From an uncultured delta proteobacterium (lineage in GTDB: Bacteria; Desulfobacterota; Desulfobacteria; Desulfobacterales; B30-G6): a stretch of DNA of 64,000 nt. The notes under the pieces were generated by a model. The model had not been told where the DNA came from and did not search any database. It saw only the letters and a program-made list of their open reading frames with translations. The stretch spans positions 68,382 to 132,381 of the forward strand of contig CAWGLD010000004.1 in the NCBI GenBank assembly GCA_963823335.1, given 5' to 3'. The position numbers were made by a program, and so were the translations under genes. Below, piece by piece: positions 1 to 64,000 of the stretch (positions are counted from its first letter, which is position 1; the number at the start of each line of letters is the position of its first letter).

Positions 1-2
1 AT

Positions 3-914
3 GTTTTCCCAGTGGCCAGTGCCGGCAGGATTTATGGCGATTTTCTTTTAGGTGCACTGCCTGCGGGAATCACACCTCGACTGGCCGGTCTGAAAGTTGT
101 CCTGGATTGCTCAAATGGTGCTACCAGCACAATAGCACCGGAATTATTTGCCCGTATAGGTGTGGAGGTAATCCCCCTGTCCACATCCCCGGACGGCACC
201 AATATCAACGCAGACTGTGGATCACAATGCCCTGAAACCCTTGCAAAAAGGGTTCTGGAATCCCGTTCGGACGTTGGGTTCGCATTTGATGGGGACGGAG
301 ATCGAGTGATTGCCGTTGATGAAACCGGAAAGATTCTTACGGGCGACCAGCTCATCGCTATTTTTTCAGGCTTCTATCATCAGCATCATCTGCTGAAAAA
401 TCAGACCGTTGTCACCACCGTAATGAGCAACATGGGGCTCGGCAAAACACTGTCTGACATGGGGGTTACCCACCTGAAATCAGCCGTGGGCGATCGCTAT
501 GTCATGGAACAGATGGTTGCATCCGGAGCGGTTATCGGCGGAGAGAATTCAGGGCATATCATTTTTCTGGACGCACATACCACCGGTGACGGCATACTGG
601 CTGCACTTCAGTTTCTGCGAGTGCTGGTTTCAGAAAAGAAACCGGCTTCCCGTCTCGCTGATATGATGACAGTTTTTCCCCAGGAGTTGATGAATGTCAC
701 CGTGAATATCAAGCCTGCTATCAGCGATATTCAGGGTTTGACCGAAGCCACCACGATCATTGAAAAACAGCTCGGTGACCACGGCAGGGTGCTCATACGT
801 TACTCAGGTACGCAACCCATGTGCCGGGTCATGGTGGAGGCATCAACCAAAGCCGAAGCTTCTCGATTTTGCGGACAATTAACCGAAATCATTCGAACCC
901 AAATAGGCATATAA
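3..914 (+). CDS. glmM: phosphoglucosamine mutase, C-terminal ~300 aa (5' end outside window)
   Basis: Frame open from window edge; FDGDGDR metal loop and GENSGHIIF sugar loop of alpha-D-phosphohexomutases; intrinsic terminator follows. Confidence 0.85.
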   Translation, partial: VFPVASAGRIYGDFLLGALPAGITPRLAGLKVVLDCSNGATSTIAPELFARIGVEVIPLSTSPDGTNINADCGSQCPETLAKRVLESRSDVGFAFDGDGDRVIAVDETGKILTGDQLIAIFSGFYHQHHLLKNQTVVTTVMSNMGLGKTLSDMGVTHLKSAVGDRYVMEQMVASGAVIGGENSGHIIFLDAHTTGDGILAALQFLRVLVSEKKPASRLADMMTVFPQELMNVTVNIKPAISDIQGLTEATTIIEKQLGDHGRVLIRYSGTQPMCRVMVEASTKAEASRFCGQLTEIIRTQIGI

Positions 915-916
915 AA

Positions 917-949
917 AACCCTGTGTGCATGTGAACACAGGGTTTTTTT
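917..949 (+). terminator. rho-independent terminator after glmM
   Basis: AACCCTGTGT (917-926) pairs with ACACAGGGTT (935-944), 8-nt loop, followed by a T7 run. Confidence 0.8.
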
Positions 950-968
950 CATATCATTTATAAAAAAA

Positions 969-1009
969 GCGGCGCAGCCGCGTCAAATAAAATCGCTTTG
1001 CGATTTTAT
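969..1009 (+). repeat. bipartite boundary hairpin motif, copy a
   Basis: GCGGC-gca-GCCGC GTCAAAT AAAATCG-ctttg-CGATTTTAT; stop codon (1006-1008) of the minus-strand gene lies inside the AT hairpin. Confidence 0.7.
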
Positions 1010-1707
1010 CTGCGGTCGCCTAAAATCCGCAGCAGCATCAAGAACAGGTTGATAAAATCGAGATAGAGCGTCAAGGCGCCCATGATGGCGCCTTTCCTGA
1101 CAACGGCGGCTCCGACATCGGCCGGTTGTGTCAGGGCCATGGTTTTCAGCTTCTGGGTATCGTAGGCCGTCAAACCAACGAATACCAACACGCCGATATA
1201 GCTGATGACCATGCTCATGGCCGAACTTCGAACGAACATGTTCACCACCGAAGCAATGATAATTCCGATGAGGCCCATGGTCATAAAGCCCCCTAAAGAT
1301 GTTAAATCCCGTTTGGTGGTCATGCCGTAAACACTGAAAGCCACAAAAGTGGCTGAACAGATAAAAAAAGTGGAAGTAATGGAGGATGCTGTATATATAA
1401 GAAATATAACGGAAAGAGTGGCGCCGTTGAGTGCGGCATACAGGACAAAGAGGGCCGTTGCCGTGGAGGCTTGAATTTTTTGGACCCTGGCGCTCAAGAA
1501 GAAAACAAGTGCCAGCTCACCGATAATAAGGCCATAGAATATGATCCGATTGCCAAAAATCACCTGTTGTATCGAAGGTGTGTTGGCCACATAATAAGCT
1601 ACGAAGCCGGTTAGGGCAAGCCCCATGGCCATCCAATTGTACACGCTGCGTATAAAGGTGTTCACCTGTACCTGGGCTTGTGTTTTTGACAATGCAACTG
1701 GTTGCAT
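1006..1707 (-). CDS. BAX inhibitor-1/YccA family (UPF0005) integral membrane protein
   Basis: Seven hydrophobic segments and overall resemblance to Bax1-I/YccA proteins; start placed at ATG 1707 preceded by AGGAGGAT; the longer ORF-track N-terminus has no RBS or homology support. Confidence 0.75.
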   Translation of the reverse strand: MQPVALSKTQAQVQVNTFIRSVYNWMAMGLALTGFVAYYVANTPSIQQVIFGNRIIFYGLIIGELALVFFLSARVQKIQASTATALFVLYAALNGATLSVIFLIYTASSITSTFFICSATFVAFSVYGMTTKRDLTSLGGFMTMGLIGIIIASVVNMFVRSSAMSMVISYIGVLVFVGLTAYDTQKLKTMALTQPADVGAAVVRKGAIMGALTLYLDFINLFLMLLRILGDRR

Positions 1708-1827
1708 GTTATCCTCCTGTTCTTCTTTATTTTTATGATTTTTCTTTTGCAGCTGGTGTTTTCCAACTTCCCATAATATAACACAACATCGGTTAATTTC
1801 AACCTGAATCGAACGATTCTTGACGTA

Positions 1828-2115
1828 ATGTATAGGCCCAAGATGAAACCAGACCAAATATATCACGATTTGATCGAACTGGCTGATAAATTCAAGATTT
1901 CTGTATCAGAACAAAATCTGCAGAAAACAGTTGTCAAAGCCGAATCCGGTTACTGTATCGTGAAAGAGCAGAAGCGTTTTATCGTTGACAAACACCTGTC
2001 TCTTCATAAAAAAATCGATGTTCTGGCAGCCTTTCTCAGTACACTGCCGCATGAGAACCTATACATCATGCCGGCCCTGAGGGAAGTGCTCTACAAATAC
2101 GCCAATGATAAATAG
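1828..2115 (+). CDS. hypothetical small protein (95 aa)
   Basis: Intact ORF divergent from the BI-1-like gene and upstream of xseA; no recognisable motif; start uncertain (ATG 1828 or 1843). Confidence 0.4.
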   Translation: MYRPKMKPDQIYHDLIELADKFKISVSEQNLQKTVVKAESGYCIVKEQKRFIVDKHLSLHKKIDVLAAFLSTLPHENLYIMPALREVLYKYANDK

Positions 2116-2238
2116 GGGGCCTATCAATTTTGGAATTTAAAAGTTTACATAATATACCTTATCAGACGTTATTGATTTATCAAATCAAATTCCTTGAAAA
2201 CAAACACGTGAATCCTATACCCCTTGGAACCTATTAGT

Positions 2239-3663
2239 ATGCAGCCTGCTCCTTCCCAGAGACATATTCTAACCGTTTCAGAACTCACTTCACAGATCAA
2301 GTCCCAACTGGAGACACGATTTCCTTTTATCTGGATCACGGGTGAGATTTCAAATTTTCGCGTTCCCGCATCAGGTCACTTCTATTTTTCCCTCAAAGAT
2401 TCCCAGGCTCAGATCAATGCCGTGATGTTTCGCGGTCAGAGCGGTCAATTAAAGTTTGAGCCCGAGGACGGCATGCAGATAAACGGGCTTGGACGCATAA
2501 GTCTGTATGAACCCAGAGGTACTTACCAGATTATTCTGGAATACATGGAACCCAAAGGTGTGGGCGCATTGCAGGTAGCGTTTGAGCAACTCAAACAGAA
2601 ACTGTCTTCCCAAGGCCTGTTCAATGATGAACATAAAGTACCCATTCCTTTTTTACCACATAAAATCAGTGTGATAACATCTTTAACCGGTGCTGTCATC
2701 CATGACATCATTCGTATTTTACAACGTCGTTTTGCCAACATTCCCCTGGAAATAATCCCGGCCAAGGTCCAGGGCGATGGTGCAGAAAAAGAGCTGATTG
2801 ACGCCATCCGTCTGCTGAACGATCGTTGTGATACCGATGTGGCCATTCTGGCACGGGGTGGCGGATCCCTCGAAGACTTGCAGCCGTTTAACACCGAGGG
2901 TCTTGCCCGCGAAATCTTTGCATCCAAAATACCCATCATTTCGGCAGTAGGACATGAAACCGATTTTACACTGGCCGATTTCGTGGCAGACCTGCGCGTA
3001 CCGACACCTTCGGCAGCAGCGGAAATCGTCGTGCCCTTGAAATCCGATCTGGAACGTCAGTGTAGCGCTCTGCAAAGAAAACTGATAACCACATTTTCAA
3101 ACTACCTTCGATTCCTGAAAACGTATCTCAGAGAGTTCTCCAGACGCCTTATCGATCCCCGCAAGCAAACCCAAGACTTGAGACTCCGGACAGATGATTT
3201 AGCCAACCGCATGATCCGGGCATTGTTTCAGGATATTCGACACCGTCAGGAACGGCTCCAGTGGCGCCTGGAAAAACTACACAGGTTTTCACCTGCCGCC
3301 AGATTGCCTTATCTTATATCAAAACATGAACAACTACACCATAACCTACTGTCTTCAATCAGTATATATATTAATAATAATAGCAGTAATCTACACACAA
3401 TCCGATCCAAATTGACAGCCTTGAGTCCCACGGCTATTCTTGAAAGAGGTTACAGCATCACCCGCCTGCTTCCCAGTGCTCAGGTGGTGCGGGATGCTCA
3501 AAGTGTCTCCACAGGAGATCGTTTGCAGATTCTTCTTGGTTCCGGGTCGTTGGAAGCCCAGGTTGTCAAGAGGTCGGTTGAAAAAAACAATCGCGAAAAC
3601 ACGCATGAAGTATCCATAAAGGATACATGTAGATACCCGGGTCCAAAGGCCGGCACTGATTGA
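2239..3663 (+). CDS. xseA: exodeoxyribonuclease VII large subunit
   Basis: N-terminal OB-fold region (WITGEISNF..ASGHFYFSLKD) and catalytic core (ARGGGSLEDL, SAVGHETDFTLADFVAD) typical of XseA; followed by xseB; start ATG 2239 vs TTG 2224 uncertain. Confidence 0.9.
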   Translation: MQPAPSQRHILTVSELTSQIKSQLETRFPFIWITGEISNFRVPASGHFYFSLKDSQAQINAVMFRGQSGQLKFEPEDGMQINGLGRISLYEPRGTYQIILEYMEPKGVGALQVAFEQLKQKLSSQGLFNDEHKVPIPFLPHKISVITSLTGAVIHDIIRILQRRFANIPLEIIPAKVQGDGAEKELIDAIRLLNDRCDTDVAILARGGGSLEDLQPFNTEGLAREIFASKIPIISAVGHETDFTLADFVADLRVPTPSAAAEIVVPLKSDLERQCSALQRKLITTFSNYLRFLKTYLREFSRRLIDPRKQTQDLRLRTDDLANRMIRALFQDIRHRQERLQWRLEKLHRFSPAARLPYLISKHEQLHHNLLSSISIYINNNSSNLHTIRSKLTALSPTAILERGYSITRLLPSAQVVRDAQSVSTGDRLQILLGSGSLEAQVVKRSVEKNNRENTHEVSIKDTCRYPGPKAGTD

Positions 3664-3713
3664 AGAACCTCGCAGCACAAGCTACGGGGAATGCGCTCGC
3701 TTTTTCGGTTCAA
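3660..3713 (+). repeat. ~55-nt repeat family C (TTGAAGAACCTCGCAGCA...CGGTTCAA), copy 1
   Basis: Near-identical to 11010-11061 and, with a 26-nt insertion, to 31140-31215; xseA stop codon TGA (3661-3663) is part of the repeat. Confidence 0.7.
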
Positions 3714-3736
3714 CCCTAAAAAACAGGAAAAAAAAG

Positions 3737-3967
3737 ATGCCCAAACAGACATTTGAAAAATCCATCCAACAGCTGGAAGAAATCGTCCAGGAGTTAGAAT
3801 CGGGCGATCTGCCTCTCGAAAAGGCCCTTCTTCGTTTCGAAGAAGGGATGAATCTTTCCAAGCGCTGTTCCAAGATGCTCGACGAAACCGAAAAAAAAAT
3901 CTCCGTACTTATTCGAGAAACGGACGGCACACTGTCCGAAAAACCCTTTCCCACAGACATGACCTAA
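3737..3967 (+). CDS. xseB: exodeoxyribonuclease VII small subunit
   Basis: 76-aa helical protein, FEKSIQQLEEIVQELESGDLPLEKAL..FEEG motif characteristic of XseB. Confidence 0.9.
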   Translation: MPKQTFEKSIQQLEEIVQELESGDLPLEKALLRFEEGMNLSKRCSKMLDETEKKISVLIRETDGTLSEKPFPTDMT

Positions 3968-3980
3968 GACGATTGGCGCG

Positions 3981-4871
3981 ATGATTGACTTTGAGAAATA
4001 TTTGAAAGCATACCAAAAGGATATAAATGCTAAAATTCTTTTGTTGCTGAAAGAATCTGATACGTCCAGCCGTATTGTGCAGGCCATGCAATATTCAATA
4101 TCAGCCGGCGGCAAAAGAATCCGCCCTATTCTGACCCTGGCCGCCGCCGAAGCCACCCATGCCCGGGCATTAGATGTATTGCCGGTCGCTTGTGCCATCG
4201 AAATGATTCACACCTATTCTTTGATTCACGATGATCTGCCGGCCATGGATAACGACACCCTCCGCCGCGGCAAGGCCACGTCACATGTTCAGTACGACGA
4301 GGCCACTGCCATTCTGACCGGGGATGCCCTGTTGACACTGGCCTTTGGCATTCTGTCTTCAACGGCGAACTACTCCCAGAAAAATCTGTCCCGACGCCTG
4401 AAGATCATTTATGTACTGGCAAAGGCTGCCGGGCACCAGGGCATGATCCTGGGTCAGATGCAGGATATCTGTGCCGAGGGCGACACATTAGACCTCGATG
4501 AACTCATTCGAATGCATTCCCTTAAAACAGGGGCCCTGATTGAAGCCTCTATTGTGGTGGGCGCTTTGTTTGGAAATGCCGATCAGACAAGAATGAATTC
4601 CCTACGTCACTATGCGAAAAACATCGGTCTGGCATTTCAGGTCATCGACGACATATTGAATGTTTCAGGAGACCCCGTAAAACTCGGAAAAGCAGTCGGA
4701 ACCGATACGGACAGAGGGAAAAACACTTTCCCGGGACTCATGGGAATGTCGAAGGCCACGGCATATGCCGAAAATCTCGTTCAAACCGCCTTGAAAGCAC
4801 TGGAGTTTTTTGATAACAAAGCAGATCCGTTGCGCGCTATTGCACGGTATATCATTGACCGAAACAACTAG
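3981..4871 (+). CDS. ispA: (2E,6E)-farnesyl diphosphate synthase / geranyltranstransferase
   Basis: First and second aspartate-rich motifs (LIHDDLPAMDNDTLRRG; FQVIDDILN); conserved xseB-ispA-dxs order. Confidence 0.9.
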   Translation: MIDFEKYLKAYQKDINAKILLLLKESDTSSRIVQAMQYSISAGGKRIRPILTLAAAEATHARALDVLPVACAIEMIHTYSLIHDDLPAMDNDTLRRGKATSHVQYDEATAILTGDALLTLAFGILSSTANYSQKNLSRRLKIIYVLAKAAGHQGMILGQMQDICAEGDTLDLDELIRMHSLKTGALIEASIVVGALFGNADQTRMNSLRHYAKNIGLAFQVIDDILNVSGDPVKLGKAVGTDTDRGKNTFPGLMGMSKATAYAENLVQTALKALEFFDNKADPLRAIARYIIDRNN

Positions 4872-4881
4872 AAGCGTTCTC

Positions 4882-5059
4882 AAAAAAGAACATCGAACGT
4901 TCACCATCGAATTTTGAATGAAACGATGGAGAAACAGCTATTCGCTCATAGCTGATAGCTGATAGCTCATAGGGTTTGATCAGGTTGCAGCTATCAGCTA
5001 ATATCATGTTTTCATTCGAAGTTGGACGTTCGATGTTCGATGTTGGACGTTCATCTTTT
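4882..5059 (+). mobile_element. miniature IVS-like palindromic element, family A (heptamer arms), copy R1
   Basis: Left arm 4882-4923 (..GAACATCGAACGTTCACCATCGAATTTTGAATGAAA) and right arm 5009-5059 (TTTTCATTCGAAGTTGGACGTTCGATGTTCGATGTTGGACGTTCATCTTTT) are reverse complements; interior holds a second hairpin of AGCTGAT units (4948-4972 vs 4988-5003). Confidence 0.8.
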
Positions 5060-5080
5060 AAAAAGGAGACACTACCTTTC

Positions 5081-6976
5081 TTGAATTTACTTGATAATAT
5101 ATCTTCCCCTCGTGATTTGAAAAATCTTTCTCGAAACAAATTGAAGTTCTTGTCAGGAGAACTGCGCAAACGTATCGTTGATGTTGTATCCCAAAAAGGT
5201 GGCCATCTCGCCTCCAGCCTGGGGACTGTTGAGTTAACCATTGCCCTGCATTACGTGTTTGAGACACCCGAAGATAAAATAATTTGGGATGTCGGGCATC
5301 AGGCTTATGCGCATAAAATCATCACCGGGCGAAATGACAGGTTCGAAACGATTCGGCAGTTTGGCGGCCTTTCGGGATTTACCCGAAAAAACGAAAGCCC
5401 GTATGACACTTTTTCAACCGGCCACAGCAGCACCTCCATCTCGGCAGGTCTCGGTATTGTGACCGCCAAACGTCTCAAGGGCCAGAAGTCAAAGGTGATT
5501 GCCGTTATCGGGGACGGTTCCATGACTGCCGGTCTGGCTTATGAAGCCTTGAATCAGATCGGTGGTTCACACAAGGACAAGGATCTGATCGTGATCCTGA
5601 ACGACAATGAGATGTCCATATCAAAAAATGTGGGTGCCTTATCCTCCCTTTTGAGCCGCACGCTTTCCCGTAAACGTCTGCAGGACTGGCGTAAGGATTT
5701 CGGTGTCTTTCTGAAATCACTGCCCCGGTTTGGTGATGACATTTATCAGTTTGCCAAGCGCTCAGAGGATTCCTTTAAAACCTTTATAACCCCCGGCATG
5801 CTTTTTGAAGCCTTTAATTTTGAATATTTCGGCCCAATCAACGGCCACAACATCGATCACCTCATCGATATTTTGAACAACATCAAATTTCGAGATGAAC
5901 CCGTCCTGCTGCATGTGGTAACCACCAAGGGCAAGGGTTACCTGCCGGCAGAAAAAAATCCGGTCTATTTCCATGGATGTAGCAGTTTCGATGTGGAAAC
6001 CGGAACATGCGTACCATCTGATATCGATATTCCCTCCTATACAGAGGTTTTCAGTCAAACCATGCTAACCCTGGCGGAATCGGATCAGAAGGTGCTGGCT
6101 GTCACAGCGGCCATGCCCGAAGGAACCGGTCTGGCTGCATTTTCAGACAAATTTCCGGATCGTTTTTTTGATGTGGGCATTGCCGAACAGCATGGTGTCA
6201 CCTTTGCAGCAGGACTGGCGACCGAAGGATTCAAACCGGTGGTGGCCATATACTCCACATTCCTGCAGCGGGCATTCGACCAGGTGCTGCATGACGTCTG
6301 TATAGAATCGCTTCACGTGGTGTTTGCCATCGACAGGGGAGGTATCGTGGGAGAGGATGGTCCCACCCACCAGGGGGTGTTCGACTATGCATACTTGAGG
6401 TGTCTGCCCAACATGGTTGTCATGGCGCCTAAAGATGAAAACGAACTTCGCCATATGCTCAAGACGGCCATATCCCATGACGGCCCCATCGCTGTACGGT
6501 ATCCCCGTGGAACCGGTGTGGGCACATCGCTGACCTCGCCCCTTTCTACGCTACCCATCGGCAAAGGAGAGGTTTTGAAACAGGGCGATGATCTGCTGAT
6601 CCTTGCCGTGGGGAGCAGCGTCAACGAAGCACTGGCAGCCCATACACAACTGAAGGCTGACAATATCGAGGCAACGGTAGTCAACTGCCGATTCATCAAG
6701 CCATTGGATACGGAATTGATAGGCAATCTGGCCAGGCGTATTCAGAAAGTCATCACTGTCGAAGAAAATGTACTCCATGGCGGTTTTGGAAGTGCCGTAC
6801 TCGAATGCTTGAACAATCAGGACATCGTCAATGTGCGGGTCAAACGGATCGGTATCGCAGATATCTTCGTGGAACATGGTCCACAGCGAAAATTACGGTC
6901 CGTCTATGGTGTGGACGCCGCTGCCATCGTCAATGCAGCCAGACAACTGATAGACAAATGGCCCGTTAAAAAATGA
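5081..6976 (+). CDS. dxs: 1-deoxy-D-xylulose-5-phosphate synthase
   Basis: GHQAYAHKIITGR motif, ThDP-binding GDGSMTAG...LNDNEMSIS; start set at TTG 5081 after AAAGGAG (5062-5068), because the ORF-track N-terminus (4976-5080) is a translated repeat arm. Confidence 0.9.
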   Translation: MNLLDNISSPRDLKNLSRNKLKFLSGELRKRIVDVVSQKGGHLASSLGTVELTIALHYVFETPEDKIIWDVGHQAYAHKIITGRNDRFETIRQFGGLSGFTRKNESPYDTFSTGHSSTSISAGLGIVTAKRLKGQKSKVIAVIGDGSMTAGLAYEALNQIGGSHKDKDLIVILNDNEMSISKNVGALSSLLSRTLSRKRLQDWRKDFGVFLKSLPRFGDDIYQFAKRSEDSFKTFITPGMLFEAFNFEYFGPINGHNIDHLIDILNNIKFRDEPVLLHVVTTKGKGYLPAEKNPVYFHGCSSFDVETGTCVPSDIDIPSYTEVFSQTMLTLAESDQKVLAVTAAMPEGTGLAAFSDKFPDRFFDVGIAEQHGVTFAAGLATEGFKPVVAIYSTFLQRAFDQVLHDVCIESLHVVFAIDRGGIVGEDGPTHQGVFDYAYLRCLPNMVVMAPKDENELRHMLKTAISHDGPIAVRYPRGTGVGTSLTSPLSTLPIGKGEVLKQGDDLLILAVGSSVNEALAAHTQLKADNIEATVVNCRFIKPLDTELIGNLARRIQKVITVEENVLHGGFGSAVLECLNNQDIVNVRVKRIGIADIFVEHGPQRKLRSVYGVDAAAIVNAARQLIDKWPVKK

Positions 6977-7734
6977 ACATCGAAAAAATTATGCCCACCC
7001 CCAAAAAAAGACTCGACCTTTCCCTTCTCGACAAAAAGCTCGCACCCACACGGCAGCGTGCCCAGGCCCTGATCCTGGCAGGCAGGGTGCTCGTCAACCA
7101 GGAACCCATGACCAAACCTGGAACCCGGATTTCCGAGGGTGATGCTGTCGTCATCAAGGGATCCGATATGCCTTATGTCAGTCGCGGCGGCATCAAACTG
7201 GCCGAGGCGCTCATCCGATTCCAGATCGATGCCGCCGGCCTGAACTGCATGGATATCGGAGCCTCCACCGGCGGTTTTACAGACTGTCTTCTCCAGAATG
7301 GCGCCTCCCGTGTAGTTGCAGTCGATGTCGGGTATGGACAGCTTGCCTGGAAACTGAGGCAGGACCCAAGAGTTACGCTTCTGGAAAGAACCAATATCCG
7401 CTACCTGAAGATTGAAAAAGTTCCATTCCCAGTCGATCTGGCTGTCATCGATGTCTCTTTTATCTCCTTGAAAATTGTCGTACCTGTTATTCGACAATTC
7501 CTTAAAAGCGATGCCACCGTTGTGACCCTAATCAAACCCCAGTTCGAGGTAGGCAGACATCATGTCGGCAAGAGGGGTGTGGTCAAAGATTCCCTTCTGC
7601 ATGAGGAAGTCACGCGATCCCTTGCGCAGTTTTTTGAAACGGCCGGATTCAAGGTTCATGGTATTGTCCCCTCCCCTATCACCGGCCCTAAAGGAAACAA
7701 GGAATTTCTTTGCCACTTGAAAATTAAATCGTAA
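6973..7734 (+). CDS. tlyA: TlyA-family rRNA 2'-O-methyltransferase (hemolysin A-like)
   Basis: N-terminal S4 RNA-binding domain plus FtsJ-type SAM fold (DIGASTGGFTDCLLQNGA); ATG overlaps dxs stop (ATGA). Confidence 0.85.
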   Translation: MNIEKIMPTPKKRLDLSLLDKKLAPTRQRAQALILAGRVLVNQEPMTKPGTRISEGDAVVIKGSDMPYVSRGGIKLAEALIRFQIDAAGLNCMDIGASTGGFTDCLLQNGASRVVAVDVGYGQLAWKLRQDPRVTLLERTNIRYLKIEKVPFPVDLAVIDVSFISLKIVVPVIRQFLKSDATVVTLIKPQFEVGRHHVGKRGVVKDSLLHEEVTRSLAQFFETAGFKVHGIVPSPITGPKGNKEFLCHLKIKS

Positions 7735-7747
7735 AACGATTTTATTT
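7721..7747 (-). repeat. boundary hairpin motif, copy b (AT hairpin only)
   Basis: AAATTAAATCG-taaaa-CGATTTTATTT; tlyA stop TAA (7732-7734) is in the loop; the GC hairpin is degenerate. Confidence 0.55.
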
Positions 7748-7822
7748 TAGGTTGCGCTTGATTTTTTTCTTCATTGCATATAATGCTTTTTATTTCCAGA
7801 CTCGATGAATCAAATTATAGGA

Positions 7823-7863
7823 GCGACCTAGTCGCATATTATAAAATCGTGTAACGATTTTAT
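7823..7863 (+). repeat. bipartite boundary hairpin motif, copy c
   Basis: GCGAC-cta-GTCGC ATATT ATAAAATCG-tgtaa-CGATTTTAT, immediately followed by GGGAGGAG RBS and the ATG at 7878. Confidence 0.75.
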
Positions 7864-7877
7864 TGGGAGGAGCATAG

Positions 7878-9951
7878 ATGAGTCAAGCATTGGACGAACT
7901 GAGAAACATAGCCCTTTTAGCTCATGGCAGTGCCGGTAAAACATCTCTGGCGGAAGCCATACTGTTCAAAGCCGGTATCACCAAGCGTATCGGAAGAGTC
8001 GAAGATGGTAACACCGTTATGGACTTTGAGCCTGAAGAGCTCAAGAGAAATACCAGTATCAGCAGTGGGTTCTGCCAGTATACCTGGAAAAAGCATACCA
8101 TCAACCTCATCGACACACCTGGAGACCAAAACTTTTTCAGTGACACCAAACTCTCTATGCAGGCTGCGGATGCCGTGGTTCTTCTGGTGGATGCCGTCGA
8201 CGGGGTCAAGGTACAAACCGAGCAGGCATGGGATTTTACTGCCGACCTGAATATGCCTTGCATTATTTTCATCAACAAGCTTGACAGGGAACGGGCCGAT
8301 TTTTCCCGCACATTGGAGGATATCTCTAACTGTCTTGACCTGAAGCCGATCACGCTTCACCTGCCCATAGGAAAAGAAGAAACATTCAAAGGTATTGTCG
8401 ATCTTGTCAGCATGAAGTCTTACATCTATGATGAGCAGGGAAACGTCACCAAGGGTGACATCCCAGACGATATGCAGAGCCAGGTCGAGTCCGAAAAAGA
8501 AAAATTGATAGAGGATGTCGCCGAGGCCGATGATGCGCTCATCGAGCGGTACCTGGAGGGGGAAACACTCAGCGATGAAGACATTAAAAACGCCCTGAAA
8601 AAAGGTGTTCTTTCCAGAGTCTTTGTGCCGGTACTGTGTGGCGCTGCCGTAAAAAACATCGGTATCGATACTCTTCATGGACACCATCAACAGCGTCATG
8701 CCATCACCGGAAGATAGTAAACCACGGACGGGCATCGATCCCAAAGATGACAGCAGCATCGAGCGTTCACCTGACCCGGATGAACCCTTTTCGGCTATTG
8801 TCGTTAAAACCATTGCCGACCCATATGCGGGCAGACTATCTATTTTCAAGGTTATCTCGGGCACATTGGGATCAGAAGGAAATATTTACAATTCCTCCAA
8901 AGAAATCAAGGAACGTTTCAACCAGTTACTTACCATTTTCGGCAAAGAACAAAAACCGGCCACTGGGGCAGGCCCCGGTTCCATCGTTGCCGTGGCAAAA
9001 CTGAAAGAGACAACCACAGGAGATACCCTGTGTGATGAAGGCAGTAAAATTCGGTATCAGTGCGCAGAACCACTGCCGACCCTCATTTCTTTTGCACTGC
9101 AACCCAAATCCAAGGGTGACGAAGATAAAATCTTCAGTTCTCTTTCCAAACTCCTCGAAGAGGATCCTGCCTTGAAGCTCGATCGAAACCTGGAAACGCA
9201 TCAGATTCTTCTGTCAGGTGCCGGCCAGGTCCATATCGAAGCCACCGTCGAAAAACTAAAACGAAAATACAATGTCGAAGTGAACTTGAGTACCCCCAAG
9301 GTACCCTACAAGGAGACCGTCAAGAAAAAAGCACGTGCACAAGGCAAACACAAAAAGCAATCCGGCGGGCATGGCCAATACGGCGACTGCTGGATCGACA
9401 TGGAGCCACTGCCCAGTGGGGCTGGTTTTGAATTTGTGGATGGTGTCGTGGGGGGTGTCATACCCAGGCAGTATATTCCTGCGGTGGAAAAAGGAATTAT
9501 CGAAGCGTCCCAAAAAGGGATCCTGGCCGGCTTCCCCTGTGTTGACTTCAAAGTAACCCTGAATGACGGCTCTTTTCATGCTGTTGACTCTTCTGAGATG
9601 GCCTTTAAAATTGCCGGATCACTGGCCTACAAAAAAGCAGCCGAAAGTGCCAATCCCATATTGCTGGAACCGATCATGAAGGTTACCATCACCACCCCCG
9701 ATGAATACATGGGTGATATTATGGGTGATCTGAACGGGCGGCGCGGCAGGGTCCTCGGCATGGACAGTGCCGGTAAATACCAGGTGATCAATGCCAACGT
9801 ACCCATGGCCGAATTCCTCACTTACGCCCCTGACCTGAGGTCCATGACCGGCGGCCGTGGCATTTATACCATGGAATTTTCTCACTATGACGAAGTTCCT
9901 TCACATTTGGTGGATAAAATCATCGAAGCGGTCGCGGCAGAACAAGAATAA
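7878..9951 (+). pseudogene. elongation factor G paralogue with reading frame broken by one extra base near 8676
   Basis: Two ORFs (7878-8717, 8677-9951) together give a colinear EF-G: G1 AHGSAGKTS, DTPGD, NKLD, then ..VLCGAAVKNIGIDTL | MDTINSVMPSPEDS.. continuing in the +1 frame; removing C8676 restores one ~690-aa frame. Confidence 0.8.
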
Positions 9952-9988
9952 CATCGTTTAACGATGCTATCATACGCGACGGTGTCGC
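9950..9988 (-). repeat. bipartite boundary hairpin motif, copy d (degenerate)
   Basis: AACATCG-tttaa-CGATG directly after the TAA stop (9949-9951), then GCGAC-ggt-GTCGC (9976-9988). Confidence 0.5.
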
Positions 9989-10000
9989 TATTGATCAAAA

Positions 10001-10040
10001 AAGGCGCCATGGAAAATACTTCCATGACGCCTTTTTTCTT
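10001..10040 (+). terminator. rho-independent terminator after the EF-G paralogue
   Basis: AGGCGCCATGGA / TCCATGACGCCT stem (one mismatch), 7-nt loop, T6 tract. Confidence 0.7.
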
Positions 10041-10068
10041 TTTGAGCGCTTGACGATACTGTTTGTCA

Positions 10069-10158
10069 GAACAACGTTCCGAATTATCTTTTGTTTCTTC
10101 CTTCCTCCTTCAAACCTATTCAAAATTCGACGTTGGACGTTCGATGTTCGATGTTCAC
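10069..10158 (-). mobile_element. miniature IVS-like element, family A, copy R2 (one arm truncated)
   Basis: Full arm CATTCAAAATTCGACGTTGGACGTTCGATGTTCGATGTTCAC on the plus strand (10117-10158); partner reduced to GAACAACGTTCCGAATT (10069-10085); interior GAAGAAACAAAAG resembles other copies. Confidence 0.6.
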
Positions 10159-10235
10159 TCCTTTGTTGACATAATAATGTCGACACGATCGGACAGGCCA
10201 GGATTCCCTATTCTCCCCCTCTGCCGGTTCAAGAA

Positions 10236-10946
10236 TCAGTCCGCCTGGACGACAAATGGACCTTCCGGAAAGCACTTTTTGCAGGGAGCATATCCTTCCC
10301 AGAAAGCTTCCCAAAGACTGGAAAAGAAAATTCTGTTCGCTCTGTTGGTTTGCAACCCGAATGGACAAGCCTCCCGATGAAATCGTCTGGATCGTTTATT
10401 GGCAAGGAGATTCAGCGCCTGTGCCTCCCATCCACGCCACATACCCTGTTTTCCTTGCATGGCAAGGCGCTGGGATTTTAGAAACAAATCATGATAACGA
10501 TGATTGGGAGGCGTGAACAAACAGTATGCCCATCCTTGCTCAAGCATCACCTTATTGATAAAAATCCTTTCGTGTGTATAGACATAGACAAGCCCTCTGC
10601 CGTAGCGATCCGATTTCTCTTCGCCGTAAGCTATATATACGTCTCGATTCCCCAGGAGTCGTGCATTATTATTTTTTGCTTCGATGCCAAAGGGCTCCAC
10701 GCTCCCGTTTCCGTTGTGTACTTCGGGGGCATTGATTCCAATGTACCGCACAAACTGGTTGTTATCCAAGAGAAGCGTATCCCCGTCCACGACACGCTTT
10801 ACATGGTGCGCATCCATGGCCGGAACTAGCGCCGGCGAAAAAAGAATTATCAGGCATATCAAAAAAGATGAACGTCCAACATCGAACATCGAACGTCCAA
10901 TTATGAATAAAAAAAACAATACCGAATTATTTCTGTTTCTTTTCAT
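10236..10946 (-). CDS. secreted thermonuclease (SNase-like) fused to a C-terminal Ada-type zinc-binding domain
   Basis: SNase core VVDGDTLLL...YIGINAPE...RYGRGLVYVY; C-terminus FHREACPFG..N...F.S...A...GYAPCKKC matches Ada_Zn_binding. The 5' end overlaps repeat R3; start may be ATG 10946 or the ATG inside the repeat arm (MFDVGRSSFLICLIILFSPALVPA signal-like). Confidence 0.75.
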   Translation of the reverse strand: MKRNRNNSVLFFLFIIGRSMFDVGRSSFLICLIILFSPALVPAMDAHHVKRVVDGDTLLLDNNQFVRYIGINAPEVHNGNGSVEPFGIEAKNNNARLLGNRDVYIAYGEEKSDRYGRGLVYVYTHERIFINKVMLEQGWAYCLFTPPNHRYHDLFLKSQRLAMQGKQGMWRGWEAQALNLLANKRSRRFHREACPFGLQTNRANRIFFSSLWEAFWEGYAPCKKCFPEGPFVVQAD

Positions 10947-11096
10947 CGGTTTTGATGCTCGTGCCGAAAATCTCAATTCTTCCGTTTCTTCCTTTCGCAG
11001 TTAAACACATTGAAGAACCTCGCAGCAAGCTACGGGGTTAGCGCTCGCTTTTTCGGTTCAAAATTCGATGTTGGACGTTCGATGTTCGATGTTCAA
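10861..11096 (+). mobile_element. IVS-like element, family A, copy R3 (carries a family C repeat in its interior)
   Basis: Left arm 10861-10905 AAAAAAGATGAACGTCCAACATCGAACATCGAACGTCCAATTATGAAT and right arm 11059-11096 AAAATTCGATGTTGGACGTTCGATGTTCGATGTTCAAA are complementary. Confidence 0.7.
11010..11061 (+). repeat. repeat family C, copy 2
   Basis: TTGAAGAACCTCGCAGCAAGCTACGGGGTTAGCGCTCGCTTTTTCGGTTCAA, aligns with 3660-3713. Confidence 0.7.
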
Positions 11097-11157
11097 ATTT
11101 TTTCTGTATCTTCTTTATTGGACGTAACCCTGCGATGTTTTATTGTTTCGGTTAAAA

Positions 11158-11198
11158 GCAACGGTGTCGCGTCAAATAAAATCGTTTCACGATTTTAT
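11158..11198 (+). repeat. bipartite boundary hairpin motif, copy e
   Basis: GCAAC-ggt-GTCGC GTCAAAT AAAATCG-tttca-CGATTTTAT; the stop (11187-11189) and last codons (..GIKS*) of the minus-strand gene are encoded by the AT hairpin. Confidence 0.75.
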
Positions 11199-12284
11199 TC
11201 CGCAGTGTCTCACCGCACTTTCATCAAGAATACTGGAAAGCCCCCCCCGGTCCGCAGGCAGGTATCCCATGACCTGTTCCCAGACATCGTCGTCTTCCAT
11301 ACAGAAATAGACTGTCAAATCTGGAGCAAATTTACGAATAACTGAAACCATGTGCTGGTATATTCGGATCCGAAGGGGCTTGAAATATCGCATTTTGCCG
11401 TCCAGACCTGGAATGAATTCTCCGTAAACAATCGTTGACCCAGGAAAACGCTGCTGGATGATCGGCTTCAGCTGCGGCATGAAACGGAAAGTGCCGATAC
11501 TTATCCAGACAATATTCTGTGGGGCTACATGGGCAAATATCTGTTTGATGATCTCTTCGTAATCGTTTTCACAGCCATCATATATGACCACCGGGTCGAA
11601 GTGAAATGCAATTGGATAGCCCCAGGATTCGCACGTTTGGGCAGCCCGGAGTCGAGATTCTATGCTTGCTGTACCCCGCTCCTCGGTTTTCGAAACGGCA
11701 AGGGAATTGATTGACCAGGAAAGAATTGTCTTTCGATGGTGGACCAATGATGCGAACGGTGCGATGGACACGGTCTTGGTTTTCAATTCGAGCACCGATC
11801 GTGATTGCGATGCAAACCGTTGCACTAGTCGGGTGTTTAAATCAGACCATTTCCCCCAGATGAGGCTGTCGGTAAATTCCCCCGTACCGATCCGGGATCC
11901 TTCTTCAAGGGACAAATGATGGTCCAGCTCAGCAAACAGATCGTCATGATTCACAAAAAACTGGCATATGGGTGGATGAAAATAGGTCTGCAGGATGCAG
12001 TATGCACAATCCATGGTGCAGAAGGTACCGATGTGAAGAATCTTGTATCCGCAGCAGGTATAGGATCGTGTTCCCGGGCATTCTTTAATGAACCTGCCCT
12101 TGTTGCGGGTCAACAAAAGGACCTCCTTACCGCTTTGGATCGGATCTTTTGCGCCGGAAAGCTGCTCAAAAAGTGCCTGGGTTTCATCTACCACACTGAA
12201 AGGGATATGGAGACGCGACACAATCTGCTTCACGACCGGTAAATCGAGGACATCTTTATGAACCAGTAGCTTTGAAATGGTCAT
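11187..12284 (-). CDS. spore-photoproduct-lyase-family radical SAM protein (DNA repair photolyase-like)
   Basis: CTMDCAYC radical-SAM CxxxCxxC cluster in an SPL/COG1533-like context; 365 aa. Confidence 0.6.
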   Translation of the reverse strand: MTISKLLVHKDVLDLPVVKQIVSRLHIPFSVVDETQALFEQLSGAKDPIQSGKEVLLLTRNKGRFIKECPGTRSYTCCGYKILHIGTFCTMDCAYCILQTYFHPPICQFFVNHDDLFAELDHHLSLEEGSRIGTGEFTDSLIWGKWSDLNTRLVQRFASQSRSVLELKTKTVSIAPFASLVHHRKTILSWSINSLAVSKTEERGTASIESRLRAAQTCESWGYPIAFHFDPVVIYDGCENDYEEIIKQIFAHVAPQNIVWISIGTFRFMPQLKPIIQQRFPGSTIVYGEFIPGLDGKMRYFKPLRIRIYQHMVSVIRKFAPDLTVYFCMEDDDVWEQVMGYLPADRGGLSSILDESAVRHCGIKS

Positions 12285-12349
12285 TTTGTGTACATGCTTT
12301 CAGGTTTTTCTTGACACAACTCAGAAGGATCTCTTAACATAATCGGGTC

Positions 12350-12574
12350 ATGGCACAGAATAATAATAAAAACAAACGATTGATCAGTCTGTTCTTTCTG
12401 GGGCTTCTCATGTTGAACTATCCGGTACTGTCCTTGTTCAACGTAAACACACCTGTCCTGGGAATCCCCCTGCTCTGCCTGTATCTTTTTTCAGTCTGGA
12501 TTGCCCTGATCCTTCTCATCAGTATCATCACACGTCGACCAAGAGGAACCCTGCAACAACCAGACAAGAACTGA
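12350..12574 (+). CDS. small two-TM membrane protein (possible DUF3311-type partner of SSS domains)
   Basis: 74 aa, two hydrophobic helices, directly upstream of the SSS-domain kinase. Confidence 0.45.
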   Translation: MAQNNNKNKRLISLFFLGLLMLNYPVLSLFNVNTPVLGIPLLCLYLFSVWIALILLISIITRRPRGTLQQPDKN

Positions 12575-12684
12575 GTGCGTTTCGCCCACGCTTTTTATAA
12601 TCATGAACAATTGGAATGCCGCAATACCGCGTACACGCTATTCCATCAGTTTGAGAAATACAACAGTAGACTTTACAAGACATT

Positions 12685-15399
12685 ATGTTAACAACAAAAA
12701 CCATTCTATTCTTTTCCTTTGCCTATATCGGCCTGCTTTTTGCCATCGCGTATTACGGTGACAAAAAGGCTGACGCCGGTAAAAGTATTATCAGCAATCC
12801 ATATATCTATGCACTTTCTATGGCGGTCTACTGCACGGCCTGGACCTTCTATGGCAGCGTGGGTCGCGCCGTGGCTTCCGGGCCTAATTTTCTCACCATT
12901 TATCTTGGACCAACGCTGATGATTGCCTTGAGCTGGTTTGTTCTGCGAAAAATAATCCGCATCAGCAAGACCTATCACATCACTTCCATTGCCGACTTTA
13001 TTGCCTCCCGATACGGGAAGAGCACGACATTGGGAGGATTGGTTTCAGTGATCGCCGTCATCGGAATTGTCCCCTACATATCCATTCAACTCAAAGCAAT
13101 ATCAAAAAGTTTTTTGATTCTGACAAGCCAGCCTACCAGCGTGGCTAAAATACCGGTGTTTTCGGATACCGCTTTCTACGTGGCTGTAATCCTGGCCGTG
13201 TTTTCAATCCTCTTTGGCACGCGTCATCTGGATGCTACTGAAAGACACGAGGGGCTTGTGGCAGCCATTGCATTTGAATCCGTCATGAAACTGGCGGCGT
13301 TTATTGCCGTTGGAATTTTTGTGACCTTCGGTCTTTTTGAGGGTTTTGGCGATCTGTTACAACAGGCCAGAGCCCTCCCGATGGCGGAAAACCTTTTCGG
13401 AATCAGCAAGGAGCCTGGCGCTTATGCCAATTGGGGATTTCAGATATTCGTATCCATGATGGCCATTCTGTTCCTGCCCCGCCAGTTTCAAGTGGCCGTA
13501 GTGGAAAATGTCAACGAAGAACACCTGAACAAGGCCATGTGGCTATTCCCCCTCTATCTGATGGCCATCAATTTTTTTGTCCTACCAGTGGCTGTCGGCG
13601 GTCTTCTCCATTTTCCGGGGGATCATATCGATCCCGACACCTATGTTCTGCTCCTGCCCATGTCACAGGAACACCCCGTTTTAACCTTGCTAGTATTTCT
13701 GGGTGGCATGTCCGCAGCAACCGGTATGGTTATTGTGGAAACCATCGCCCTTTCAACCATGATCTGCAACGAATTGGTCATGCCTATTCTGCTGCGTTTT
13801 CAGCCGTTGAGGTTGACTGAAAGACGTGATTTGAGCAGTCTTCTGCTGGGTATTCGAAGAAGCAGTATCGCCATGGTGCTTCTCCTGGGCTATATCTACG
13901 TTCGTCTGACAGGTGAGTTTTATCCACTTGTATCCATCGGTCTTTTATCATTTGTGGCCGTTACCCAGTTTGCACCAAGCATATTGGGGGGTATTTTTTG
14001 GAAAGGAGCAAACCGATCCGGTGCCCTGTGGGGTTTAACCGTCGGCTTTGTGGTCTGGATATATACCCTTTTTCTGCCTTATCTGGTCCACGGCGGTATC
14101 CTGCCGGCAAGCTTCATCTCCAACGGGCCTTTTGGTATTGAATGGCTCAGGCCTTACCAGTTATTCGGACTGCAGGGGCTCAGTGAAAAATCACATTCTG
14201 TTTTCTGGAGTATGTTTTTCAATATCGGTCTCTACGTAGGCATCTCTGTCTTTAAACAGCCCACGGCACTGGAACACACACAGGCAACGCTGTTTGTGGA
14301 CATATTCAAACACTCCGATGAAAAGGATGGAACACTCATGTGGCGGGGAAAAGCATCCCTGCCAGACCTGAGATCCATTCTAAGCCGCTTCCTTGGGGAA
14401 GAAAAAAGCAACGAAGCCCTATCCTCTTACGCCAGAAGCAACCGGATTAATTGGGATAAGGATATCATCGAAGATGCCGGTTTAATTTCCCATATCGAAA
14501 AACTGCTGGCCGGCGCCATAGGCTCTGCTTCCGCGCGTGTGATGATGGACACAGCCTTCAAGGAGGAACCCCCCAGCATCGATGAAGTCATGGAAATGCT
14601 GGATGAAACCCGCCATGCCATCGCCCACAGTCATGAACTGGAAAAAGCCACCACTGAGTTGAAACGGGCCAATGAACGTCTCACCGAGTTGGACAAATTA
14701 AAGGACGATTTTATTTCCACGGTCACACATGAACTCAAAACACCGCTTACATCTGTTCATTCTCTTACAGAAATTCTTCATGACAATCCTGCTTTAGATC
14801 TGGATCAGCGCAACAAATTCTTAAGCATTATTGTCAAGGAGACGGAACGATTATCACGGTTGATAAACCAGGTACTGAATTTCCAAAAAATTGAAGCCGG
14901 TCTTTCTGATTGGGAGTTTGCAGATATCGATATCAATCAGATTATTTTAGATTCGCTGACGGCTTCAGCTCAATTGCTGAGAGACAAGGGTATTCATCTG
15001 GAAAAGAATCTGGTGCATCCGATAAATGTAGTGCGGGGAGATCGTGATCAGCTCATGCAGGTTATGATGAACCTGATTTCCAACGCCATTAAATTCTGTG
15101 ATCAACAGCGTGGAAAAATCAACATAAGGCTCACCACGGAAATGGATTTTTTGAGGGTTGATATTGCCGATAACGGCACGGGTATCCACAAAAAAGACCA
15201 GGAAATAATCTTTGATAAATTCCGCCAGGCAAAAACCGATTCCAAGGGCAGGCCTGCCGGTACGGGTTTGGGTTTGACCATCACCAAGCAGATCATTGAA
15301 TTTCACCACGGCCGTATCTGGGTGGAAAGTGAGCCCGGGAAAGGCACTGTATTTTCATTTACCCTGCCGATATCGCAAGATTTAAAAGAACAGCATTAA
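12685..15399 (+). CDS. sensor histidine kinase with N-terminal sodium:solute symporter (SLC5/SSS) domain (CbrA/CrbS-type architecture)
   Basis: ~550-aa multi-TM SSS-like domain, then H-box FISTVTHELKTPLTSV and the N, G1 and G2 boxes (NLISNAIKF, DNGTGI, GTGLGLTI). Confidence 0.85.
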   Translation: MLTTKTILFFSFAYIGLLFAIAYYGDKKADAGKSIISNPYIYALSMAVYCTAWTFYGSVGRAVASGPNFLTIYLGPTLMIALSWFVLRKIIRISKTYHITSIADFIASRYGKSTTLGGLVSVIAVIGIVPYISIQLKAISKSFLILTSQPTSVAKIPVFSDTAFYVAVILAVFSILFGTRHLDATERHEGLVAAIAFESVMKLAAFIAVGIFVTFGLFEGFGDLLQQARALPMAENLFGISKEPGAYANWGFQIFVSMMAILFLPRQFQVAVVENVNEEHLNKAMWLFPLYLMAINFFVLPVAVGGLLHFPGDHIDPDTYVLLLPMSQEHPVLTLLVFLGGMSAATGMVIVETIALSTMICNELVMPILLRFQPLRLTERRDLSSLLLGIRRSSIAMVLLLGYIYVRLTGEFYPLVSIGLLSFVAVTQFAPSILGGIFWKGANRSGALWGLTVGFVVWIYTLFLPYLVHGGILPASFISNGPFGIEWLRPYQLFGLQGLSEKSHSVFWSMFFNIGLYVGISVFKQPTALEHTQATLFVDIFKHSDEKDGTLMWRGKASLPDLRSILSRFLGEEKSNEALSSYARSNRINWDKDIIEDAGLISHIEKLLAGAIGSASARVMMDTAFKEEPPSIDEVMEMLDETRHAIAHSHELEKATTELKRANERLTELDKLKDDFISTVTHELKTPLTSVHSLTEILHDNPALDLDQRNKFLSIIVKETERLSRLINQVLNFQKIEAGLSDWEFADIDINQIILDSLTASAQLLRDKGIHLEKNLVHPINVVRGDRDQLMQVMMNLISNAIKFCDQQRGKINIRLTTEMDFLRVDIADNGTGIHKKDQEIIFDKFRQAKTDSKGRPAGTGLGLTITKQIIEFHHGRIWVESEPGKGTVFSFTLPISQDLKEQH

Positions 15400-15447
15400 G
15401 CAATAAGCGGATAGCAGCTAAGTACTTATAGCTTACAGCTTGGATTC

Positions 15448-17646
15448 CTAAAATTTCAATCTGGCATAATAGGTCTTTTCCGAGGCTTTCCTGGCCTCAC
15501 CCAATGTCCGAATCCCCATATCCGCTAGCAGCGAGACAAGTTTGAGGAAAATATTAGCCGTCATAAGGGCATCCCCCATGGCGGTGTGGCGACCGGCCAC
15601 GTTGACGCCCAATCGGCCGGCAATGGCGGACAAGGCATGATCATCATGAGCGGAGTGGGCCACTGCTGATAGTAACAGCGTATCCAAAACAGGTTGGATA
15701 AATTTTACACCCGTTCGGTTCTCACACATCTGGAGCATGCGCATATCAAAGGCTGCATTATGAGCGACCAATATGGTCTCCTCCGAAAATTTTAAAAAAT
15801 TCGGCAGAACCACATCGATGGTGGGTTGGTTTTTCACCATATCGTTGTCGATCCCATGAATATGGGTCGAAGATGCTGGTATACTTCGTTGGGGATTAAT
15901 CAATTGATTGAATGGTTCTTCAGTTAGAATGCGTCCGTTAATAATTCGGAGTGCGCCGATGGATATTATTTCGTCACCGCTGGAAGGATCCAGACCAGTG
16001 GTTTCTGTATCAAAAACAGTATAGGCAAGCTCGTTTAACAAGTGCGAATCCAAGTTGGGGCTTTGACCGGGTTGATTGAATAAATCAAAGGCATAGAATT
16101 CGGGCCGACTTTCGGGTAGTACCGAGGCACGACGTATGGCTTTCTGTTCCTGGGGTCTAAATAGGGGTACATGCATGCGCAGGAAAGAACGCTTTTCACC
16201 ATGATGCTCACGATAGGCCCATATTTCAATTCCATGATGTTCTAAAATCTCCTTGGGATGCAAGGGCATACGCTCATCTAAAAAAGCAAGCTGCATGTTT
16301 TCCCACTGTCGTATTTTCTCAATACTTATGGGTTTACCTGCCCACATAATATCCACAAAAGCGAATTCGTTCTCAAGTGAGTATTCACACCGATAGTGTG
16401 TGACTTCGGCCTCTTCACTAATCCGTTGTAGAAAAAACAAAAGGACCATCATAATAGCATAGGTATCTACCTTAATCCACGACTCCGCCGAATCAAATTT
16501 AAAGCTTAAATCAATATCCAGCTTTGCGGCTGCCCTTTTTTGCAGCGCCACCAGCAGTTCACTGATGGTGATCGGCATTGTGGGCCAGTGTTTGTGCGTC
16601 TGTTTGAATGTTTGGTTACCCTCCCGCTGAATTAACTTCTCCAGTGATTGAGACTCCGTATAAATGATCTCCAGCAACTGTTGCTGTTGTGAACTGCTTA
16701 CATTGGGGTATTCACGTATTACCTCAATAGCTGATTTGACGCTGGCAACAGAGTGCCGGACTTCTTGCTGAAAAGATTGCAACAAAAATCCAGATCGAGC
16801 TTCACCTCGTAATTCCTGGGTAATTTCATTGAAGATGATAACAAAACCGGAGAACTCACGTTGGGAGCTCAATATGGGCGATGCCTCCGCTCGCAGCAAC
16901 CGATTGGCCAAATCAGTGATTACAAAATTGGAACTTACATTTTCCTCATTTTTTTCAAGTCGCTGATGGATTTCCTCCAGGGCATACTGAAGAATGTTCC
17001 CCTCAACAAAATCTGAGACAGGCCGGCCGATGCCAATGTGAACTTTACCGGACGTTGTCGCTTCTACTGAATCGGTTTTACCTGTTGAGGCGGAGGGGCG
17101 CCCGATGGTAGCCTTTTCACTGAAAAACCGTTTGGCCTGGGAATTGTAAAGAATGATTCGACTATCCTTGTTGCAAATCAATACCGCGTCCGGCAGTTCT
17201 GCCATGATGGCAGCTAAAATGTTCTTTTCCTCCTCCAACTCTGCCTTGGCCACCTGGACGCGCTTAAAAACGCTCTTCTCAAGGGTTTCATATTTTTCTG
17301 CGGCTGAATTAACCTGTTGAATAAGATGCCCCATTCCAAAAGCAGTGTCCATCTGAATGCGATGATGTGGATTGGCGGTGTAAATCAGTGCGATTTCTTC
17401 AGATACTTTGGACAGCGGGATAACCAGTTTTAAGAATATGCGTGCCAGAAAAAATCCAAGCAACGCGATTACAGCCAGGCAAAAAACCAAGACCACGGGG
17501 ATATAGGCACAAATACCCTCCTGGTTGGCGAAATTACTATGATTTGCGGATTGATGCCAGAAAAGCATCATCAATGCAAGTCCCAGCAAGGCTGCTACAC
17601 TGAGGGACATGCACAGGGCCCACCAGATTTTGTTTTTATTTTTCAT
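15448..17646 (-). CDS. membrane sensor (2 TM, linker, PAS-like region) fused to a C-terminal DnaQ/epsilon-type DEDDh 3'-5' exonuclease
   Basis: ExoI FDTETTGLD, ExoII AHNAAFDMRML, ExoIII HTAMGDALMTANIF in the last ~190 aa; two N-terminal hydrophobic helices; the central region weakly resembles DHp/CA of histidine kinases. Confidence 0.8.
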   Translation of the reverse strand: MKNKNKIWWALCMSLSVAALLGLALMMLFWHQSANHSNFANQEGICAYIPVVLVFCLAVIALLGFFLARIFLKLVIPLSKVSEEIALIYTANPHHRIQMDTAFGMGHLIQQVNSAAEKYETLEKSVFKRVQVAKAELEEEKNILAAIMAELPDAVLICNKDSRIILYNSQAKRFFSEKATIGRPSASTGKTDSVEATTSGKVHIGIGRPVSDFVEGNILQYALEEIHQRLEKNEENVSSNFVITDLANRLLRAEASPILSSQREFSGFVIIFNEITQELRGEARSGFLLQSFQQEVRHSVASVKSAIEVIREYPNVSSSQQQQLLEIIYTESQSLEKLIQREGNQTFKQTHKHWPTMPITISELLVALQKRAAAKLDIDLSFKFDSAESWIKVDTYAIMMVLLFFLQRISEEAEVTHYRCEYSLENEFAFVDIMWAGKPISIEKIRQWENMQLAFLDERMPLHPKEILEHHGIEIWAYREHHGEKRSFLRMHVPLFRPQEQKAIRRASVLPESRPEFYAFDLFNQPGQSPNLDSHLLNELAYTVFDTETTGLDPSSGDEIISIGALRIINGRILTEEPFNQLINPQRSIPASSTHIHGIDNDMVKNQPTIDVVLPNFLKFSEETILVAHNAAFDMRMLQMCENRTGVKFIQPVLDTLLLSAVAHSAHDDHALSAIAGRLGVNVAGRHTAMGDALMTANIFLKLVSLLADMGIRTLGEARKASEKTYYARLKF

Positions 17647-17918
17647 TGAGGTTTTGTGAGCAAATTGGTTACCGCATCGATAATCTGTTGGTTGAAAAAT
17701 GGTTTGGTGATGGTTTCATCCGCCCCTAACACCATTCCCTTGGCAATATCAACATCACGCCCTTTGGCTGTCAAGAAGATTATTTTGAATTGTAAAAAAA
17801 TCGATCTAGGCGGTTCGATGTCCATCTTTGCGATTGTCCGATAGCCTCTTGACCACTTGACCCCTCTAGTTATATTGTATCTTACAAAAAGTGATCGTAT
17901 GTATTTCACCATGACCAC
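17643..17918 (-). pseudogene. truncated response-regulator receiver (only the C-terminal ~45 aa are homologous)
   Basis: ..KIIFLTAKGRDVDIAKGMVLGADETITKPFFNQQIIDAV.. parallels residues ~80-127 of the 20335-20700 receiver; 17716-17786 vs 20399-20469 differ at ~5 of ~71 nt; phospho-acceptor Asp region absent; stop overlaps the exonuclease ATG (ATGA). Confidence 0.7.
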
Positions 17919-17953
17919 CGATCAGATGGGGATCCACCTGTAAAGGGAATAGT

Positions 17954-20284
17954 ATGAACACCGAAGCCTTTGAATACCTTTCCAAGATGCCGCATTTCTC
18001 TTTTCTCCCGGAGGAGGATATCCGGGCAGTTGCGGAAAAAGCAACTGTAAAGCACCATAGCAAGGGGACTGTTTTTGCCAGACAGGGCAAGAGTGTCGTG
18101 GACAGCATTTATGTTATCACCAGCGGTGTTCTCGAACTTCTGGATGAAAAAAAGGGAACACGCATGCATTCCGGTTTGATTGTGGCCGGTGAAGTGTTCG
18201 GCGGTATCAGTATCATGATGAACGGCGGCATTTCCCTGCGAACCGTCATCGTCGATGAGGACTGCAGCGGCTATGAGATTCCCGAAGAAACCTTCCAGGA
18301 CATATGCCGAAGGAACAAAGCCTTCTACGAGTATTTTCTTGAAAATTTCAGCAGCAACATCATCGACAAATCCATTACCTCACTGATCGAAACCGGTCAG
18401 TTGAGTCTTTTCCTGGCGGGTGTCGACCCATTCTCGTTTTTGCCTGAAGAGGAGCTGGTTGAGATCGCGGCCAGGCTTTCCGCAGTTCAGTACCCTAAGA
18501 ACAAGGTCCTCTTTATCCAGGGAAGAACCCGCATCGGGCATTTATACATTCTCCACAAAGGTTCGGCCGAGCGGTATTACGAGGAAGCCGGCAAAAAAAC
18601 CATGTTATCGGTTCTGGGAGAGGGCGACAGCTATGGCGGGATATCGATCCTCTTGAACGACGGTATTTCGGTGCGGACACTTCAGGTCAAGGACAATTCC
18701 TATTTCTATCTTCTCCCCAAAGATGTATTTCTGGATATATGTAAGCGCTATCCGGATTTTTCAGAATTTTATACGGACATTTTCGGCAAGCGTATGTTGG
18801 AAAAATCATATGCTGCCATCATTGCCAAAACCGCTCAGCCCGGCGTAGAGGGGCTCCAGTTTTTCAACCAGCCCATTTCCACCCTGTATACCAAAAAGCC
18901 CATATTCGGGCATGTTGATCTGTCCATCCGTGACGCGGCCAATCTGATGGTGGAATATAAGATCAGTTCCTTGTTCATCAAGGATGACGATGGCAAGTGC
19001 GTGGGCGTACTTACCGAAAAAGATCTGACCCGCAAGGTGATTGTGTTTGCCTGGGATGTGGACCGCCCGGTGTCCGAAATTATGACGTCTCCGGTGCACG
19101 CCATTTCGGGTCAGGCATTGATATTCGAAGCCCTGATGATGATGATGACGGAGGGGATTCGCCACCTGGCCATAGTGGGCAGCAATGAAGATATCGTGGG
19201 GATTATCTCCAACCGTGACATTCTGGCGGCGCATGGGCAGTCGCCCGTCTTCCTGCTGCGGGAACTGGCCAACGCCGACAGCATGGAGGAGATCATCGAC
19301 TGTCACAACAAACTGCCCCAACAGGTCCGGACCCTCATCAACGGCGGTGCCCAGGCCAAAAACCTGACCCGCTTCATCACCACCTTATCCGACACCATCC
19401 TGAAGAAATTGATCGAGTTTACGCTCAATGAGTTGGGCCCCCCGCCGGCAAAGTTCGTGTTCATGATTCTGGGAAGTGAGGGTCGCAACGAACAGACACT
19501 CAAGACCGATCAGGACAACGCCATTGTCTTTGAAGATGTGCCCGAGGGAGAACTGGAAAAGACCATGGCCTATTTTCTGACTTTTGGCGAAAAGGTCTGC
19601 GGCCTGCTGGATGACGCCGGGTATGCGTTTTGCAATGGCAATGTCATGGCCAAAAACCCCAAGTGGTGTCAGCCGTTGTCCCAGTGGAAATCCTATTTTT
19701 CCGGATGGATCCATGCCGCCGGGGCCAAAGACCTTCTCCAGGCCACCATATTTTTCGATTTTCGGTGTGGCTACGGAGACACCGGACTGATCAACAGTCT
19801 CAGAGAATTCCTTTTTGAAACCCTGGATGGCTGGTCAGGGTTTTTTACACCATTTTCGGAAAATGCCCTGCGCCTCAGGCCACCCATCGGCTTCTTCAGG
19901 AATTTCTTGGTGGCGACCAAGGGCAAGCACAAGGACACGTTTGATATCAAGAGCGCCATGACCCCCATCGTGGACTTTGCCCGGATCTACGCCCTGAAGA
20001 CCCGAATAGCCGAAACCAACACCCTCGAACGTCTGGAACAGCTGCGCATCAAACAGGTGTTGAAACAGCCGCAATACGAAGAACTTGAAAAAGCCTACAG
20101 TTTTCTGCTGCAGATCCGTTTCGTCCGTCAGGTCACGGCAATTATGGGTGAAAAATCCAAACCGGACAACCGCATCAACCCCAAAAAACTGACCCGCATC
20201 GAGCAGAAAATGCTCAAGGAGATCTTCACCCGCGTGGAGAAGTTCCAAACCCGGCTGGAGGTCGATTTTATCGGCCGGGCCTGA
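17954..20284 (+). CDS. signal-transduction protein: two cNMP-binding domains, CBS pair, DUF294 nucleotidyltransferase and DUF294_C
   Basis: Two CAP-type cNMP-binding folds, tandem CBS (..ISSLFIKDDDGKCVGVLTEKDL.., ..IRHLAIVGSNEDIVGIISNRDIL..), NTase motif GSEGRNEQTLKTDQDNAIVFED. Confidence 0.85.
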   Translation: MNTEAFEYLSKMPHFSFLPEEDIRAVAEKATVKHHSKGTVFARQGKSVVDSIYVITSGVLELLDEKKGTRMHSGLIVAGEVFGGISIMMNGGISLRTVIVDEDCSGYEIPEETFQDICRRNKAFYEYFLENFSSNIIDKSITSLIETGQLSLFLAGVDPFSFLPEEELVEIAARLSAVQYPKNKVLFIQGRTRIGHLYILHKGSAERYYEEAGKKTMLSVLGEGDSYGGISILLNDGISVRTLQVKDNSYFYLLPKDVFLDICKRYPDFSEFYTDIFGKRMLEKSYAAIIAKTAQPGVEGLQFFNQPISTLYTKKPIFGHVDLSIRDAANLMVEYKISSLFIKDDDGKCVGVLTEKDLTRKVIVFAWDVDRPVSEIMTSPVHAISGQALIFEALMMMMTEGIRHLAIVGSNEDIVGIISNRDILAAHGQSPVFLLRELANADSMEEIIDCHNKLPQQVRTLINGGAQAKNLTRFITTLSDTILKKLIEFTLNELGPPPAKFVFMILGSEGRNEQTLKTDQDNAIVFEDVPEGELEKTMAYFLTFGEKVCGLLDDAGYAFCNGNVMAKNPKWCQPLSQWKSYFSGWIHAAGAKDLLQATIFFDFRCGYGDTGLINSLREFLFETLDGWSGFFTPFSENALRLRPPIGFFRNFLVATKGKHKDTFDIKSAMTPIVDFARIYALKTRIAETNTLERLEQLRIKQVLKQPQYEELEKAYSFLLQIRFVRQVTAIMGEKSKPDNRINPKKLTRIEQKMLKEIFTRVEKFQTRLEVDFIGRA

Positions 20285-20334
20285 TACCTGCCATGAAAAC
20301 ACGCATTGAAGTTCTGAAAGTCGCCAAAGCTAGG

Positions 20335-20700
20335 CTATTTAAGAAGCCTTTGCACGCATTCCACGATCTGCTTGTTAAAAAAAGGTTTCGTGATGTATTC
20401 ATCCGCCCCCAAGACCATTCCCTTGGCAATATCAACTTCACGCCCTTTGGCTGTTAAGAAAATTATTTTAATGTGCTTCCACTCGGGTTCGAGTTTGACT
20501 ATCTCGCAAACTTCAAAGCCATCGATGCCCGGCAGCATGATATCCAGCAAAATCAGATCTGGACGTTCCTTGGATATGGCTTCCAAGGCTTCCTCCCCGC
20601 TTTGGGCCACAGCGGTTTCATAACCGTTCTTTTCCATCAAAAACTGCAGGGGCAAAACGATATTGGGCTCGTCATCGACGATGAGAATTTTCCGGGTCAT
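20335..20700 (-). CDS. single-domain CheY-like response regulator
   Basis: ILIVDDEP, DLILLDIMLPGIDG, IIFLTAKG, ITKPF; start set at ATG 20700 (MTRKILIVDD). Confidence 0.85.
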   Translation of the reverse strand: MTRKILIVDDEPNIVLPLQFLMEKNGYETAVAQSGEEALEAISKERPDLILLDIMLPGIDGFEVCEIVKLEPEWKHIKIIFLTAKGREVDIAKGMVLGADEYITKPFFNKQIVECVQRLLK

Positions 20701-20838
20701 TATAAAATCAAACACCACCGGCGTCTGCCGAAGAATTAAGGTTTGCTAAAATTTGCGGAATGGATGGGTTTTGTTGTATCCGCCGGCCCGGCGAATCAGG
20801 CCGGCGGATAATTGGTTAGGTGTTAAACGACCTTGTGG

Positions 20839-22593
20839 TTACCCTTTTATAGGCACCCGAATCTCCTCCACGAGAGCCTGAATGTGCTCGGGTGGTGCTT
20901 CGGTACTGCGGGCCACAACCCAGGCCACAGCAAAATTGATCAAAGCACCGACAAAACCGAAAGACTGGGGTCCGATACCAAGAAACCAGTGTTCCGCAGT
21001 GTCCGGCAGCATGGCTGTCGATTTTATGAAGAACCAGCCCTTAAAGACGAAAATATAGACCAGGGTGGTTCCCAGACCGGCCAACATGCCGGCAATGGCG
21101 CCTTTGTCATTCATTTTTTTGTTGAAGATGCCCATCATAATGGCCGGGAAGATGGAAGAGGCGGCCAGACCAAAAGCCAAGGCCACCACCTGGGCGGCAA
21201 AACCCGGCGGGTTCAAACCAAGATAACCGGCCACGAGAATGGCACCACCAATGGCAATCCGGCTGAAGAGCAGCTCTTTTTTATCATCGATGTCCGGCAT
21301 GAGCCAGCCTTTGAGCACGTCGTGGGAAACAGCCGTGGCAATGGCCAGCAGCAGACCGGCTGCCGTGGAAAGCGCCGCGGCAATACCACCGGCGGTTACC
21401 AGGGCGATTACCCAGAAGGGCAGATTGGCGATTTCCGGGTTGGCCAGAACCATGATGTCCCGGTCAACCTTGGTCATTTCATTGCCCTTCCAGCCGTAGC
21501 TTTCAGCTTCTTTCAGGCCTTTTTCATCATAGTACTGGATCCTGCCGTCATTGTTCTTGTCTTCAAACACCAAAAGACCGGTTTGTTCCCAGCTCGTAAA
21601 CCAGCTAGGTACCTTGGCGTATTCGATATTGCCCTCAGCACTTCCGACAGCACCAGTCTGAATGGTATGCATCAGGTTCATGCGGGCCATGGCGCCCACT
21701 GCCGGGGCGGTTGTGTAGAGAATGGCGATGAACACCAGCGCCCATCCTGCGGATGAACGCGCATCCTTGACCTTGGGCACCGTAAAGAAGCGCATGATAA
21801 CGTGCGGAAGGCCAGCCGTGCCGATCATCAACGACATGGTTAGACAGAAGATGTTGATCATGGAATCCTTCTGGGCCGTGTAGGCTGAAAAGCCTAACTC
21901 CACCAGAATCGTATCCAGTTTATCCAACAGGTAAACACCGCTGCCGTCAGCCAGGGTGGCACCTAATCCCAACTGGGGAATGGGAATATTGGTAAGGGTC
22001 AGGGAGATGAAGATGGCCGGTACGGTGTATGCAAAAATCAGCACACAGTACTGGGCTATCTGGGTGTTGGTAATCCCCTTCATGCCCCCGAACACCGCAT
22101 AGATGAAAACAATGGCCATGCCGATGGGGATCGCGATTTCAAAAGGGACGCCCAGGGCACGGGAAAAAACAACCCCGATGCCCCTCATCTGGCCGATAAC
22201 GTAGGTCACCGAGGCCACCACCAGGCAAAGCACCGCCACCATCCTGGCTGTTTTGGAATAAAATCGTTCACCGATAAATTCGGAGACGGTGAATTTTCCG
22301 AATTTTCGTAAATAAGGTGCCAGGAGCATGGCCAGCAGACAATAACCGCCGGTCCATCCCATGAGGTAAACACACGCATCATAGCCCATGAAGGAAATCA
22401 GACCTGCCATGGAAATAAACGATGCAGCCGACATCCAGTCCGCGCCGGTGGCCATCCCGTTGAGGACCGGATGAACCCCCTTGCTGGCAACATAAAAGTC
22501 ACTAGTGCTTTTGGCTTTCGACCGGATCGCAATATAAATGTACAGGGCAAAAGTGGCCCCAACAACCAATATTGTCCATGCTTTTAATCCCAT
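20839..22593 (-). CDS. actP: cation/acetate symporter (SSS family)
   Basis: 584-aa multi-TM SSS transporter with ActP-like sequence, preceded by its small subunit and by acs. Confidence 0.8.
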   Translation of the reverse strand: MGLKAWTILVVGATFALYIYIAIRSKAKSTSDFYVASKGVHPVLNGMATGADWMSAASFISMAGLISFMGYDACVYLMGWTGGYCLLAMLLAPYLRKFGKFTVSEFIGERFYSKTARMVAVLCLVVASVTYVIGQMRGIGVVFSRALGVPFEIAIPIGMAIVFIYAVFGGMKGITNTQIAQYCVLIFAYTVPAIFISLTLTNIPIPQLGLGATLADGSGVYLLDKLDTILVELGFSAYTAQKDSMINIFCLTMSLMIGTAGLPHVIMRFFTVPKVKDARSSAGWALVFIAILYTTAPAVGAMARMNLMHTIQTGAVGSAEGNIEYAKVPSWFTSWEQTGLLVFEDKNNDGRIQYYDEKGLKEAESYGWKGNEMTKVDRDIMVLANPEIANLPFWVIALVTAGGIAAALSTAAGLLLAIATAVSHDVLKGWLMPDIDDKKELLFSRIAIGGAILVAGYLGLNPPGFAAQVVALAFGLAASSIFPAIMMGIFNKKMNDKGAIAGMLAGLGTTLVYIFVFKGWFFIKSTAMLPDTAEHWFLGIGPQSFGFVGALINFAVAWVVARSTEAPPEHIQALVEEIRVPIKG

Positions 22594-22606
22594 AATTTAT
22601 CTCCTT

Positions 22607-22864
22607 TTATTCTTCTTCAACGCCAAATTCTTTGTCAAGTTTGCCCACCAGGCGGGCATAAATGAAGATTAATGCCACGAAGATATACATGGACCCTTGT
22701 TGTGCGAACCAGAACCCGAGTTTGTACCCTCCAATTTTTATGGCGTTAAGAGGATGGACAAGAATGATTCCAAACCCGAACGAAACCACGAACCAAACGA
22801 TTAGGCAGATGATTACCAGCCTTATATTTCTCCGCCAGTATTCCGCCCTTGTTAAGTCTGCCAT
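22607..22864 (-). CDS. small membrane subunit of solute:sodium symporter (DUF4212)
   Basis: 85 aa, two TM, ..GYKLGFWFAQQGSMYIFV.. motif typical of DUF4212 proteins encoded upstream of actP. Confidence 0.75.
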   Translation of the reverse strand: MADLTRAEYWRRNIRLVIICLIVWFVVSFGFGIILVHPLNAIKIGGYKLGFWFAQQGSMYIFVALIFIYARLVGKLDKEFGVEEE

Positions 22865-22993
22865 AGACCTTTCCTCCTTTTCAATGGGTTAATAAACAAC
22901 GTCCGTTAATAAAAATGGTGCTTGCTTTCTCCAGGTATTGCCTGCATCTTGCACGGTTATTATAAAAGATCCAGGGGTTACACGATTAAACGA

Positions 22994-25027
22994 TCATGAT
23001 TGAACCATCTTCTTGATGGATGCGACGATCTCAGGATTGGCGAGCGTGGAGACGTCGCCTTCATCTACTTTGTTGGAGATAGCACCCAAAACACGCCGCA
23101 TGATTTTTCCTGACCGTGTTTTGGGCATATCGGCAACAATCCAGACCTTTCTGGGTTTGGCGATCTTGCCAATCTCCGTGCTCACGGCATCGGATATTTT
23201 TTTGGCCATTTCTTCGCTGGCCTCATAGCCAGGCTTGAGAGCAATATAAAGATCCGGCTCCTTGCCTTTGATTTCATGATTCACCGGAACGACCGCCGCC
23301 TCAGCCACTTCTTCCACCGTCATTGCAGCCGATTCGATTTCCTTGGTGCCCAGACGGTGGCCGGACACATTGATCACATCGTCGATGCGACCGAGAATAC
23401 GGAAATAGCCGTCCTGCGACTCAACAGCGGCGTCTCCGGTCAGGTACGGCCAATCCTGCCAGCGCTTGCTTTCCGGGTCCTTGCAGTATCTGGCATAGTA
23501 GGTATCCACAAAACGGTCCCGGTCTCCCCAGATGGTCTGAAAACCGCCCGGCCAGGGATTCTGGATACAGATATTGCCGGCTTTTCCGGCGCCCTGGGGC
23601 AGCACTTCACCCTCGTCATCCAAAATAATAGGATGGATGCCCGGCATACCTGGCCCGGCACTTCCCGGTTTCATGGGCGTGATGCCCGGCAGCGTGCTGC
23701 ACAGAAAGCCACCCGTTTCGGTCTGCCACCAGGTATCAACGATGATGGCTTCTCCTTTACCGACCACTTCGTGATACCACTTCCATACTTCCGGCTCGAT
23801 AGGCTCTCCTACTGTGGTCATATGTTTGAAGTGATAGTTGTATTTGGCGGGCTCTTCCGGTCCTAATTTTCTCAAGGCCCGAATGGCCGTTGGTGCTGTG
23901 TGAAAGATATTCACATCCAGGTCCTGGGCGATTCGCCAGGCCCGACCGGCATCCGGAAACGTGGGAACGCCTTCATATACGACAGTCGAAGCGCAGATCG
24001 ATAGCGGACCATAAACGATGTAGGAATGTCCTGTAATCCAGCCGATATCGGCCATACACCAGTAAACATCTTCAGGATGAATATCCTGGACGTATTTACA
24101 TGTACCGGCAACGTAGGATAGGTAACCGCCTGTGCCGTGCTGACATCCCTTGGGTTTACCCGTGGTGCCGCTGGTATACATGAGAAATAGCGGTGCTTCC
24201 GCCGGCATGGGAACCGGGTCGACCCTGGCACCATAAAAATCATTTAAAAGATCGTTTACAAAGAAATCCCGCCCTTCCTTCATCGGTGTCGGAGCGGAAG
24301 CCTTGCCTGGATAACGTTGCCAGACCAGAACCTTGTCGACCTTCTGGCCGTCTTTCTCGGCCAGATCGCAGGCAATATCGGCATTCTGTTTGTGATCCAG
24401 CAGCGTACCACTTCTGTAATATGCATCGGCGGTAATCAATACCCTGCTGTTGGAGTCTACGATGCGATCGGCACAGGCCCGCCCGCTGAACCCACCGAAT
24501 ACCTGTGAATGGATAACACCCAAACGTGCACATGCCAGCATGGTGATGGGAAGTTCGGCAAGCATGGGCATGTGCAAGGTAACACGGTCTCCGGCTTTTA
24601 GCCCGGCAAAATCTCTTAGAAGGGCTGCAAATTCATTTACCCTGACATAAAGTTCCTGATAGGTTACGTGCTCATATTTCTCATCCATGGGTTCAGGGAC
24701 GAAGTGTATGGCTGTCTTGTTCTTGTTTTTTGCCAGGTGCCTGTCAACGCAGTTGTAACTTGCATTGATCTTGCCCCCCACAAACCATTTCCAGCATGGG
24801 GCATCACTGGTGTCCAATGTGGTATGCCAGTATTCATACCAGTCCAGCAGGTCGGCATACTCTTTGAAGCAATTGGGAAAATTGTCCAATGCAAAGCGAT
24901 CATAGACAGCAGGATCGCTCATGTTGGCCTGGGCCACAAACTGGTAAGAGGGATAATAATAATCCTCCTCACCCCAGTGAACCGCAATCTGCGCTTCTGA
25001 TGTTTCAACAACTTCTTTTTCCGCCAT
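22994..25027 (-). CDS. acs: acetyl-CoA synthetase (AMP-forming)
   Basis: YTSGTTGKPKG AMP-binding motif, WWQTETGG, C-terminal ..PKTRSGKIMRR..; 677 aa. Confidence 0.9.
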   Translation of the reverse strand: MAEKEVVETSEAQIAVHWGEEDYYYPSYQFVAQANMSDPAVYDRFALDNFPNCFKEYADLLDWYEYWHTTLDTSDAPCWKWFVGGKINASYNCVDRHLAKNKNKTAIHFVPEPMDEKYEHVTYQELYVRVNEFAALLRDFAGLKAGDRVTLHMPMLAELPITMLACARLGVIHSQVFGGFSGRACADRIVDSNSRVLITADAYYRSGTLLDHKQNADIACDLAEKDGQKVDKVLVWQRYPGKASAPTPMKEGRDFFVNDLLNDFYGARVDPVPMPAEAPLFLMYTSGTTGKPKGCQHGTGGYLSYVAGTCKYVQDIHPEDVYWCMADIGWITGHSYIVYGPLSICASTVVYEGVPTFPDAGRAWRIAQDLDVNIFHTAPTAIRALRKLGPEEPAKYNYHFKHMTTVGEPIEPEVWKWYHEVVGKGEAIIVDTWWQTETGGFLCSTLPGITPMKPGSAGPGMPGIHPIILDDEGEVLPQGAGKAGNICIQNPWPGGFQTIWGDRDRFVDTYYARYCKDPESKRWQDWPYLTGDAAVESQDGYFRILGRIDDVINVSGHRLGTKEIESAAMTVEEVAEAAVVPVNHEIKGKEPDLYIALKPGYEASEEMAKKISDAVSTEIGKIAKPRKVWIVADMPKTRSGKIMRRVLGAISNKVDEGDVSTLANPEIVASIKKMVQS

Positions 25028-25236
25028 TTATAGCCCTCCTTCATGGTAAGACCGCATAAAAATCCACAACCAGCATTTTTACGGGTGTTTATAGGTTTAA
25101 GACATCAGGTATTAGTTAGTTGAGCCATTTGAAATTGCCTTGTTTCAAAGCCGGAAACTCACCACTAAAACCAACTGATTTCGTGTTTCATTCGAAATCA
25201 AATTAAATGACGATCCCCTGTGCCAAATTTGTTTGG

Positions 25237-25887
25237 CTATCTTCCTGCTGTCTTGGGATGCTTCTTGATTCCGGCGCCAAATATTTCAAAGGCTGTCTCA
25301 AGGGTATCCCTGAGATAATCCTTGTCCTCGTTGATGATGCTTTTGCTTGTTTCCCAGAGAACGACCCCTGAAAACAGGGCCCAGAAAGTATCGGCAATTG
25401 CCATAGGGTGTTTATCTATGAAAATACCTGTCTGGACGCCTTCTTTGAACAGTTTGGCCATTTCCGAAAGTGATCGTTTTGATAAGTCCTTGATCTCTGA
25501 CAGTAGTTCAGGTGTCAAATTTTTTAAGGTGTCGCTGGATTGCAGATGAAACATGTTAATGAGGATCATCGGGTCAAACTCATACACATCAAACATGGCT
25601 TCTTTGAGACCCGATATCCGCGCTTCAATATCTGAATATGTGTCACTGTTGAGATGTTCCAGGCGTATCAACAGATAGTGTAGAATTCTGAGAGACAGTG
25701 ATGCGTACAGTTCGTCTTTGTTCTTGAAATAGAGATAGAGTGTTCCGGGGCTTAGCTCTGCTTCATGGGCGATATCTTCCATGGTGGCTCTGGTAAAGCC
25801 TTTTTCAGAGAATACACGTTTGGCAGCCACGATGATTTGTTGCCGCCTTCTCTCGCGTTCTCTTTCCTTGCGTTCATGTATTCCCAT
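25237..25887 (-). CDS. TetR/AcrR family transcriptional regulator
   Basis: N-terminal HTH ..FSEKGFTRATMEDIAHEAELSPGTLYLYFKNKDELY.. Confidence 0.85.
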   Translation of the reverse strand: MGIHERKERERERRRQQIIVAAKRVFSEKGFTRATMEDIAHEAELSPGTLYLYFKNKDELYASLSLRILHYLLIRLEHLNSDTYSDIEARISGLKEAMFDVYEFDPMILINMFHLQSSDTLKNLTPELLSEIKDLSKRSLSEMAKLFKEGVQTGIFIDKHPMAIADTFWALFSGVVLWETSKSIINEDKDYLRDTLETAFEIFGAGIKKHPKTAGR

Positions 25888-25964
25888 ATTTAATGAACCT
25901 TATTCATTTCTTTAAAAATCCTATAATCTTTATATATTATTTGTCAAGTAAAATATGTTCACTT

Positions 25965-26011
25965 ATAAAATCGTTACACGATTTCATCGTATGGTGAGGC
26001 GACGATGTCGC
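25965..26011 (-). repeat. bipartite boundary hairpin motif, copy f
   Basis: ATAAAATCG-ttaca-CGATTTCAT ... GCGAC-gat-GTCGC between the ParB-like stop (26027) and the TetR start (25887); the AT hairpin faces the TetR gene. Confidence 0.65.
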
Positions 26012-26026
26012 TATGGGGGTGACGGT

Positions 26027-27004
26027 TTATGTGTTCGTATTGAAGGGGGATTGGAAAATATTTTTGAGGTGTGGGTTGACAAGCGTTTGGTTGAGAATGT
26101 CAACCTGCTCTCTATAACCAGCCTCGTTTTTGAATGACATATTCAGTTTCAGGAACGATCCTTCGAAATATTCAGGGGGGGACAAGCTGATACTGCTGCC
26201 CAGATTAAGCATGCGAAGGCTACGTTGGAAAGTTTCTTCAGCAAGTGAAAGATTCGGGAAACGCCGCCTGCGTAAATTCGATCTCACGACCCTTGTTTTC
26301 TGCAGGTTGTCCAGGTCCTTGTCAGCCAAGACATCCGGGATACCTTCGGACAACAGTACCGCATGGGTACTGAGCTGCTCACGATGACAGATTTCTTTGA
26401 GGTGGGAGCAGATTTCCTTCTGCTTGTTCTGGTTCAACTTGAGTTGTACAAAAAACCTGGCCAACAAAATTCCCGTAGCTGTATCGAATTCCTGGAGTTC
26501 GGCGGCTATATTCAGAGATATTCTGTTCTGATAAACCCCTTCCTGAATCGGATGGGGAAGTCGACAGATCCCAAGGATTTTTTCGATATGATGAAGGTTT
26601 TCGGGCAACCCGAGATTTTTCGCCTCTGTAGACAAGCCTTCCCGGTCTTCCGTGTACGCTTCCAGCAATAACAGCGCCCGGGAAATCTCCAGGAGATCGA
26701 GTTTTCTCTGTGAAAGGTTGTCGGCAATGGCTATGCGGATGCATTCGAGGGGTAAACTTGCTGCAGGCATCACTTTGGCCGGAATTTGCCGATGATTCAG
26801 TTTCTGCATGGCCTCAATTCGACGAAAGCCTGCAACGATACGATATCGGTGGTCCTTATTTTGAACAAGGACAGGCGGGTTGATCAGACCCACGTGTCCT
26901 ATGGATTTGGCGATATTTTCCCCGGCTCCCGACGTGCTGATTCTGTAGGTTTCGTCTTCTAGGTCAATGACGGCCAAATCCAGAACCATCACCCTATAGG
27001 ACAT
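26027..27004 (-). CDS. ParB/sulfiredoxin-fold N-terminal domain protein (ParB-like nuclease domain)
   Basis: ..[27 protein letters not shown].. ParB-box; the rest is helical with no recognisable HTH; start overlaps the purC 3' end by 11 nt. Confidence 0.65.
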
Positions 27005-27890
27005 CGTCCCTGCCCGTCAGCTGGGTTAAAGCCTCCTTGTATTTCTGGTAGGTTTTCTGCACAACGGTGTCCGGAAGCGGTGGAGGGGGCGGCTCCTTTT
27101 TCCATTCGATGGCGCTCAGATAATCTCTCAGATATTGTTTGTCAAAGCTCTTCTGAGGGCCACCCGGGGCATACGTCTCCTTGGGCCAGAACCTGGAAGA
27201 ATCCGGTGTGAGAACTTCATCGATGAGGATAATTTCATTTCCGATTTTCCCGAACTCAAATTTCGTGTCGGCAATGATAATCCCTTTCTGATCAGATATT
27301 TCAGAACCCTTGTTGTATATTGCAAGACTGAGACGTTTGACTTCCCCGGCAATGTCTTTTCCCACCATCCGGGCAGCCTCATCAAAATCGATATTGATGT
27401 CATGAAGTCCGATGTCTGCTTTGGTGGATGGCGTAAAGATGGGTTCGGGGAGTTTGTCCGACTCCTTGAGGCCCTCCGGCAGGCCAATACCGCAGACACT
27501 GCGGTTTTCCTGGTAAGATTTCCATCCGGATCCGGAAAGATAGCCCCGGACGACACACTCGATGGACAGGGGTTCTGTTTTCCGAACCAGCATGCTTCTG
27601 CCGTGCAATTGTTCGGCATAGGGCCTGCAGACGGCAGGGTATTCAGCGACATCACTTGAAATAACATGATTGGGCACCAGGGCCTTCATGGCCTCGAACC
27701 AGAACAAAGATATCTGGGTCAGGATAATGCCCTTCCCCGGAACCGGATCGTTCATGATGACATCGAATGCGGAAATCCTGTCTGTTGCCACCATCAACAA
27801 GGCATCATCCAGGTCATATACATCACGCACCTTACCCCTTTTCAACAGTTTCAAATCTTTAAAGTCTGTTTCCAGAACATGTTGACGCAT
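26994..27890 (-). CDS. purC: phosphoribosylaminoimidazole-succinocarboxamide (SAICAR) synthase
   Basis: ..[22 protein letters not shown].. and ..[10 protein letters not shown].. motifs; start set at ATG 27890. Confidence 0.9.
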
Positions 27891-27913
27891 GATCACAATA
27901 CCTTTCAATTCAA

Positions 27914-28264
27914 TTATTTTTTGAACACGTCAATGAATTTAAGCAGAATCATCCGTTCCTTATCATTGATCTTTGAAAACTGGATACCCGCCTCATAAGT
28001 ATCTTTGGCTCTTTCTTTCAGGAAAATGATCTGCCCTTCAATATTGACGAGTTCTTCTTCGATGCCGATGGTTATCGAAATACCTGTCTGGGGATCAATG
28101 CGTTTGTAGGTTTCGAGCAACATGCCGGATTCCGACACATTGAGTGTTCTGCCCATACCCTGATGACATGGCTCACCGTCTTCACCCATACAGACATAAC
28201 TCAGAAGGTTCGTCGATTCTACCCGTATAGATTTACGTTTATCGCTGTCATTCATCCTGTCCAC
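27914..28264 (-). CDS. PilZ domain protein (c-di-GMP receptor type)
   Basis: RKSIRV (RxxxR) and [10 protein letters not shown] (D/NxSxxG) PilZ motifs; 116 aa. Confidence 0.75.
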
Positions 28265-28288
28265 CTGTCGTTGGGATGATTCTGTCCA

Positions 28289-29458
28289 TTAGCTCATCAA
28301 TTCTTTCTGCCGATTGTTCAGTACCTTTGTTAAGAAATGAGTGCATGTCGCGATATTATCAATAAAATTCTTGAAGGAGGTGGAAATGTTGTCGTATTCC
28401 TGTTGGATGATATCCGGGTTAAGTGTCTGAATTTTCAGGTCTTTTGAGGCCAGCACAGAGGCAAATTCAGGTTCATGACCAAGATCTAAAAATGGTATAT
28501 AACCAAAAAAATCATCACGTTCCAGATGCGCTAAAGGCACAAAACCATCATCGGTTTTCTGAACCAGCGATGCTTTGCCGTGTTGAACACGGAACAAGCG
28601 TCTCTCATCGTCGCCCTGCTCGATTACCTTCTGGCGATACTTCAGATAGTCATCAAGATCTATCTGTTTCGTTGAATACTCCACCACTCGATCGGTGACA
28701 TGACGCAATCTCCTGTCCAGGCTCATGACAAATGCCTTGAACTCGTATGACATCTTAGAATATTCCTGGGCAAGCCGTTGTGAGTCGAGAACACCCAGTT
28801 GAACATCTCCCACGGCCTTGGCGGAATACATCCGCGAATGATTTCGCACCAGGAAAGACGATATACTGCCGACAAAGGAGCCGTTTCCGATCTGACAAAG
28901 TGTCAAAGGTCCTGAATCGGTCTCCCTGATGATATCAATGACACCCTCGAGAACCACCCATACCCAGTTGCCGTGTCTACCCTCTTGCAGTATGGTATCA
29001 CCGTCATGAAACTCTTCTTCATCGACAACATACATATAATCGATCAAAGGGCCCCAAATAATCGGAAGCGCTGCACCGAAATCAGAATACTTGGCTGTTC
29101 GAGTGTCCACGGAGACCGGCCCCAGTCTTTCGGTGTGACCTTCGTCCAGCATCTTCAGACCATCCAAAATGATCCCCATGCGTCCTTTGGTGATGACCCT
29201 TTCACTCGTTACACGCGTCGTTGTAAACTCAAATTCACCATCGGTCCAGCCAAACAGCGAGTAAAGCGCATCCAGTCCCGAAAGCATGCCGCAAGAAGCA
29301 TTGATTGGATTCCCGTTGTCAAAATAAATAATGCCGGGTTCGGGCGCATATGGGCTTATGATCCGTAATATACCTGAACTACCGTTCCCGCCCAGAAGCT
29401 GCATGAGATCGCCGAGGTTTAGAAATTTGATGTTTCCCTTTAGTTTCTCTTCTTTCAT
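28289..29458 (-). CDS. DUF4388 (PATAN-like) domain protein with two cyclic-nucleotide-binding domains
   Basis: N-terminus GNIKFLNLGDLMQLLGGNGSSGILRI...IYFDNGNPINA..GLDALYSLFGWTDGEFEF fits DUF4388; two CAP-type cNMP folds follow. Confidence 0.7.
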   Translation of the reverse strand: MKEEKLKGNIKFLNLGDLMQLLGGNGSSGILRIISPYAPEPGIIYFDNGNPINASCGMLSGLDALYSLFGWTDGEFEFTTTRVTSERVITKGRMGIILDGLKMLDEGHTERLGPVSVDTRTAKYSDFGAALPIIWGPLIDYMYVVDEEEFHDGDTILQEGRHGNWVWVVLEGVIDIIRETDSGPLTLCQIGNGSFVGSISSFLVRNHSRMYSAKAVGDVQLGVLDSQRLAQEYSKMSYEFKAFVMSLDRRLRHVTDRVVEYSTKQIDLDDYLKYRQKVIEQGDDERRLFRVQHGKASLVQKTDDGFVPLAHLERDDFFGYIPFLDLGHEPEFASVLASKDLKIQTLNPDIIQQEYDNISTSFKNFIDNIATCTHFLTKVLNNRQKELMS

Positions 29459-29465
29459 CGAATAC

Positions 29466-30080
29466 CTACTGTGCCCATTTTAATTCTTTTTGCAAAGCTT
29501 TTAACGTCATCTGAATGCATTCTTTCAGCGTATCTCCGACTCCGGTGCCCTTGGTGGCGCTACCCGGAAATGCGGGGACCTTTAACTGGCGATTGAGGTC
29601 TTTCTCCATTTGCTCTATCGACATCAAGGGAATGCCTTCATCCGCCAGATCTCTTTTATTGTATTGAAGCACCAGCGGTATTTTGAAGATATTCAGGCCG
29701 TACTCCTTTAAATTCTTCTGCAGGTCTTTGAGAGACAGCATATTTTTTTCTCGTCTGACCTCAAGGGAATCGGCCACGAAAACAATACCATCAACACCCC
29801 TGAGAACCAGTTTACGGGTCGCAGTGTATTGCACCTGCCCTGGTACTGTATACAGCTGCACCTTGATATCACACCCCCTGATCTTGCCAAAACCCATGGG
29901 AAGAAAATCAAAAAAGAGCGTTCGGTCACCTTCTGTGTTAATGGAAACCATCTCACCGGTTATCTGTTTCGAATACTTTTTGAATACATATTCCAGATTC
30001 GTGGTTTTGCCACCACGGCCCGGGCCATAATAGACAATCTTGCATTCGATTTCTCTTTTTTTCAGGTTAAATATGGCCAT
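29466..30080 (-). CDS. MglA-like Ras-superfamily small GTPase
   Basis: IVYYGPGRGGKTTNL P-loop, DRTLFFDFLP, LYTVPGQV (MglA-type G3), QYNKRDL (NKxD); start set at ATG 30080. Confidence 0.8.
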   Translation of the reverse strand: MAIFNLKKREIECKIVYYGPGRGGKTTNLEYVFKKYSKQITGEMVSINTEGDRTLFFDFLPMGFGKIRGCDIKVQLYTVPGQVQYTATRKLVLRGVDGIVFVADSLEVRREKNMLSLKDLQKNLKEYGLNIFKIPLVLQYNKRDLADEGIPLMSIEQMEKDLNRQLKVPAFPGSATKGTGVGDTLKECIQMTLKALQKELKWAQ

Positions 30081-30103
30081 ATGGTACGACTCCAAATGAA
30101 GAA

Positions 30104-30136
30104 ATAAAATCGCATAACGATTTTATACAACGCGAC
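30104..30136 (-). repeat. boundary hairpin motif, copy g (GC half-site only)
   Basis: ATAAAATCG-cataa-CGATTTTAT ACAAC GCGAC, 24 nt upstream of the MglA-like start; the AT hairpin faces the gene. Confidence 0.6.
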
Positions 30137-30196
30137 AGGAATTTAGTTGAATTTTTTTTATACCACAATCAACTGTTGCCCAAAAGCCCTTTCTTA

Positions 30197-31102
30197 CTAT
30201 TTGCTCGTGATCTTTATATCAAGACAAAAATCTCCCTGTTTGGGACCGGATTTAATTTCTGATTTAGCGGCTACAGTACCGGACCCGCTGAACATGGCTA
30301 TGGGGGAAAAAAACTGAAGATCTGCTAATGCATCACCATCTTGAATGTGTTCAATGGTTTTAGCATTATTCTTGGAAATAATCAGACTGAGCATATTACC
30401 CGATTGAAAGTTTACGTCAAATTCAACAACCTTGCCTTTTGCAGGTCCCTCATTAAAATAGACGCCGATAGAGCTTATATCGATAAATTCTTCTTCCTCA
30501 GGCTCCTGGAGCGTTTCCTCCTTAATCATCAGCGAAGTGAGATCTCTCTGGATGCCCTTGCTTTTCAGTATCTCCACAAGAAAGAGACGAATTTTCTCCA
30601 ACTGGCCTGGAGAGAACGGCCCGTTTAAGGCCCATTCTTCATATTGATCCGCAGCAGCATTCTCAGAATTGAGTTGGATGTGGCACCGCAATACATTCTT
30701 AGCGGCCACAACCCGATGTGATTCTTTGTCGATCAGTTTCTTGAATTCGATCAATGCCCGCTCAAACTGCCCGAATTTTGCAAGGGCGATTGCCCCTTCC
30801 AGAATCGCTTCTTCTTTACTGTCCGTCTTTGAAAATGAGAACAGATTCTTGATAAGATCCTGGGCTTTTTCCGAAAGCTCAGGTGACGATGGCCCTTTTT
30901 CAACCCGTTGGGTATCTGAATCCAGCAGTCGGATCTTGTTGGCGATGCCTGTAAGGACCTTCTCTTTGTTCTGAATTCTGTCGTGCTCTCGAACCCGTTG
31001 CCCGGCTTCGGTATATTTACCTCTCGCTTCGTCAAGCAGGCCATGTTTTTTATAAAGGTCGGCCTCCTGAAGCAGCCTCTTGATGGATTCCTTAAATCCC
31101 AT
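30197..31102 (-). CDS. hypothetical protein, helical/TPR-like N-terminal part and PilZ-like beta-barrel C-terminal part
   Basis: Intact ORF with GAGGGA RBS before ATG 31102; the domain assignment is a weak by-eye impression. Confidence 0.5.
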   Translation of the reverse strand: MGFKESIKRLLQEADLYKKHGLLDEARGKYTEAGQRVREHDRIQNKEKVLTGIANKIRLLDSDTQRVEKGPSSPELSEKAQDLIKNLFSFSKTDSKEEAILEGAIALAKFGQFERALIEFKKLIDKESHRVVAAKNVLRCHIQLNSENAAADQYEEWALNGPFSPGQLEKIRLFLVEILKSKGIQRDLTSLMIKEETLQEPEEEEFIDISSIGVYFNEGPAKGKVVEFDVNFQSGNMLSLIISKNNAKTIEHIQDGDALADLQFFSPIAMFSGSGTVAAKSEIKSGPKQGDFCLDIKITSK

Positions 31103-31139
31103 TATTTCCCTCATTATCGTATACGTCGCTCAACGATTA

Positions 31140-31215
31140 TTGAAGAACCTCGCAGCATGCGTAGCACTGCCGAACGGCAGAACCTACGGGGAATGCACTC
31201 GCCGTTGCGGTTCAA
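31140..31215 (+). repeat. repeat family C, copy 3 (with internal CTGCCGAACGGCAG hairpin insertion)
   Basis: TTGAAGAACCTCGCAGCA..CTACGGGGAATGCACTCGCCGTTGCGGTTCAA; lies 38 nt upstream of the 31102 start codon. Confidence 0.65.
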
Positions 31216-31574
31216 ACGCGATCCAGTCGCTCTAAATCGAAAGGTGCTACAGCCCTTGGCTGCTTAACCCACCCATTTCATAGCATGACTGATTTTATAT
31301 CTTTCTAACCCGCAATCTAGCTCTTTATCCTGTTTTCATATAAAATGTCAATAATTGAACTACATATAAATGTATTGACATCGATATCGAGTGTGCTAAA
31401 AAATTAAATTTCGCGACAAATTTATGAAATGTGACATGACGTCATCTCAAAAAAATAGTTTTGGTTCCCCGCAAAAAAGCGGGATCTTCGTCAAGTTCAC
31501 GGCGGGCCCTTCAACCCGCAGGCGCCCACAGAAAGTGCCCTTGGGGTGCATACTGAAGTATTCCGAGGAATTGA

Positions 31575-32648
<1,074 letters not shown>

Positions 32649-32653
32649 ACAAC

Positions 32654-32811
32654 AAATGAACATCGAACGTCCAACGTCCAACATCGAATTTTGAATGGGT
32701 AAGAATGAAGAAACAGACTTATTCTTTAGATAGAAAAACCGCTCGATTTTTCGACATTGTCTTTATTCTTTTCATTCGACGTTCGATGTTCGATGTTCGA
32801 TGTTCATCTTT
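32654..32811 (+). mobile_element. miniature IVS-like element, family A, copy R4
   Basis: Arms 32654-32699 and 32769-32811 are complementary; the interior starts GAATGGGTAAGAATGAAGAAACAG like other copies; it abuts the uvrC stop codon. Confidence 0.8.
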
Positions 32812-34645
32812 ATTTTCCCAATCCCTTTTTCAATGCCTGAGCTAACTTGCGATTCATCCCGGGCAGGGCTGCCAGAACGTCCAAATCCGCCGCTCCCACC
32901 GACTCGACACTCCCGAAATATTTCAGCAACAGCGCTTTTTTCTTTGGACCCACACCATGAATATCATCCAGCGCCGAATGCATGGCCTGCTTGCCGCGTA
33001 GTTTTCTATGATACTGAATAGCAAAGCGGTGCGCCTCATCCCTGACTTTTTGCAATAAAAGAAGACCATCCAGATCCCTCCCAAACGATACTGGATTGGC
33101 CCTTCCCCTCTGGTAGATCTTGTCCCTGACTTCGCCTTTTTTTTCATCTCTCTTTGCAATACCAACAATCTCGAAACGCTCGATCAGCCCCAGTCTATTG
33201 ATGATATCACCTGCAATGTTCAGCTGTCCTTTGCCGCCATCAACCACCAGAAGATCGGGCGCAGGGTCGCGTTTCTGGGTCTTGCCGTATCGCCGTCCCA
33301 ATACCTCAGCCATTGCTGCGTAATCATCGTGCATTTTGGCTGTGGTAAGACGGTATGTGCGATAAGCCGTTCTTTTCGGTCGTCCGTTTTCAAATACCAC
33401 CATACCGGAGACCGATGCCCGGCCGAATATATGGGAGTTGTCGAAGCACTCTATTCTTCTTGGCAGACGCTCCATCTTCAGACGTTTTTTGAGTCGCATC
33501 AATAACGCCATATCGGCGGCGTTGGATGCCAATGATTCCCGCAATCCATTTTCCGCATTTTCCATGGCCATCAAAAGGAGACCTTTTTTCTCTCCTCTCC
33601 GAGGATGGTGAACCTTAACCTTGCCCCCCCTGGACTCTTTCAGTATGCCTTCGATAATTTCTGCATCTTCAAGATAATGGGATACGAGAATTTCCGGTGG
33701 GATCATGTATGCCTGTTCATAAAACTGACGCAAAAATCCGGCAAGAATACCCTCTTCCGTAGCCAGAACCTTTTCAAAAACAAATTGACGTTTCCCCAAG
33801 AGAAAACCACCTCGGACATACAACATGGCTATCATGGCATGGTCTGAAGATGTCACCAGTGCAATGACATCCCGATCCCTCAAGTCGGTGCATACTGAAA
33901 GCTGCTTTTCAAGGGTCTTTTCAAGGGCAAAGAGTTTATCTCGCAATTCTGCGGCTTTTTCATATTGCTCCAATTCCGCCTGTAGATTCATCTCTTTCTT
34001 TATTTTCATGATCAGGTCTGGTGTTCGTCCATTCAGAAACAAAACGACTTCCTGTATCAAGGCACCATAAGTTTTTTTGTCGACATCCATACAACAGGGA
34101 GCAAGGCATCGTCGCATCTGATAGTGCAGGCAGGGTCTTGTTCTCTGGCTGAATTCCCTGTCCGAGCACTTGCGAAGCTTGAAGGTCCGGTTCACAATTT
34201 TAAGGGATTGCCTCACCGCCCCTGCCGATGTAAAAGGGCCGAAATAAAGGGTTCCGTCTTTTCTGATTTTCCGGACGATGGATATTTTTGGGTACGAATG
34301 GCGTGTGTTTATACGCAGGCAAGGATAGCGCTTATCGTCTTTCAGAATAACATTATATCTGGGTCTGTATTTCTTGATCAGATTTGACTCGAGGATCAGG
34401 GCTTCCTTTTCAGATCCGACAAGAATAATATCGAAAGCAGCCACCCTGCTCACCAGAACGCTTATCTTGGAATCCGTATGTTTTGATTTTGAAAAATAGG
34501 ATGCCAGTCGCTTCTTCAGCTGCGCCGCTTTCCCCACGTATATAATCTTACCCTCAATGTCCTTCAGCAGGTAGACACCCGGTCCTGAAGGTGTTCTTGA
34601 AAATTGTTTTTGTATGTCTGAAATAGCTGATAGCTCAGAGGTCAT
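32810..34645 (-). CDS. uvrC: excinuclease ABC subunit C
   Basis: GIY-YIG N-terminus (GVYLLKD..IIYVGKA), UVR domain, endonuclease V-like domain and C-terminal (HhH)2. Confidence 0.92.
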   Translation of the reverse strand: MTSELSAISDIQKQFSRTPSGPGVYLLKDIEGKIIYVGKAAQLKKRLASYFSKSKHTDSKISVLVSRVAAFDIILVGSEKEALILESNLIKKYRPRYNVILKDDKRYPCLRINTRHSYPKISIVRKIRKDGTLYFGPFTSAGAVRQSLKIVNRTFKLRKCSDREFSQRTRPCLHYQMRRCLAPCCMDVDKKTYGALIQEVVLFLNGRTPDLIMKIKKEMNLQAELEQYEKAAELRDKLFALEKTLEKQLSVCTDLRDRDVIALVTSSDHAMIAMLYVRGGFLLGKRQFVFEKVLATEEGILAGFLRQFYEQAYMIPPEILVSHYLEDAEIIEGILKESRGGKVKVHHPRRGEKKGLLLMAMENAENGLRESLASNAADMALLMRLKKRLKMERLPRRIECFDNSHIFGRASVSGMVVFENGRPKRTAYRTYRLTTAKMHDDYAAMAEVLGRRYGKTQKRDPAPDLLVVDGGKGQLNIAGDIINRLGLIERFEIVGIAKRDEKKGEVRDKIYQRGRANPVSFGRDLDGLLLLQKVRDEAHRFAIQYHRKLRGKQAMHSALDDIHGVGPKKKALLLKYFGSVESVGAADLDVLAALPGMNRKLAQALKKGLGK

Positions 34646-34653
34646 AGCTTACT

Positions 34654-36648
34654 TTATAACTCAAACAACATGGCTTTTTTCAATTCTGCAATCTGGTCAC
34701 GGAGGATCGCGGCCCTTTCAAATGCGAGTTCCTTTGCGGCCGCTTTCATTTCCGCTTCCATCTGCTTTAGGGCTGTTTCGAGACTCACTTCGCTGTCATA
34801 GCCCTGTAGGCGCTCTGACACCTTGTCCAAATCGAGATAGTCTGCATCAGCTCCGGTTGAAAACGAACCAGCGATCTCTTTTTGAATTGATTTGGGGGTA
34901 ATTCCGTGAGTGTCGTTATAGGTTTTCTGAATCGTGCGTCTTCTGTTTGTCTCGTCAATCGCCCTCTGCATGGAATCCGTTATGACATCGGCGTACATGA
35001 TGACACATCCGCTGAGATTTCGAGCGGCACGACCACATGTCTGTATCAAAGATCGCGTAGAACGTAGAAATCCTTCCTTGTCAGCATCGAGAATGGCAAC
35101 CAGGGATACTTCGGGGATGTCCAGGCCTTCACGGAGAAGGTTGATACCGACCAGAACATCAAACCTGCCCATGCGAAGATCCCTGATAATATCCATCCGC
35201 TCCAGCGTGTTGATATCCGCATGCAGGTATCTGACCTTCACTTCAAGGTCAGAATAGTATTCGGTTAAATCCTCGGCCATCCGTTTGGTCAGCGTGGTGA
35301 CAAGTACCCTTTCCTTCTTTTGACTACGCCCGCGAATCTCCATGAGCAGGTTATCTACCTGGTTTTTGGCACTTCGAACGACAATTTCAGGATCCAGCAA
35401 CCCGGTTGGGCGAACAATCTGTTCGGCGATTGCGTGGGACCCTTTTTCCAATTCATATTCAGCAGGTGTCGCCGACACATAGACAGCCTGCTTTATTTTT
35501 GAGACGGTCTCCTCAAATTTCAGCGGCCGGTTGTCAAGTGCGGAAGGAAGACGGAAACCGTATTCCACCAGCGTCATTTTTCGGGATCGGTCCCCTTTGT
35601 ACATGGCCCGCAGCTGTGGAACGGCAATATGACTTTCATCGATGAACAGGAGGTAGTCCTCCGGAAAGTAATCTAGAAGTGTGGGCGGAGGGTCCCCCAC
35701 CGACCGACCGGTAAAATGACGGGAATAATTTTCAATCCCATTGCAGTACCCGATTTCCTGGATCATCTCCATATCAAACTGGGTCCTTTCTTCGATCCGT
35801 TGTTCCTCGATGTATTTTTTCGTCTCCCTGAAGCTTTGTACACGCTCCTTCAGCTCTTGCTGAATCGTCTGGACCGCTCTTCGTCTTTTCCTGGCCTGCA
35901 TGACGTAGTGGCTAGCAGGGAAAATGGCGGTTCGCCGAATTCTTCGGTGGACAGTTCCTTTCAGGGCATCGATTTCTGAGATGGATTCAATCTGGTCTCC
36001 AAAAAAGTCGATGCGTACGGCAAGGCTTTCTTCATAGGCGGGAAACACCTCCAGGCGGTCTCCGCGAACTCTGAAAACTCCCCGATGAAAATCCATGTCA
36101 TTTCTTTCGTACTGCATGGCAACGAGTCGGGCCAGAACGGTATCCCGACCAATCTCCAGACCTTCTTCGATTTCGACCTTCATGGACAGGTATTCCTCAG
36201 GTTCTCCCAGCCCAAAAATACAGGAAACACTGGCCACCACGATGACATCCTGACGCGTCAAAACCGATCGGGTAGCGGAATGCCGCATTTTATCGATCAT
36301 CTCATTGATGGAGGAATCTTTTTGGATATAGGTGTCACTGGAGGGAATGTAAGCTTCCGGCTGGTAGTAATCGTAATAAGAAACAAAGTACTCGACAGCA
36401 TTTTCCGGGAAAAGCGAATGAAACTCATTGTAGAGCTGGGCAGCCAGTGTCTTGTTGGGAGCAAGCACCAGTGTAGGCTTGCCCACGATAGCAATCGTAT
36501 GCGCCATGGTAAATGTTTTTCCGGAACCGGTCACACCCAACAGAACCTGATGCTGTTCACCACGCATCAAGTTTCCACTCAAGGTTTTTATGGCATCCGG
36601 CTGGTCACCCGTTGGTGTGAAGTCAGAAACTAGTTTGAAAGGGGGCAT
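34654..36648 (-). CDS. uvrB: excinuclease ABC subunit B
   Basis: GVTGSGKT Walker A, DESH box, C-terminal UVR domain (..[11 protein letters not shown]..). Confidence 0.95.
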
Positions 36649-36682
36649 GGGCTCAATTAGGATCTTACTATGATGAATTTAT

Positions 36683-36843
36683 AAAAGATGAACATCGAAC
36701 ATTGAACATCGAACGTCCAATGCTGAATGCAAAGAAAAGTTCAATATTGAATAATTAAGCAGTTTTTCCAAGACATACACCTGTTTCTTCATTTACCCCA
36801 TTCAAAATTCGATGTTGGACGTTCGATGTTCGACGTTCATTTG
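36683..36843 (-). mobile_element. miniature IVS-like element, family A, copy R5 (inverted orientation)
   Basis: Arms 36683-36735 and 36796-36843; the minus-strand interior GAATGGGGTAAATGAAGAAACAGGTGTATGTCTTGGAAAAACTGCTTAATTATTC aligns with the 5' end of the 48567 ORF; the cysS stop TGA lies in the arm terminus. Confidence 0.8.
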
Positions 36844-38285
36844 TCAATTTCCCAGTGAGTCCCATCCGGACGGTCCTTGAGAACAATATTCATGGATGCC
36901 AGCTGTTCTCTGATCTGATCGGCCCTTTGCCAGTTTTTCTCCTGTCTTGCAACCTCACGGTCAGCGATCAATGTTTCAATTAATTTTGCGTCGATTGTTT
37001 CCTGTGCCAGAACAGATTCACGTTGAACATTGAAGTAGACATCCGGCGTATCGCCACCGATGCCCAGCACAGCCCCCATCCGCAGTATTTCCAATCTGAT
37101 GGCGAACAGCGATAACAACACATCCCGGGTATTCATGCTGGTTTCATGCTCATCCATGATACGGTTGGCATGCCTTACGGCATTGAAGATGACGGCGATA
37201 CCGTTGGCGGTATTGAAATCATCATCCATAGCTCGACAAAAATCCTTCCAGAATGGCATGACTGCCGGTGTCGTAGAAGGCTTCTTCACCCCGGCGAGAG
37301 TCTCATCTATTCGAAGAAGCAGGGCATAAATCCGGTCCAGAGCAGTTCGTGACGCCTCCATGGAATCCTGGTTGAAATCAATAGGCTTTCGATACTGTTT
37401 CGAGAGCAGAAAAAGCCTGATGGACTCTGGGTGGTAATGCTGAATGACATCTTTTATCATCCGGAAATTGCCCAGAGACTTGGACATTTTTTCCTTGTCT
37501 ATATTCACAAACCCGTTATGGATCCAGTATCGAACAAAATCACGTCCATGTACCGCCTCTGACTGGGCAATTTCATTTTCATGATGAGGGAATATCAGAT
37601 CTCTGCCACCTCCATGAATATCGAAGGTTTCGCCCAGGTATTTGGCACTCATGGCCGAGCATTCGATGTGCCAACCCGGTCGCCCCTTCCCCCATGGGCT
37701 GTCCCATGACGGTTCACCCTCTTTTGCAGATTTCCAGAGAATAAAATCGAAGGGATTACCCTTGCGGGGGTCTACTTCCACGCGGGCCCCCGGATCCATG
37801 TCTTCCAGATGACGATTCGATAATTTGCCATAGGCATCAAAGGTTTCAACAGCAAAAAAAACATCCCCATCGACCACGTAGGCAACCTTCTTTGCTATCA
37901 GCTTTTCGACGAGTTGAATCACATCGTCAATATGCTCCGTTACCCTCGGCTCAAAACTGGCTCTTTCCACCTTCAGGGCATCCATGTCCCGGTAGAATTC
38001 CTCGATATATTTATCAGCCAGCGCTTTCGGATCCATACCGCTTTCTGCTGCACGACGTATGATCTTGTCGTCGATGTCGGTAAAATTTCTCACGTAGACA
38101 ACGTCATAACCCTTGGTTTTCAAATATCGGGAGATCACGTCGAATACAACCACGGACCGGGCATGCCCAATGTGGCAGGAGTCATAAACCGTTGGTCCAC
38201 AAACGTACATGAGCACCTTTTCAGGCTCAATGGTTTGGAACAATTCTTTCTTCTGGGTTAAGGTGTTATAGATGGAAATGGGCAT
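36837..38285 (-). CDS. cysS: cysteine--tRNA ligase
   Basis: HIGH (CHIGHARS) and KMSKS motifs; 482 aa. Confidence 0.95.
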   Translation of the reverse strand: MPISIYNTLTQKKELFQTIEPEKVLMYVCGPTVYDSCHIGHARSVVVFDVISRYLKTKGYDVVYVRNFTDIDDKIIRRAAESGMDPKALADKYIEEFYRDMDALKVERASFEPRVTEHIDDVIQLVEKLIAKKVAYVVDGDVFFAVETFDAYGKLSNRHLEDMDPGARVEVDPRKGNPFDFILWKSAKEGEPSWDSPWGKGRPGWHIECSAMSAKYLGETFDIHGGGRDLIFPHHENEIAQSEAVHGRDFVRYWIHNGFVNIDKEKMSKSLGNFRMIKDVIQHYHPESIRLFLLSKQYRKPIDFNQDSMEASRTALDRIYALLLRIDETLAGVKKPSTTPAVMPFWKDFCRAMDDDFNTANGIAVIFNAVRHANRIMDEHETSMNTRDVLLSLFAIRLEILRMGAVLGIGGDTPDVYFNVQRESVLAQETIDAKLIETLIADREVARQEKNWQRADQIREQLASMNIVLKDRPDGTHWEIDK

Positions 38286-38357
38286 ATGTGTTATCTTTCT
38301 AAATAGTTATTTGTGATACCATTATAAGTGCTTATCAACTTCTTGGGTGACTATTCT

Positions 38358-38522
38358 GAGTCAGGGTTTGAGGGGTGGAGGGGTGCGGCTTGCAGGATAA
38401 TAGACAATAAACTGTATATTACTAAACACCTAATAGTCTGCTGTCTACTACTTGTTGTCCGGGTATACCCTCCAACCCATCAAACCTCCAACCCTCCAAC
38501 CCTTCAATCCTCCAACCCTTCC
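38358..38522. repeat. long imperfect hairpin with octamer-unit arms (GGGTTNAN type)
   Basis: GAGTCAGGGTTTGAGGGGTGGAGGGGTGCGG (38358-38388) vs CCGGGTATACCCTCCAACCCATCAAACCTCCAACCCTCCAACCCTTCAATCCTCCAACCCTTCC (38459-38522); the right arm runs into the ispF 3' end (..EGLED*). Confidence 0.6.
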
Positions 38523-39004
38523 TTAAGCAGTGCCACACACATGGCACCAATCCCTTCGCCTTTTCCAAAACAACCAAGTCCCTCATGTGTCGTGGCCTTA
38601 ACATGCATACATGTGGCCGGAACCTCTAATGCATCGGCCATGTTCGACTGCATCTCATCCAAATAGGGTGCGAGCCTTGGTGACTCCGCTATGATAACGG
38701 CATCGGCATTCATAAGTGAAAAACCGTTCTTTTCCAAAAGACGCCCGGTCTTTCTCAACAAGTGAAGACTGGACACGTCTTTGTACTGCGGGTCTGTATC
38801 GGGAAAGAGCCGGCCGATATCTCCCAAATGTGCGGCTCCCAGCAATGCATCGATCACCGCATGAATCAGCACATCCGCATCTGAATGCCCCAGCAACCCT
38901 TTTCCATAGGGTATATCGACACCACCCAGTACCAGTTTTCTTCCCTGGGTCAATTGATGTACATCATAACCCATGCCGATTTTTATCACAGATAAAATCC
39001 TCAC
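38504..39004 (-). CDS. ispF: 2-C-methyl-D-erythritol 2,4-cyclodiphosphate synthase
   Basis: GMGYDVHQL, LLGHSDADVLIHA, ATTHEGLG motifs; GTG start overlapping the upstream TAG by 1 nt. Confidence 0.9.
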   Translation of the reverse strand: MRILSVIKIGMGYDVHQLTQGRKLVLGGVDIPYGKGLLGHSDADVLIHAVIDALLGAAHLGDIGRLFPDTDPQYKDVSSLHLLRKTGRLLEKNGFSLMNADAVIIAESPRLAPYLDEMQSNMADALEVPATCMHVKATTHEGLGCFGKGEGIGAMCVALLKEGLED

Positions 39005-39909
39005 TACTTAATTCCCGTAATATTGAAAATTTTTACAGGCTGGTATTTTCCTTTTGCATTAATAGGATTGAGTGCATCCATCGTAAATAACGCGTGGACT
39101 TCCTTGAGGGTATTTTCCGATATGATGATCTGCCCAGCTTTTGCGGCGGAACAAATTCTTGAAGCTGTGTTTACCGTATCTCCAATAACAGAATAATTCA
39201 TGGTTTGGGTTGAACCGATATAGCCGGCTACCAGACTCCCGGTGTTGATCCCGATGCCGATTTTGATTTCCTTCTGACCTCTTGCCCTCAAAGAAGTGTT
39301 GAAATTCACGAGTTCTCTTTGAATATCGATGGCTGCAAAGCATGCTCTGGCGGCATCGTCTTCATGGGTCACCGGGGCACCCCATATGACCATCATGGCA
39401 TCACCGATAAACTTGTCGACCGTGCCCTCATGCCGGAAGACGATATCCACGATTATTTCGTAGTGTTCGTTCAGTATTTGCAGTACTTCTGCAGCAGGGA
39501 TATCTTCGCTCATGGCTGTAAAATCGCGTATATCGACAAACATCACGGTGGCTGTACGATTTTCGCCACCCTTTTCAACGGTCAGGCTGCCGGAAACAAC
39601 CATCTCGGCCAGATCCGGAGAGAGTAAGCGCTGAAATCTCTCCCGGGTAGCTATCTCCTTGAGGCTCCGCTCTTCGGCTTTCTTTCTCTGATTGATGGTA
39701 AATTGCGCATGGGACCCGAAAATGACGAACAGGCAGATAACGATCAGACGCGGCCAGATATCATCAGCTCCGGCACCAAAAAGAATACTGCCGAAACTGT
39801 ATCCGTATGACCCAAACAACGACAGGATGGTATCCAGGATCCAGTATACGCCGGCGATACCCAAGCCGATCAGAACCATTTTATCTGTCAATCCGACGCG
39901 CATTTTCAT
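39004..39909 (-). CDS. membrane-anchored class III adenylate/guanylate cyclase
   Basis: Two or three N-terminal TM helices; CYCc core VMFVDIRDFT..., KFIGDAMMVIWGAP, GINTGSLVAGYIGS, SVIGDTVNTASR. Confidence 0.85.
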   Translation of the reverse strand: MKMRVGLTDKMVLIGLGIAGVYWILDTILSLFGSYGYSFGSILFGAGADDIWPRLIVICLFVIFGSHAQFTINQRKKAEERSLKEIATRERFQRLLSPDLAEMVVSGSLTVEKGGENRTATVMFVDIRDFTAMSEDIPAAEVLQILNEHYEIIVDIVFRHEGTVDKFIGDAMMVIWGAPVTHEDDAARACFAAIDIQRELVNFNTSLRARGQKEIKIGIGINTGSLVAGYIGSTQTMNYSVIGDTVNTASRICSAAKAGQIIISENTLKEVHALFTMDALNPINAKGKYQPVKIFNITGIK

Positions 39910-40135
39910 GCTTTCTCCAAATTTCGTAAAATGAATTTTTCATTTAAAGCAGATCTTATTTCTTTTTTCAAGCATGTTGCACCTTCTGCTTGTATGTGTT
40001 TTATTTCTTGACAAATACACCTATTTATGAGAAATATACTTTGTATATATTTATAGATAAAAGTTGTATATGTATATACCACCAAATGACAATTGCATAT
40101 AAAGTCATAAAATATCTTCACAACGGAGACCCCCC

Positions 40136-42019
40136 TTGGCCACGAAAGACGAAATTTCCTCCACAGAAAAGCTGCTGGGTCTGATTCGCCAAAAGGAAAA
40201 CAGGGTGGAACCCCCCGCGGAACCGGAACCTTCAAAAAAAAAGCAGCAGCCGACGCAGCCGACAATGCTTTCAACTGTCGTTCCCATGAGAAAAAAAACC
40301 AGCGTCGGTATCGATATCGGCTACCATGAACTCAAACTGGCCATGGTCAACCAGATATCTGACAAGCGTTACGAATTGATCGACTTTATCAGTATCCCCT
40401 ATGAAGACGATATCACATCCAGCAGTTCGAAGTTTCCTCAATTCTTACGCGATACCTTAAATGATTTCTGTGGCAAACATAGAAAAGCTGCTTTGTGGAA
40501 TGCCATATCGTCAGCCAAAGTCGAAACCCGAAATCTCAAAATCCCCAAAGTCTCCAAAAAACAGATTGACAATGCAACGTATTGGACCTTGAAAAAAGAT
40601 TTGTCTTTCAATGAAGACGAAATGGTTTTCGACTACGAAGTTCTCGGCGATGTCGTTGAGGACGGCATCAATAAAATTGAAGTAATGGCCTACATCGCTC
40701 CCCGGCAGGATATCACCCAGCAGAAAAATCTATTTGAAAAGATCGGTTTTCCCCTGACAGGTATCTCCATAGTTCCTTTTGCACTTCAGAATCTGTTTCG
40801 AACCGAGGTGGTTGACACCCTTGGAAAAGATATCTGCAGCCTGTTCATCGGAAGAGACTGGTCAAGAATCGTTATTTATTCCAACGGAAATCTCATCCTT
40901 TCAAGAGGTATCAAAGCCGGAATCCGTAGTATGATCGAAGCTGTTGCCCAAGAAATCAGCAAAAGCAAAATGGACATAGCCCAGCAATCGATTCAACCTT
41001 CCGAAAGCAGCATTTTCGGTATCGAAGAAGAGAGTTACATTCTGGACCTCGACGAAGCCCGGAAGATCTTCTTTGATCACATCACCAATGCTGAGCCGAT
41101 TCGGCTTGAGGAAACCGGTCATGTCCTCAGAGAGCACGATGTATTCGGCATGATTCAACCGGCGCTGGAGCGTCTTGTCAAACAGGTTGAGAGAACCTTG
41201 TCACATTATTATCTCCACTTTAACAAAGAACGTGTAAGCAAGGTCTATGTGTCCGGCCAGATGAGTGTCTACGAACGACTGTTCGTATTCATGAAAGAAC
41301 AGCTCGACATTCCCATCGATACCATGAATCCCTTTTCGATGAAATTAAACTATTTGGGCATTGCCACCATACCCGAAACCCTGTCAGAGAAAGAAGCTTT
41401 TGCTCCAGCCATTGGCATGGCTCTTTCCAATAATTCCCTGACATCAAATTTCATCTACACCTATAAAGACAAGCAACGATACGATAACGCACGCAAGGTT
41501 AACAGGGGCATATTCGCCAGTATTCTTGTTTTTCTGGCCATATGTTTCGGGCTGTTTCTGTGGGGTAACAACCTGATCGATCAGAAAAAATTGCAACTGG
41601 CAAAACTTCAGACAGAGGTTGAAAGTTTCAAACCCCTGGTCAATAAAAACCTCATCATCAATCTGGCAACAAAAACCCAGAATAAGCGTAAGGCCATCAA
41701 ACAACTCGGGGAAAAATATAAGGGCATAGCAATAATAAGTGAGATATCATCCATTACCCCATCCGAAATAAGGTTGCTCAGCATATCAGCCAATATGGGT
41801 CAAAAAAAACAACAAGATGGTCAACCACCCAGGCAACAGCTTGAGATGGAGGGGGTCGTCCTTGGTGACCGTCTTACATTTGAATCAATTCTGGCCGGAT
41901 ATATCGTCAAGCTGAAGGATTCGCCCATGTTTGGGACACCCAGCATTGAAAACAAGTCATTTAAATATCTCGACCACCAAGAAGTGTTGCTTTTTTCAGC
42001 TAAACTTGACCTGGTTTGA
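40136..42019 (+). CDS. type IV pilus assembly protein, PilM-like actin-fold ATPase domain fused to a PilN-like TM/coiled-coil part (MshI-like)
   Basis: PilM-type fold (VGIDIGYHELKLAMV...), a later TM helix (IFASILVFLAICFGLFLW) and a PilN-like C-terminus; TTG start 40136 after GGAG. Confidence 0.7.
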   Translation: MATKDEISSTEKLLGLIRQKENRVEPPAEPEPSKKKQQPTQPTMLSTVVPMRKKTSVGIDIGYHELKLAMVNQISDKRYELIDFISIPYEDDITSSSSKFPQFLRDTLNDFCGKHRKAALWNAISSAKVETRNLKIPKVSKKQIDNATYWTLKKDLSFNEDEMVFDYEVLGDVVEDGINKIEVMAYIAPRQDITQQKNLFEKIGFPLTGISIVPFALQNLFRTEVVDTLGKDICSLFIGRDWSRIVIYSNGNLILSRGIKAGIRSMIEAVAQEISKSKMDIAQQSIQPSESSIFGIEEESYILDLDEARKIFFDHITNAEPIRLEETGHVLREHDVFGMIQPALERLVKQVERTLSHYYLHFNKERVSKVYVSGQMSVYERLFVFMKEQLDIPIDTMNPFSMKLNYLGIATIPETLSEKEAFAPAIGMALSNNSLTSNFIYTYKDKQRYDNARKVNRGIFASILVFLAICFGLFLWGNNLIDQKKLQLAKLQTEVESFKPLVNKNLIINLATKTQNKRKAIKQLGEKYKGIAIISEISSITPSEIRLLSISANMGQKKQQDGQPPRQQLEMEGVVLGDRLTFESILAGYIVKLKDSPMFGTPSIENKSFKYLDHQEVLLFSAKLDLV

Positions 42020-42034
42020 AACGGCCGTTTGGGC

Positions 42035-42604
42035 ATGAAAGCAGGGTCGACAAACAAGATAATGGAAACATCAATGGCTATCAGTAAGCTGCCGACGAAA
42101 AATGTCATGGTCATCATTCTGTTCGGTGGGGGAATCATTTTTTTTGTGCTCCTGTCTATCTTTCCCAACTATATTGCCTACAGCAACATTGAAAATGAAA
42201 TCAATATGCTGAAAAGCCAGATCGAAGAGCAGAAAATCCTTTCCCCTATTTTTTCAGATTTGTCTAAGAAGGCGAGCTTTCAAGATCCGGAAAGCCTTCC
42301 TTTTCCTAAAAAAGAAAAATTATCTAAAAACGAGACCAGTAATATATCAGGCATCATTCAAGACATTATTCTGCTGAACGACTTTAAGCTCAACAGTATC
42401 TTAACCGATGTCGGTGGCTTGATGGATGGGTCTGGGATACTCAAAATAAATATTGAAATTTCTGGAGATTTCATGAATCTTCGGAACTTGATACTTCAAC
42501 TCGGGACCCTGCCCTATCTTGAGCACATTGAAAACATACGTATAGACAACACTACTGACAGACAACTGATCCTGTTGAAGCTCTGGGTCGCTCAAGAGGC
42601 ATAA
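42035..42604 (+). CDS. PilO/MshJ-like pilus assembly protein
   Basis: N-terminal TM, coiled coil, C-terminal alpha/beta domain; position after the MshI-like gene; start ATG 42035 (TTG 42029 possible). Confidence 0.55.
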   Translation: MKAGSTNKIMETSMAISKLPTKNVMVIILFGGGIIFFVLLSIFPNYIAYSNIENEINMLKSQIEEQKILSPIFSDLSKKASFQDPESLPFPKKEKLSKNETSNISGIIQDIILLNDFKLNSILTDVGGLMDGSGILKINIEISGDFMNLRNLILQLGTLPYLEHIENIRIDNTTDRQLILLKLWVAQEA

Positions 42605-42700
42605 AATTGTTTCATGCATTTGTGAAAGGCAAACAGCTGCTGCTTGTATTTAAAACAAGATACTGTCTTCTTGACCCCTTGGATTTTCGGACCCTGAATT

Positions 42701-43222
42701 ATGGCGAATAGAGAAAAAATTATTCTTCTGGTGATGATCATCGTTATCGCTTATGGCGGCTACACCTACTTTTCAAACCCCGGCGCCAAGACCATCATCG
42801 ATAATTCGAAACAAAATCTTTCGGAATTGAAAGATTTCGTCATAGGTGCCGCTACAAATCTTTCCAATGAAACCATATCAGCCGCCGACAGATATATCAT
42901 CGATCAGGCTGAAAAAGTATGGCCACAGGATCCTTTCCTGCAGGTCGGGACACGTCTCACATCCGAACCGTTTAAAGCCAGTGCCGAGGTCACGGTTCAA
43001 ACGGTTCAAATATCCTACACAGGATTTCTACAGACATCCGATGCGCTCATCGCCATCATCAATGGGACCGAGTATGAAACCGGCGATCAACTGAAGGAGA
43101 CAGGCTATTATGTTAAAAAGATATTGCCGGCCAAGATAGTCCTGGGGATTGAAAACAATCCCGACACCATTACCCTTCCATTGGATGAACCCGTTAACAT
43201 GTCATTGGAAGAAAAGGAATAA
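42701..43222 (+). CDS. MshK/PilP-like pilus assembly protein
   Basis: N-terminal TM; C-terminal ..ALIAIINGTEYETGDQLKETGYYVKKILPAKIVL.. motif typical of MshK/GspC-type secretin partners. Confidence 0.55.
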   Translation: MANREKIILLVMIIVIAYGGYTYFSNPGAKTIIDNSKQNLSELKDFVIGAATNLSNETISAADRYIIDQAEKVWPQDPFLQVGTRLTSEPFKASAEVTVQTVQISYTGFLQTSDALIAIINGTEYETGDQLKETGYYVKKILPAKIVLGIENNPDTITLPLDEPVNMSLEEKE

Positions 43223-43231
43223 GCGTTCAAA

Positions 43232-44815
43232 ATGAAAAGACAAATTACATATTCGTTTATCGTTCGATGGATGCTTTCTGTCATTTTCCTGATTTCTTTA
43301 TTTTCCGGCTGTGCGCATAAACAGGAGGAAACAGAGGCTGATCAGTTTTTCAAACAATGGAAAACGACTGCTGAAAAATCCAAAGGCTTTTCTCCTCAGT
43401 CACGAAAACGCACCATCAAACTGCCACCGCGTGTTCTGACCGTCCAAGAAGCTGAAAAAGAGAAATCAGACAAGGAAAAACCGCTTCCAACCAAGAAAAT
43501 TACCATGCGTATGCATCAAACCGATGTGAGCGTACTTCTGAGAGCTTTGACGCGCGCAGTCGGTATAAATCTGATTGTCAACGAAAACGTAAAAGGCACC
43601 GTCAACATCGATATCAAAGATGCTTCCTGGGATCAGGTTTTTCTGAGTATCCTCAATACCCAGGGTCTCTCTTATGCCTGGGATGGGGACATCATTCGTA
43701 TCGTGACCCCGGACGATATAAACAGAAATCTGGAACGCCTGACAACCGATCAGAAAATCAAGGCCCAGGAAAAAGACATGGAACTGGTGGAACCACTGAT
43801 TACCCAGGTCATTGAGGTTGAGTTTTCCGATGCCAACAAACTCAAAGAAAGTCTTTCCGTGTTCCTGTCAGGAAACAAGGAAGGTAAGCCCATCGGATCC
43901 GTCATGGTGGATGAACACACCAATTCTCTTATCATTCAAGCTATTTATAGCGATCTCGAAAGAATGGTTCCGTTGATTGTGGAACTTGACAAACCGACGC
44001 CGCAAATACTGATTGAGGCACATATTGTCCAGGCCACCAAAGATGCATCCATGGAACTCGGTATTCAGTGGGGCGGTCTCTATAACAACGGGGATGTCTG
44101 GGTCACACCGGGAGCGAATTCGACCGGTGTTCTCGGTAACCCCCTCTCAAATGGGGGTATCAATCCCACCTCCGGCAACGTCGCCAATTCGGGCGGCATC
44201 ATCAATCCATTTGAAGGAGCCACAGGTCTGACGCTTGGTTTTGCCCTCGAGGATATCGGTAACGGTATTCTGTCGGCCCAGCTGTCCGCGATGCAACGTG
44301 AAGGAAAGGTCAACATTCTTTCAAGCCCTTCCATTACAACACTTGACAACCAGAAGGCCATTATCGAAAGCGGGAAGGAAGTCCCCTATCAAACCGTAGA
44401 GAACGATGAAGTCAAAATTGAATACAAAAAGGCCGTACTGAGCCTTGAGGTAACCCCGCATGTCATCGGAGGCAATACCCTAAAACTCAATATCAATACC
44501 AGAAAGGACGAACTCGATTTTGTCAACTCCGTGGGAGGGAACCCCGCCATCAGGACCAAGAGTGCCGTCACCAATGTGCTTCTTTTCGATGGGCAGACCA
44601 CCGTTATCGGTGGTCTGAGCGAGGAAAATTCCGACAATACAGACAAAGGGGTGCCGTGGCTCAAAGACATACCGATTTTAGGTTATCTCTTTGCGGGGAA
44701 AAGATCCATCGACAGCCTCGATGAGGTACTGATTTTTATTACGCCCCATATCCTGGGTGAGCAGTTTGTTGACGAAGTGGATGATTCGTCAGCTGAAAGC
44801 ACGCCCGACTCCTGA
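43232..44815 (+). CDS. secretin (PilQ/MshL family), lipoprotein signal
   Basis: LFSGC lipobox; secretin N domains and C-domain (..VPWLKDIPILGYLF..VLIFITPHIL..). Confidence 0.88.
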   Translation: MKRQITYSFIVRWMLSVIFLISLFSGCAHKQEETEADQFFKQWKTTAEKSKGFSPQSRKRTIKLPPRVLTVQEAEKEKSDKEKPLPTKKITMRMHQTDVSVLLRALTRAVGINLIVNENVKGTVNIDIKDASWDQVFLSILNTQGLSYAWDGDIIRIVTPDDINRNLERLTTDQKIKAQEKDMELVEPLITQVIEVEFSDANKLKESLSVFLSGNKEGKPIGSVMVDEHTNSLIIQAIYSDLERMVPLIVELDKPTPQILIEAHIVQATKDASMELGIQWGGLYNNGDVWVTPGANSTGVLGNPLSNGGINPTSGNVANSGGIINPFEGATGLTLGFALEDIGNGILSAQLSAMQREGKVNILSSPSITTLDNQKAIIESGKEVPYQTVENDEVKIEYKKAVLSLEVTPHVIGGNTLKLNINTRKDELDFVNSVGGNPAIRTKSAVTNVLLFDGQTTVIGGLSEENSDNTDKGVPWLKDIPILGYLFAGKRSIDSLDEVLIFITPHILGEQFVDEVDDSSAESTPDS

Positions 44816-44822
44816 TAAGAAC

Positions 44823-46496
44823 ATGGACTACTTCAGTATTCTGAATTTAAATAAAGAACCTTTTTCCAATTCTCCGGACCCAGATTACTTTTTCAACTCC
44901 CAGCAGCATGTCAGCTGCCTACAGAAACTGGAATTGTCCTTGCGGCTCAGACGGGGGTTGAATGTGGTTATCGGGGAAGTCGGGACCGGGAAAACGACCC
45001 TCTGCCGCCAGCTTCTGCGACGGTTTTCCGATGACAGTGAAATCGAGTCACATCTAATCCTAGATCCCCATTTCAGCACGCCCCATGAGTTTCTGCTGGC
45101 CGTGACGGAAATGCTCACCCATGAAAAACACGCCGAAAATATCGATGACTACAAACTGAAAGAACACATCAAAAACACCCTTTTCACCAAAGGCGTCGAT
45201 GAAAACAAAACCGTTATTCTCATCATCGATGAAGGCCAGAAAATTCCGATCTTTTGTCTCGAATTACTGAGAGAGTTTCTCAATTTTGAAACAAACGATT
45301 ATAAATTGCTTCAGATCGCAATTTTTGCCCAGAGAGAATTTGACAATACTCTCAAAAAACATGCCAATTTCGCTGACCGGATAAATCTCTACCACCTGCT
45401 GAAGCCGATGAATTTCAGCGATACACGCGCCATGATCCAGTATCGTCTGAACCAGTCGAGCGCTGCGGCAAAACGACTTGCCCTGTTCACCTACCCTGCC
45501 CTGTGGGCTATTTACCGAGCCACGAATGGCTATCCGCGTAAAATTGTCAACATCTGCCACCGCAGCATTCTGACGATGATCATTCAGAATAAAAGCAAAG
45601 CCAACTGGTTTTTGGTTCAATCGTGCATACGAAGGGTCTTTTCTTCCGGGAAAAAACGATCATGGCAATTTGCAGCCATTCTCATTATTGTTCTCCTCGG
45701 TACCATCTTCACCATCCCTAGATGGCTTCCAAATCAGACCACAACACCCTTTTTAAAAGAAACCGAAGCTTCCAGAGAAACCGATACCGTGTCCATGAAC
45801 CCCGGGCCGGCAGCCCCACCCTTGACAAACGTTGGCTCGGATACCATCGTAACTTCCAATGCCAATGCGACTCCGCAAACAGATGTACCCGTCATGCCGG
45901 ACACGTCAAACCTGTCAGGAGACGTCCCTGAAACCCCGGATAGAGCCCAGCTGCAGGCTTCTGTCACCAGCGTTTCAGATGTGACACCTCCTGAAATACA
46001 CGAAGTCCCCGGAGTACTGGGACAAATTAAAGTCAAGCGGCATGAGACCCTCGGTGGACTCATCCAGACAATTTACGGGGCTTTCCACAAGACCCATCTC
46101 CAGTCTGTCCTCCGGATCAACCCGCACATAAAAAACCCGGACACCATCAGCATAGGTGAAGTGATCCTTTTCCCGGCCATTGCTTCCCATGTGGAAGAGC
46201 CGCCATTGAAACGATGGTGGGTTCAAATTGCCCAGGAGGATACCCTGGAAGCCGTTTTCATGTTTTTACGCCAGCACACCACCGTCGCTCTTTCCGCACG
46301 TCTGGTCCCACATTGGAACCGTTCTTCAGGACTTCAATTTTCAGTGCTTCTTAGCCAGCCTTTTTTTGATGAGGCTTCAGCTGTCAACAAGCTTGAACAT
46401 CTTCTTTCAAGCAGCGGTACAAAAGCAGGGATCGTTTCCGATTGGGACTCACACACTGTTTTTTATGCAAATCCTTATCAAAACACGAACACGTAA
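44823..46496 (+). CDS. ExeA/MshM-like AAA ATPase with TM segment and C-terminal LysM/SPOR-like peptidoglycan-binding region
   Basis: ..FSNSPDPDYFF..., GEVGTGKTT Walker A, IIDEGQ Walker B; C-terminal ..IKVKRHETLGGLIQTIYG..INPHIKNPDTISIGEVILFP.. LysM-like; start ATG 44823. Confidence 0.8.
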   Translation: MDYFSILNLNKEPFSNSPDPDYFFNSQQHVSCLQKLELSLRLRRGLNVVIGEVGTGKTTLCRQLLRRFSDDSEIESHLILDPHFSTPHEFLLAVTEMLTHEKHAENIDDYKLKEHIKNTLFTKGVDENKTVILIIDEGQKIPIFCLELLREFLNFETNDYKLLQIAIFAQREFDNTLKKHANFADRINLYHLLKPMNFSDTRAMIQYRLNQSSAAAKRLALFTYPALWAIYRATNGYPRKIVNICHRSILTMIIQNKSKANWFLVQSCIRRVFSSGKKRSWQFAAILIIVLLGTIFTIPRWLPNQTTTPFLKETEASRETDTVSMNPGPAAPPLTNVGSDTIVTSNANATPQTDVPVMPDTSNLSGDVPETPDRAQLQASVTSVSDVTPPEIHEVPGVLGQIKVKRHETLGGLIQTIYGAFHKTHLQSVLRINPHIKNPDTISIGEVILFPAIASHVEEPPLKRWWVQIAQEDTLEAVFMFLRQHTTVALSARLVPHWNRSSGLQFSVLLSQPFFDEASAVNKLEHLLSSSGTKAGIVSDWDSHTVFYANPYQNTNT

Positions 46497-46760
46497 AAGA
46501 AGGATTCAAGGATTCCAGGGGTCCAGGGTTCGAGTGAGATGAAGTGAGGCATCAGCTAAATGCTTAAAAATTGTAAAGAGTTAAAAGTTGTGGATTGGAA
46601 ACACAGACGATGATATCCGGTGTTTTGGATTATATGAACAAGAAAAAGCTTCAGGGATTAAGAGAGGAGCTTGGGGATGTAGAGAGAATGCTAAAAGCGA
46701 TGATCAAATCCCTGGAAAACAAACACTTCAATCCTTGAATCCTGGACTCCTTGAACCCTT
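46497..46760 (+). mobile_element. IVS-like palindromic element, family B (octamer arms) with a four-helix-bundle gene remnant
   Basis: Left arm AAGAAGGATTCAAGGATTCCAGGGGTCCAGGGTTCGAGTGAG (46497-46538) pairs imperfectly with CACTTCAATCCTTGAATCCTGGACTCCTTGAACCCTT (46724-46760). Confidence 0.7.
46568..46738 (+). pseudogene. 3' fragment of a four-helix-bundle (23S rRNA IVS protein family) gene
   Basis: The open frame reads ..ELKSCGLETQTMISGVLDYMNKKKLQGLREELGDVERMLKAMIKSLENKHFNP*, matching the last two helices of PF05635-type proteins; the N-terminal half is absent. Confidence 0.6.
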
Positions 46761-46812
46761 TCTCCCAACTTGTTGGGAGAAGAACTAAAGAATAAAACAA
46801 GCGAGATAAACT

Positions 46813-48525
46813 GTGAAAACAAAAAAGAAGTTTGGAGAAATGCTCATGGAGGCCGGGTTGCTGAGCGAAGATCAGCTAAAACAGGCCATCATCGACCATA
46901 AACGAACGAACATGAAACTGGGACAGTATCTTGTTCGTGAGGGAATTGTCAGCGGATCTCAGGTGGTCGATATAATATCAAAACAGCTGAAAATAAAAAA
47001 ATACAACCCTGACGACTATCCCGTCGATATCGAGCTCTCCAAAGTAATACCCCTGGAACTTGCCCAGAAATTCCAGGCCGCGCCATTAAGAAAGAGCAAA
47101 TTCCTCCTGACCCTCGCAATGACCGATCCCATGGATATTACCGCACTCGATTCCATCGAAGTTTACACCAATACGGAAGTTGAAGCGGTTATCTCAACAT
47201 ACCAGGAGCTCAACCACTTGATCGGCAGCCTGTATGGCACCTACTCCGGCATCGATGGTGTTCTTGAAGGCATGCAGGATATGCAGATTGAAAGAGATGA
47301 CGATGAAGACACGTCACGGGCGGCCATCGAAGATATCGAGGTCAGCTCCCTGCAGGACATGGCCGAAGAAGCGCCGGTTATACGTCTCGTCAACTCGATT
47401 CTTTCCCAGGCAGTCAGGGAGGGCGCCAGTGATGTCCATATCAGCCCGGAAAAAGATTATGTCCAGGTGAGGTTTCGGGTTGACGGCAAACTTCATGAAC
47501 TGCCGGCGCCACCCAAGACCATGATATTACTTATCATATCAAGACTGAAGATTCTCTCCAACATGGACATCTCGGTTTCGAGAATTCCCCAGGATGGACG
47601 TTTCACCATCAAAATGGATGAAAAGGAAATCAACATCCGATCGTCCACCATCCCCACTATTTATGGGGAAAATATGGTCTTGCGACTTCTTGACACAAGC
47701 GGCGGGGTGCACTCTCTTGAAGAACTGGGAATGTCCATGGCTGATATTCGCAAACTTGAACCCATGATCCACAAACCCTATGGCATGATTTTGAGCACCG
47801 GACCCACGGGTAGCGGCAAGAGTACGACACTTTATTCAATCCTCAAAAGGATCAATCAGCCCGATATCAATATTATCACCATAGAAGACCCGGTTGAATA
47901 CCGTATCAACAAGATCAGACAGATCCAGCTCAACCGAAAAGCCGGGATGACTTTCGCAAGCGGACTGCGTTCCATCATGCGGCAGGATCCTGACGTCATC
48001 ATGGTCGGCGAAATCCGGGATCCTGAAACTGCCTCGATTGCCGTTCAGTCAGCTCTTACCGGCCACCGGGTGCTGAGCACGGTTCATACAAACGATGCCG
48101 CCGGTGCCATTACGCGCTTTATTGACATGGGCATCGAACCTTTTCTGGTTTCTTCGGTAATGCTTGTATCCATCGCACAACGCCTCGTCAGGAAAGTTTG
48201 CCCTTACTGTAAGAAACCCCACACCCCGCCGGCCTTGGCACTGGAATACTGGGGTCTCAACCACGCAGAAAATCCAAATTTCATGCAAGGCAATGGATGT
48301 TTTAACTGTATGGACAAAGGGTATAAGGGAAGAATCGGTGTATATGAAATCCTTATAATCGATGAAATGGTCCAGGATATGATTCTCAAAAGAAATTCAT
48401 CTCAGGAAATAGCCCGTGCAGCTATTCAGGCAGGGACATTGAAAACACTCAGGGATGACGCCGCAAAAAAGATTCTCCAGGGTATTACGACCATTGAAGA
48501 AGCTGCATCAGCGGTGATCGTATAG
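46813..48525 (+). CDS. type IV pilus/T2SS assembly ATPase (GspE/PilB family) with N-terminal MshEN-type domain (MshE-like)
   Basis: N-terminus FGEMLMEAGLLSEDQLKQAI (T2SSE_N/MshEN), Walker A GPTGSGKST, Asp and His boxes, tetracysteine CPYC..CFNC; GTG start. Confidence 0.88.
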   Translation: MKTKKKFGEMLMEAGLLSEDQLKQAIIDHKRTNMKLGQYLVREGIVSGSQVVDIISKQLKIKKYNPDDYPVDIELSKVIPLELAQKFQAAPLRKSKFLLTLAMTDPMDITALDSIEVYTNTEVEAVISTYQELNHLIGSLYGTYSGIDGVLEGMQDMQIERDDDEDTSRAAIEDIEVSSLQDMAEEAPVIRLVNSILSQAVREGASDVHISPEKDYVQVRFRVDGKLHELPAPPKTMILLIISRLKILSNMDISVSRIPQDGRFTIKMDEKEINIRSSTIPTIYGENMVLRLLDTSGGVHSLEELGMSMADIRKLEPMIHKPYGMILSTGPTGSGKSTTLYSILKRINQPDINIITIEDPVEYRINKIRQIQLNRKAGMTFASGLRSIMRQDPDVIMVGEIRDPETASIAVQSALTGHRVLSTVHTNDAAGAITRFIDMGIEPFLVSSVMLVSIAQRLVRKVCPYCKKPHTPPALALEYWGLNHAENPNFMQGNGCFNCMDKGYKGRIGVYEILIIDEMVQDMILKRNSSQEIARAAIQAGTLKTLRDDAAKKILQGITTIEEAASAVIV

Positions 48526-49012
48526 AAACTAATGAACATCGAACATCGAACGTCCAACATCGAATTTTGAATAAAAAGATAAAGAAACAGGCGTATGATC
48601 TGGAAGAAAGGTTGCTCGAGTATTCGGTGAGAATCGTAAAACTCGTTGAACAACTTCCAAATACCAAGGCAGGCAGTCATATTGCGGGGCAATTGTTAAG
48701 ATCTGGAACTTCACCATACCCAAATCATGGTGAAGCTCAGGCAGCGGAATCCCCGAAAGACTTTATCCATAAATTACGTATTTCATTAAAGGAACTCAGG
48801 GAAACCCAGCGATGGTTAAAATTAATACAGCGAGTACCACTAATTAAAAAGCCTGAACTATTGAAGGATATTATCGAGGAAACTGAAGAATTAATTAAGA
48901 TTTTCGTCGCGAGCATTAAAACTGCGGAAAAGAGAAAGAGATAATTCATTATTGTTTGTTTTTCATTCGACATTGGACGTTCGATGTTCGATGTTGGACG
49001 TTCATCTTTAAA
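48526..49012 (+). mobile_element. full-length IVS-like palindromic element, family A, copy R6 (carries an intact ORF)
   Basis: Left arm 48531-48572 and right arm 48961-49009 are near-perfect reverse complements enclosing the 48567-48944 ORF. Confidence 0.85.
48567..48944 (+). CDS. four-helix-bundle protein (23S rRNA intervening-sequence protein family, PF05635/TIGR02436-like)
   Basis: ..AGQLLRSGTSPYPNHGEAQAAESPKDFIHKLRISLKELRETQRWLKLI.. fits the family signature; 125 aa with no internal Met; the TTG start lies inside the left arm. Confidence 0.8.
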   Translation: MNKKIKKQAYDLEERLLEYSVRIVKLVEQLPNTKAGSHIAGQLLRSGTSPYPNHGEAQAAESPKDFIHKLRISLKELRETQRWLKLIQRVPLIKKPELLKDIIEETEELIKIFVASIKTAEKRKR

Positions 49013-49042
49013 TAACCAAGAAAACCCAACAAACAGGTTATT

Positions 49043-50266
49043 ATGCCGACATATTCATACCAGGCCATTAACGAATCCGGTTCCACTGTCACCGGTGAGG
49101 TCGAAGCCGAATCCACGGACATGGCCAACAACATTCTTTCCGCCAGGGGGTACCTGCCATCACGGGTGGTTGAAAAGGGTCAGATAGTACCCAGTGATTT
49201 TAGCAAACAGCTCAGAGAACGCTTCACATTCATCAAACCGCCTGAACTGATACTCTTTACCAAACAGTTCAAGACACTTATTAAAGCGGGTATACCCATC
49301 TTGAAAATTTTTAAGGTCATTGAAAATCAGACCGAAAACATTGTCTTAAAAGATATGGTCCTGTCTATTTCGCAGGATGTACAGCAAGGGTCCAGTCTTC
49401 ATGACGCGTTCCGGAAACACCCCAAGGCCTTTTCGCCTCTTTACTGCAGCATGTTGCGCGCTGGGGAAGCCAGCGGGGCATTGCCGGAGATACTGGAACG
49501 TCTGATTTATATCCTCGAACATGAGCACAAGATAAAGTCCGAGATTCGGGCAGCGCTTTCTTATCCCATCATCGTTATTTCCTTTTTAGGCATCGCTTTT
49601 TTTGTTCTCCTGACCTTTGTCATTCCTAAATTTGTCACGATTTTCGAAAGATCGAGTGTCGCACTCCCGCTGCCGACACAGATCTGCATGCTGATGTACC
49701 AGGTTCTTGCCAATTACTGGCTGATAATGCTCGTTGGTCTCATTGGCGGCATCGTATTTCTGAACTACTATTTAAAAACCGAACAGGGGCTTTTGGCCAA
49801 AGACACCTTACTGATGCGTCTTCCTCTCTTAGGACCACTTTTTGCAAAAGCCGCCATGGCAAGGTTTGCGAGTATTTTCTCTATCCTGCAGGCCAGTGGT
49901 GTTCCCGTCCTCGACTGCATTCGCATTTTAACGGAAACCATTGGGAATCAGGCTATTTCAAAAGAATTCGCCCTTGTAACAGAACGTCTTGAGGAAGGGC
50001 GTGGACTGGCGGAGCCATTGAAATCCGCTAAGTATTTTCCGCCGATTGTCATCAATATGATCGCCATCGGAGAAGAATCGGACAACCTCGAAGACATGCT
50101 CAACGAAATTGCGTTGCATTACGATTCTGAACTCGAATATGCCATGAAAAAACTGTCCGAGGCCCTCGGACCTTTATTGACACTCGGGCTGGCAGTTGTG
50201 GTCGGTTTTTTTGCCCTCGCGATCTATCTGCCCATGTGGGATATGACCAAGATGAGCGGATTATAA
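49043..50266 (+). CDS. type IV pilus/T2SS inner-membrane platform protein (GspF/PilC family, MshG-like)
   Basis: Two T2SSF repeats, three TM segments, 407 aa. Confidence 0.88.
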   Translation: MPTYSYQAINESGSTVTGEVEAESTDMANNILSARGYLPSRVVEKGQIVPSDFSKQLRERFTFIKPPELILFTKQFKTLIKAGIPILKIFKVIENQTENIVLKDMVLSISQDVQQGSSLHDAFRKHPKAFSPLYCSMLRAGEASGALPEILERLIYILEHEHKIKSEIRAALSYPIIVISFLGIAFFVLLTFVIPKFVTIFERSSVALPLPTQICMLMYQVLANYWLIMLVGLIGGIVFLNYYLKTEQGLLAKDTLLMRLPLLGPLFAKAAMARFASIFSILQASGVPVLDCIRILTETIGNQAISKEFALVTERLEEGRGLAEPLKSAKYFPPIVINMIAIGEESDNLEDMLNEIALHYDSELEYAMKKLSEALGPLLTLGLAVVVGFFALAIYLPMWDMTKMSGL

Positions 50267-50303
50267 AATCTCTCCGCGATTTTATTTGGCGCGATGTTGT
50301 CGC
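50263..50303 (-). repeat. bipartite boundary hairpin motif, copy h
   Basis: ATAAAATC-tctccgc-GATTTTAT TTGGC GCGAT-gtt-GTCGC; the platform-gene stop TAA (50264-50266) is inside the AT hairpin. Confidence 0.7.
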
Positions 50304-50536
50304 TTATAAATGCACGATATAAATTCCTACTTTTAAAATCCTGAGAAACCAGACATACTATGAATATTTCAGATGGTTTCAGAGATCGAATATAGTTTAT
50401 ACCGCTTGTCATAATACTGTTCCGAAAATAGGATGGCGGCATAAGGGGTTGTAGCAGAAAAAAGGTCCTCAATCGGAACGTTTTTCTGACAACCCCTATA
50501 TAACTATATGTAATCATTATTATGCAATAAAAACTA

Positions 50537-50577
50537 GCGACGCAGTCGCGTCAAATAAAATTGCGGAGCAATTTTAT
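50537..50577 (+). repeat. bipartite boundary hairpin motif, copy i
   Basis: GCGAC-gca-GTCGC GTCAAAT AAAATTG-cggag-CAATTTTAT; the loop carries the only GGAG upstream of ATG 50576, which overlaps the motif end; inverted relative to copy h. Confidence 0.75.
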
Positions 50578-51892
50578 GAAGGATATCCGATTCAACATCA
50601 GTCTGTACGTCATTATTCCCGTTATCATCGCGGGTATCTCCATATTGGCTACCATCGCCTCCTTCAACATCACCACCTACTATTTCAAACGCGGTTTTGA
50701 CCCCACATGGCCGGTGGCTTTCTGGGGTAGCATCATGATCATCGTAACAGCTGTTTTTGGTGTTTTAATCGTCAAGTTCATCATCGATCCCATGAAACGA
50801 TTCGCACGAAACACCGAAAATTTAGGCGTACTCGGACGAATGCCCAAAACAGACAAACCGGATGACATGGAACGATTTTCACAACTTTTCGACCAGGTCA
50901 CCGATATTTTGGGTCAAGTGGAGGCCCGGGAGCTATTCCCGAATATCGTGGGCCAGAGTAAAGTCATGCGGGGGGTCTTGAAACAGATTCTCCAGGTTGC
51001 CAAGACGGATTCCACTGTCCTCATTCTCGGTGAGACCGGCACCGGAAAAGAGTTGATTGCCCAAAGTATTCATCAGCACAGCAAGCGAAGGGAAAAGGAT
51101 TTCATTGCCCTCAACTGTGCCGCCATCCCTGAAAATTTGCTTGAAAGCGAATTGTTCGGCCATGAAAAAGGCGCCTTCACCGGAGCTTCTTCCCGAAAAC
51201 TCGGCAAATTTGAAATTGCCCACAACAGCACCCTTTTCATGGACGAAATCGGCGACATGCCCATGGAAACCCAGACAAAGGTATTGCGGGCGATCCAGGA
51301 AAATCAATTTGGTCGCGTGGGGGGTGTCAAAACCATCAAGGTCAACGTTCGTTTTATTACCGCCACGCATCAAGATCTGACATCCCTGGTCAAGCAGGGG
51401 AAATTCCGTCAGGACCTCTATTACCGGCTGAATGTTTTTGCCATCCATCTGCCCCCTTTGCGTGAAAGACGGGAAGATATTCCGCTGCTTGTCGACAGTT
51501 TTCTGGGGAAACAGAATAAACAATTTAACGTAACATCGGAAACCATGCAGCTTCTAACCGCCTATGACTGGCCTGGAAATGTACGTGAACTTGAAAATGC
51601 CATCGAAGCTGCAACCATCATTACTGAAGACGTCATCCAACCCAAACACCTGCCGTCATCTATTACCAACACGTTTGGCAAATCCATAGCAAATAAAATA
51701 GACACGCTTCCTAAAATGAATCTGGATAATCGTATCCATGAGCTTGAAAAAGGGATGATCATCGATGCATTGACCACGACAGGTGGCATCCAGAAGAAGG
51801 CAGCCTTTCTTTTAGGCATCAAGGAACGCAGTTTATGGCATCGGATCAAAAAGTATGATATTGATGCGAGCTCTTTCAAACAACAAATGTAG
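50576..51892 (+). CDS. sigma-54-dependent transcriptional activator, membrane-anchored (2 TM), no receiver domain
   Basis: Two N-terminal TM helices; AAA+ core with GETGTGKE, GAFTGA, and C-terminal Fis-type HTH (..QKKAAFLLGIKERSLWHRIKK..). Confidence 0.88.
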   Translation: MKDIRFNISLYVIIPVIIAGISILATIASFNITTYYFKRGFDPTWPVAFWGSIMIIVTAVFGVLIVKFIIDPMKRFARNTENLGVLGRMPKTDKPDDMERFSQLFDQVTDILGQVEARELFPNIVGQSKVMRGVLKQILQVAKTDSTVLILGETGTGKELIAQSIHQHSKRREKDFIALNCAAIPENLLESELFGHEKGAFTGASSRKLGKFEIAHNSTLFMDEIGDMPMETQTKVLRAIQENQFGRVGGVKTIKVNVRFITATHQDLTSLVKQGKFRQDLYYRLNVFAIHLPPLRERREDIPLLVDSFLGKQNKQFNVTSETMQLLTAYDWPGNVRELENAIEAATIITEDVIQPKHLPSSITNTFGKSIANKIDTLPKMNLDNRIHELEKGMIIDALTTTGGIQKKAAFLLGIKERSLWHRIKKYDIDASSFKQQM

Positions 51893-52215
51893 TATTTCAA
51901 CTACAATATTTGGTGCTTTACAATTATATTAACTATTTCAGCATGTTTAGATTCGTTGTTGCAATAATTATTTTAGATATTTTACTAACCTCGAGTTGTT
52001 TCACTTGACAGACACGTAAAAAACTCTAAATTTTTACCATACCTGTAACGCCAGGTATCCAGAACCTATAGTAAACATAGGTTTTTTTCGTTCACAAAGA
52101 TGATATCTTTAGGGCTTGTTGACATCTTTTTACAAGGGTATATCAATGATTTATTCATGTTTTGTTCCTTCTTTTTTTGTCGATAGTGATAATCTTTTTA
52201 CTTAATTCACAAATC

Positions 52216-52231
52216 TGGCATTTTATGTGCA
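52216..52231 (+). promoter_or_regulatory. sigma-54 (-24/-12) promoter upstream of the pilin gene
   Basis: TGGCATTTTATGTGCA: GG and GC dinucleotides at the canonical TGGCAC-N5-TTGC spacing, 87 nt upstream of ATG 52318. Confidence 0.6.
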
Positions 52232-52317
52232 CTAACTTTCATCAGATATATTGCCACCTAAGCAAATTTAATGTTTGATACGGTTTTGAAATTGGAATTC
52301 ATCACAAGGAGAATCAA

Positions 52318-52734
52318 ATGCAGGCAAAAACAGTTAAAATGAGGCAGCAGAAAAAAAAGGAAGAAGGTTTCACGCTTGTGGAGGTCATTGCTGTATTGGT
52401 CATACTTGGCATTCTGGCAGCAGTTGCCATTCCTAAATTTTTTGACATGCAGGACACCGCCAGGCAAAAGGCCATTTTGGGCGCCGTCGGCGAACTGAAT
52501 GGACAAGTTGCGCTTGCTTTTGCACAAAATGCATTGAATGGCGGAGTCGCCGGTAATTATTCTGGCTATACAGGTGACATAGGTCCCGAGTTCGTTCTCA
52601 CCGGCCAGGCTGCAGATGCACCGGGCACAGGCACGATCGCTTTTGCCACCCCCCCTGGTGTTCACATTTATACGCTTACGTGGGCAGCCGGTGATACTGA
52701 ATCGCCGGGGTACTTTTCGGTAACTTTCCCTTAA
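52318..52734 (+). CDS. type IV major pilin (MshA-like), no cysteines
   Basis: Class III signal ..KKKEEG|FTLVEVIAVLVILGILAAVAIPKF with Glu+5; AAGGAG RBS; 138 aa. Confidence 0.88.
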   Translation: MQAKTVKMRQQKKKEEGFTLVEVIAVLVILGILAAVAIPKFFDMQDTARQKAILGAVGELNGQVALAFAQNALNGGVAGNYSGYTGDIGPEFVLTGQAADAPGTGTIAFATPPGVHIYTLTWAAGDTESPGYFSVTFP

Positions 52735-52782
52735 TGATTTAGTCTGGCCGTGATCTGGACGCACTTATTTAACGGAATGAAT

Positions 52783-52804
52783 CCCCCCGCGGCATGCCGC
52801 GGGG
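52783..52804 (+). terminator. GC-rich perfect palindrome after the pilin gene (attenuator/terminator-like, no clear U tract)
   Basis: CCCCGCGGCA|TGCCGCGGGG perfect 20-nt palindrome ~50 nt after the pilin stop. Confidence 0.45.
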
Positions 52805-52989
52805 TATCGTTCAACTGATTCTGCCGATTCCAGCGCAGGAAGCTGCGGGGTATCAGACCCTGAAAGAGATTAACTTACTCAAGATTCCACTATCTCGACA
52901 AAGATCGAATTCTCATTCCTGTCGTCTTTGCCAACATGGCAATTTTTGTATCCTGTTCGATGTGTCAATACCTTTAACCTGAAAACATA

Positions 52990-53517
52990 GTGCCCCGTAT
53001 GTCAATAGTACCTGATTGCAAAAATGAAAATGGCTTTTCCCTTGTCGAAATCATAGCTGCTCTGGTCATTGTCGTCATCATCAGCACAGTTGTTATCAGC
53101 CGGTCCGGTTCTTTTACAACCGACCTGGTTTCCCAGACAGAGATCCTAAAAGTCCATCTTCGTCACGCCCAGTCTCTTGGGATGATCGGATCAGATCCAA
53201 GTGCTGTTTATGGTATAAAATGCGACACCAATTTTTATTGGATGTTCAAAGGCATCGATCCGGACCTTAATATCCTTATGCTCACCGATGATCAGCGATA
53301 CAACACCAACAATGACGGCAAACTCGATTTAACCCCAAAAAAAATAGCCATAGGAACCGCTTTCACTGTAATTTTTGACCAGCGGGGGATTCCCTACCGT
53401 TCCTATACAAATGAAACCGACAACGACCCATATTCTGAAGATCTCTTGATTGACGTAACAAAGGCAGGCGATGTCGAGACCATCACCGTAACACTGCACA
53501 CGGGGTTTATACCTTGA
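52990..53517 (+). CDS. minor pilin / pseudopilin with prepilin-type N-terminus
   Basis: ..KNENG|FSLVEIIAALVIVVIIS..; start uncertain (GTG 52990 or ATG 52999). Confidence 0.7.
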   Translation: MPRMSIVPDCKNENGFSLVEIIAALVIVVIISTVVISRSGSFTTDLVSQTEILKVHLRHAQSLGMIGSDPSAVYGIKCDTNFYWMFKGIDPDLNILMLTDDQRYNTNNDGKLDLTPKKIAIGTAFTVIFDQRGIPYRSYTNETDNDPYSEDLLIDVTKAGDVETITVTLHTGFIP

Positions 53518-53924
53518 TGAACAGATTCAAAATGCCTTCCATTTTCAAATCCCAGAAAGGATTTACCCTCCTGGAGATCATTGCCACCCTGATCCTGGTT
53601 GGTATTTCTGCGGCGGTTATGTATCCCGTTATGCGAACAAACCTGATCCGAAGTGCCGAACCCGTAAACCGTTTAAATGATCATCAGCTTCTTATTCAGG
53701 AGATGGACAAATGGACCGGCATTTATCGGGATGAAATTAAAAATAACTCCCTGGACATCGTCAATTTCAAATCAAATGTTGATTCAAATGCCAATTATCT
53801 GGACAGTACATCCTATATCAACAGCTTCAACGGCGGTGCCTATGCCACTCAGGGAACCAATAAGATATTGCGTGTCACTCTGATAAACAACGACCAGACA
53901 CTGGTAGCCTTGTTTGCAGAATGA
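53517..53924 (+). CDS. minor pilin / pseudopilin with prepilin-type N-terminus
   Basis: ..KSQKG|FTLLEIIATLILVGISAA..; ATG overlaps the preceding TGA. Confidence 0.7.
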   Translation: MNRFKMPSIFKSQKGFTLLEIIATLILVGISAAVMYPVMRTNLIRSAEPVNRLNDHQLLIQEMDKWTGIYRDEIKNNSLDIVNFKSNVDSNANYLDSTSYINSFNGGAYATQGTNKILRVTLINNDQTLVALFAE

Positions 53925-53984
53925 CATCGCCCAGCGACGTCATCAAACGCGATCTCGTCGCTTTTTTAAACGAAAGTTTTACAC

Positions 53985-54575
53985 ATGAACAATCACACGA
54001 CAATAAACAATAGAAGCCATCTCAACAATGGTTTCAGCTTGGTAGAACTGATAGTAAGCCTGACCCTTGCGGGAATTCTGGCGCTGGCGCTCATGACCAT
54101 CGTGGTCACCGCTCTCAATGGGTTTTCACTTTCAAGAGACGCTGCCGGCGTCACCCAGAAAGCCAATCTGGCTCTCTCCCGTATCCGGATTGAGCTCTTG
54201 AATGCCACGGACATCACCACTGCCGAAGCAAACAGAATCATTTACGAAACCGCTCAAGGCACCTATGAAATCCTGAAAACAGGTAACATCATCACCCTGG
54301 AAAAAACAGACGCCGCATCACCTATAGCGGCCAGAACCCTGGTGGACAATATCCTGGCAGACTACGGAACAGACAATTTTCTTGCTTACCAAAAACGGAA
54401 TGCCTCGACATGGACACCTTCTGACGACATCTCGGAGCTGTATGCCATCACGTTGATGCTCAGATTTACAAACTACCCCCGTTCCATAGAGACCATGGTC
54501 AACCCACGCAACAACCAGGTAAGGAATGCACCATTGCTCGTTATGGCAACTGTTTTTCAAACAGAGCGTTTATAA
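53985..54575 (+). CDS. minor pilin / pseudopilin with prepilin-type N-terminus (PilW/MshO-like)
   Basis: ..HLNNG|FSLVELIVSLTLAGILAL.. Confidence 0.7.
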   Translation: MNNHTTINNRSHLNNGFSLVELIVSLTLAGILALALMTIVVTALNGFSLSRDAAGVTQKANLALSRIRIELLNATDITTAEANRIIYETAQGTYEILKTGNIITLEKTDAASPIAARTLVDNILADYGTDNFLAYQKRNASTWTPSDDISELYAITLMLRFTNYPRSIETMVNPRNNQVRNAPLLVMATVFQTERL

Positions 54576-54668
54576 CCGCTGTCGGATAGGTGTAGATGCC
54601 GTTAGCCTTTTTTTGTTTTAGTTCTTTAACTGCAAAATTGTGTATTTAATGGCAAAAAAATAAGAACA

Positions 54669-54761
54669 ATCACGAAAACACGCACGAATTATCCGTACAG
54701 GATAAATCTGAAAAACACGAAAGTTTTCATGGTCTTTTTCGTGGTTTCGTGCTTTCGTGAT
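54669..54761. repeat. hairpin with CACGAAA-unit arms
   Basis: ATCACGAAAACACGCACGAA (54669-54688) vs TTCGTGGTTTCGTGCTTTCGTGAT (54738-54761), reverse complements apart from a 4-nt indel. Confidence 0.6.
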
Positions 54762-54832
54762 AAAAGATCTTTTTCTTTTCCGGTTTATCCGGGACGGGTT
54801 TTAGGTGTTACGTTTTAGCTAGGTCACAAGGT

Positions 54833-57601
54833 ATGAACCTAATTCAAAATTCAACATTAAACATTAAAAATTGCCCCTCTCCACTGGCCAATGCATCTGG
54901 CGCTGTTCTGCTGACAGTGGTGATTATTATCATTATCGTCGGCATGGCGGGTGTTGCCATGTATTCCTTGACCAGCACATCCACTTTTACCCAGTTGTAC
55001 GCCCAGAATGCAACCAGAGCCTATTATCTGGCTGAATCCGGTTTCAGGGTGGTTGCCAGCGAATACAATAATGCCGATGATGACGAGAAATTGGATGTTC
55101 TGGGAAATCTGCATGGGACAACCCTCAGCCTGCCGGGCAATACCGGGCAATTCGATATGAGGCTTTACCCGTACTGGTTTTATGTCAGCAGCGCCTACAC
55201 AGCCAACAGCACCAGCATCAATGTTAAAATACCGGGTGGCACACCTTTGAGAAACCCGGCCGATACCGGCTCCCCCAGGGTATCGCTTCCCAACAGCGGT
55301 TACCTGAAACTGCAGAGCAAAAGCCAGTTGGCTGCCATATCCTCGGTGTCTCCCGGTTCTCCTGCAGATGGCGCTACGATTACCTTCGGTATCAATCCAG
55401 GATTCCCCTATGACATTCAGACCGATGAGGAGCTTTTTCTGGTCTATACGGACAATAACACCACCAGCCAACCAGCGGTTCCCCAAGATGGCAGCATCGA
55501 TTTCCCAGGCACCAATCCGGTTGCCCAGTTACTGCCGGCCCAGAACGGTTCCTTCAGGGTATACAACGAAGACAACGATAAAATGGACTATACCTATTTG
55601 GAAAAATTTCCACCGGCTGTCGATCCCGGGAACCCCCCAACCACCATTACACTGAGCGGCATCCAGCACCAGAACGACGGCGACCCATCCGTGTTCCCGT
55701 TTACCATCGACAACACCTCCGAAATATACTTTGGCCGGAACCTGGCTGTCTTTTCCACCTCCACCTTCGGAACCGGTACCATGGCTGCCAGAAAGACCGT
55801 GGGCAATTATACCGATGTGGGGCTGGATGGCGGTTTTTTCAAGGATAAAGACACCATTTCTTTTGAGAAGGAGATTGGCGATTTCACGCCTACCATGAGC
55901 GATCCGGGACCGGGATATCCTGACCCCATTGAAATCGACACCACCAATAAAACCATTAAACTGGGCGGCAATCTCATCGATGAATACGGTTCTGTCTGGT
56001 ACAAGGGCTATACGGACATCGCCGACTGTATTCAGGGCAACTGCCTTTTGGGCCGGGGTTTTCGGGCTTATTTCGAGTTTACATTTGACAACACGGACAA
56101 TTCCATCGCCAGCACGGATTTCGGCGACGGGTTCACCTTTTCTCTTGTCAGCGGTGCCAATTACACCAATGGTGATACCGGTTTAGGTGGCGAGTACATG
56201 GGATATGCCGGCCCAGGTCTTTCCAGCAACGGACTGCAGCCGCCCAAACTGGCAGTCGAGATCGATACCTACCCGAATACAGGTGCCGGCAGTGTGTGCA
56301 ACGACAGTACTGATAGTCGGCGCGACGATGAGCCTGTGGCCAACCACACCGCCCTGGTTTACTGGGGTGAAGAAAGCGTCGGTTCTATTGATGCTCAGGG
56401 CGGATACATTCGTATCGGATCCGCATCACCTTCCGTTGGGGAGCCCGAGGACTGGAGCTCCTCCCAAGGAACCATCAGCTTCTGGTTCAAACGCGATACC
56501 ATTTTCTACGGTGACGGAAATACGAGCGGTGACAGGCTGTGGGGACAGGACGCCAACATGGAAACCCGTTTTTCCGGCACAACAGGCTCAAATTTTTTTC
56601 TCGACTGGGGTACTGGTGGTGAAGGTTCAATCAATGCAATCAACCCGTTTACCGGGGCTGGCACATGGTACTTTATTGCCATCACATGGGATGATGCAAC
56701 GGATCAATTGAAAGTTTATTCCGGCAATCAAACCACCGTCTCACTTCTTGCGGAAAATCTGGCCTGGACAGGAGATATGAACGCCCTTGGAATAATTACT
56801 GAAAATCTTTTCCTGAACTCCAGCGGTGGCAACAGTTCGAAAAATTTTGCTGCCGATGGTAACGGCTCAGACCTGCGTTACTACAATGTCGCCAGGAGTC
56901 TGTCCGATATAGAAAGCGATTACAAGGTGCGGCGGACCGGCAGTGAAGCCGGCCTGCAGGCCTATTTCCCCTTGCAGGCGGATCTGTTGGATGCCGGCCC
57001 CACCGGCATAGCAGACTCCTCGACCATAGGGAACACGGACTGGTCCACAGACACCATCGCCGCTTTCGATTGTGGAACGGTATTAGCAGTGAAAAGAGCA
57101 ACGTATGACGACAACCGCCATGGCGCCGGCGGCAGCCCCACCACCACCACTCCTCAGAACTCCCTGAACAGCAATAGCGGCAACGGCTATGACGGGTACC
57201 ACCAGGTCACGGGTTCCAGTCCCAACTGGCTTGAAGATGGATCGCCGCACAGACTCCGCATGGAACTGATACGACCTCTCATTCTGGCGGCCGACGGCGA
57301 CATCGACGCGTTCTATGATTACCAGGTAAAAATCTGGATCGACTGCGCCACCTGTTCGGCAGCTGAGCTAGCCCAGTTCAAGGACGTACGGGCGGATTTT
57401 TCGGCCAGTCTTCCACAGATCGAAAAAACCATTAATAGAGGAAACTCCCTGAAAATCGACCCTGCTGATCATCTCGACTTGTTACGTGTCCTGTTCGGAT
57501 TTACCCAGGGTACCGGCGGTGCGACACAGAACATTACCCTTCGCAACCTCGAACTTTATTTTCTGAAGGAATACCCGGTGTCCTACCCGGCTGCATGGTA
57601 A
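54833..57601 (+). CDS. large pilus-associated protein: PilX-like N-terminal anchor, legume-lectin-like domain and LamG-like domain (MshQ/PilY1 functional analogue)
   Basis: N-terminal hydrophobic helix AVLLTVVIIIIIVGMAGVAMY; LAVEIDT (56249-56269) fits the legume lectin beta-chain signature [LIV]-[STAG]-V-[DEQV]-[FLI]-D-[ST]; ..GTISFWFKRD...WYFIAITWDDATDQLKVYSGN.. resembles Laminin_G_3. Confidence 0.65.
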   Translation: MNLIQNSTLNIKNCPSPLANASGAVLLTVVIIIIIVGMAGVAMYSLTSTSTFTQLYAQNATRAYYLAESGFRVVASEYNNADDDEKLDVLGNLHGTTLSLPGNTGQFDMRLYPYWFYVSSAYTANSTSINVKIPGGTPLRNPADTGSPRVSLPNSGYLKLQSKSQLAAISSVSPGSPADGATITFGINPGFPYDIQTDEELFLVYTDNNTTSQPAVPQDGSIDFPGTNPVAQLLPAQNGSFRVYNEDNDKMDYTYLEKFPPAVDPGNPPTTITLSGIQHQNDGDPSVFPFTIDNTSEIYFGRNLAVFSTSTFGTGTMAARKTVGNYTDVGLDGGFFKDKDTISFEKEIGDFTPTMSDPGPGYPDPIEIDTTNKTIKLGGNLIDEYGSVWYKGYTDIADCIQGNCLLGRGFRAYFEFTFDNTDNSIASTDFGDGFTFSLVSGANYTNGDTGLGGEYMGYAGPGLSSNGLQPPKLAVEIDTYPNTGAGSVCNDSTDSRRDDEPVANHTALVYWGEESVGSIDAQGGYIRIGSASPSVGEPEDWSSSQGTISFWFKRDTIFYGDGNTSGDRLWGQDANMETRFSGTTGSNFFLDWGTGGEGSINAINPFTGAGTWYFIAITWDDATDQLKVYSGNQTTVSLLAENLAWTGDMNALGIITENLFLNSSGGNSSKNFAADGNGSDLRYYNVARSLSDIESDYKVRRTGSEAGLQAYFPLQADLLDAGPTGIADSSTIGNTDWSTDTIAAFDCGTVLAVKRATYDDNRHGAGGSPTTTTPQNSLNSNSGNGYDGYHQVTGSSPNWLEDGSPHRLRMELIRPLILAADGDIDAFYDYQVKIWIDCATCSAAELAQFKDVRADFSASLPQIEKTINRGNSLKIDPADHLDLLRVLFGFTQGTGGATQNITLRNLELYFLKEYPVSYPAAW

Positions 57602-57641
57602 TCGAATCGCAAGGCGATTCGATCTGTCGCGGCTTCGCCGC
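57599..57641 (-). repeat. variant boundary hairpin motif, copy l
   Basis: TAA stop then ATCGAATCGC-aag-GCGATTCGAT CTGTC GCGGC-ttc-GCCGC: the same two-hairpin layout, with the first stem sequence diverged. Confidence 0.5.
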
Positions 57642-57803
57642 TCTTACTGGGTGTAGTCCCATTTTATTGTTGGCATCTATTATTGCCGCATTCATGACCA
57701 GGCCGGCTCCTCATTTTTTCCTTTCTTGATTTTTCCACAGAATCAGCTTAAAAGACCGGCAGTGATTTGATCGCGTGACGAATGCAGGTTGTCCTGGTTT
57801 ATT

Positions 57804-57974
57804 AAAGAGATGAACATCGAGCATCGAACGTCCAACATCGAATTTTGAATGGGAAAAGATGAAGAAATGGGCCAATGATCTTTAATAAAGTCCGCTTGAC
57901 TATTCGTCGGTATTGTTTTTTTCTTTTCATTCGATGTTGGACGTTGAATGTTCGATGTTGGACGTTCATCTTTT
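57804..57974 (+). mobile_element. miniature IVS-like element, family A, copy R7
   Basis: Arms 57804-57852 and 57922-57974; interior GAATGGGAAAAGATGAAGAAATGGGCCAATGATC... Confidence 0.8.
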
Positions 57975-58070
57975 AAATCTTTACTTTGGCATAAATGCAG
58001 TTTGTACTTGATATGCCAATAGATACGATCGATTTTTTGTAAAACGTCATTGTTTTATCGCTTGGGAACC

Positions 58071-58300
58071 AATGAACGTCGAACATCGAACGCTCAACAT
58101 CGAATTTTGAATGGGTATAAATGAAGAAACAGGTGTATGTTGAATGGGAAAAGATGAAGAAATGGGCCAATGATCTTTAATAAAGTCCGCTTGACTATTC
58201 GTCGGTATTGTTTTTTTCTTTTCATTCGATGTTCATCTTTTAAACCTTTTTTGATTCATCATTGGACGTTCGATGTTCGATGTTCGATGTTCATCTTTTA
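58071..58300 (+). mobile_element. IVS-like element, family A, copy R8, containing a nested partial copy of R7
   Basis: Outer arms 58071-58113 and 58259-58300; 58141-58243 repeats the R7 interior plus a truncated arm. Confidence 0.7.
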
Positions 58301-58396
58301 AATATTTACTACGGCATAAATACTGTTTGTACTTGATATGCCAATAGATACGATGGATTTCTTGTAAAATGTTAATTGTTTTAAAGCCGGGGAACC

Positions 58397-58631
58397 AATG
58401 AACATCCAACATCGAACGTCCAACATCGAATTTTGAATTTAAAAGATGAAGAAACAAGTATATGATTTCCTGTCATTCCCGTGTGTTTGCTCCTTAGCAG
58501 GAATGGGACGAGAGTCCAGTGGACACTATATATGCACGGCTTACCCGAATTTTTTAAGAAGTTGCTAACTTCAGCATTAAATATTTCTTTTCATTCGACG
58601 TTGGATGTTCGATGTTGGACGTTCATCTTTT
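58397..58631 (+). mobile_element. IVS-like element, family A, copy R9 (longer interior)
   Basis: Arms 58397-58440 and 58586-58631; the interior begins AAAAGATGAAGAAACAAGTATATGATTTCC (the ORF 5' homology). Confidence 0.75.
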
Positions 58632-58660
58632 AAAAAGTTCTGTAAAGGAATTTAATTAAA

Positions 58661-60838
58661 TTGAACATAAATACCATTCTGAAAAAATACAAAACTTCTG
58701 AAAGAAAAACACTCTCAGAACACGAATCCAAACAGATACTGCAGGCCTATGGTATCCCTGTTGTCCGGGAGACCGTCGCTACAACAAAAGAAAACGCAGT
58801 GGCGGCAGCCCTGGAAATCGGCTTCCCCATCGTTTTGAAGGGACTGGGTGCCCGGTTGACCCACAAGACCGAGCGCGGTCTGGTGCATACGCACCTGAAA
58901 ACCAAAACCGAGGTTCGATCAGCCGCCGAGAACATACAGCAAAAGGCCGGGAGTGATCTGGAAGGCTTTCTTGTCCAGCCCCAGATCCAGGGGAAAAGGG
59001 AGTGGATCGCGGGTCTTTCCCATGACGATCAGTTCGGACCGGTCATCATGTTCGGTGCCGGCGGCATTTTAACCGAAGCCATCTCGGATGTGACCTTCCG
59101 CCTTGCGCCTTTGTCACCTGAGGACGCCCAGGCGATGATCCATGAAATCAAATCATCTGCCTTACTCGACAATTTCCGGGGCGAGGCAAAAATTGACAAA
59201 ATACAGCTCGTTAAAGTTCTCACAGGTTTGAGTAAACTTGTCCAAGATCATCCTGAAATTGTCGAGGTGGATATCAACCCCCTCATCGCGACTCCCAGCG
59301 GGGATTTAATGGCCGTCGATGCGCTGGTGGTTGTGGGTACCAAACACCAAACAGCCGCCTCACCTCCCAGCACCTTCCAACCGGAGTCTCTGATGCCCTT
59401 CTTTTATCCCAAATCCATTGCCTTTATCGGTGCCTCTGCCACCATGGGCAAGTGGGGCCACATGCTGGTGGCAAACACCAAAAGCGGCGGCTATGCGGGA
59501 AAGATATACCTTGTCAATCCAAAAGGGGGGAAAATTGTGGGCCAAGAGGCCTATCGATCCCTTTCCGATATTCACGACCCGGTCGACCTTGCCATCGTCA
59601 CCATACCGGCCGAACATGTGATAAGCCTGATTCCGCAGCTACAGGCAAAAGGCATCCATCACATGCTTCTGATAACCTCAGGATTCTCCGAAACCGACAA
59701 CGCCGGAAAAAAACGCGAAAAAGAACTGGTCGCATCGGCGCGGCAGGCCGGAATCCAGATACTGGGTCCCAACACCATGGGTATCTGCAATCCCCACGTG
59801 GCTCTCAACTGCACCAGCCTGCCCGTACAACCGAGACCGGGATCCACCGCTCTTGTATCCCAATCCGGGAACATGGGCACCCAGTTCCTGGCCTTTGCAG
59901 AACATCAGGGCATCGGTATCCGTGGTTTTTGTGGGTCCGGCAATGAAGCCATGACCACCATCGAAGACTTTCTGGAAGTTTTTGAAGCGGATGAGCTCAC
60001 AAAAACCGTCATGCTCTATATCGAAAGTGTCAAAAATGGCCGTCGCTTTTACGAGACCGCCAGGCGTCTGGGGAAAATAAAACCGATTATTCTGATGAAA
60101 GGCGGACAAACTCAAGCCGGCATCAAGGCGGCAGCCAGCCATACCGGAGCGTTGAGTACCGATGCCAGAATTTTCAATTCGGTTTGCAGGCAGGCAGGCA
60201 TTGTCAAGGTGGAACAGTCCATGGATCTGCTCGATCTGGCTGCGGCCTTCTCTTCCCTGCCGCTGCCCAAAGGCAATCGTGCCGGTATCATGACCCTTGG
60301 GGGCGGCTGGGGTGTGGTCACCGCCGATCTGTGTAACGAATACCATATAGACGTTCCAGACCTGTCCCCCGGTCTGATCGAGCAGATCGACAAGTGGCTG
60401 CCCCCTTTCTGGAGCCGATCAAACCCCATCGATCTCGTTGGAGAACACAACGACACCCTGCCGCTGACAATTATCGAAGAACTCTTAAAATGGGACGGCT
60501 GTGATGCCGTTATCAATCTCGGTATCATGGGTCGCAAACATCTGGCCGGACTCTATGTCGATGCTGTCAAGCGTTCTGACCCCATGTACGAGCCCTCATT
60601 TTTAGACAGCATTAAAGAAACACTAGCGGCATTTGAAAAAAGATATGTCGAAGAAATCGCCAGACTCATGGAGATCTACCAGAAACCCGTTATCGGCGTC
60701 TCCCTCTTGACAGATGCCCTGGATCGTACCACGTATTTGGTTGAAAACTGCCCATACAAAGGTGTTTTCTACACAACCCCGGAGCGCGCCGTTAAAACGC
60801 TGGCTAAAATGGTGCAATACAGTAAGTATAAAACGTAG
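58661..60838 (+). CDS. ADP-forming (NDP-forming) acyl/acetyl-CoA synthetase, fused ATP-grasp + CoA-binding + ligase-CoA domains
   Basis: N-terminal ATP-grasp (..LSEHESKQILQAYGIPV..), then CoA-binding ..PKSIAFIGAS....GG.. and SCS-alpha-like domains with a phosphohistidine-type loop (AASHTGAL); TTG start. Confidence 0.8.
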   Translation: MNINTILKKYKTSERKTLSEHESKQILQAYGIPVVRETVATTKENAVAAALEIGFPIVLKGLGARLTHKTERGLVHTHLKTKTEVRSAAENIQQKAGSDLEGFLVQPQIQGKREWIAGLSHDDQFGPVIMFGAGGILTEAISDVTFRLAPLSPEDAQAMIHEIKSSALLDNFRGEAKIDKIQLVKVLTGLSKLVQDHPEIVEVDINPLIATPSGDLMAVDALVVVGTKHQTAASPPSTFQPESLMPFFYPKSIAFIGASATMGKWGHMLVANTKSGGYAGKIYLVNPKGGKIVGQEAYRSLSDIHDPVDLAIVTIPAEHVISLIPQLQAKGIHHMLLITSGFSETDNAGKKREKELVASARQAGIQILGPNTMGICNPHVALNCTSLPVQPRPGSTALVSQSGNMGTQFLAFAEHQGIGIRGFCGSGNEAMTTIEDFLEVFEADELTKTVMLYIESVKNGRRFYETARRLGKIKPIILMKGGQTQAGIKAAASHTGALSTDARIFNSVCRQAGIVKVEQSMDLLDLAAAFSSLPLPKGNRAGIMTLGGGWGVVTADLCNEYHIDVPDLSPGLIEQIDKWLPPFWSRSNPIDLVGEHNDTLPLTIIEELLKWDGCDAVINLGIMGRKHLAGLYVDAVKRSDPMYEPSFLDSIKETLAAFEKRYVEEIARLMEIYQKPVIGVSLLTDALDRTTYLVENCPYKGVFYTTPERAVKTLAKMVQYSKYKT

Positions 60839-60878
60839 GGTCCGAGGGTTCAAGGGTGATACAAGGGTTCGAGGGTAG
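60838..60878. repeat. octamer-unit arm (family B type), possible left arm of a composite hairpin
   Basis: GGGTCCGAGGGTTCAAGGGTGATACAAGGGTTCGAGGGTAG; overlaps the TAG stop of the synthetase; candidate partner at 61645-61682. Confidence 0.5.
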
Positions 60879-61045
60879 CTGACGGCTATCGGCGGAGAGC
60901 AGCATCCCAGCCTCCGGGCGTTCCAGCATGCAAAGATGCAAGGACAAGCTATAAACCAGCGGCTATAGACTGTTAGCCGCCTACAGCCTAACAGTCTATC
61001 AGTCTAACAGCCTCCCGTTAGGCAAAGCCTGTGGGATTAAATAGA

Positions 61046-61086
61046 GCGGCAAGACCGCGCTTCATAAAATTGCGGAGTGATTTTAT
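61046..61086 (+). repeat. bipartite boundary hairpin motif, copy j (degenerate GC hairpin)
   Basis: GCGGC-aaga-CCGC GCTTC ATAAAAT-tgcggagtg-ATTTTAT; the loop is nearly identical to copy i (TTGCGGAG). Confidence 0.6.
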
Positions 61087-61090
61087 TATT

Positions 61091-61258
61091 ATGTACAATA
61101 AATATCTCAAAACATTCGACTTCGAAGTCGGTCATCTCATTAAAAGTCCCTGCAAGAACTGCAGGCATTATTATATCTTCCCTCGATGCATCGCTGAATG
61201 CACACTTCTGGATAAAATACAGGATGTGTTGTCGACGGTGGTATCCAGTACACGATAA
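61091..61258 (+). CDS. small Cys-rich hypothetical protein (55 aa)
   Basis: MYNKYLKTFDFEVGHLIKSPCKNCRHYYIFPRCIAECTLLDKIQ..: CxxC plus two further Cys; preceded by motif copy j; coding status uncertain. Confidence 0.35.
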   Translation: MYNKYLKTFDFEVGHLIKSPCKNCRHYYIFPRCIAECTLLDKIQDVLSTVVSSTR

Positions 61259-61266
61259 ACAGGTTT

Positions 61267-61408
61267 AAAAATGATGAACGTCGAACATCGAACGCTCAAC
61301 ATCGAATTTTGAATGGAGAGATGAAAAAACAGATGCGGGACTCGGGTTTAACTATTTCTTTTTATTCGACGTTGGACGTTGGATGTTCGATGTTGGACGT
61401 TCATCTTT
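61267..61408 (+). mobile_element. miniature IVS-like element, family A, copy R10
   Basis: Arms 61267-61316 and 61361-61408; interior AGAGATGAAAAAACAGATGCGGGACTCGGG. Confidence 0.8.
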
Positions 61409-61487
61409 AAGATCTTTTTAAACCCAAATCGGATACCTGCAAGAAAGCTTTATTCAATTGGCATAAATGATACTCCGATAGAAGTTT

Positions 61488-61599
61488 AAAAATGATGAAC
61501 GTCGAACATCGAACGCTCAACATCGAATTTTGAATGGAAAGATGAAAAAACAGATGCGGGACTCGGGTTTAACTATTTCTTTTTATTCGACGTTCATCT
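61488..61599 (+). mobile_element. miniature IVS-like element, family A, copy R11 (right arm truncated)
   Basis: The left arm and interior are nearly identical to R10; the right arm is reduced to TTTTTATTCGACGTTCATCT. Confidence 0.75.
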
Positions 61600-61644
61600 C
61601 AAGAAAACTTACTACAGCAAAAATCCTGGCTACTGCTCAGAGCT

Positions 61645-61682
61645 TACCCTCCGAACCTCCAACCCTACAAACCCCCGACCCT
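61645..61682. repeat. octamer-unit arm, candidate partner of 60838-60878
   Basis: TACCCTCCGAACCTCCAACCCTACAAACCCCCGACCCT; its reverse complement resembles the 60838 arm; abuts the minus-strand stop at 61681. Confidence 0.4.
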
Positions 61683-63063
61683 ATCTCTTCCCCAATTTCG
61701 CCACCGTTTCAATATGATATGTATGCGGAAACATATCCACCGGTTGTACTTCCAGCAAGTCATAGGATTCCCCTAAAAGGCCGACATCCCTTGCCAGCGA
61801 GGCCGGATTGCAGGAAACATAGACAATCCTGGCCGGTGCCAGCCTGAGAACCTGTTGGATTACGTCCTTGTGCATACCGGCCCTGGGGGGGTCGATCACC
61901 ACTACCTGTGGTTTTTCAGCGAGCTGGGGAAGTTTATCCTTGATGTCTCCCTGGACAAACCGACAATTGGATACATGGTTGATCCGACAATTTCTTTCGG
62001 CATCCCTCACTGCAGATTCGACCTGTTCAATACCGACAATCTGTTTTGCCGAATCCGCCAGATAAATGGCAATCGTGCCGGTGCCACTGTATAAATCAAG
62101 AACCGTTTCATGCCCCTGCAGTTCCGCATACTGCCTGGTCTTTTCATAGAGAGTTTGTGCACCCACGCTGTTTGTTTGAAAGAAGGAGTTCGCAGAGATA
62201 ATATATTCGAAAGACCCGATCCTTTCTTTGAAAAAAGGATCACCAGCCAGCAGGACTTCCGACTCTCCGATGGCCACGCTCGATTTCCGGCCGGTAATAT
62301 TATTGATAACCGAGACGACATCGGAATATCGTTCCATCAGTTGGTGTGCCAGGGGTTTCAATACCCTGGTATTCTCGTAACTGGTGACGATGTTGACCAT
62401 CCAGTGGCCATAGAAGGCTGAATTTCTGAGCATGACAAAACGCCAGAACCCCTCATGGCTTCTCAGTCCGTATGGCGGCAGTTCAGAACGCCTGATGGCC
62501 TGTCTGATAAATGCCAGAATATCGTTCCCCAGGTTTGGATGCAGCAGACAGACTTCTGTATCGATCACTTTGTTAAACGTCCCCGGAACATGGAGCCCCA
62601 GAGCAAAGGTTCGATCCAGATCATCTCTATCCATCTCGTTCGGCAGTACCCATCGCCTGTCCGAACACGAAAATTCCATTTTATTTCTGTACCCCAGCAC
62701 TTGCTTAGATGGGATTGTCTTATGGACCAAAACCGTCTCGATCCGGCCTATGTGCGCCAGCGCTTCTGCCACATGCTGCCGTTTGTAGACAAGTTGTTTT
62801 TCATAATCCAGGAATTGCCATTTGCAGCCACCGCAGTGACCACTGTAAGGACAGGCAGGATCGACTCTGTCCGGAGAAGGTGTCAACAGATCGATGATCC
62901 TTGCTTCAGCATAATTCTTCTTTTTACGGGTAATCTGGGCCAGAACCACATCACCGGGCACTGCCTTTTCCACAAACACGGCAAACCCATCCGGTTTTGC
63001 GAGTCCCCTTCCACCAAACGCGATGTGGGATATTTCCAGGGTAATTTGCTGGCCTTTTTTCAT
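61681..63063 (-). CDS. rlmD: 23S rRNA (uracil-C5)-methyltransferase, RlmD/RumA family (TRAM + Fe-S cluster + SAM MTase)
   Basis: N-terminal TRAM (..LEISHIAFGGRGLAK..), Cys cluster CPYSGHCGGCKWQ, SAM motif VLDLYSGTGTIAI, catalytic ..VVIDPPRAG.. and ..IVYVSCNP..; start set at ATG 63063. Confidence 0.8.
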   Translation of the reverse strand: MKKGQQITLEISHIAFGGRGLAKPDGFAVFVEKAVPGDVVLAQITRKKKNYAEARIIDLLTPSPDRVDPACPYSGHCGGCKWQFLDYEKQLVYKRQHVAEALAHIGRIETVLVHKTIPSKQVLGYRNKMEFSCSDRRWVLPNEMDRDDLDRTFALGLHVPGTFNKVIDTEVCLLHPNLGNDILAFIRQAIRRSELPPYGLRSHEGFWRFVMLRNSAFYGHWMVNIVTSYENTRVLKPLAHQLMERYSDVVSVINNITGRKSSVAIGESEVLLAGDPFFKERIGSFEYIISANSFFQTNSVGAQTLYEKTRQYAELQGHETVLDLYSGTGTIAIYLADSAKQIVGIEQVESAVRDAERNCRINHVSNCRFVQGDIKDKLPQLAEKPQVVVIDPPRAGMHKDVIQQVLRLAPARIVYVSCNPASLARDVGLLGESYDLLEVQPVDMFPHTYHIETVAKLGKR

Positions 63064-63242
63064 AATTTTTTTCCAAATTTTTTTTTGGCGCGGCTTCGCT
63101 GCTTTAAGCCTTGCGCTAAAGCAAAAATTTCGTAATACCCTGCTTGTCCTGACGGAGCGCAATAAAAGTCCCGTTCAAGATCAAAGATCCCGATTTATGG
63201 GGCATTGCAGGGCATTACGAAAAGTTAGTCTTCTCAATATAA

Positions 63243-63283
63243 GCGACAAGGTCGCGTCAGATAAAATTGTGACACAAATTTAT
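63243..63283 (+). repeat. bipartite boundary hairpin motif, copy k
   Basis: GCGAC-aag-GTCGC GTCAG ATAAAATTG-tgaca-CAAATTTAT; the stop of the 63280-63843 gene is inside the AT hairpin. Confidence 0.7.
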
Positions 63284-63843
63284 TTATTGAGCAATTTGCT
63301 GACGGCCTGGCCTCGCCACTTTCCTCTTCCCGAAGGTGTAGGAATATTATCCATATCCAGTTGGCGGGCGATTTTGTCATAGCTGAAGCCCTGTGCTCGC
63401 ATATCCCTTATCATGTCTAACGGTGTCGTTTCTACCAGGGCCGGGTCCTCATCCATGTTTTCCAAAACCGCAATGTTGGTTTGTCTTTCTGCCGTTTCAT
63501 CCAGCAGGTCGGCAGGGTCGCTTTCTTCGCTTCCGGTTCCAGTCAGTTTTTTTAAATACAGGGCGATGGCTTCCATGGCTTTGGCCTTGCGCTTTTCGAT
63601 TTCCAGAAAGTCTTTTTTGTCCGCAACCATCGTTTCAAGCAACGTCTTTACCGGTGGCAACAGTTTTGCTATGGTTACATACGCATTTTCCGCTATGTTG
63701 CCTTTGGTGTAATTGCCCCGTTTTCTTTTGTCCATACTGTTGTGCCTGTCACCGGGCCGATAAGGCATGTTGTCATTCCCTTTTCTGGTACGATCATAGC
63801 GCTTGTCTTTCCCGGTCCGAAGACTGTGGAGAAAGTCGTTCAT
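63280..63843 (-). CDS. hypothetical protein with C-terminal recombinase/resolvase-type DNA-binding segment
   Basis: The C-terminus ..GFSYDKIARQLDMDNIPTPSGRGKWRGQAVSKLL.. resembles the ..LN..GIPT..G..W....V..IL motif of serine-recombinase 'Recombinase' domains; the basic, low-complexity N-terminus has no catalytic motif. Confidence 0.5.
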   Translation of the reverse strand: MNDFLHSLRTGKDKRYDRTRKGNDNMPYRPGDRHNSMDKRKRGNYTKGNIAENAYVTIAKLLPPVKTLLETMVADKKDFLEIEKRKAKAMEAIALYLKKLTGTGSEESDPADLLDETAERQTNIAVLENMDEDPALVETTPLDMIRDMRAQGFSYDKIARQLDMDNIPTPSGRGKWRGQAVSKLLNK

Positions 63844-64000
63844 AAAATACCCCCATTTTTTGGTTCAAATACTTGGATAAAGACTCCAGTCAAATATCCC
63901 GACTTGCGGGAATTAGAAACAATTACCACATGCGGATTGAATCACAATACTTTCATTTCGAAACAAGAACAGCACAAAACCGGCAACGTCTAACCTAAGT

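Follow-up and report, generated by a model that had tools for sequence, protein, structure and literature searches.

A palindromic, tandem-heptamer element family enclosing a four-helix-bundle gene at operon junctions of Desulfobacterales, with likeness to ORF-bearing rRNA intervening sequences

Between an mshE-like and an mshG-like gene, the 64-kb stretch of DNA analysed here (the window) contains a module of ~475 nt (48532-49005, copy F) in which inverted arms of tandem heptamers surround a four-helix-bundle (4HB) gene of the PF05635/TIGR02436 family. Together with ten other copies in the window, this module is best read as a selfish, palindromic, MITE-like family whose complete form is the module of ORF-bearing rRNA intervening sequences (IVSs), a reading to which we assign a probability of roughly two in three. 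In its complete form the element would comprise a 4HB gene of ~121 codons, equipped with a ribosome-binding site of its own and set between arms of 30-46 nt that are built from 4-5 tandem heptamers; copy F would be an ORF-bearing copy whose ATG was recently mutated to ATA, and the other ten would be internal-deletion derivatives. An earlier note on this DNA had proposed an IVS-like element family, and profile scores, further copies, turnover at gene junctions and deletion derivatives all speak for that proposal.

The ORF inside some rRNA IVSs is conserved yet looks functionless, and we know of no accepted explanation for it, for the heptamer hairpins of cyanobacteria termed STRR or for the paired tandem-repeat sites of Geobacter. 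To judge from the present locus and its relatives, these three may well belong to a single element class, consisting of a 4HB gene between tandem-heptamer inverted arms and its deletion derivatives. If this is true, the function of the 4HB protein would become directly testable through its binding to heptamer arrays and the need for it in spread or processing. Built-in dsRNA processing sites would then be present at thousands of operon junctions, in sulfate reducers and cyanobacteria as well as in further groups of bacteria, and these strain-variable sites would bear on operon expression, genome assembly and annotation.

The ORF-bearing copy between mshE and mshG

The left arm of copy F (48532-48577, forward strand) consists of ATGAAC and four tandem heptamers of the ATCGAAC or GTCCAAC type followed by GAATTTTGAAT, and the right arm (48960-49005, forward strand) carries the reverse-complemented heptamer array followed by CTTTAAA. 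The unit repeated in tandem is SAACRTC, occurring as GAACATC, GAACGTC or CAACATC. Both arms are 46 nt long, lie 382 nt apart and are 80% complementary, with a core of 31 nt that reaches 94% in a shifted register. The earlier note had described near-perfect arms of ~45 bp; the inverted arms and the closing stem hold, but with 80% complementarity over 46 nt "near-perfect" overstates the pairing. Folding of the RNA from 48526 to 49012, which the same note had proposed as a check, gave a stable structure closed by the terminal stem (MFE -129 kcal/mol, z = -4.2).

Upstream of the element lies the gene for an MshE-like ATPase with MshEN and T2SSE domains (46813-48525, forward strand, stop at 48525), and downstream of it the gene for an MshG-like platform protein with a T2SSF domain (49043-50266, forward strand). 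These domains agree with the setting described before, between the mshE-like stop and the mshG-like start. The spacer that precedes mshG (AACCAAGAAAACCCAACAAACAGGTTATT, 49013-49042, forward strand) is an A/C-rich right-arm remnant of a different hairpin found at this junction in the close relatives L120 and L121. On the far side of mshE there is a second, different hairpin with tandem-octamer arms of the AGGATTCA type (46498-46765, forward strand), the interior of which includes what is probably the C-terminal remnant of a further 4HB gene.

The genes neighbouring copy F encode an AAA_22 protein, MshE, the T2SSF protein and a sigma-54 activator, and neither a transposase nor a recombinase nor a reverse transcriptase was found within the element or among the neighbouring genes examined. 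No Rfam family matched the element or any other part of the 64-kb window, there is no rRNA in the window, and PADLOC reported no defence-system match. An integron cassette was rejected on anatomical grounds, as it would have a single attC and an integrase; a retron or diversity-generating retroelement (DGR) was rejected for want of a reverse transcriptase, and a REP/RAYT system for want of an HUH enzyme and because the arms are not REP-like.

The 4HB ORF (48567-48944, forward strand) has 125 codons when read from a TTG and contains no internal Met. It scored 56 bits with PF05635 (cut-off 33.8) and 90.6 bits with TIGR02436 (cut-off 24), both well over the curated cut-offs, which confirms the family assignment made earlier. 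The usual start of the family is ATG AAG AAA CAG (MKKQ), located 12 nt downstream of the TTG, and this ATG is present in the short copies, in L064 and L087 and in homologues on other contigs; 49 of the best 120 homologue clusters have the resulting length of 121 amino acids. In copy F, ATA (48579-48581) stands in the place of this ATG at the head of the canonical frame of 121 codons. The ORF without internal Met had thus been described correctly, but the TTG, taken to be its sole start, is not the start of the family. Owing to this decay of the usual ATG to ATA, copy F is, as far as the sequence tells, probably start-defective and not "autonomous".

A phmmer comparison of the protein with the solved structure 2RLD gave E = 2.9e-17. 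The AlphaFold2 monomer model (pLDDT 89.7) is all helical, with five DSSP segments of which two are nearly continuous, and Foldseek aligned it to 2RLD with TM scores of 0.82-0.88 and to 2GSC with ~0.82, so that the modelled fold is like that of these solved members. Structure 2RLD comprises five chains, and a Xanthomonas homologue was reported to be a pentamer (PMC4990558). The idea that about five repeats match a pentamer was dropped, since the number of repeats per array varies among lineages from 3 to 15 and thus lends it no specific support. Between the window ORF and the copy in L064, dN/dS was 0.108 at a dS of 0.70, which means that the protein evolved under purifying selection. The complete form of the element encodes just this 4HB protein, without a known catalytic domain.

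Short copies and turnover at gene junctions

Searched with up to three mismatches, a 24-nt arm pattern matched the window 21 times and did not match in 100 shuffles, and the locus of copy F, which is on ENA contig_10409, is also present in an independent assembly; chance and assembly artefact are thereby ruled out. A search with nhmmer found 11 left and 9 right modules, corresponding to one ORF-bearing, eight complete short and two truncated copies. At least ten shorter copies with arms, ORF 5' end and 3' flank, as claimed before, were therefore recovered by pattern scan and nhmmer. Along with arms and ribosome-binding site, the shorter copies retain 15-25 codons from the start of the ORF and ~25 nt of 3' flank, and the short copies have in common, besides the arms, the sequences GAATTTTGAATGg.AAAGATGAAGAAACAG..TATGA and TTTCTTTTCATTCGA. 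From the outer end of one heptamer array to that of the other, they span ~120-230 nt. Judged from these retained ends, the ten short copies are internal-deletion derivatives of the ORF-bearing form. The autonomous/miniature relationship suggested earlier is upheld for the miniatures, but probably not for copy F as their autonomous partner.

Copy A (4877-5063, forward strand) lies between ispA and dxs and has a small hairpin of AGCTGAT heptamers nested in its loop. Copy B (10104-10162, reverse strand) is truncated to the left module, and copy C (10862-11102) is also on the reverse strand. Copy D (32651-32812, forward strand) directly follows the stop codon of mdh and is convergent with uvrC, while copy E (36679-36845, reverse strand) is located between cysS and uvrB and provides with its terminal ATGAAC the TGA stop codon of cysS. 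Three copies on the forward strand lie upstream of an ADP-forming acyl-CoA synthetase gene (acs) starting at 58661: copy G (57804-57978), which keeps ~75 nt of the ORF 5' end, copy H (58065-58303), which is nested or recombinant and includes a G-like segment, and copy I (58391-58636), which ends 25 nt short of the gene. Copies J (61268-61413) and K (61489-61600, right arm truncated) are likewise on the forward strand. In strain L205, which is 99% identical here, the unit corresponding to copy K bears a decayed full-length 4HB ORF.

The heptamer arms were present in 74 of the 116 exact-pattern matches listed from genome contigs, most of them from Desulfobacterales, and dozens of further short copies were found in other genomes. 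The earlier question whether the arms have further copies is thus answered by many, inside and outside the window. The family is widespread in Desulfobacterales rather than peculiar to the source genome, and within a pan-bacterial class it forms a single lineage. Conservation across 92 copies, taken from many assemblies, amounts to 80-99% in the arms and to 30-50% in the interior. Arms also occur on viral contigs of IMG/VR, and no 4HB genes of this lineage were found on viral contigs.

The occupancy of individual junctions differs between relatives. At the mshE-mshG junction L124 has an empty spacer of 32 nt and L117-L121 have other tandem-repeat hairpins, so the sequence is not the conserved spacer that the earlier note had named as an outcome counting against its proposal. 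Upstream of acs the spacer is empty in L207 (125 nt), holds one copy in L206 and three in the window, and is arranged differently in L205. Even near-identical strains thus differ in their element content, and in relatives these junctions are vacant or hold other arrangements; part of the change in copy number is plainly due to tandem duplication or deletion. Among the copies we observed decay by frameshifts, arm loss and start-codon loss, and some copies are nested in others. A metagenome scan with UvrB for empty sites of copies D and E yielded best relatives of just 71-73% identity.

These data bear on the possibility that we are dealing with ordinary DNA-level MITEs, mobilised by an unlinked transposase or a hairpin-recognising HUH enzyme, with the 4HB gene as a passenger and RNA folding as an incidental property. 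The window has ten short, non-coding copies with terminal inverted repeats, the derivation of these from a longer form by deletion is typical of MITEs, and the conserved terminal sequence is what transposase-binding ends would look like. The arms also lack copy-specific compensation, and the antisense RNA folds almost as well as the sense RNA. However, 49 copies revealed no consistent direct repeat that could be a target-site duplication, their flanks being palindromic (AAAAG...CTTTT) and the junctions compared giving no base-precise empty/filled pair. The longer form is not a transposase-encoding parent, as it encodes the 4HB protein only, and no full-length copy seen contains a transposase, although an IS transposase adjoins some records in which an arm is missing. 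The protein has been under purifying selection within the element, and one would not expect a passenger to turn up repeatedly, in five phyla and inside rRNA, between arms that are specific for the lineage. We therefore consider this explanation quite unlikely. The element resembles MITEs and REP/BIME sequences as a short, multi-copy intergenic palindrome with short copies derived from a longer coding form, and differs from them in that neither a transposase nor a RAYT-type enzyme is encoded by the longer form, in that no consistent target-site duplication was seen and in that the arms are tandem heptamer arrays, not unique inverted repeats or GC-rich REP stems.

The same architecture in five phyla and in a 23S rRNA gene

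Tandem-heptamer inverted arms surrounded 16 of 21 sampled 4HB genes from five phyla, compared with 2 of 396 controls, and the sequence of the heptamer was specific for the lineage, with TAGGCTG, TGATTAG and AGGTGAC as heptamers of other lineages. In Azospirillum lipoferum 4B the 4HB ORF interrupts the LSU rRNA gene ~1150-1190 nt downstream of the gene's 5' end, between 36-nt arms of tandem heptamers 397 nt apart. The insertion site presumably is the helix-45 position, which we assigned from E. coli numbering, and the insert is a bona fide 23S rRNA IVS. Leptospira is another organism with ORF-bearing 23S rRNA IVSs.

The element under study shares with such IVSs the size of the module (~475 nt, compared with 428-444 nt in Coxiella), a terminal stem (arms of 46 nt here, a stem of 28 bp in Coxiella; PMC4990558), the enclosed PF05635/TIGR02436 (S23p) gene of the large IVS type and, with the Azospirillum example, the architecture of tandem-heptamer arms plus 4HB ORF. 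In contrast to them, copy F lies between mshE and mshG and not within an rRNA helix (9, 25 or 45), it is accompanied by about ten deletion derivatives within 64 kb, and its arm sequence is not that of the Azospirillum example. An rRNA IVS with the same arms, for which the earlier note had proposed a search, was not found among the matches listed, where 23S motifs occurred at 0 of 115 arm-bearing loci.

The arms are far better conserved than the synonymous sites of the gene and the heptamers are lineage-specific, which makes it most likely that a factor acting in trans recognises the arms by their sequence. The obvious candidate for this factor would be the cognate, presumably pentameric, Avd-related 4HB protein. 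A broader and tentative proposal, which we hold to be possible rather than probable, is that the 4HB "IVS proteins" are sequence-specific maintenance or mobility factors that bind the heptamer arrays of a hitherto unrecognised, pan-bacterial class of hairpin elements, that ORF-bearing rRNA IVSs, STRR and the Geobacter sites are manifestations or decay products of this class, and that its elements move without a known transposase, possibly by targeting the tips of hairpins already present in rRNA and mRNA genes. In the literature we found no paper linking 4HB/IVS-protein genes to MITE-like families or heptamer arrays.

Placement, arm pairing and expected processing in mRNA

Copies are mostly located 3' of genes or between cistrons, and unrelated housekeeping junctions are among their sites. 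Of ~28 copies between co-directional genes, ~21-23 were oriented in sense and 6 in antisense. Since the elements follow stop codons or separate cistrons and are mostly in sense, they are probably transcribed as part of the host mRNAs. Sense RNA folded slightly better than antisense RNA (mean -2.9 kcal/mol, p = 0.004), and the arms of 48 copies paired with a mean of ~-42 kcal/mol, so that in an mRNA they should form a stem of about this stability. Pairing of a copy's own arms was no better than pairing with arms of other copies (-42.0 versus -41.4 kcal/mol, p = 0.75); copy-specific compensation was accordingly dropped as evidence for selection on pairing. Also dropped was a G-U asymmetry of the G/T-rich and A/C-rich arms in the alternative hairpins of relatives, for which antisense folds were equal or better.

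In Coxiella burnetii the IVS with the S23p ORF is cut by RNase III, and the bacterium reportedly does not make S23p in vivo (PMC4990558). By analogy with this IVS and from the length of the stem, RNase III probably also cleaves the stems of the element, which would excise it and split the operon transcript.

Hairpins at these positions might alternatively be RNA structures selected by the host, which would stabilise the mRNA upstream of them, serve as attenuators or terminators of transcription or provide translational coupling, the 4HB protein being a domesticated RNA-binding regulator. Copies almost solely after stops or between cistrons, where they spare the downstream ribosome-binding site, would suit such a role, as would the AAAAG...CTTTT frame reminiscent of a bidirectional terminator, the sense bias with the slightly more stable sense fold, and the purifying selection on the protein; STRR hairpins of 7-bp repeats at hupS-hupL have been discussed as stabilisers or coupling devices (PMC2670836). 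Host function is difficult to reconcile, however, with presence, number and type of elements that vary at the same junction even between strains 99% identical here, with the same element at unrelated housekeeping junctions, with nested copies and copies decayed by frameshifts or loss of arms or start codon, and with arms on viral contigs. Furthermore, just four U follow the stem, and efficient termination inside the pairs ispA-dxs and mshE-mshG would be expected to be harmful. We judge this explanation unlikely.

Movement through an RNA intermediate, in which the hairpin released by RNase III is copied by a reverse transcriptase acting in trans and the 4HB protein acts like its relative Avd, a cofactor of DGRs that binds RNA and the reverse transcriptase, appears very improbable to us. 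The PF05635 proteins resemble Avd, which has a related four-helix-bundle fold (PMC10053308), no target-site duplication or transposase was found, and the sense bias implies transcription. Foldseek recovered the DGR Avd chains 8ub7_E and 4dwl_E with TM scores of 0.55-0.63, but this match is weak (E 0.2-0.5) and the stand-alone proteins 2RLD and 2GSC are much closer structurally. No reverse transcriptase was present near any copy examined, including copy F, the ORF of which is not surrounded by template and variable repeats; poly(A) features are absent as well, and antisense copies exist.

Several observations count against the selfish, IVS-like family favoured here: the lack of a transposase, recombinase or reverse transcriptase in or beside copy F and of a consistent target-site duplication, arms that pair no better with their own partners than with foreign ones, the antisense copies, the direct arrays of Pseudanabaena, the missing proper start codon of copy F and the reported failure of Coxiella to make S23p. 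Outside rRNA, the closest counterparts of this family are intercistronic hairpins. The element has two pairable inverted arrays of 7-8-nt repeats at intercistronic or 3' positions, the layout that defines a tandem-heptamer hairpin. Correia repeat-enclosed elements (CREE) have 26-bp inverted repeats without tandem arrays and duplicate TA, and no coding master copy of them is known to us; the present element differs by the lack of a consistent duplication in 49 copies and by its protein-coding full-length form. As abundant small palindromes, the CREE/NEMIS of Neisseria are co-transcribed with their neighbours and polymorphic between strains, and RNase III binds to their hairpin RNA, which it either cleaves or protects (PMC2649163).

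In Geobacter metallireducens, Aklujkar et al. (2009) described three classes (1-3) of paired sites on opposite strands, each site comprising 3-5 hepta- or octanucleotide repeats in tandem. The two sites of a pair are separated by ~100 nt or by a variable distance and occur between genes of an operon, for instance moaA-mosC and proB-proA; the authors read these "global regulator binding sites" as DNA sites for IHF/HU (PMC2700814). Their repeat sequences differ from those of the element, and neither an ORF-bearing form nor a link to 4HB genes was reported. The cyanobacterial STRR (short tandemly repeated repetitive sequence) hairpins consist of tandem 7-bp repeats able to form a hairpin, for example between hupS and hupL (PMC2670836). 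Their intercistronic layout equals that of the short copies, but the literature found does not connect them with rRNA IVSs or with a 4HB gene inside the hairpin. Heptamer arrays also flank 4HB genes on cyanobacterial plasmids; in the Pseudanabaena lineage the arrays are direct, not inverted, and 3 of ~13 cyanobacterial 4HB genes are antisense to their neighbours.

Copy F and its four-helix-bundle protein

The earlier note had described copy F, the ORF-bearing element at 48532-49005, as a stem of near-perfectly complementary arms closing around a single 125-codon ORF between mshE-like and mshG-like genes. Gene context, ORF, and stem were borne out: the genes on either side, for an MshEN/T2SSE ATPase and for a T2SSF platform protein, are clustered with genes for a secretin and an AAA_22 protein; the sole long ORF between the arms (48567-48944) has 125 codons from a TTG and no internal Met; and the RNA 48526-49012 folded into a structure closed by the arms (minimum free energy -129 kcal/mol, z = -4.2 versus shuffles). 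The inverted arms (48532-48577 and 48960-49005, 46 nt each, 382 nt apart) are also present, but their complementarity is not near-perfect, amounting to 80% over 46 nt and to 94% for a 31-nt core in a shifted register. The shifted pairing is possible because both arms are runs of the tandem heptamers GAACATC, GAACGTC, and CAACATC.

The membership of the encoded protein in the four-helix-bundle (4HB) family of 23S rRNA intervening sequences (IVSs) was confirmed by profile searches with PF05635 (56 bits, cut-off 33.8) and TIGR02436 (90.6 bits, cut-off 24). The protein matched the solved, pentamer-forming structure 2RLD with E = 2.9e-17, and its predicted structure (pLDDT 89.7) resembled 2RLD and 2GSC with TM scores of about 0.8-0.9, with a weak superposition of the model on DGR Avd chains. 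The 4HB family has been called functionally uncharacterised and was also seen in CPR rRNA insertions (bioRxiv 2024.02.27.582315); it is related to Avd (PMC10053308).

The TTG in the left arm had been taken as the start codon. A ribosome-binding site and then ATG AAG AAA CAG are present in the short copies of the window (...GAATTTTGAATGg.AAAGATGAAGAAACAG...), and this ATG is the start of full-length copies on other contigs (MKKQTYDLEE). The arm TTG is therefore not the family start, and the canonical ATG is replaced by ATA in copy F (48579-48581). An exact length of 121 aa was found in 49 of the best 120 homologue clusters, and one 121-aa homologue with the ATG present is 98% identical to the copy F protein. 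Judged from its sequence, copy F has lost its start very recently, with the rest intact. Five homologues (P0010, P0011, P0014, P0015, and P0052), otherwise typical, have an additional in-frame stretch close to the C-terminus (RQAVRRAHGPEQSRRTHGPERSRRA), which looks like a translated small GC-rich palindromic insert within the gene.

Short copies in the window and turnover at gene junctions

A 24-nt arm pattern, searched with up to 3 mismatches, gave 21 matches in the window versus none in 100 shuffles, and nhmmer profile searches identified 11 left and 9 right modules. Of the ten copies other than the ORF-bearing one, eight (A, C, D, E, G, H, I, J) are complete short copies and two (B, K) are truncated. 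Copy A lies between ispA and dxs, copy D after mdh, copy E (minus strand) between cysS and uvrB, copies G, H, and I upstream of acs, the gene for an ADP-forming acyl-CoA synthetase, and copies J and K downstream of it. Three parts have been retained in the short copies: the arms, 45-75 nt from the 5' end of the ORF, and some 25 nt of 3' flank (TTTCTTTTCATTCGA); in copy E these parts were read by eye and then confirmed with nhmmer. This makes them derivatives of the coding form by internal deletion, as the earlier note had inferred. The stop codon of cysS (TGA) comes from the terminal ATGAAC of copy E (36836-36845, minus strand), and the insertion has thus changed how a housekeeping gene ends. 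Nested in the loop of copy A is a hairpin of AGCTGAT heptamers (4944-4995).

The mshE-mshG junction, for which the earlier note had proposed a comparison with related genomes, differed among relatives. Locus L124 (MshE 83% identical) has a 32-nt spacer lacking the element, L122 and L123 (89%) have 93 nt of other sequence, and L117-L121 (94-96%) have hairpins of 117-154 nt with arms of different tandem repeats. As a residual end of an L120-type right arm is present immediately 3' of copy F, successive repeat-armed hairpins have replaced one another at this junction. Upstream of acs, a 125-nt spacer without element was found in L207 (acs protein 86% identical), one copy at the corresponding place in L206 (87%), three copies as tandem units of element and spacer in the window, and a different arrangement again in L205 (98%). 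Downstream of acs, the L205 DNA is 99% identical to that of the window, yet contains one extra unit, and the counterpart of truncated copy K is a decayed full-length 4HB ORF, frameshifted and missing its right arm. These differences show that the family changes within the time over which strains diverge.

Unequal recombination is clearly part of the copy change, and some process resembling transposition must account for the dispersal to many unlinked junctions. No target-site duplication was found at the element copies, and no transposase or reverse transcriptase gene was found among the genes neighbouring them. The contig carrying L116 and L205 (ENA ERZ25039603 contig_10409) matches the window exactly across the mshE-mshG junction, but its acs protein is only 98% identical and the element content nearby differs, a pattern suggestive of mosaic relatedness or of recombination between strains that co-occur. 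A 922-aa ORF of the window (54833-57601), which had no Pfam match at E <= 1e-5, is split in L205 into ORFs of 613 and 170 aa; its orthologues showed only a faint Laminin_G_3 match and a preceding gene with an N_methyl (pilin-like) signal.

Related elements in other genomes

An exact 17-mer from the inner arm end was found at at least 115 loci in genome contigs. Among the matches listed, it was adjoined by a heptamer run in 74 of 116, the short form made up the majority of copies, and most of the assemblies were Desulfobacterales ('Deltaproteobacteria'), besides a few Nitrospirota and PVC-group bins. At locus L064 an ORF-bearing copy is intact and encodes a protein with 87% identity to that of the window, and a comparison of the two genes gave a dN/dS of 0.108 (dS 0.70); the 4HB protein has therefore been under purifying selection. 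In L087 the ORF is split by an unrelated palindromic insert of roughly 170 nt (1490-1680). Across 92 copies from many assemblies, arm positions were 80-99% conserved versus 30-50% in the interior, a comparison that is biased by how the loci were found for the innermost 17 nt of the arms and unbiased for the outer heptamers. The protein database contained at least about 8,000 matches, and the best 120 clusters were all 81-99% identical to the query. Where gene calls exceeded 121 aa, the extension usually consisted of translated arms (e.g. EHRTSNVQHRM, RPTSNVEWEKM, MFDVGRS), indicating that gene and arms go together on many independent contigs. About 12 IMG/VR viral contigs (L209-L225) also carried short copies, with three GAACATC-type copies (L216, L219, L223) on one of 38.6 kb (IMGVR_UViG_3300033145_001804); the element may have colonised prophages, or may use such contigs to spread horizontally.

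Further, divergent 4HB genes were detected in Desulfobacterales contigs when all fetched loci were searched iteratively at the protein level. The gene in L098 and a second gene in L064 each lie within inverted arms of 40-50 nt, about 365-385 nt apart, whose heptamers differ from GAACATC (TAGGCTG type; TGATTAG/TGGGTAG), and the 4HB gene of L108 has a CAATCTT array at its visible end. The window itself contains a second hairpin (46498-46765), between the AAA_22 (MshM-like) gene and mshE, with tandem-octamer arms AGGATTCA and CTTGAATC. Its interior peptide ...LQGLREELGDVERMLKAMIKSLENK matched the C-terminus of TIGR02436 below the cut-off (E = 0.011), and its three best NCBIfam matches were all to the C-terminus of 4HB families, so the hairpin probably represents a degenerate element from a different 4HB lineage. 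Other repeat-armed or long inverted repeats in the window are octamer arrays GAGGGGTG and ACCCTCCA near 38.4 kb (38370-38519), AGGGTTCA-type arrays and a TAGGCTG/CAGCCTA-type hairpin directly after acs (60837-61010), and an inverted repeat with 42-nt arms and 231 nt between them just downstream of mshG (50263-50577); the genome has several families of such hairpins. In L114 (1290-1870) a TAGGCTG-type hairpin lies within a GAACATC-type copy, and GC-rich mini-hairpins were seen within the arms of the L064 copy and next to them (2150-2780); such nesting could mean a preference for insertion into existing hairpins.

We also searched plasmid records with one divergent 4HB protein and fetched 17 loci. 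A local inverted-repeat score of >=14.5 between the 200-nt flanks was reached by 16 of 21 4HB genes from Desulfobacterota, Cyanobacteriota, Gemmatimonadota, Bacteroidota, and Alphaproteobacteria, versus 2 of 396 random control positions (control mean 8.5, SD 1.4). The arm repeats are tandem heptamers (octamers in Gemmatirosa) of lineage-specific sequence: AGGTGAC in Anabaena sp. 90 (between cas6 and cas4), AGTAGGG in Nostoc edaphicum (between nrd genes), AGGGAAC in Nostoc sp. C052 (after a TraM-domain gene), AAAAGGG in Geminocystis (after an AAA ATPase gene), GGTTYAA in Riemerella (after an Fe-S assembly gene), GAGGGCAG in Gemmatirosa (record without annotation), and GAGGACG/GATGACA in Azospirillum lipoferum 4B (inside a 23S rRNA gene). 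This generality across 4HB lineages is the main addition to the earlier finding. In Pseudanabaena (L232) the arrays are direct rather than inverted, with AAAAGCT about 15 times upstream (253-412) and AAAAGCC about 10 times downstream (773-880), and tandem heptamer arrays may thus be the more basic feature, complementarity being a common but not universal addition. Three Nostoc copies have the right arm only, with an IS transposase directly upstream in two of them, one broken 4HB ORF has the left arm only, and neither arm was present at the 4HB gene of L156. On three cyanobacterial plasmids the 4HB gene lies inside CRISPR-Cas operons (Anabaena sp. 90 pANA02, L229; Pseudanabaena galeata pPg_01, L232; Picosynechococcus PCC 7003, L243), between cas6 and cas4 in two and between cas10/cmr2 and cmr3 in one, which may explain 23S_rRNA_IVP in catalogues of cas-associated genes.

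Link to rRNA intervening sequences and RNA-level features

The 4HB ORF of A. lipoferum 4B (plasmid AZO_p2, 14392-14730) lies inside a large-subunit rRNA gene, which matched Rfam LSU_rRNA_bacteria over 3,199 nt (L236, 1684-4882; 2,693 bits). Its arms (36 nt, 86% complementary, 397 nt apart) are located about 1,150-1,190 nt from the 5' end of the rRNA gene, presumably in the helix-45 region by E. coli numbering. A bona fide ORF-bearing IVS in rRNA thus shares precisely the architecture of the window element, down to the heptamer arms. Like copy F, the Coxiella IVS (428-444 nt) encloses an S23p/4HB ORF in a stem, of 28 bp; RNase III cuts it out in vitro, and S23p is apparently not made in vivo (PMC4990558).

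With the copies in the window and other genomes, the polymorphic junctions, and the Azospirillum IVS, the earlier reading as an IVS-like element family is supported, with corrections, and a selfish family of IVS-type hairpin elements whose coding form carries a 4HB gene is the best explanation. Copy F would be a start-defective coding member and the ten other window copies deletion derivatives, and the elements are predicted to provide operon junctions with stems sensitive to RNase III. A protein that would recognise its own arms is suggested by the strong sequence conservation of the arms and by the match between each 4HB lineage and its own heptamers.

In the open-access literature, we found no paper linking 4HB/IVS-protein genes to tandem-heptamer arms or MITE-like derivatives. 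Cyanobacterial STRR hairpins, long known and of unknown function, are ORF-less, intercistronic, and built of tandem 7-bp repeats (PMC2670836). A catalogue for Geobacter metallireducens lists paired sites, each of 3-5 tandem hepta- or octanucleotide repeats, which lie on opposite strands between the genes of operons and were interpreted as IHF/HU sites (PMC2700814), and the Correia elements of Neisseria provide the best-studied example of RNase III acting on intergenic palindromes within mRNAs (PMC2649163). No Rfam family matched the element.

In a set of 57 copies with crude ORF calls, those between co-directional genes were oriented about 21-23 sense versus 6 antisense (one-sided binomial, about 0.003), 11 lay between convergent and 4 between divergent genes. 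The sense RNA folded better than the antisense RNA by a mean of 2.9 kcal/mol (35 of 55 copies, Wilcoxon p = 0.004). Arm pairing in 48 distinct copies amounted to about -42 kcal/mol, and own arms paired no better than those of other copies; pairing is therefore kept by conservation of the consensus and not by compensation. The element ends, AAAAG|ATGAAC...GTTCAT|CTTTT, form an A-tract/U-tract frame that resembles a weak bidirectional terminator. As read from the sequence, the ribosome-binding region (GGGAAAAGA) is complementary to UCUUUUC just inside the right arm, and translation of an intact copy would thus probably require that the stem be opened or cut.

Follow-up and report, generated by a model that had tools for sequence, protein, structure and literature searches.

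A polar two-hairpin repeat at the gene borders of Desulfobacterales

The window analysed here, a 64-kb stretch of Desulfobacterales DNA, carries two inverted copies of a short bipartite repeat between a pilC-like gene and a sigma-54 activator gene, with a separate conserved element in the spacer between them. Each copy combines a G+C-rich (GC) hairpin and an A/T-rich (AT) hairpin, and further copies lie beside, among others, fusA, a tlyA/FtsJ-like gene and a small GTPase-like gene (Table 1). The original prediction listed twelve copies in the window, and its motif sequences occur where it had placed them, at counts far above chance: GCGACNNNGTCGC is present five times against 0.02 expected, and AAAATCG-N3-9-CGATTTT four times against 0 expected. 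A covariance model built from the listed copies and run unfiltered over the window returned 12 full-length matches (41-60 bits, E <= 1.4e-8) plus one AT-half copy, all other matches being reverse-strand echoes of the palindrome or having E > 0.01. The list had missed the copy at 53921..53961; the copy at 7721..7747 is the AT half only, as had been noted, and its orthologue is full. All copies in the window are intergenic or overlap ORF ends only. No Rfam match was found in the window at the gathering score, in positions 50200-50650 at E <= 1 or in extended copies at 15 loci, and the window holds no tRNAs.

Table 1. Copies of the repeat, and one separate element, in the 64-kb window; L numbers designate loci outside it.
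Feature	Coordinates	Strand	Score and orthologues	Context
Full bipartite copy	969..1009	+	59.6 bits; orthologue L046:789-829	Convergent genes on either side; element bases 2-4 are the TAA stop (1006-1008) of a Bax1-I-like gene, 1006-1866(-); T7 after the GC hairpin on the minus strand
AT hairpin only, GC half decayed	7721..7747	.	Orthologue L005:7908-7948, a full copy	tlyA/FtsJ-like gene 6973-7734 ends LKIKS*, its TAA in the loop
Full copy	7823..7863	+	55.3 bits; orthologue L005:7690-7730	AT end 2 nt upstream of the GGGAGG Shine-Dalgarno of fusA (ATG 7878)
Full copy, variant stem AACATCG/CGATGYT	9948..9988	-	53.7 bits; orthologue L005:5565-5604	Element bases 2-4 are the fusA TAA stop (9949-9951)
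Full copy	11158..11198	+	Covariance-model match; orthologous site in L005 holds a relic only	SPL-like gene 11187-12284(-) enters the AT arm by 8 nt; loop TGA ends GIKS*
Full copy, long 14-nt linker	25965..26011	-	44.9 bits; orthologues L048:4029-4069, L072:1512-1552	AT end faces the TTGACA promoter-like box of a TetR gene, 25237-25887(-); GC end 16 nt from the stop of 26027-27004(-)
AT hairpin intact, GC half degenerate	30104..30136	-	41.7 bits, model match extended to 30179	AT end precedes a GGAG Shine-Dalgarno by 10 nt and the ATG (30080) of a small GTPase-like gene by 23 nt
Full copy, left member of inverted pair	50263..50303	-	53.3 bits	Element bases 2-4 are the TAA stop of a pilC-like gene, 49043-50266
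Conserved ~105-nt element in the 233-bp spacer, separate from the repeat	50396..50500	+	94-97% identity at four other loci	
Full copy, right member of inverted pair	50537..50577	+	58.9 bits	Final two bases are the AT of ATG (50576) of a sigma-54 activator gene; CGGAG loop gives GGAG 7 nt upstream of this ATG
Full copy, AT stem diverged yet compensated, ATGACATCG/CGACGTCAT	53921..53961	-	41 bits; orthologues L052:7937-7977 and L030:1023-1063, with consensus stem	TGA stop of 53514-53924 inside the AT arm, element bases 2-4; T6 after the GC hairpin; next gene starts 24 nt on
Full copy, variant stem ATCGAATCG/CGATTCGAT, fully compensated	57601..57641	-	51.7 bits; orthologue L052:4213-4256	First element base is the last base of the TAA stop of 54833-57601
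Full copy, two G.T wobbles on the GC-to-AT strand	61046..61086	+	47.1 bits; orthologue L052:1025-1065	Followed after 4 nt by the ATG (61091) of a Cys-rich ORF of 57 aa that is conserved (61091-61264)
Full copy	63243..63283	+	54.6 bits; decayed orthologue L002:1699-1742	Element bases 2-4 are the TAA stop of 63280-63843(-)

Anatomy and occurrence of the repeat

The consensus unit, A-GCGRC-N3-GYCGC followed by a 5-nt linker and ATAAAATCG-N5-CGATTTTAT, is an oriented element of 41-42 nt with two small hairpins. Its top strand starts with an A, continues with a 5-bp G+C hairpin closed by a 3-nt loop (GCGRC/GYCGC) and, after the linker, ends in an A/T-rich hairpin of 9-10 bp, ATAAAATCG(Y)-GNA-(R)CGATTTTAT, in which the ATAAAATCG/CGATTTTAT stem accounts for 9 bp and the loop has 5 nt in most copies. 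The G+C hairpin is present in almost all copies and hence constitutes an obligatory part of the unit. A/T richness is limited to the AT end, where both arms of the hairpin contain TAA.

At least ~210 further copies were found outside the window, in nine related Desulfobacterales MAGs and many metagenome contigs, as expected of the REP-like family of dispersed palindromes that had been predicted. About 100 of these copies lie in 59 loci of the nine MAG species, outside which a linker-specific pattern gave no matches, and at least 112 lie in metagenome contigs with a G+C content of 36-61%. The best relatives of the window in the two scanned collections are 81-91% identical. All loci outside the window were found via the motif itself, the metagenome search pattern fixing both AT arms and leaving the left arm of the GC hairpin free, and gene models are longest ORFs rather than the product of a trained gene caller. 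A literature search retrieved no earlier description of these sequences or of such repeats in Desulfobacterales.

Copies of the window's clade have GTCAA or GTCAG as their linker (35 and 22 copies of the genome-loci set, besides other versions). With the preceding C it reads CGTC in ~60% of these copies, which places the tag 2 nt from the AT stem. Among the metagenome matches listed the linker is mostly GTTTC, GTTCT or GTTAT, reading CGTT, and generalises as G-T-T/C-N-N. GTAG never precedes the AT stem, in either the genome-loci set or the listed metagenome copies. On the other side of the unit, T directly follows the GC hairpin in 95% of copies and the tail in the window's clade is a T/A-rich stretch; TTT follows the hairpin at 37 of 205 sites (the metagenome part being the matches listed), UCC or UCU being equally common. 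Because the flank beside the GC hairpin has the same A/T content in stop, start and other contexts, the tail is a feature of the element itself rather than an adaptation to 3' ends. Beyond the AT stem, position +1 is T in 65% of copies, with no consensus further out and no CCA tail.

Several features give the unit a strand of its own. The triloop of the AT hairpin favours GNA over TNC by 48 to 9 in the genome-loci set, in every gene context, and mismatches in the AT stem of the same set are G.T in 12 cases and A.C in two. These oriented features (the GNA loop, the tolerance of G.T, the A at -1 and the linker) keep to one element strand, whether it is sense or antisense to the gene. Since they ignore gene direction, the mRNA in stop contexts carries the 'wrong' strand, which argues against a purely mRNA-level explanation, such as the RNase or protein site and the translational control also considered in the original prediction. 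A promoter inside the element was rejected, the linker's reverse-strand TTGACG having no consistent -10 and TTTTAT lacking the key A at position 2; a DNA-uptake sequence, a dif/attC-like site and a sigma-54 promoter were dropped, as the unit shows no resemblance to any of them and its copies are strictly intergenic.

Polarity at gene borders and conservation of pairing

Orientation relative to genes was counted in two independent sets, comprising 90 sites from the genome loci and 110 metagenome sites among the matches listed. In the genome-loci set a stop codon adjoins the AT end at 32 sites and the GC end at one, a start lies within 30 nt of the AT end at 16 sites and of the GC end at seven, and an ORF border lies a median of 15 nt from the AT end versus 188 nt from the GC end. 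The corresponding figures for the listed metagenome matches are 23 and 0, 21 and nine, and 18 and 135 nt. When both sets are pooled (metagenome part: matches listed), stop-abutting sites number 55 at the AT end against one at the GC end, and stop-codon sites make up ~27% of the non-redundant sites (55/200). A Shine-Dalgarno sequence with a start codon occurs within 30 nt at 33 AT-end and six GC-end sites, and TTGAC(A/T) within 22 nt at 13 AT-end and two GC-end sites, both counts again taking their metagenome part from the matches listed. The AT hairpin is positioned to the single base against stop codons, ribosome-binding sites or promoters.

Much of this precision concerns the stop codon. The stop is the TAA at element bases 2-4 at 19 of the 32 AT-abutting genome-loci sites and at 16 of the 23 metagenome sites among the matches listed, and 35 of 200 sites (metagenome part: matches listed) have a stop at exactly -3. 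Among the non-redundant sites (metagenome part: matches listed), 41 stops lie in the frame of the element's TAA (-3 or 0) and six in frame B (-11 or -13), a bias that exceeds what is expected if insertion were random and ORFs were then extended. Co-opted C-termini read IKS* and MKS*; the shared -IKS* ending of tlyA (LKIKS*) and the SPL-like protein (GIKS*), to which the original prediction had drawn attention, reflects translation of the arm ATA AAA TCG TRA in frame. CGGAG loops are found where the ATG is no more than 5 nt away, and one copy fills a carA-carB junction exactly.

The claim that the AT hairpin faces the abutting gene in 12 of 12 copies is replicated as a polarity at the 90 and 110 sites and extends to the unlisted copy at 53921, with its TGA within the AT arm; the copy at 25965 abuts neither a start nor a stop, its AT end facing a promoter-like box. 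The seven stop positions said to lie inside or against the AT hairpin are all correct, the four start contexts (7878, 30080, 50576 and 61091) likewise, and the CGGAG loops of 50537 and 61046 are indeed the sole Shine-Dalgarno-like sequences at those starts.

Both hairpins are conserved as paired structures. Stems in the genome-loci set are 96-98% Watson-Crick. In the metagenome set, among the matches listed, 98.7% of stem cells are paired and seven pairs have changed on both sides, a result matched by 0 of 500 shuffles; the left arm of the GC hairpin, unconstrained by the search, pairs in 495 of 505 cells of these listed matches, with GCGGC/GCCGC (47) and GCGAC/GTCGC (44) as stem types. Pairing is kept through double substitutions in the window copies 53921, 57601 and 9948 and in L017:3883. 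The stem of 53921, ATGACGTCG/CGATGTCAT, differs from the ATAAAATCG/CGATTTTAT of its counterparts in L052 and L030 by two compensated pairs and one G.T, and despite this divergence the stop is retained, as TGA. Since diverged copies keep pairing rather than sequence, a folded single strand fits better than a dimer-binding site.

Across 24 pairs matched by the AT-side flank, identity is 90% for the element, compared with 66% for the adjoining 40 nt of non-coding sequence and 88% for the coding side; one of the pairs (L020/L015) owes its match to another repeat and is no orthologous pair. Inheritance of copies at orthologous sites is vertical, under constraint on pairing and in most cases also on sequence, with decay in some lineages. 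The other repeat at L020/L015, seen by comparison with five loci, is an element of ~190 nt with 20-nt terminal inverted repeats; it is responsible for the presence/absence series of these loci, which was discarded for that reason.

Inverted pairs, mobility and relation to known repeats

Most copies are single. The 12 close pairs comprise seven with GC ends facing (head-to-head), three head-to-tail and two tail-to-tail, so that the inverted doublets of the original prediction are the commonest close arrangement. Head-to-head spacers measure 52, 75, 85, 108, 163, 177, 233 and 323 nt and are unrelated in sequence; the GC sides of 7721 and 7823, for example, face each other across 75 nt with a TATAAT box inside. 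Within the 233-bp spacer, the ~105-nt element carries a long imperfect hairpin, preceded by a promoter-like TTGTCA-17-TAGGAT, and has no Rfam match. Its four other loci have unrelated flanks, with one flanking repeat copy or none. The copies 50263 and 50537 each belong to their own neighbouring gene end, and the further proposal that they form a REPIN-like mobile unit was rejected, given that spacers vary from 52 to 323 nt and that the 233-bp spacer holds an independent element found without the pair. A MITE was rejected as well: the 41-nt unit has a different, unrelated hairpin at either end, pairs that would give TIRs have unrelated interiors, and no empty site was found that might reveal a target-site duplication.

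Neither flank-to-flank BLAST nor alignments found a clean empty site, each 'absent' orthologue being a decayed relic, so that we infer past mobility only from the dispersal of the copies. Mobilisation in trans by a RAYT, another of the earlier proposals, finds no backing in the 1.1 Mb searched. The regular expression YHV..R...HxHLL found no RAYT motif, and a phmmer search of every ORF in 1.1 Mb, with E. coli RayT as the query, returned two Y1 genes, neither flanked by the motif. One gene, L001:401-1375, combines Y1_Tnp and Bac_DnaA_C and is separated from the closest motif by 6.2 kb. With 3930 relatives, its family is found widely in Desulfobacterales, and the motif is absent from the contigs of its close relatives. 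The flanks of a classical RAYT on L073 carry ordinary GTAG REPs that belong to another family, and a bipartite copy lies elsewhere on L073.

The unit invites comparison with CGTC-tagged REPs, which have an 8-9-bp stem starting A-T, a 4-5-nt loop, an unpaired CGTC (or TGTC/CCTC) at one stem end and a short unpaired 3' tail CCA, and which occur without a linked transposase, predominantly as head-to-head dimers, tail-to-tail ones being rare (Di Nocera, De Gregorio & Rocco 2013, PMC3733652). The nearest members of that group are the CGTC-3 head-to-head dimers of A. tumefaciens, and also the dRS3/NIME mosaics of Neisseria; in A. tumefaciens dimers the spacer ends carry small stem-loops, and stop codons can be provided by REP termini (PMC3733652). 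Shared features are the short extragenic palindrome, an unpaired tag, CGTC in part of the copies, on one side of a 9-bp stem (A-T, T-A start), the 5-nt loop, the prevalence of head-to-head pairs, the extra stem-loop by the tag, mosaics with other repeats and the fact that no linked transposase was seen. Unlike those REPs, the unit keeps a gap of 2 nt between tag and stem, the tag being CGTC in the window's clade alone and mostly CGTT elsewhere (among the matches listed); it lacks the CCA tail, has an obligatory G+C hairpin, and is strongly polar to ORF borders, 5' ends included. Its hosts are Desulfobacterales, and the text of PMC3733652 names no delta-proteobacterial host.

As far as the account in PMC12306157 goes, E. 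coli REP/BIME elements are similar in being intergenic stem-loops that cluster at 3' ends, many of them a few nt from the stop, with hairpins transcribed within the upstream mRNA, and REPs less than 16 nt from a stop codon affect or down-regulate translation (Liang, Rudd & Deutscher 2015, cited therein). The present unit departs from them by holding the stop codon at a fixed base, by joining two different hairpins of which the weak one is always gene-side, by its frequent location at 5' ends, and by having neither a GTAG tag nor a cognate RAYT that could be found. With REPIN-RAYT systems (Bertels & Rainey 2011, PMC3116915) it shares clade specificity, vertical inheritance and persistence over species divergence, as well as the existence of inverted doublets of which single copies can be remnants (7721 lost its GC half); however, doublet spacing and spacer sequence vary, most copies are single and no RAYT flanked by the unit is present in the 1.1 Mb. 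Read outward from the gene, the unit also recalls an intrinsic terminator, with a G+C hairpin and then T (95%), extended to T6-T7 at 969 and 53921, but its stem has 5 bp, the U-tract is mostly missing in the wider family, and the tail is also present at 5' ends and in divergent gene pairs.

Origin and role of the repeat

With some reserve, we consider that the unit is probably a long-resident REP-class repeat co-opted at gene borders, where selection would allow only the weak AU hairpin beside coding signals. Since TAA occurs in both AT arms and A/T richness is confined to this end of the unit, copies have become part of gene borders in three ways. The stop codon is supplied by the AT arm, as the TAA at bases 2-4 or as a loop TRA after I/M-K-S; the AT hairpin lies directly upstream of a Shine-Dalgarno sequence or carries one in its loop; or it stands upstream of a -35 box, at the position of an UP element. 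Polarity would be a selection filter, in which a ribosome that terminates or initiates can melt a weak AU hairpin and the stable G+C hairpin is tolerated only beyond the ribosome footprint, at least ~25 nt from a stop or start, by analogy with the E. coli REPs that stall ribosomes when less than 16 nt from a stop codon. At 3' ends the transcribed hairpin pair might serve as a 3' stem-loop protecting the mRNA end, and a T-run after the GC hairpin, where present, might make it a weak intrinsic terminator. In 5' positions and within operons the unit might form a 5'-UTR or intercistronic hairpin able to couple the translation of neighbouring genes. Such a filter accounts for orientation near a gene border, but not for the proximity of copies to borders, nor for the frame bias.

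The single-base placement of the stop inside the element (the 35 of 200 sites at -3, metagenome part from the matches listed) would also fit a gene-border punctuation signal, recognised by a trans factor (an RNA-binding protein, an RNase or a termination/3'-end factor) that defines mRNA ends. The embedded stop would couple translation to 3'-end formation, and copies would be kept by selection rather than left by past mobility. We regard this as unlikely, even though orthologous copies are as conserved as coding DNA, compensatory changes keep hairpin and stop codon alike, no canonical terminators were seen at the other convergent junctions of the window, and sequence is conserved beyond pairing across hosts of 36-61% G+C (among the matches listed, and partly through ascertainment). 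About half of the sites are not 3' ends but 5' ends, promoter-upstream positions, divergent genes or positions far from ORFs; the oriented features stay on one element strand, sense or antisense to the gene; sister species lose copies freely, with no replacement; and a general U-tract is absent. Rather improbable, in our view, is a true REP/REPIN-RAYT system, in which units are copied as single-stranded DNA by a once-per-genome Y1 (HUH) transposase and inverted pairs are REPINs. The GNA triloop is a very stable DNA mini-hairpin motif, and with the tolerance of G.T and the unpaired tag it gives the top strand features typical of single-stranded DNA recognition, to which the head-to-head pairs and the Y1_Tnp + DnaA_C gene of one clade genome (L001) may be added. 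This is countered by the missing GTAG tag, by pair spacers of 52-323 nt with unrelated content, by an L001 gene with no motif within 6 kb or on its relatives' contigs, and by an L073 RAYT whose flanks are GTAG REPs and not the bipartite unit; CGTC-type REPs, too, are reported without a transposase.

The double substitutions by which diverged copies preserve pairing and not sequence, the majority of sites at stops or Shine-Dalgarno sequences rather than promoters, and an asymmetric GNA triloop that a symmetric dimer site does not need make it very unlikely that the unit is a duplex-DNA site for an abundant protein (nucleoid-associated, gyrase or IHF) or a global regulator, with the AT palindrome as UP element or operator. 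The arms of the palindrome are nonetheless conserved in sequence, the AT hairpin adjoins TTGACA boxes at 13 sites against two for the GC end (metagenome part: matches listed), and gyrase and IHF bind E. coli REP/BIMEs (PMC3733652). A clade-wide gene-border system, in which a trans protein recognising the folded top strand sets or keeps the A/T end on stops and ribosome-binding sites, is a conjecture to which we give little credence. One candidate for that protein would be the Y1-transposase/DnaA-HTH protein that is widely conserved in these Desulfobacterales and has apparently been domesticated. The system would explain the frame bias (41 versus six; metagenome part: matches listed), unlike passive insertion plus selection, and if it were real, stop codon, 3'-end hairpin and operon re-initiation signal would constitute one portable cassette.

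It has long been asked how REPs arrive at gene ends and what effect they have in that position, and the co-opted REP-class repeat proposed above offers an unusually clean natural experiment. At ~200 independent sites (metagenome part: matches listed) the weak hairpin is turned to the coding signal, suggesting the hypothesis of a ribosome-accessible as opposed to a ribosome-blocking structure. The unit would extend CGTC-like REPs, which have no known mobilising enzyme, to the Desulfobacterales. It matters for the annotation of these uncultured sulfate-reducer genomes, in which it sets true stops and starts, small ORFs such as 61091-61264, and C-terminal -IKS tails.

Structure and distribution of the bipartite unit

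The original prediction listed 12 copies of a two-hairpin repeat of about 41 nt. Its motif sequences are present in the window where it had placed them, and both halves are non-random (GCGACNNNGTCGC occurs 5 times against 0.02 expected, and AAAATCG-N3-9-CGATTTT 4 times against 0 expected). A covariance model with two hairpins was built from the 11 listed full or near-full copies, aligned in a single orientation, and scored at every window position, the E-values of this home-made model being rough. It returned 12 full-length matches (41-60 bits) over the whole window and exposed a full minus-strand copy missing from the original list (copy 53921; copies are named by their window start). The remaining matches were reverse-strand echoes of the AT palindrome or had E > 0.01. 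The copy at 7721-7747 consists of the AT hairpin only, as listed, and the GC half of copy 30104 has decayed.

We define the top strand as the one on which the GC hairpin comes first and the AT hairpin second. On this strand the base at -1 is nearly invariant (A in 95%), with five A/T-rich bases before it, and the GC hairpin reads GCGRC-N3-GYCGC, its fourth pair alternating between A-T and G-C with compensation in every case. The 5-nt linker is GTCAA or GTCAG in the window's clade and, together with the last C of the GC hairpin, therefore reads CGTC. The AT hairpin is ATAAAATCG-N5-CGATTTTAT; the outer bases of its loop mostly pair (T-A or C-G), leaving a triloop, and the base at +1 is T in 65% of copies. 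Folding of the consensus indicates that both hairpins form on either strand (-13 to -14 kcal/mol). The top-strand triloop is GNA in 48 copies versus TNC in 9, a ratio that is unchanged across copies at a stop, at a start or at neither, and where the AT stem has a single mismatch, this is G.T on the top strand in 12 cases versus A.C in 2.

Relatives were sought in genomes and metagenomes, every locus outside the window being found via the motif itself. A search of 185,579 species genomes with GCGNCNNNGNCGCGYCARATAAAATYG, a pattern limited to one linker type and hence underestimating the taxonomic range, yielded 59 stretches, all in nine MAG species labelled delta proteobacterium, Desulfobacterales or Thermodesulfobacteriota, which do not include the window's own genome. 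These loci hold about 100 full copies by covariance model, and five of them are orthologous to parts of the window (81-91% identity). A metagenome scan, whose pattern fixed both AT arms and one half of the GC hairpin but left the linker free, gave at least 120 stretches; among the matches listed, 112 copies occur in 100 loci on contigs of 36-61% G+C. In the same listed matches the left arm of the GC hairpin, not fixed by the pattern, is paired in 495 of 505 cells, and its fourth pair is G-C in 47 and A-T in 44. The alignment of these matches as a whole has 98.7% of cells paired and seven pairs with double changes, a level reached by 0 of 500 shuffles. Their linker is mainly GTTTC, GTTCT or GTTAT, so the CGTC reading belongs to the window's subfamily.

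Position relative to start and stop codons

Pfam scans and translations confirmed the neighbouring genes and their ends, including the stops (1006, 7732, 9949, 11187, 50264, 57599 and 63280) and starts (7878, 30080, 50576 and 61091) of the original prediction, and added a stop at 53922 from copy 53921. The -IKS* protein tails were likewise recovered in translation; they result from in-frame reading of the arm ATA AAA TCG as far as a TRA in the loop.

The rule that the AT hairpin faces the abutting gene extends beyond the window. Using longest-ORF gene models and collapsing orthologous sites, the AT end abuts a stop at 32 of 90 sites in the genome loci (19 at -3 and 6 at 0 relative to the AT end) and lies within 30 nt of a start at 16, versus one stop and seven starts for the GC end; median distances to an ORF border are 15 and 188 nt, respectively. 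Among the metagenome matches listed (110 sites), the corresponding figures are 23 stops (16 at -3) and 21 starts for the AT end, none and nine for the GC end, and medians of 18 and 135 nt. A stop at -3 is the TAA of element bases 2-4, and one at 0 forms a tandem TAATAA. Among the non-redundant matches listed, the element's TAA shares its frame with 41 stops (-3 or 0), versus 6 stops in a second frame (-11 or -13).

At 205 non-redundant sites among the matches listed, a Shine-Dalgarno sequence with a start codon is found no more than 30 nt outward from the AT end in 33 cases versus 6 for the GC end, and TTGAC(A/T) within 22 nt in 13 versus 2. In many 5' cases the Shine-Dalgarno sequence starts 0-4 nt past the element; where the ATG is at most 5 nt away (copies 50537 and 61046 in the window, an orthologue of the latter, L047 and L050), the loop itself is CGGAG. 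A 57-aa Cys-rich ORF (MYNKYLKTFDFEVGHLIKSPCKNCRHYYIFPRC...), about 95% identical in nucleotide sequence between the window and L052, starts 4 nt past a bipartite copy whose loop is its sole Shine-Dalgarno-like sequence.

Persistence, the inverted pair and Y1 transposases

For almost all window copies, the orthologous site of species with about 85% identical coding DNA also holds a counterpart. Among 24 pairs that were matched through the flank on the AT side, of which one (L020/L015) is non-orthologous and has another repeat as its common feature, identity is 90% for the element, 88% for the mostly coding AT side and 66% for the adjoining 40 nt of the GC side. Diverged copies keep the hairpin: copy 53921 has ATGACGTCG/CGATGTCAT versus the consensus in two orthologues, its stop now being TGA instead of TAA, with a compensating change in the partner base, and further compensated variants occur at 57601, 9948 and L017:3883. 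Species without a copy retain a relic and no empty site, as in L005 (counterpart of window 11158), L039 (of L017:3883, with the -MKS* tail still there) and L015 (of L035:3829), and systematic searches of the loci yielded no filled/empty site pairs. By these sequence comparisons the repeat appears old and constrained, without visible mobility. At the window's fusA (EF-G) gene, a 1-nt insertion near 8671 splits what is an intact 690-aa ORF in L005 into two overlapping ORFs, which may reflect an error of assembly, a pseudogene or a frameshift.

The inverted copies 50263 and 50537 had been read as a REPIN-like pair, a reading that does not hold, since their 233-bp spacer contains a separate element of about 105 nt and head-to-head spacers elsewhere vary and are unrelated. 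Head-to-head is the commonest arrangement of close pairs (7 of 12), with spacers of 52-323 nt. The left copy goes with the pilC stop and the right copy with the start of a sigma-54 activator. The 105-nt element recurs at four other loci with 94-97% identity, compared with only about 85% for coding DNA between the species; the flanking sequences of the loci are unrelated, and a bipartite copy lies on one side, on the other or on neither. Its promoter-like TTGTCA-17-TAGGAT precedes a long imperfect hairpin (AGGGGTTGT..ACAACCCCT); it has no match in Rfam and could encode a small RNA or be a small mobile element.

Mobilization in trans by a RAYT-type transposase had also been proposed. With E. coli RayT (from NC_000913) as phmmer query against all ORFs, the genome loci gave a single match, a 324-aa protein of L001 with Y1_Tnp and Bac_DnaA_C (DnaA C-terminal helix-turn-helix) domains. 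The bipartite motif is absent within 6 kb of this gene and from 35 kb of contigs bearing relatives of the protein at 74-76% identity. At E <= 1e-20 the protein has 3930 relatives, among them one of Desulfosarcina sp. BuS5; thousands are Desulfobacterales-type sequences at 60-86% identity. This looks like a domesticated, single-copy gene, and no repeats flank it at L001. The only RayT match among the metagenome matches listed is a classical RAYT in L073 (E = 2e-45), flanked by ordinary GTAG REPs (GTAGGGTGGGTTGAACC...). The bipartite copy of that contig (58% G+C), about 4 kb away, spans exactly the interval between carA and carB: the carA frame continues across the GC hairpin into the left AT arm, whose TAA is its stop codon, and the ATG of carB lies 4 nt past the right AT arm. 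Neither of the two Y1 genes in the loci examined is thus flanked by the motif, and the linkage that defines REP-RAYT systems was not found there.

Relation to known REPs and to other repeats

REPs form two super-families, GTAG-tagged and CGTC-tagged (Di Nocera et al. 2013, PMC3733652). The latter are described there as having an unpaired CGTC at one end, 8-9-bp stems beginning with A-T pairs, 4-5-nt loops, a CCA tail, mainly head-to-head dimers and no associated transposase; REP termini often supply the stop codon of flanking ORFs, and convergent REPs are separated by < 20 bp from the ORF end on either side. The AT hairpin and CGTC-like linker of the bipartite unit fit most of this description, and its GC hairpin matches the "spacer-end stem-loop" of the same paper. 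However, the tag is offset by 2 nt and is CGTT in most of the wider family (among the metagenome matches listed), the CCA tail is absent, the second hairpin is obligatory, the host is Desulfobacterales, and the unit is markedly present at 5' as well as 3' ends. In a literature search the motif strings did not turn up in any paper.

The element's oriented features are independent of the neighbouring gene's direction and so reflect the element itself, through common descent or recognition of one folded strand, rather than a uniform mRNA function. The tail that follows the GC hairpin is terminator-like in the window's clade (T6-T7 at copies 969 and 53921), and several copies are detected by a simple terminator scan; this tail shows no tuning to 3' contexts and, among the matches listed, is not U-rich in the wider family. 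Judging from sequence, the best account would be a vertically persistent REP-class repeat that was co-opted piecemeal. Tolerated insertions or survivors would be only those with the weak AU hairpin beside the coding signal, which would leave the stable hairpin outside the ribosome footprint; the AU arm would supply a TAA stop, and the loop could evolve a Shine-Dalgarno sequence or a TGA/TAA stop. E. coli REPs < 16 nt from a stop codon cause ribosome stalling and lower translation, according to the summary of Liang et al. 2015 in PMC12306157. Piecemeal co-option leaves unaccounted for the closeness to gene borders as such and the strong frame bias (41 versus 6 stops), for which a preference for TAA or an A-tract as target, or a dedicated factor that places the element, is a possible alternative.

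Coordinates of repeats and associated genes in the window and in related loci
Feature	Window	Other loci
Inverted pair	50263-50303, 50537-50577	
Additional full copy (minus strand)	53921-53961	
105-nt element	50396-50500	L009:3683-3787, L036:3651-3752, L038:1178-1281, L118:4304-4416
57-aa Cys-rich ORF	61091-61264	L052:~850-1020 (reverse strand)
fusA	7878-9951	
Y1-DnaA gene		L001:401-1375
RAYT		L073:9850-10804
Bipartite copy in carA-carB		L073:5849-5889
7-nt-unit repeat	4881-5067, 10863-11116, 32651-32827, 36683-36853, 48527-49018, 57805-58640, 61269-61610	
Three-copy repeat	3678-3713, 11026-11061, 31180-31215	
5'-extended copies		L087, L110, L116, L119, L128, L157, L067, L143, L145 and others
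190-nt element		L020:~6240-6428, L015, L040:777-, L002:924-, L142, L067, L181
Other short-period arrays	38461-38535, 46717-46759, 61640-61682; 4945-4975, 15405-15445	

Small tandem and dispersed repeats are unusually abundant in this genome. A second, more abundant intergenic repeat of the window is made of 7-nt units (GAACATC, GAACGTC, CAACATC and complements), usually arranged in inverted arrays that lie within a few bases of gene ends, such as AAAAGATGAAC(ATCGAAC)n..ATTTTGAATG and the mirror image of this; tiny ORFs (MNIEHRTSNIEF*) can be read from these arrays, but their frames are not conserved. Further short-period intergenic arrays have 8-nt units (CCTCCAAC) or the 7-nt units GCTGATA and GCTCATA. 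Among the matches listed, 27 of 225 bipartite copies are extended on the 5' side of the GC hairpin by a conserved segment, in which a stem GCGAAAG..CTTTCGC around 0-2 more hairpins is followed by ATAGGAATTTTAGCC, giving composite repeats of up to about 250 nt that have no match in Rfam. One extension module is related to the three-copy repeat of the window, and the extended copies look like a mosaic of repeat modules, similar to Neisseria NIMEs. An element of about 190 nt with 20-nt terminal inverted repeats (CTAGAAGCCATCTCAAAAAA..TTTTTTGAGATAGCTTCTAG) is dispersed among loci and resembles a MITE that targets TA. In L020 it is located at the TA of a bipartite copy's AT end, and deleting it with one TA restores CGATTTTAT.

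What the first reader, a model, noticed from the sequence alone, without database searches (positions are those of the whole stretch)
57804..58631. Array of three family A elements, one nested, with duplicated spacers
Seen in the sequence:
- R7 (57804-57974), R8 (58071-58300) and R9 (58397-58631) follow each other in direct orientation.
- The two spacers of about 95 bp (57975-58070 and 58301-58396) are homologous to each other. Each carries a TTGGCATA..17 nt..TATGCCAA-type hairpin (57986-58019, with a second copy near 58313-58346).
- R8 contains a partial copy of the R7 interior plus a truncated arm (58141-58243), inserted right after the conserved GAAGAAACAGGTGTATGT segment.
- A related spacer start (TTGGCATAAATGA) recurs at 61458, between R10 and R11.

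Inference: element-into-element insertion, or unequal recombination, has amplified a unit of about 325 bp. The whole 0.85-kb block forms the 5' region of the ADP-forming acyl-CoA synthetase gene (start 58661). It would give a heavily structured leader if transcribed from upstream.
Basis: seen in the sequence. Interest (0 to 1): 0.55.

Follow-up and report, generated by a model that had tools for sequence, protein, structure and literature searches.

The report
Tandemly duplicated, decayed IVS-like cassette
The three hairpin repeats upstream of the acyl-CoA synthetase gene are a tandemly duplicated, decayed copy of a tiny palindromic cassette: a four-helix-bundle protein gene bracketed by inverted runs of 7-base repeats, a design known from ribosomal-RNA intervening sequences. 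I found the same design in every phylum I sampled, which may explain why 7-base repeats are so common in bacterial genomes.

Summary
R7, R8 and R9 are real, direct-oriented members of a repeat family with 59 arm hits in the window against 0.9 expected.

The interpretation needs changing:
- Family A is a miniature derivative of a roughly 470-bp cassette. One intact copy lies at 48533-49003. It carries a promoter-less four-helix-bundle (4HB) gene (PF05635/TIGR02436, the "23S rRNA intervening-sequence protein") between inverted arms of 4-5 tandem heptamers.
- The array is a head-to-tail duplication: 57845-58139 and 58140-58464 are 90.5% identical end to end. The "nested" copy is the duplication junction.
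- The "spacers" are probably decayed mid-gene remnants (transitive homology through a sister strain).
- An independent assembly of that sister strain reproduces R9, S2 and most of R8 exactly. It carries a divergent 300-bp patch, readable as a 4HB pseudogene, and lacks the 30-nt "truncated arm".

The arm sequence occurs in more than 100 contigs, mostly from Desulfobacterota genome bins. All nine 4HB loci sampled elsewhere also have heptamer inverted arms: two Bacteroides, one Xanthomonas, and six plasmid records from Nostoc, Planktothrix, Chlorohelix, Treponema, Bernardetia and Monoglobus. The published Coxiella IVS shares the design.

A role in the synthetase leader (RNase III-type processing) is inferred, not shown.

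The parts
57810..57843 (+). R7 left arm: ATGAAC plus 4 heptamers (GAACATC type) ending ATCGAAT
57845..58139 (+). Duplication unit 1 (295 nt). It runs TTGAATGGG, ATG plus a remnant of 4HB codons 1-27, right arm, S1, left arm, then GGGTATAAATGAAGAAACAGGTGTATG.
   Evidence: aligns end to end with unit 2, 266/294 identical
57859..57928 (+). R7 interior: decayed 5' end of a 4HB gene (MKKWANDL**SPLDYS against KIKKQAYDLEERLLEYS)
57929..57969 (+). R7 right arm
   Evidence: (I19)
57975..58070 (+). S1. It contains the hairpin 57986-58019.
58072..58105 (+). R8 left arm
58140..58464 (+). Duplication unit 2 (325 nt). Its first 94 nt are the 99% copy of the R7 interior.
58232..58261 (+). 30-nt segment TTCATCTTTTAAACCTTTTTTGATTCATCA (the 'truncated arm' junction). 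It is present here and absent from the sister strain.
58254..58294 (+). R8 right arm
   Evidence: I14
58301..58396 (+). S2, sister copy of S1. It shares every indel with S1 relative to the sister-strain allele. Weaker hairpin at 58313-58342.
58398..58431 (+). R9 left arm
   Evidence: I16, 91% complementary to 58593-58626
58446..58592 (+). R9 interior: ATGAAGAAACAAGTATATGAT (start codon, MKKQVYD), an unrelated 80-nt stretch, then a 3' gene remnant (GAATTTTTTAAGAAGTTGCTAACTTCAGCATTAAA, resembling ELIKIFVASIK)
   Evidence: the 3' remnant is read from the sequence
58593..58626 (+). R9 right arm. It ends 34 nt before the TTG start (58661) and 18 nt before the AAGGA ribosome-binding site (58645-58649).
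   Evidence: the same adjacency is seen in L074 and L116
48533..49003 (+). Intact full-length family A cassette. Both arms plus ORF 48567-48944 (125 aa, four-helix-bundle protein), lying between a T2SSE-type ATPase gene and a T2SSF gene.
61270..61610 (+). R10 and R11, a second local tandem duplication. The unit is 221 bp; 61263-61373 and 61484-61594 are 99% identical. The R11 right arm has lost 28 nt, which is 4 heptamers.

Best explanation
**What family A is (shown).** It is a family of miniature, internally deleted derivatives of a small palindromic cassette. The full-length form is about 470 bp. It carries a promoter-less gene for a four-helix-bundle (4HB) protein (PF05635/TIGR02436, the "23S rRNA intervening-sequence protein" or S23p). 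The gene sits between inverted arms of 31-40 nt made of 4-5 tandem heptamers (GAACATC, GAACGTC or CAACATC). Published 23S rRNA intervening sequences (IVS) have the same architecture. Here the cassettes lie between protein-coding genes, mostly co-oriented with them.

**What the 57.8-58.6 kb block is (shown, except the origin of the spacers).** It is one decayed composite of such cassettes, not three separate insertions with foreign spacers.
- The R7 interior is the 5' end of the gene.
- S1 and S2 are probably remnants of the middle of the gene.
- R9 keeps a remnant of the start codon and, as read from the sequence, of the 3' end of the gene.
- A 295-bp unit (inner end of left arm, gene 5' remnant, right arm, mid-gene remnant, left arm, start-codon remnant) was duplicated head to tail. 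Unequal recombination between the repeated arms and 5' ends is the likely cause. That produced the third element and the apparently nested copy.
- Gene conversion later made the two 5' remnants 99% identical in this strain.
- A 30-nt indel stretched the second unit to 325 bp.

**What it does (inferred).** When the block is transcribed with the neighbouring genes, each arm pair folds into a stem of about 35-40 bp. In rRNA intervening sequences such a stem is cut by RNase III. The array would then act as a processing and stability site in the 5' region of the acyl-CoA synthetase mRNA, not as a dedicated regulator.
For: **Cassette identity.**
- The ORF 48567-48944 lies between family A arms and hits PF05635 (E = 5e-15) and TIGR02436 (E = 7e-26).
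- The closest solved structure is 2RLD (E = 3e-17, 5 chains).
- Short copies keep the start codon and MKKQ(V/T)YD.
- A deletion series is visible across contigs (L020, L022, L114).
- Four intact ORFs give dN/dS of 0.06-0.15.

**Distribution.**
- The 24-nt arm pattern hits at least 115 contig stretches, mostly from Desulfobacterota genome bins.
- The modal element length is 126 nt. Arms carry 3-5 heptamers, with 4 the most common.

**Array anatomy.**
- Unit 1 and unit 2 are 90.5% identical end to end.
- The full-length cassette, the sister-strain allele and R7-S1-R8 align collinearly.
- The sister-strain patch gives collinear blastx hits to residues 12-27, 55-58, 59-81 and 104-107 of the 4HB protein.
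- That allele's middle scores z = 22.6 against the gene. S1 and S2 score z = 17.3 and 11.3 against the allele.

**Link to rRNA intervening sequences.**
- The Coxiella IVS has a 28-bp terminal stem cut by RNase III, an S23p ORF, and tandem heptamers whose copy number varies between strains (PMC4990558).

**Co-transcription.**
- Elements between same-direction genes are co-oriented in 23 cases and opposed in 7. The gene on the 5' side is co-oriented in 43 cases and opposed in 12.
- All 11 elements in the window are co-oriented with the gene on their 5' side.
- The leader 57795-58660 folds at -264.8 kcal/mol, z = -9.1.
Against: - There are no transcript data, and promoter-like sites are not enriched. 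The leader role and RNase III processing are inference by analogy only.
- The two arms of an element do not match each other better than arms taken from different elements (WC pairs 1148 observed against 1160 in shuffled partners, z = -1.5). There is therefore no evidence that pairing is kept by compensatory change. The heptamer sequence itself may be what is constrained.
- The strand-asymmetry evidence is inconsistent. Sense-strand folds are on average 3 kcal/mol more stable (p = 0.002). In the anchored count, however, sense G.U (63) is rarer than A.C (96).
- S1 and S2 show no significant direct similarity to the intact gene (z < 0). The mid-gene origin rests on transitive homology through one allele, which could itself be a mosaic.
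- How a right arm and a left arm came to lie between gene fragments is unresolved. Both alleles carry an arm-like segment there (z = 10.1).
- No target-site duplication or transposition mechanism was identified.
Confidence: 0.75

Rival explanations
1. First reader's model. Three independent insertions of a miniature inverted-repeat element, one of which received a nested insertion of another copy, separated by duplicated but unrelated spacer DNA.
For: - Nesting of family members and of small GC-rich hairpins inside arms does occur in other contigs (L049, L104, L112). It also occurs in the window element at 10869-11094.
- Repeated arm termini (..GTTCATCTTTT.. twice) are seen next to several copies.
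Against: - The copy in R8 has no left-arm heptamers and starts exactly where unit 2 starts.
- The two units align end to end at 90.5%.
- The "truncated arm" is a 30-nt indel absent from the sister strain.
- The spacers are homologous to a 4HB pseudogene segment at the same position in that strain.
Confidence: 0.1
2. The heptamer arms are mainly protein-binding arrays, not RNA stems. The pentameric 4HB protein, or a host factor, would recognise the tandem heptamers as single- or double-stranded DNA or RNA, for autoregulation or for mobility of the cassette. The array would then be a cluster of such binding sites. This is compatible with the main explanation for anatomy and history. It differs on mechanism.
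For: - Arm sequence is conserved to 24-nt exact matches across species, while synonymous sites of the enclosed gene have dS of 0.5-0.95.
- There is no within-element compensatory covariation.
- The number of heptamers per arm is tightly distributed: 3-5, most often 4, plus a partial unit, giving 31 nt. The same 31 nt recurs in Bacteroides and Nostoc.
- Solved relatives crystallise with 5 chains (2RLD and 2GSC). XCC0516 is described as a homopentamer (PMC4990558; PMC3936711).
- The heptamer sequence differs between lineages while the architecture stays the same.
Against: - No binding data exist.
- Most copies in a genome have no gene, so a protein supplied in trans from rare intact copies would be needed.
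- The Coxiella work suggests S23p is not made there.
- An octamer-armed family also exists in the window (46500-46760).
Confidence: 0.3
3. The block is a dedicated cis-regulatory leader of the acyl-CoA synthetase gene (attenuator, riboswitch or thermosensor type).
For: - The fold is very stable (z = -9.1).
- A family A hairpin abuts the ribosome-binding site of the orthologous gene in a species with 83% nucleotide identity (L074).
Against: - The same element sits at about 10 other unrelated places in 64 kb.
- Rfam gives no family above threshold, only generic long-hairpin (miRNA precursor) matches below threshold.
- The left third of the block is replaced by a 75%-identical patch in a strain that is otherwise 99.6% identical.
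- The related species has one element, not three.
Confidence: 0.08
4. Assembly artefact: a repeat was collapsed or expanded.
For: The region is repeat-rich and includes a 97-nt copy at 99% identity.
Against: - An independent ENA assembly (L116) reproduces R9, S2, the R8 right arm and the R7 left arm essentially base for base.
- Most of the duplicated unit is only 84-88% identical, so short reads can separate the copies.
Confidence: 0.02

Closest known systems
23S rRNA intervening sequences carrying an S23p (4HB) ORF (Leptospira, Coxiella burnetii, Xanthomonas and others; PMC4990558)
   Same: - Size of about 430-470 nt.
- Terminal inverted repeats that form a long stem.
- An ORF of the same protein family (PF05635).
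- Tandem heptamers just upstream of the ORF, with variable copy number.
- ORF decay is common.
   Different: - Family A copies lie between protein-coding genes, not in rRNA helices. No rRNA motifs were found in any fetched contig.
- Family A is highly multicopy: 11 copies in 64 kb.
- Most copies are ORF-less miniatures.
- RNase III processing is untested here.
Bacterial miniature inverted-repeat elements co-transcribed with genes (Correia/NEMIS of Neisseria, ERIC/IRU of enterobacteria); from my own knowledge
   Same: - Intergenic palindromic units of about 120-160 bp.
- Internally variable.
- Co-transcribed with neighbouring genes, and form hairpins. Correia hairpins are RNase III substrates.
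   Different: - The parent element encodes no transposase, only a 125-aa 4HB protein.
- The arms are tandem heptamers.
- No target-site duplication was seen.
- There is no sequence relation (Rfam negative).
Over-represented intergenic heptamer repeats: GGGAATC in Xanthomonas and GGGGA(C/T)T in Nostoc (PMC4692102), and cyanobacterial STRR heptamers (from my own knowledge)
   Same: - Tandem heptamers in intergenic regions.
- Often found as convergent (inverted) pairs.
- Mostly between same-direction ORFs, at positions conserved between species.
   Different: - That work read the repeats as G-quadruplex formers and did not connect them with 4HB genes.
- Here a Xanthomonas 4HB gene between accB and accC is flanked by exactly those heptamers in inverted orientation.
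- Family A heptamers are not G-rich.
BIME/REP mosaic elements of enterobacteria (from my own knowledge)
   Same: - Mosaic clusters of palindromic units at the ends of genes.
- Different combinations occupy the same intergenic site in related genomes.
- Local tandem amplification.
   Different: REP units are short GC-rich hairpins tied to RAYT transposases. No RAYT and no REP-like sequence are involved here.
Avd accessory protein of diversity-generating retroelements (PMC10053308 lists PF05635)
   Same: The same protein fold family. That Avd is a basic pentameric barrel that binds nucleic acid and reverse transcriptase is from my own knowledge.
   Different: I did not look systematically for a reverse transcriptase or for template/variable repeat pairs, and saw none next to family A copies. 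The cassette stands alone.

Membership tests
23S rRNA intervening sequence (IVS) with S23p ORF | Inserted in a helix of the 23S rRNA gene | tested here: not met
   All copies lie between protein-coding genes. No rRNA signature motifs were found in the window or in 116 contigs. Rfam finds no rRNA in the window.
23S rRNA intervening sequence (IVS) with S23p ORF | Terminal inverted repeats that form a long stem around the element | tested here: met
   Arms of 31-59 nt are 80-91% complementary. Single elements fold at -57 to -78 kcal/mol.
23S rRNA intervening sequence (IVS) with S23p ORF | ORF of the PF05635/TIGR02436 family inside the element | tested here: met
   The intact copy at 48567-48944 meets it. 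In the array only remnants are left.
23S rRNA intervening sequence (IVS) with S23p ORF | Excision of the stem by RNase III | not testable with these tools
   Needs RNA work. Shown for Coxiella only.
[quoted passage not shown] | Short, non-coding, multicopy, with terminal inverted repeats | tested here: met
   74 paired copies were found, modal length 126 nt. The window holds 11 copies.
[quoted passage not shown] | Derived from, and mobilised by, an insertion sequence that encodes a transposase with matching ends | tested here: not met
   Full-length copies encode only the 4HB protein.
[quoted passage not shown] | Target-site duplication at the ends | tested here: inconclusive
   The flanks of 50 copies show no constant direct repeat. 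The inverted repeat runs into an A-run and a T-run, so the ends are not sharply defined. No clean empty site was found in the syntenic contigs.
Tandem (segmental) duplication by unequal recombination | Two adjacent units that align end to end, with one junction | tested here: met
   57845-58139 against 58140-58464: 266/294 identical, one 30-nt indel, junction at 58139|58140.
Known structured RNA family (Rfam) | Match at or above the curated gathering score | tested here: not met
   No hits in the whole window. Only sub-threshold miRNA-precursor-like matches in 57500-61800.
Diversity-generating retroelement (Avd context) | Adjacent reverse transcriptase and template/variable repeat pair | not tested
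   No systematic search was made. The neighbours of the intact copy are T2SSE and T2SSF genes.

The most novel reading that the evidence does not exclude
Arm-flanked 4HB cassettes may be one cross-phylum class of tiny selfish or regulatory elements, with the rRNA intervening sequences as a special case. Their ORF-less derivatives would be the main source of the long-noted excess of intergenic heptamer repeats in bacteria (Xanthomonas GGGAATC, and perhaps cyanobacterial STRR-type repeats). Mechanistically, the homopentameric 4HB ring would read the roughly five tandem heptamers of an arm, one unit per subunit, for its own regulation or spread. That would give the S23p/IVS protein family its first function.
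Probability: 0.3. Interest if true: 0.85.

Novelty: new variant of a known kind. Interest (0 to 1): 0.62.

Why it matters
**For this locus.** The apparent three-element array with spacers becomes one decayed, duplicated cassette that differs between near-identical strains. This warns against reading such blocks as designed leaders.

**More broadly.**
- The function of the S23p/four-helix-bundle family has been unknown since it was found in rRNA intervening sequences (the paper cited dates from 1993).
- Heptamer repeats are a known but unexplained excess in bacterial genomes. PMC4692102 says that no detailed literature on them existed.
- All ten 4HB loci examined here have inverted heptamer arms: the window copy and nine loci from other lineages. 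The published Coxiella IVS has the same features.
- This gives a concrete, testable link between the two puzzles.
- It also flags a source of long hairpins inside operons, including essential ones such as accB-accC in Xanthomonas and the arabinose operon in Bacteroides.

Tried and rejected
- **Exact-protein look-ups.** The window's acyl-CoA synthetase and T2SSF proteins are not on record. Only the 4HB protein led to a second assembly.
- **Single ancestral element.** I first read L074 as showing that one element was ancestral. I withdrew this. Its left flank, GGAGAACCAAT, recurs at an unrelated locus in L035. It is therefore a left-end variant, not proof of a lost spacer, and one outgroup cannot set the direction of change.
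- **Sigma-54 promoter in the spacers.** TGGCAT-N-..GC in S1 and S2 has the wrong GG-to-GC spacing. TTGGCATCTATTATTGCC at 57669 is one base too long (read from the sequence).
- **G.U strand asymmetry as proof of RNA-level selection.** Counts taken from minimum-energy folds looked strong (138 against 38). An anchored count reversed this (63 against 96), so I dropped it as evidence.
- **Within-element compensatory covariation of the arms.** Negative.
- **Module S.** This conserved right flank in other genome bins shares only a 13-nt exact match with S1 (z = 6.2). It shares nothing with the gene or with the sister-strain allele, so no homology is established.
- **Bacteroides FopS sRNA family.** I recalled it as a possible counterpart. 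It is unrelated: it has its own promoters, a single-stranded 5' end and a terminator.
- **Literature.** Ten searches found no paper that links 4HB/S23p genes outside rRNA to heptamer inverted arms. One 2026 preprint on mining non-coding elements could not be opened.
- **Rfam.** Nothing above threshold.

Full report
**1. The observation**

The sequence at 57.8-58.6 kb contains three direct-oriented elements. Each is bounded by a left arm ATGAAC(ATCGAAC)n..ATCGAAT and a complementary right arm.
- Arms: R7 57810-57843 and 57929-57969; R8 58072-58105 and 58254-58294; R9 58398-58431 and 58593-58626.
- A degenerate 17-nt arm pattern hits 59 times in the window against 0.88 expected.
- Besides R7-R9 there are copies at about 4887-5052, 10126-10156 (solo arm), 10869-11094, 32657-32805, 36689-36838, 48533-49003, 61275-61402 and 61496-61600.
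- The two spacers are homologous at 84-88%.
- The S1 hairpin has 8 bp and an 18-nt loop. The S2 hairpin has only 6 bp.
- 58137-58233 is 99% identical to 57842-57938.
- The motif at 61458 is present, but the rest of that spacer does not align with S1 or S2.

**2. What family A is**

The long copy at 48533-49003 holds an ORF (48567-48944, 125 aa). It matches PF05635 "23S rRNA-intervening sequence protein" (E = 5e-15) and TIGR02436 "four helix bundle protein" (E = 7e-26). Its only solved relative by sequence is 2RLD.
- Short copies are therefore internal-deletion derivatives.
- Intermediates that keep both the N- and C-terminal coding ends occur in other genomes.

A 24-nt arm pattern hit at least 115 stretches in the species-level genome collection.
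- Nearly all are from Desulfobacterota genome bins of many lineages. A few are from bins labelled Opitutales, Nitrospirota, Bacteroidales and Pseudomonadota.
- Among 74 paired copies the modal length is 126 nt.
- Only four copies carry an intact ORF.
- Those four ORFs give dN/dS of 0.06-0.15 with dS up to 0.95. The protein is under purifying selection, while the arms stay almost invariant.
- Arms hold 3-5 heptamers, most often 4.

**3. What the array is**

57845-58139 (295 nt) and 58140-58464 (325 nt) align end to end. 266 of 294 aligned columns are identical, with one 30-nt indel. The array therefore consists of:
- one left arm;
- two tandem units, each made of the inner end of a left arm, a 5' gene remnant, a right arm, S, a left arm and a start-codon remnant;
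- the rest of R9.

The "nested" copy is simply the start of unit 2.

The 4HB protein is identical in a second assembly (P0001). Over 38567-54028 that contig (L116) is 99.58% identical to the window, with no gaps. From 54027 onward identity drops to 94.5%, with 47 gaps. In the array:
- L116 matches the window up to 57867 and again from about 58150 to 58660.
- It lacks the 30 nt at 58232-58261.
- Between 57868 and 58150 it carries a patch that is about 75% identical.

That patch reads as a collinear, frameshifted 4HB pseudogene.
- blastx hits fall on residues 12-27 (E = 1e-4), 55-58, 59-81 and 104-107.
- Its middle aligns to nt 129-228 of the intact gene with z = 22.6.
- S1 and S2 align to that middle with z = 17.3 and 11.3, and share all their indels.
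- The full-length cassette, the L116 allele and R7-S1-R8 align collinearly.

I conclude, with moderate confidence, that the "spacers" are decayed mid-gene remnants. S1 and S2 show no significant direct similarity to the intact gene, so this rests on one intermediate allele.

Both alleles have an arm-like segment between the 5' and middle gene remnants (z = 10.1 against the arm, 0.5 against the gene). I could not establish how arms came to lie there.

A related species (L074, 83% identity across the synthetase gene) has a single element with an R7-type interior directly abutting the same ribosome-binding site. With one outgroup I cannot say whether that state is ancestral or reduced.

R10 and R11 form a second local duplication. 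The unit is 221 bp at 99% identity, and the R11 arm has lost four heptamers.

**4. Behaviour of the family**

- At orthologous intergenic sites in syntenic contigs, the same site can hold a family A copy with a different interior, or a different palindromic family altogether.
- One copy (10869-11094) is about 95% identical to its orthologue, while the flanking genes are 82-85% identical.
- Elements are mostly co-oriented with their neighbours: 23 against 7 between same-direction genes, and 43 against 12 relative to the 5' gene. All 11 elements in the window are co-oriented. These counts include orthologous sites, so they are not independent.
- The leader folds with z = -9.1. In the minimum-energy fold, arms of different elements pair with each other.
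- The two arms of one element are no more complementary than arms of different elements.
- Strand-asymmetry evidence is contradictory. Conservation may therefore act on the heptamer sequence, not on pairing.

**5. Comparison with what is known**

The Coxiella 23S rRNA intervening sequence is 428 nt. It has a 28-bp terminal stem cut by RNase III, an S23p ORF, and tandem heptamers (GACAGAT) upstream of the ORF whose number varies between strains (PMC4990558). Family A matches this design but is not in rRNA.

PF05635 genes have been noticed inside cas operons (PMC3936711).

I then sampled 4HB genes elsewhere:
- Two Bacteroides loci: 31-nt arms of AATTGAC x 4.4, 94-97% complementary, inside the arabinose operon and an aromatic amino-acid operon.
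- Six plasmid-borne genes from Nostoc, Planktothrix, Chlorohelix, Treponema, Bernardetia and Monoglobus. All have inverted arms built of tandem heptamers with lineage-specific sequence. Five of the six lie between co-oriented genes, and the sixth (Bernardetia) is co-oriented with its downstream gene only.
- A Xanthomonas gene between accB and accC, flanked by GGGAATC-type heptamers and their complement.

Those GGGAATC repeats were described in 2015 as enriched, often paired in inverted orientation, and unexplained. That paper does not mention this gene family (PMC4692102).

An octamer-armed element in the window (46500-46760) carries a C-terminal 4HB remnant. Its only NCBIfam hit is TIGR02436, E = 0.016.

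Ten literature searches found no description of this general architecture outside rRNA.

**6. Verdict**

It is wrong about nesting and, probably, about the nature of the spacers.
- The leader role remains untested.
- The array itself is a decaying, strain-variable passenger.
- The family it belongs to is a new variant of a known kind: an IVS-type cassette living in operons and producing miniature derivatives.
- The cross-phylum link between 4HB genes and heptamer repeats deserves a proper census and a binding experiment.

Noticed in passing
window 46500-46760; also 38370-38519, 60837-60876 and 61646-61683: Other palindromic families have arms made of tandem octamers (AAGGATTC/GGGTTCGA with CTTGAATC; GAGGGGTG with ACCCTCCA). 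The element at 46500-46760 carries a C-terminal 4HB remnant (LDYMNKKKLQGLREELGDVERMLKAMIKSLENKH). Its only NCBIfam hit is TIGR02436, positions 78-109, E = 0.016.
   Followed up: partly
L118 1438-1468/1893-1923; L119 1472-1502/1919-1949; L121-L126; L128 about 929-958/1344-1372: All nine 4HB loci sampled outside this lineage are flanked by inverted arms of tandem heptamers (two Bacteroides, one Xanthomonas, and one each from Nostoc, Planktothrix, Chlorohelix, Treponema, Bernardetia and Monoglobus). The heptamer sequence is lineage-specific. All but the Bernardetia gene sit inside co-oriented operons. The Xanthomonas arms are the GGGAATC repeats of PMC4692102.
   Followed up: partly
L047, L053, L060, L094, L095, L103, L058, L082 and other contigs (not in the window): A 126-nt subfamily shares the family A arms but has a different, highly conserved interior (GAATAAGGTATTCTGCCAATTTATAAACYGGCRGAGCGAAGCGATTTCATC). 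It contains a small hairpin CTGCCA/TGGCGG, with one compensatory variant CTACCA/TGGTGG in L029. Several copies share flanks across species. It has no match in the window.
   Followed up: partly
L049, L104, L112, L114, L106, L061, L071, L033; window 57987-57999: A conserved module (..CCCCGTATGGCATAAATGCAACCTGTGAACGTTTACAAAATAACTTAGCGCTTATGGGG) follows the right arm in many genome bins. Its reverse complement precedes the left arm in L096 and L026. It shares only TGGCATAAATGCA with S1 (z = 6.2). Origin unknown.
   Followed up: partly
window 61263-61610: R10 and R11 are a 221-bp tandem duplication at 99% identity. The R11 right arm has lost exactly 28 nt, which is four heptamers. The copy nested in R8 shows the same kind of loss, pointing to slippage in register with the heptamers.
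   Followed up: yes
window 10869-11094 against L035 4450-4628: This family A copy is about 95% identical to its orthologue in a related species, while the adjacent genes are 82-85% identical. The window copy has an extra nested insert of about 47 nt (TTGAAGAACCTCGCAGCAAGCTACGGGGTTAGCGCTCGCTTTTTCGG). Similar small GC-rich hairpins interrupt arms in L049 and L112.
   Followed up: no
window 54027-58150 against L116 15616-19790: The sister strain changes from 99.58% identity with no gaps to 94.5% identity with 47 gaps at about 54027. The window's 922-aa ORF 54833-57601 has no Pfam hit and is called as two shorter genes there. A further short divergent patch lies at the 5' end of the synthetase gene (about 58682-58716). 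In that patch L116 looks closer to the related species L074.
   Followed up: no
window 48526-49042: The intact 4HB cassette fills the whole gap between a T2SSE-type ATPase gene (ends 48525) and a T2SSF gene (starts 49043). Its canonical ATG is changed to ATA, leaving an upstream in-frame TTG as the start.
   Followed up: no
L025 5065-5182 and flanks of 5187-5310: In the syntenic contig, the family A copy orthologous to window 32657-32805 is itself enclosed by arms of another heptamer family (GGCAGGAGGCAGAATTCAGAAT with ATTCTGTATTCTGTCTCCTGTCTTCTGACTTCTGAC). This shows nesting of different arm families.
   Followed up: no
element 5' end (for example 58101-58135) against gene nt about 270-305 of 48567-48944: The left-arm inner end plus start region (CGAATTTTGAATGGGTATAAATGAAGAAACAGGTG) resembles an internal gene segment (CTGAACTATTGAAGGATATTATCGAGGAAACTGAAG, PELLKDIIEETEE) at about 26 of 35 positions, counted by eye. 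This could serve as a site for homeologous recombination that produces deletions or duplications.
   Followed up: no
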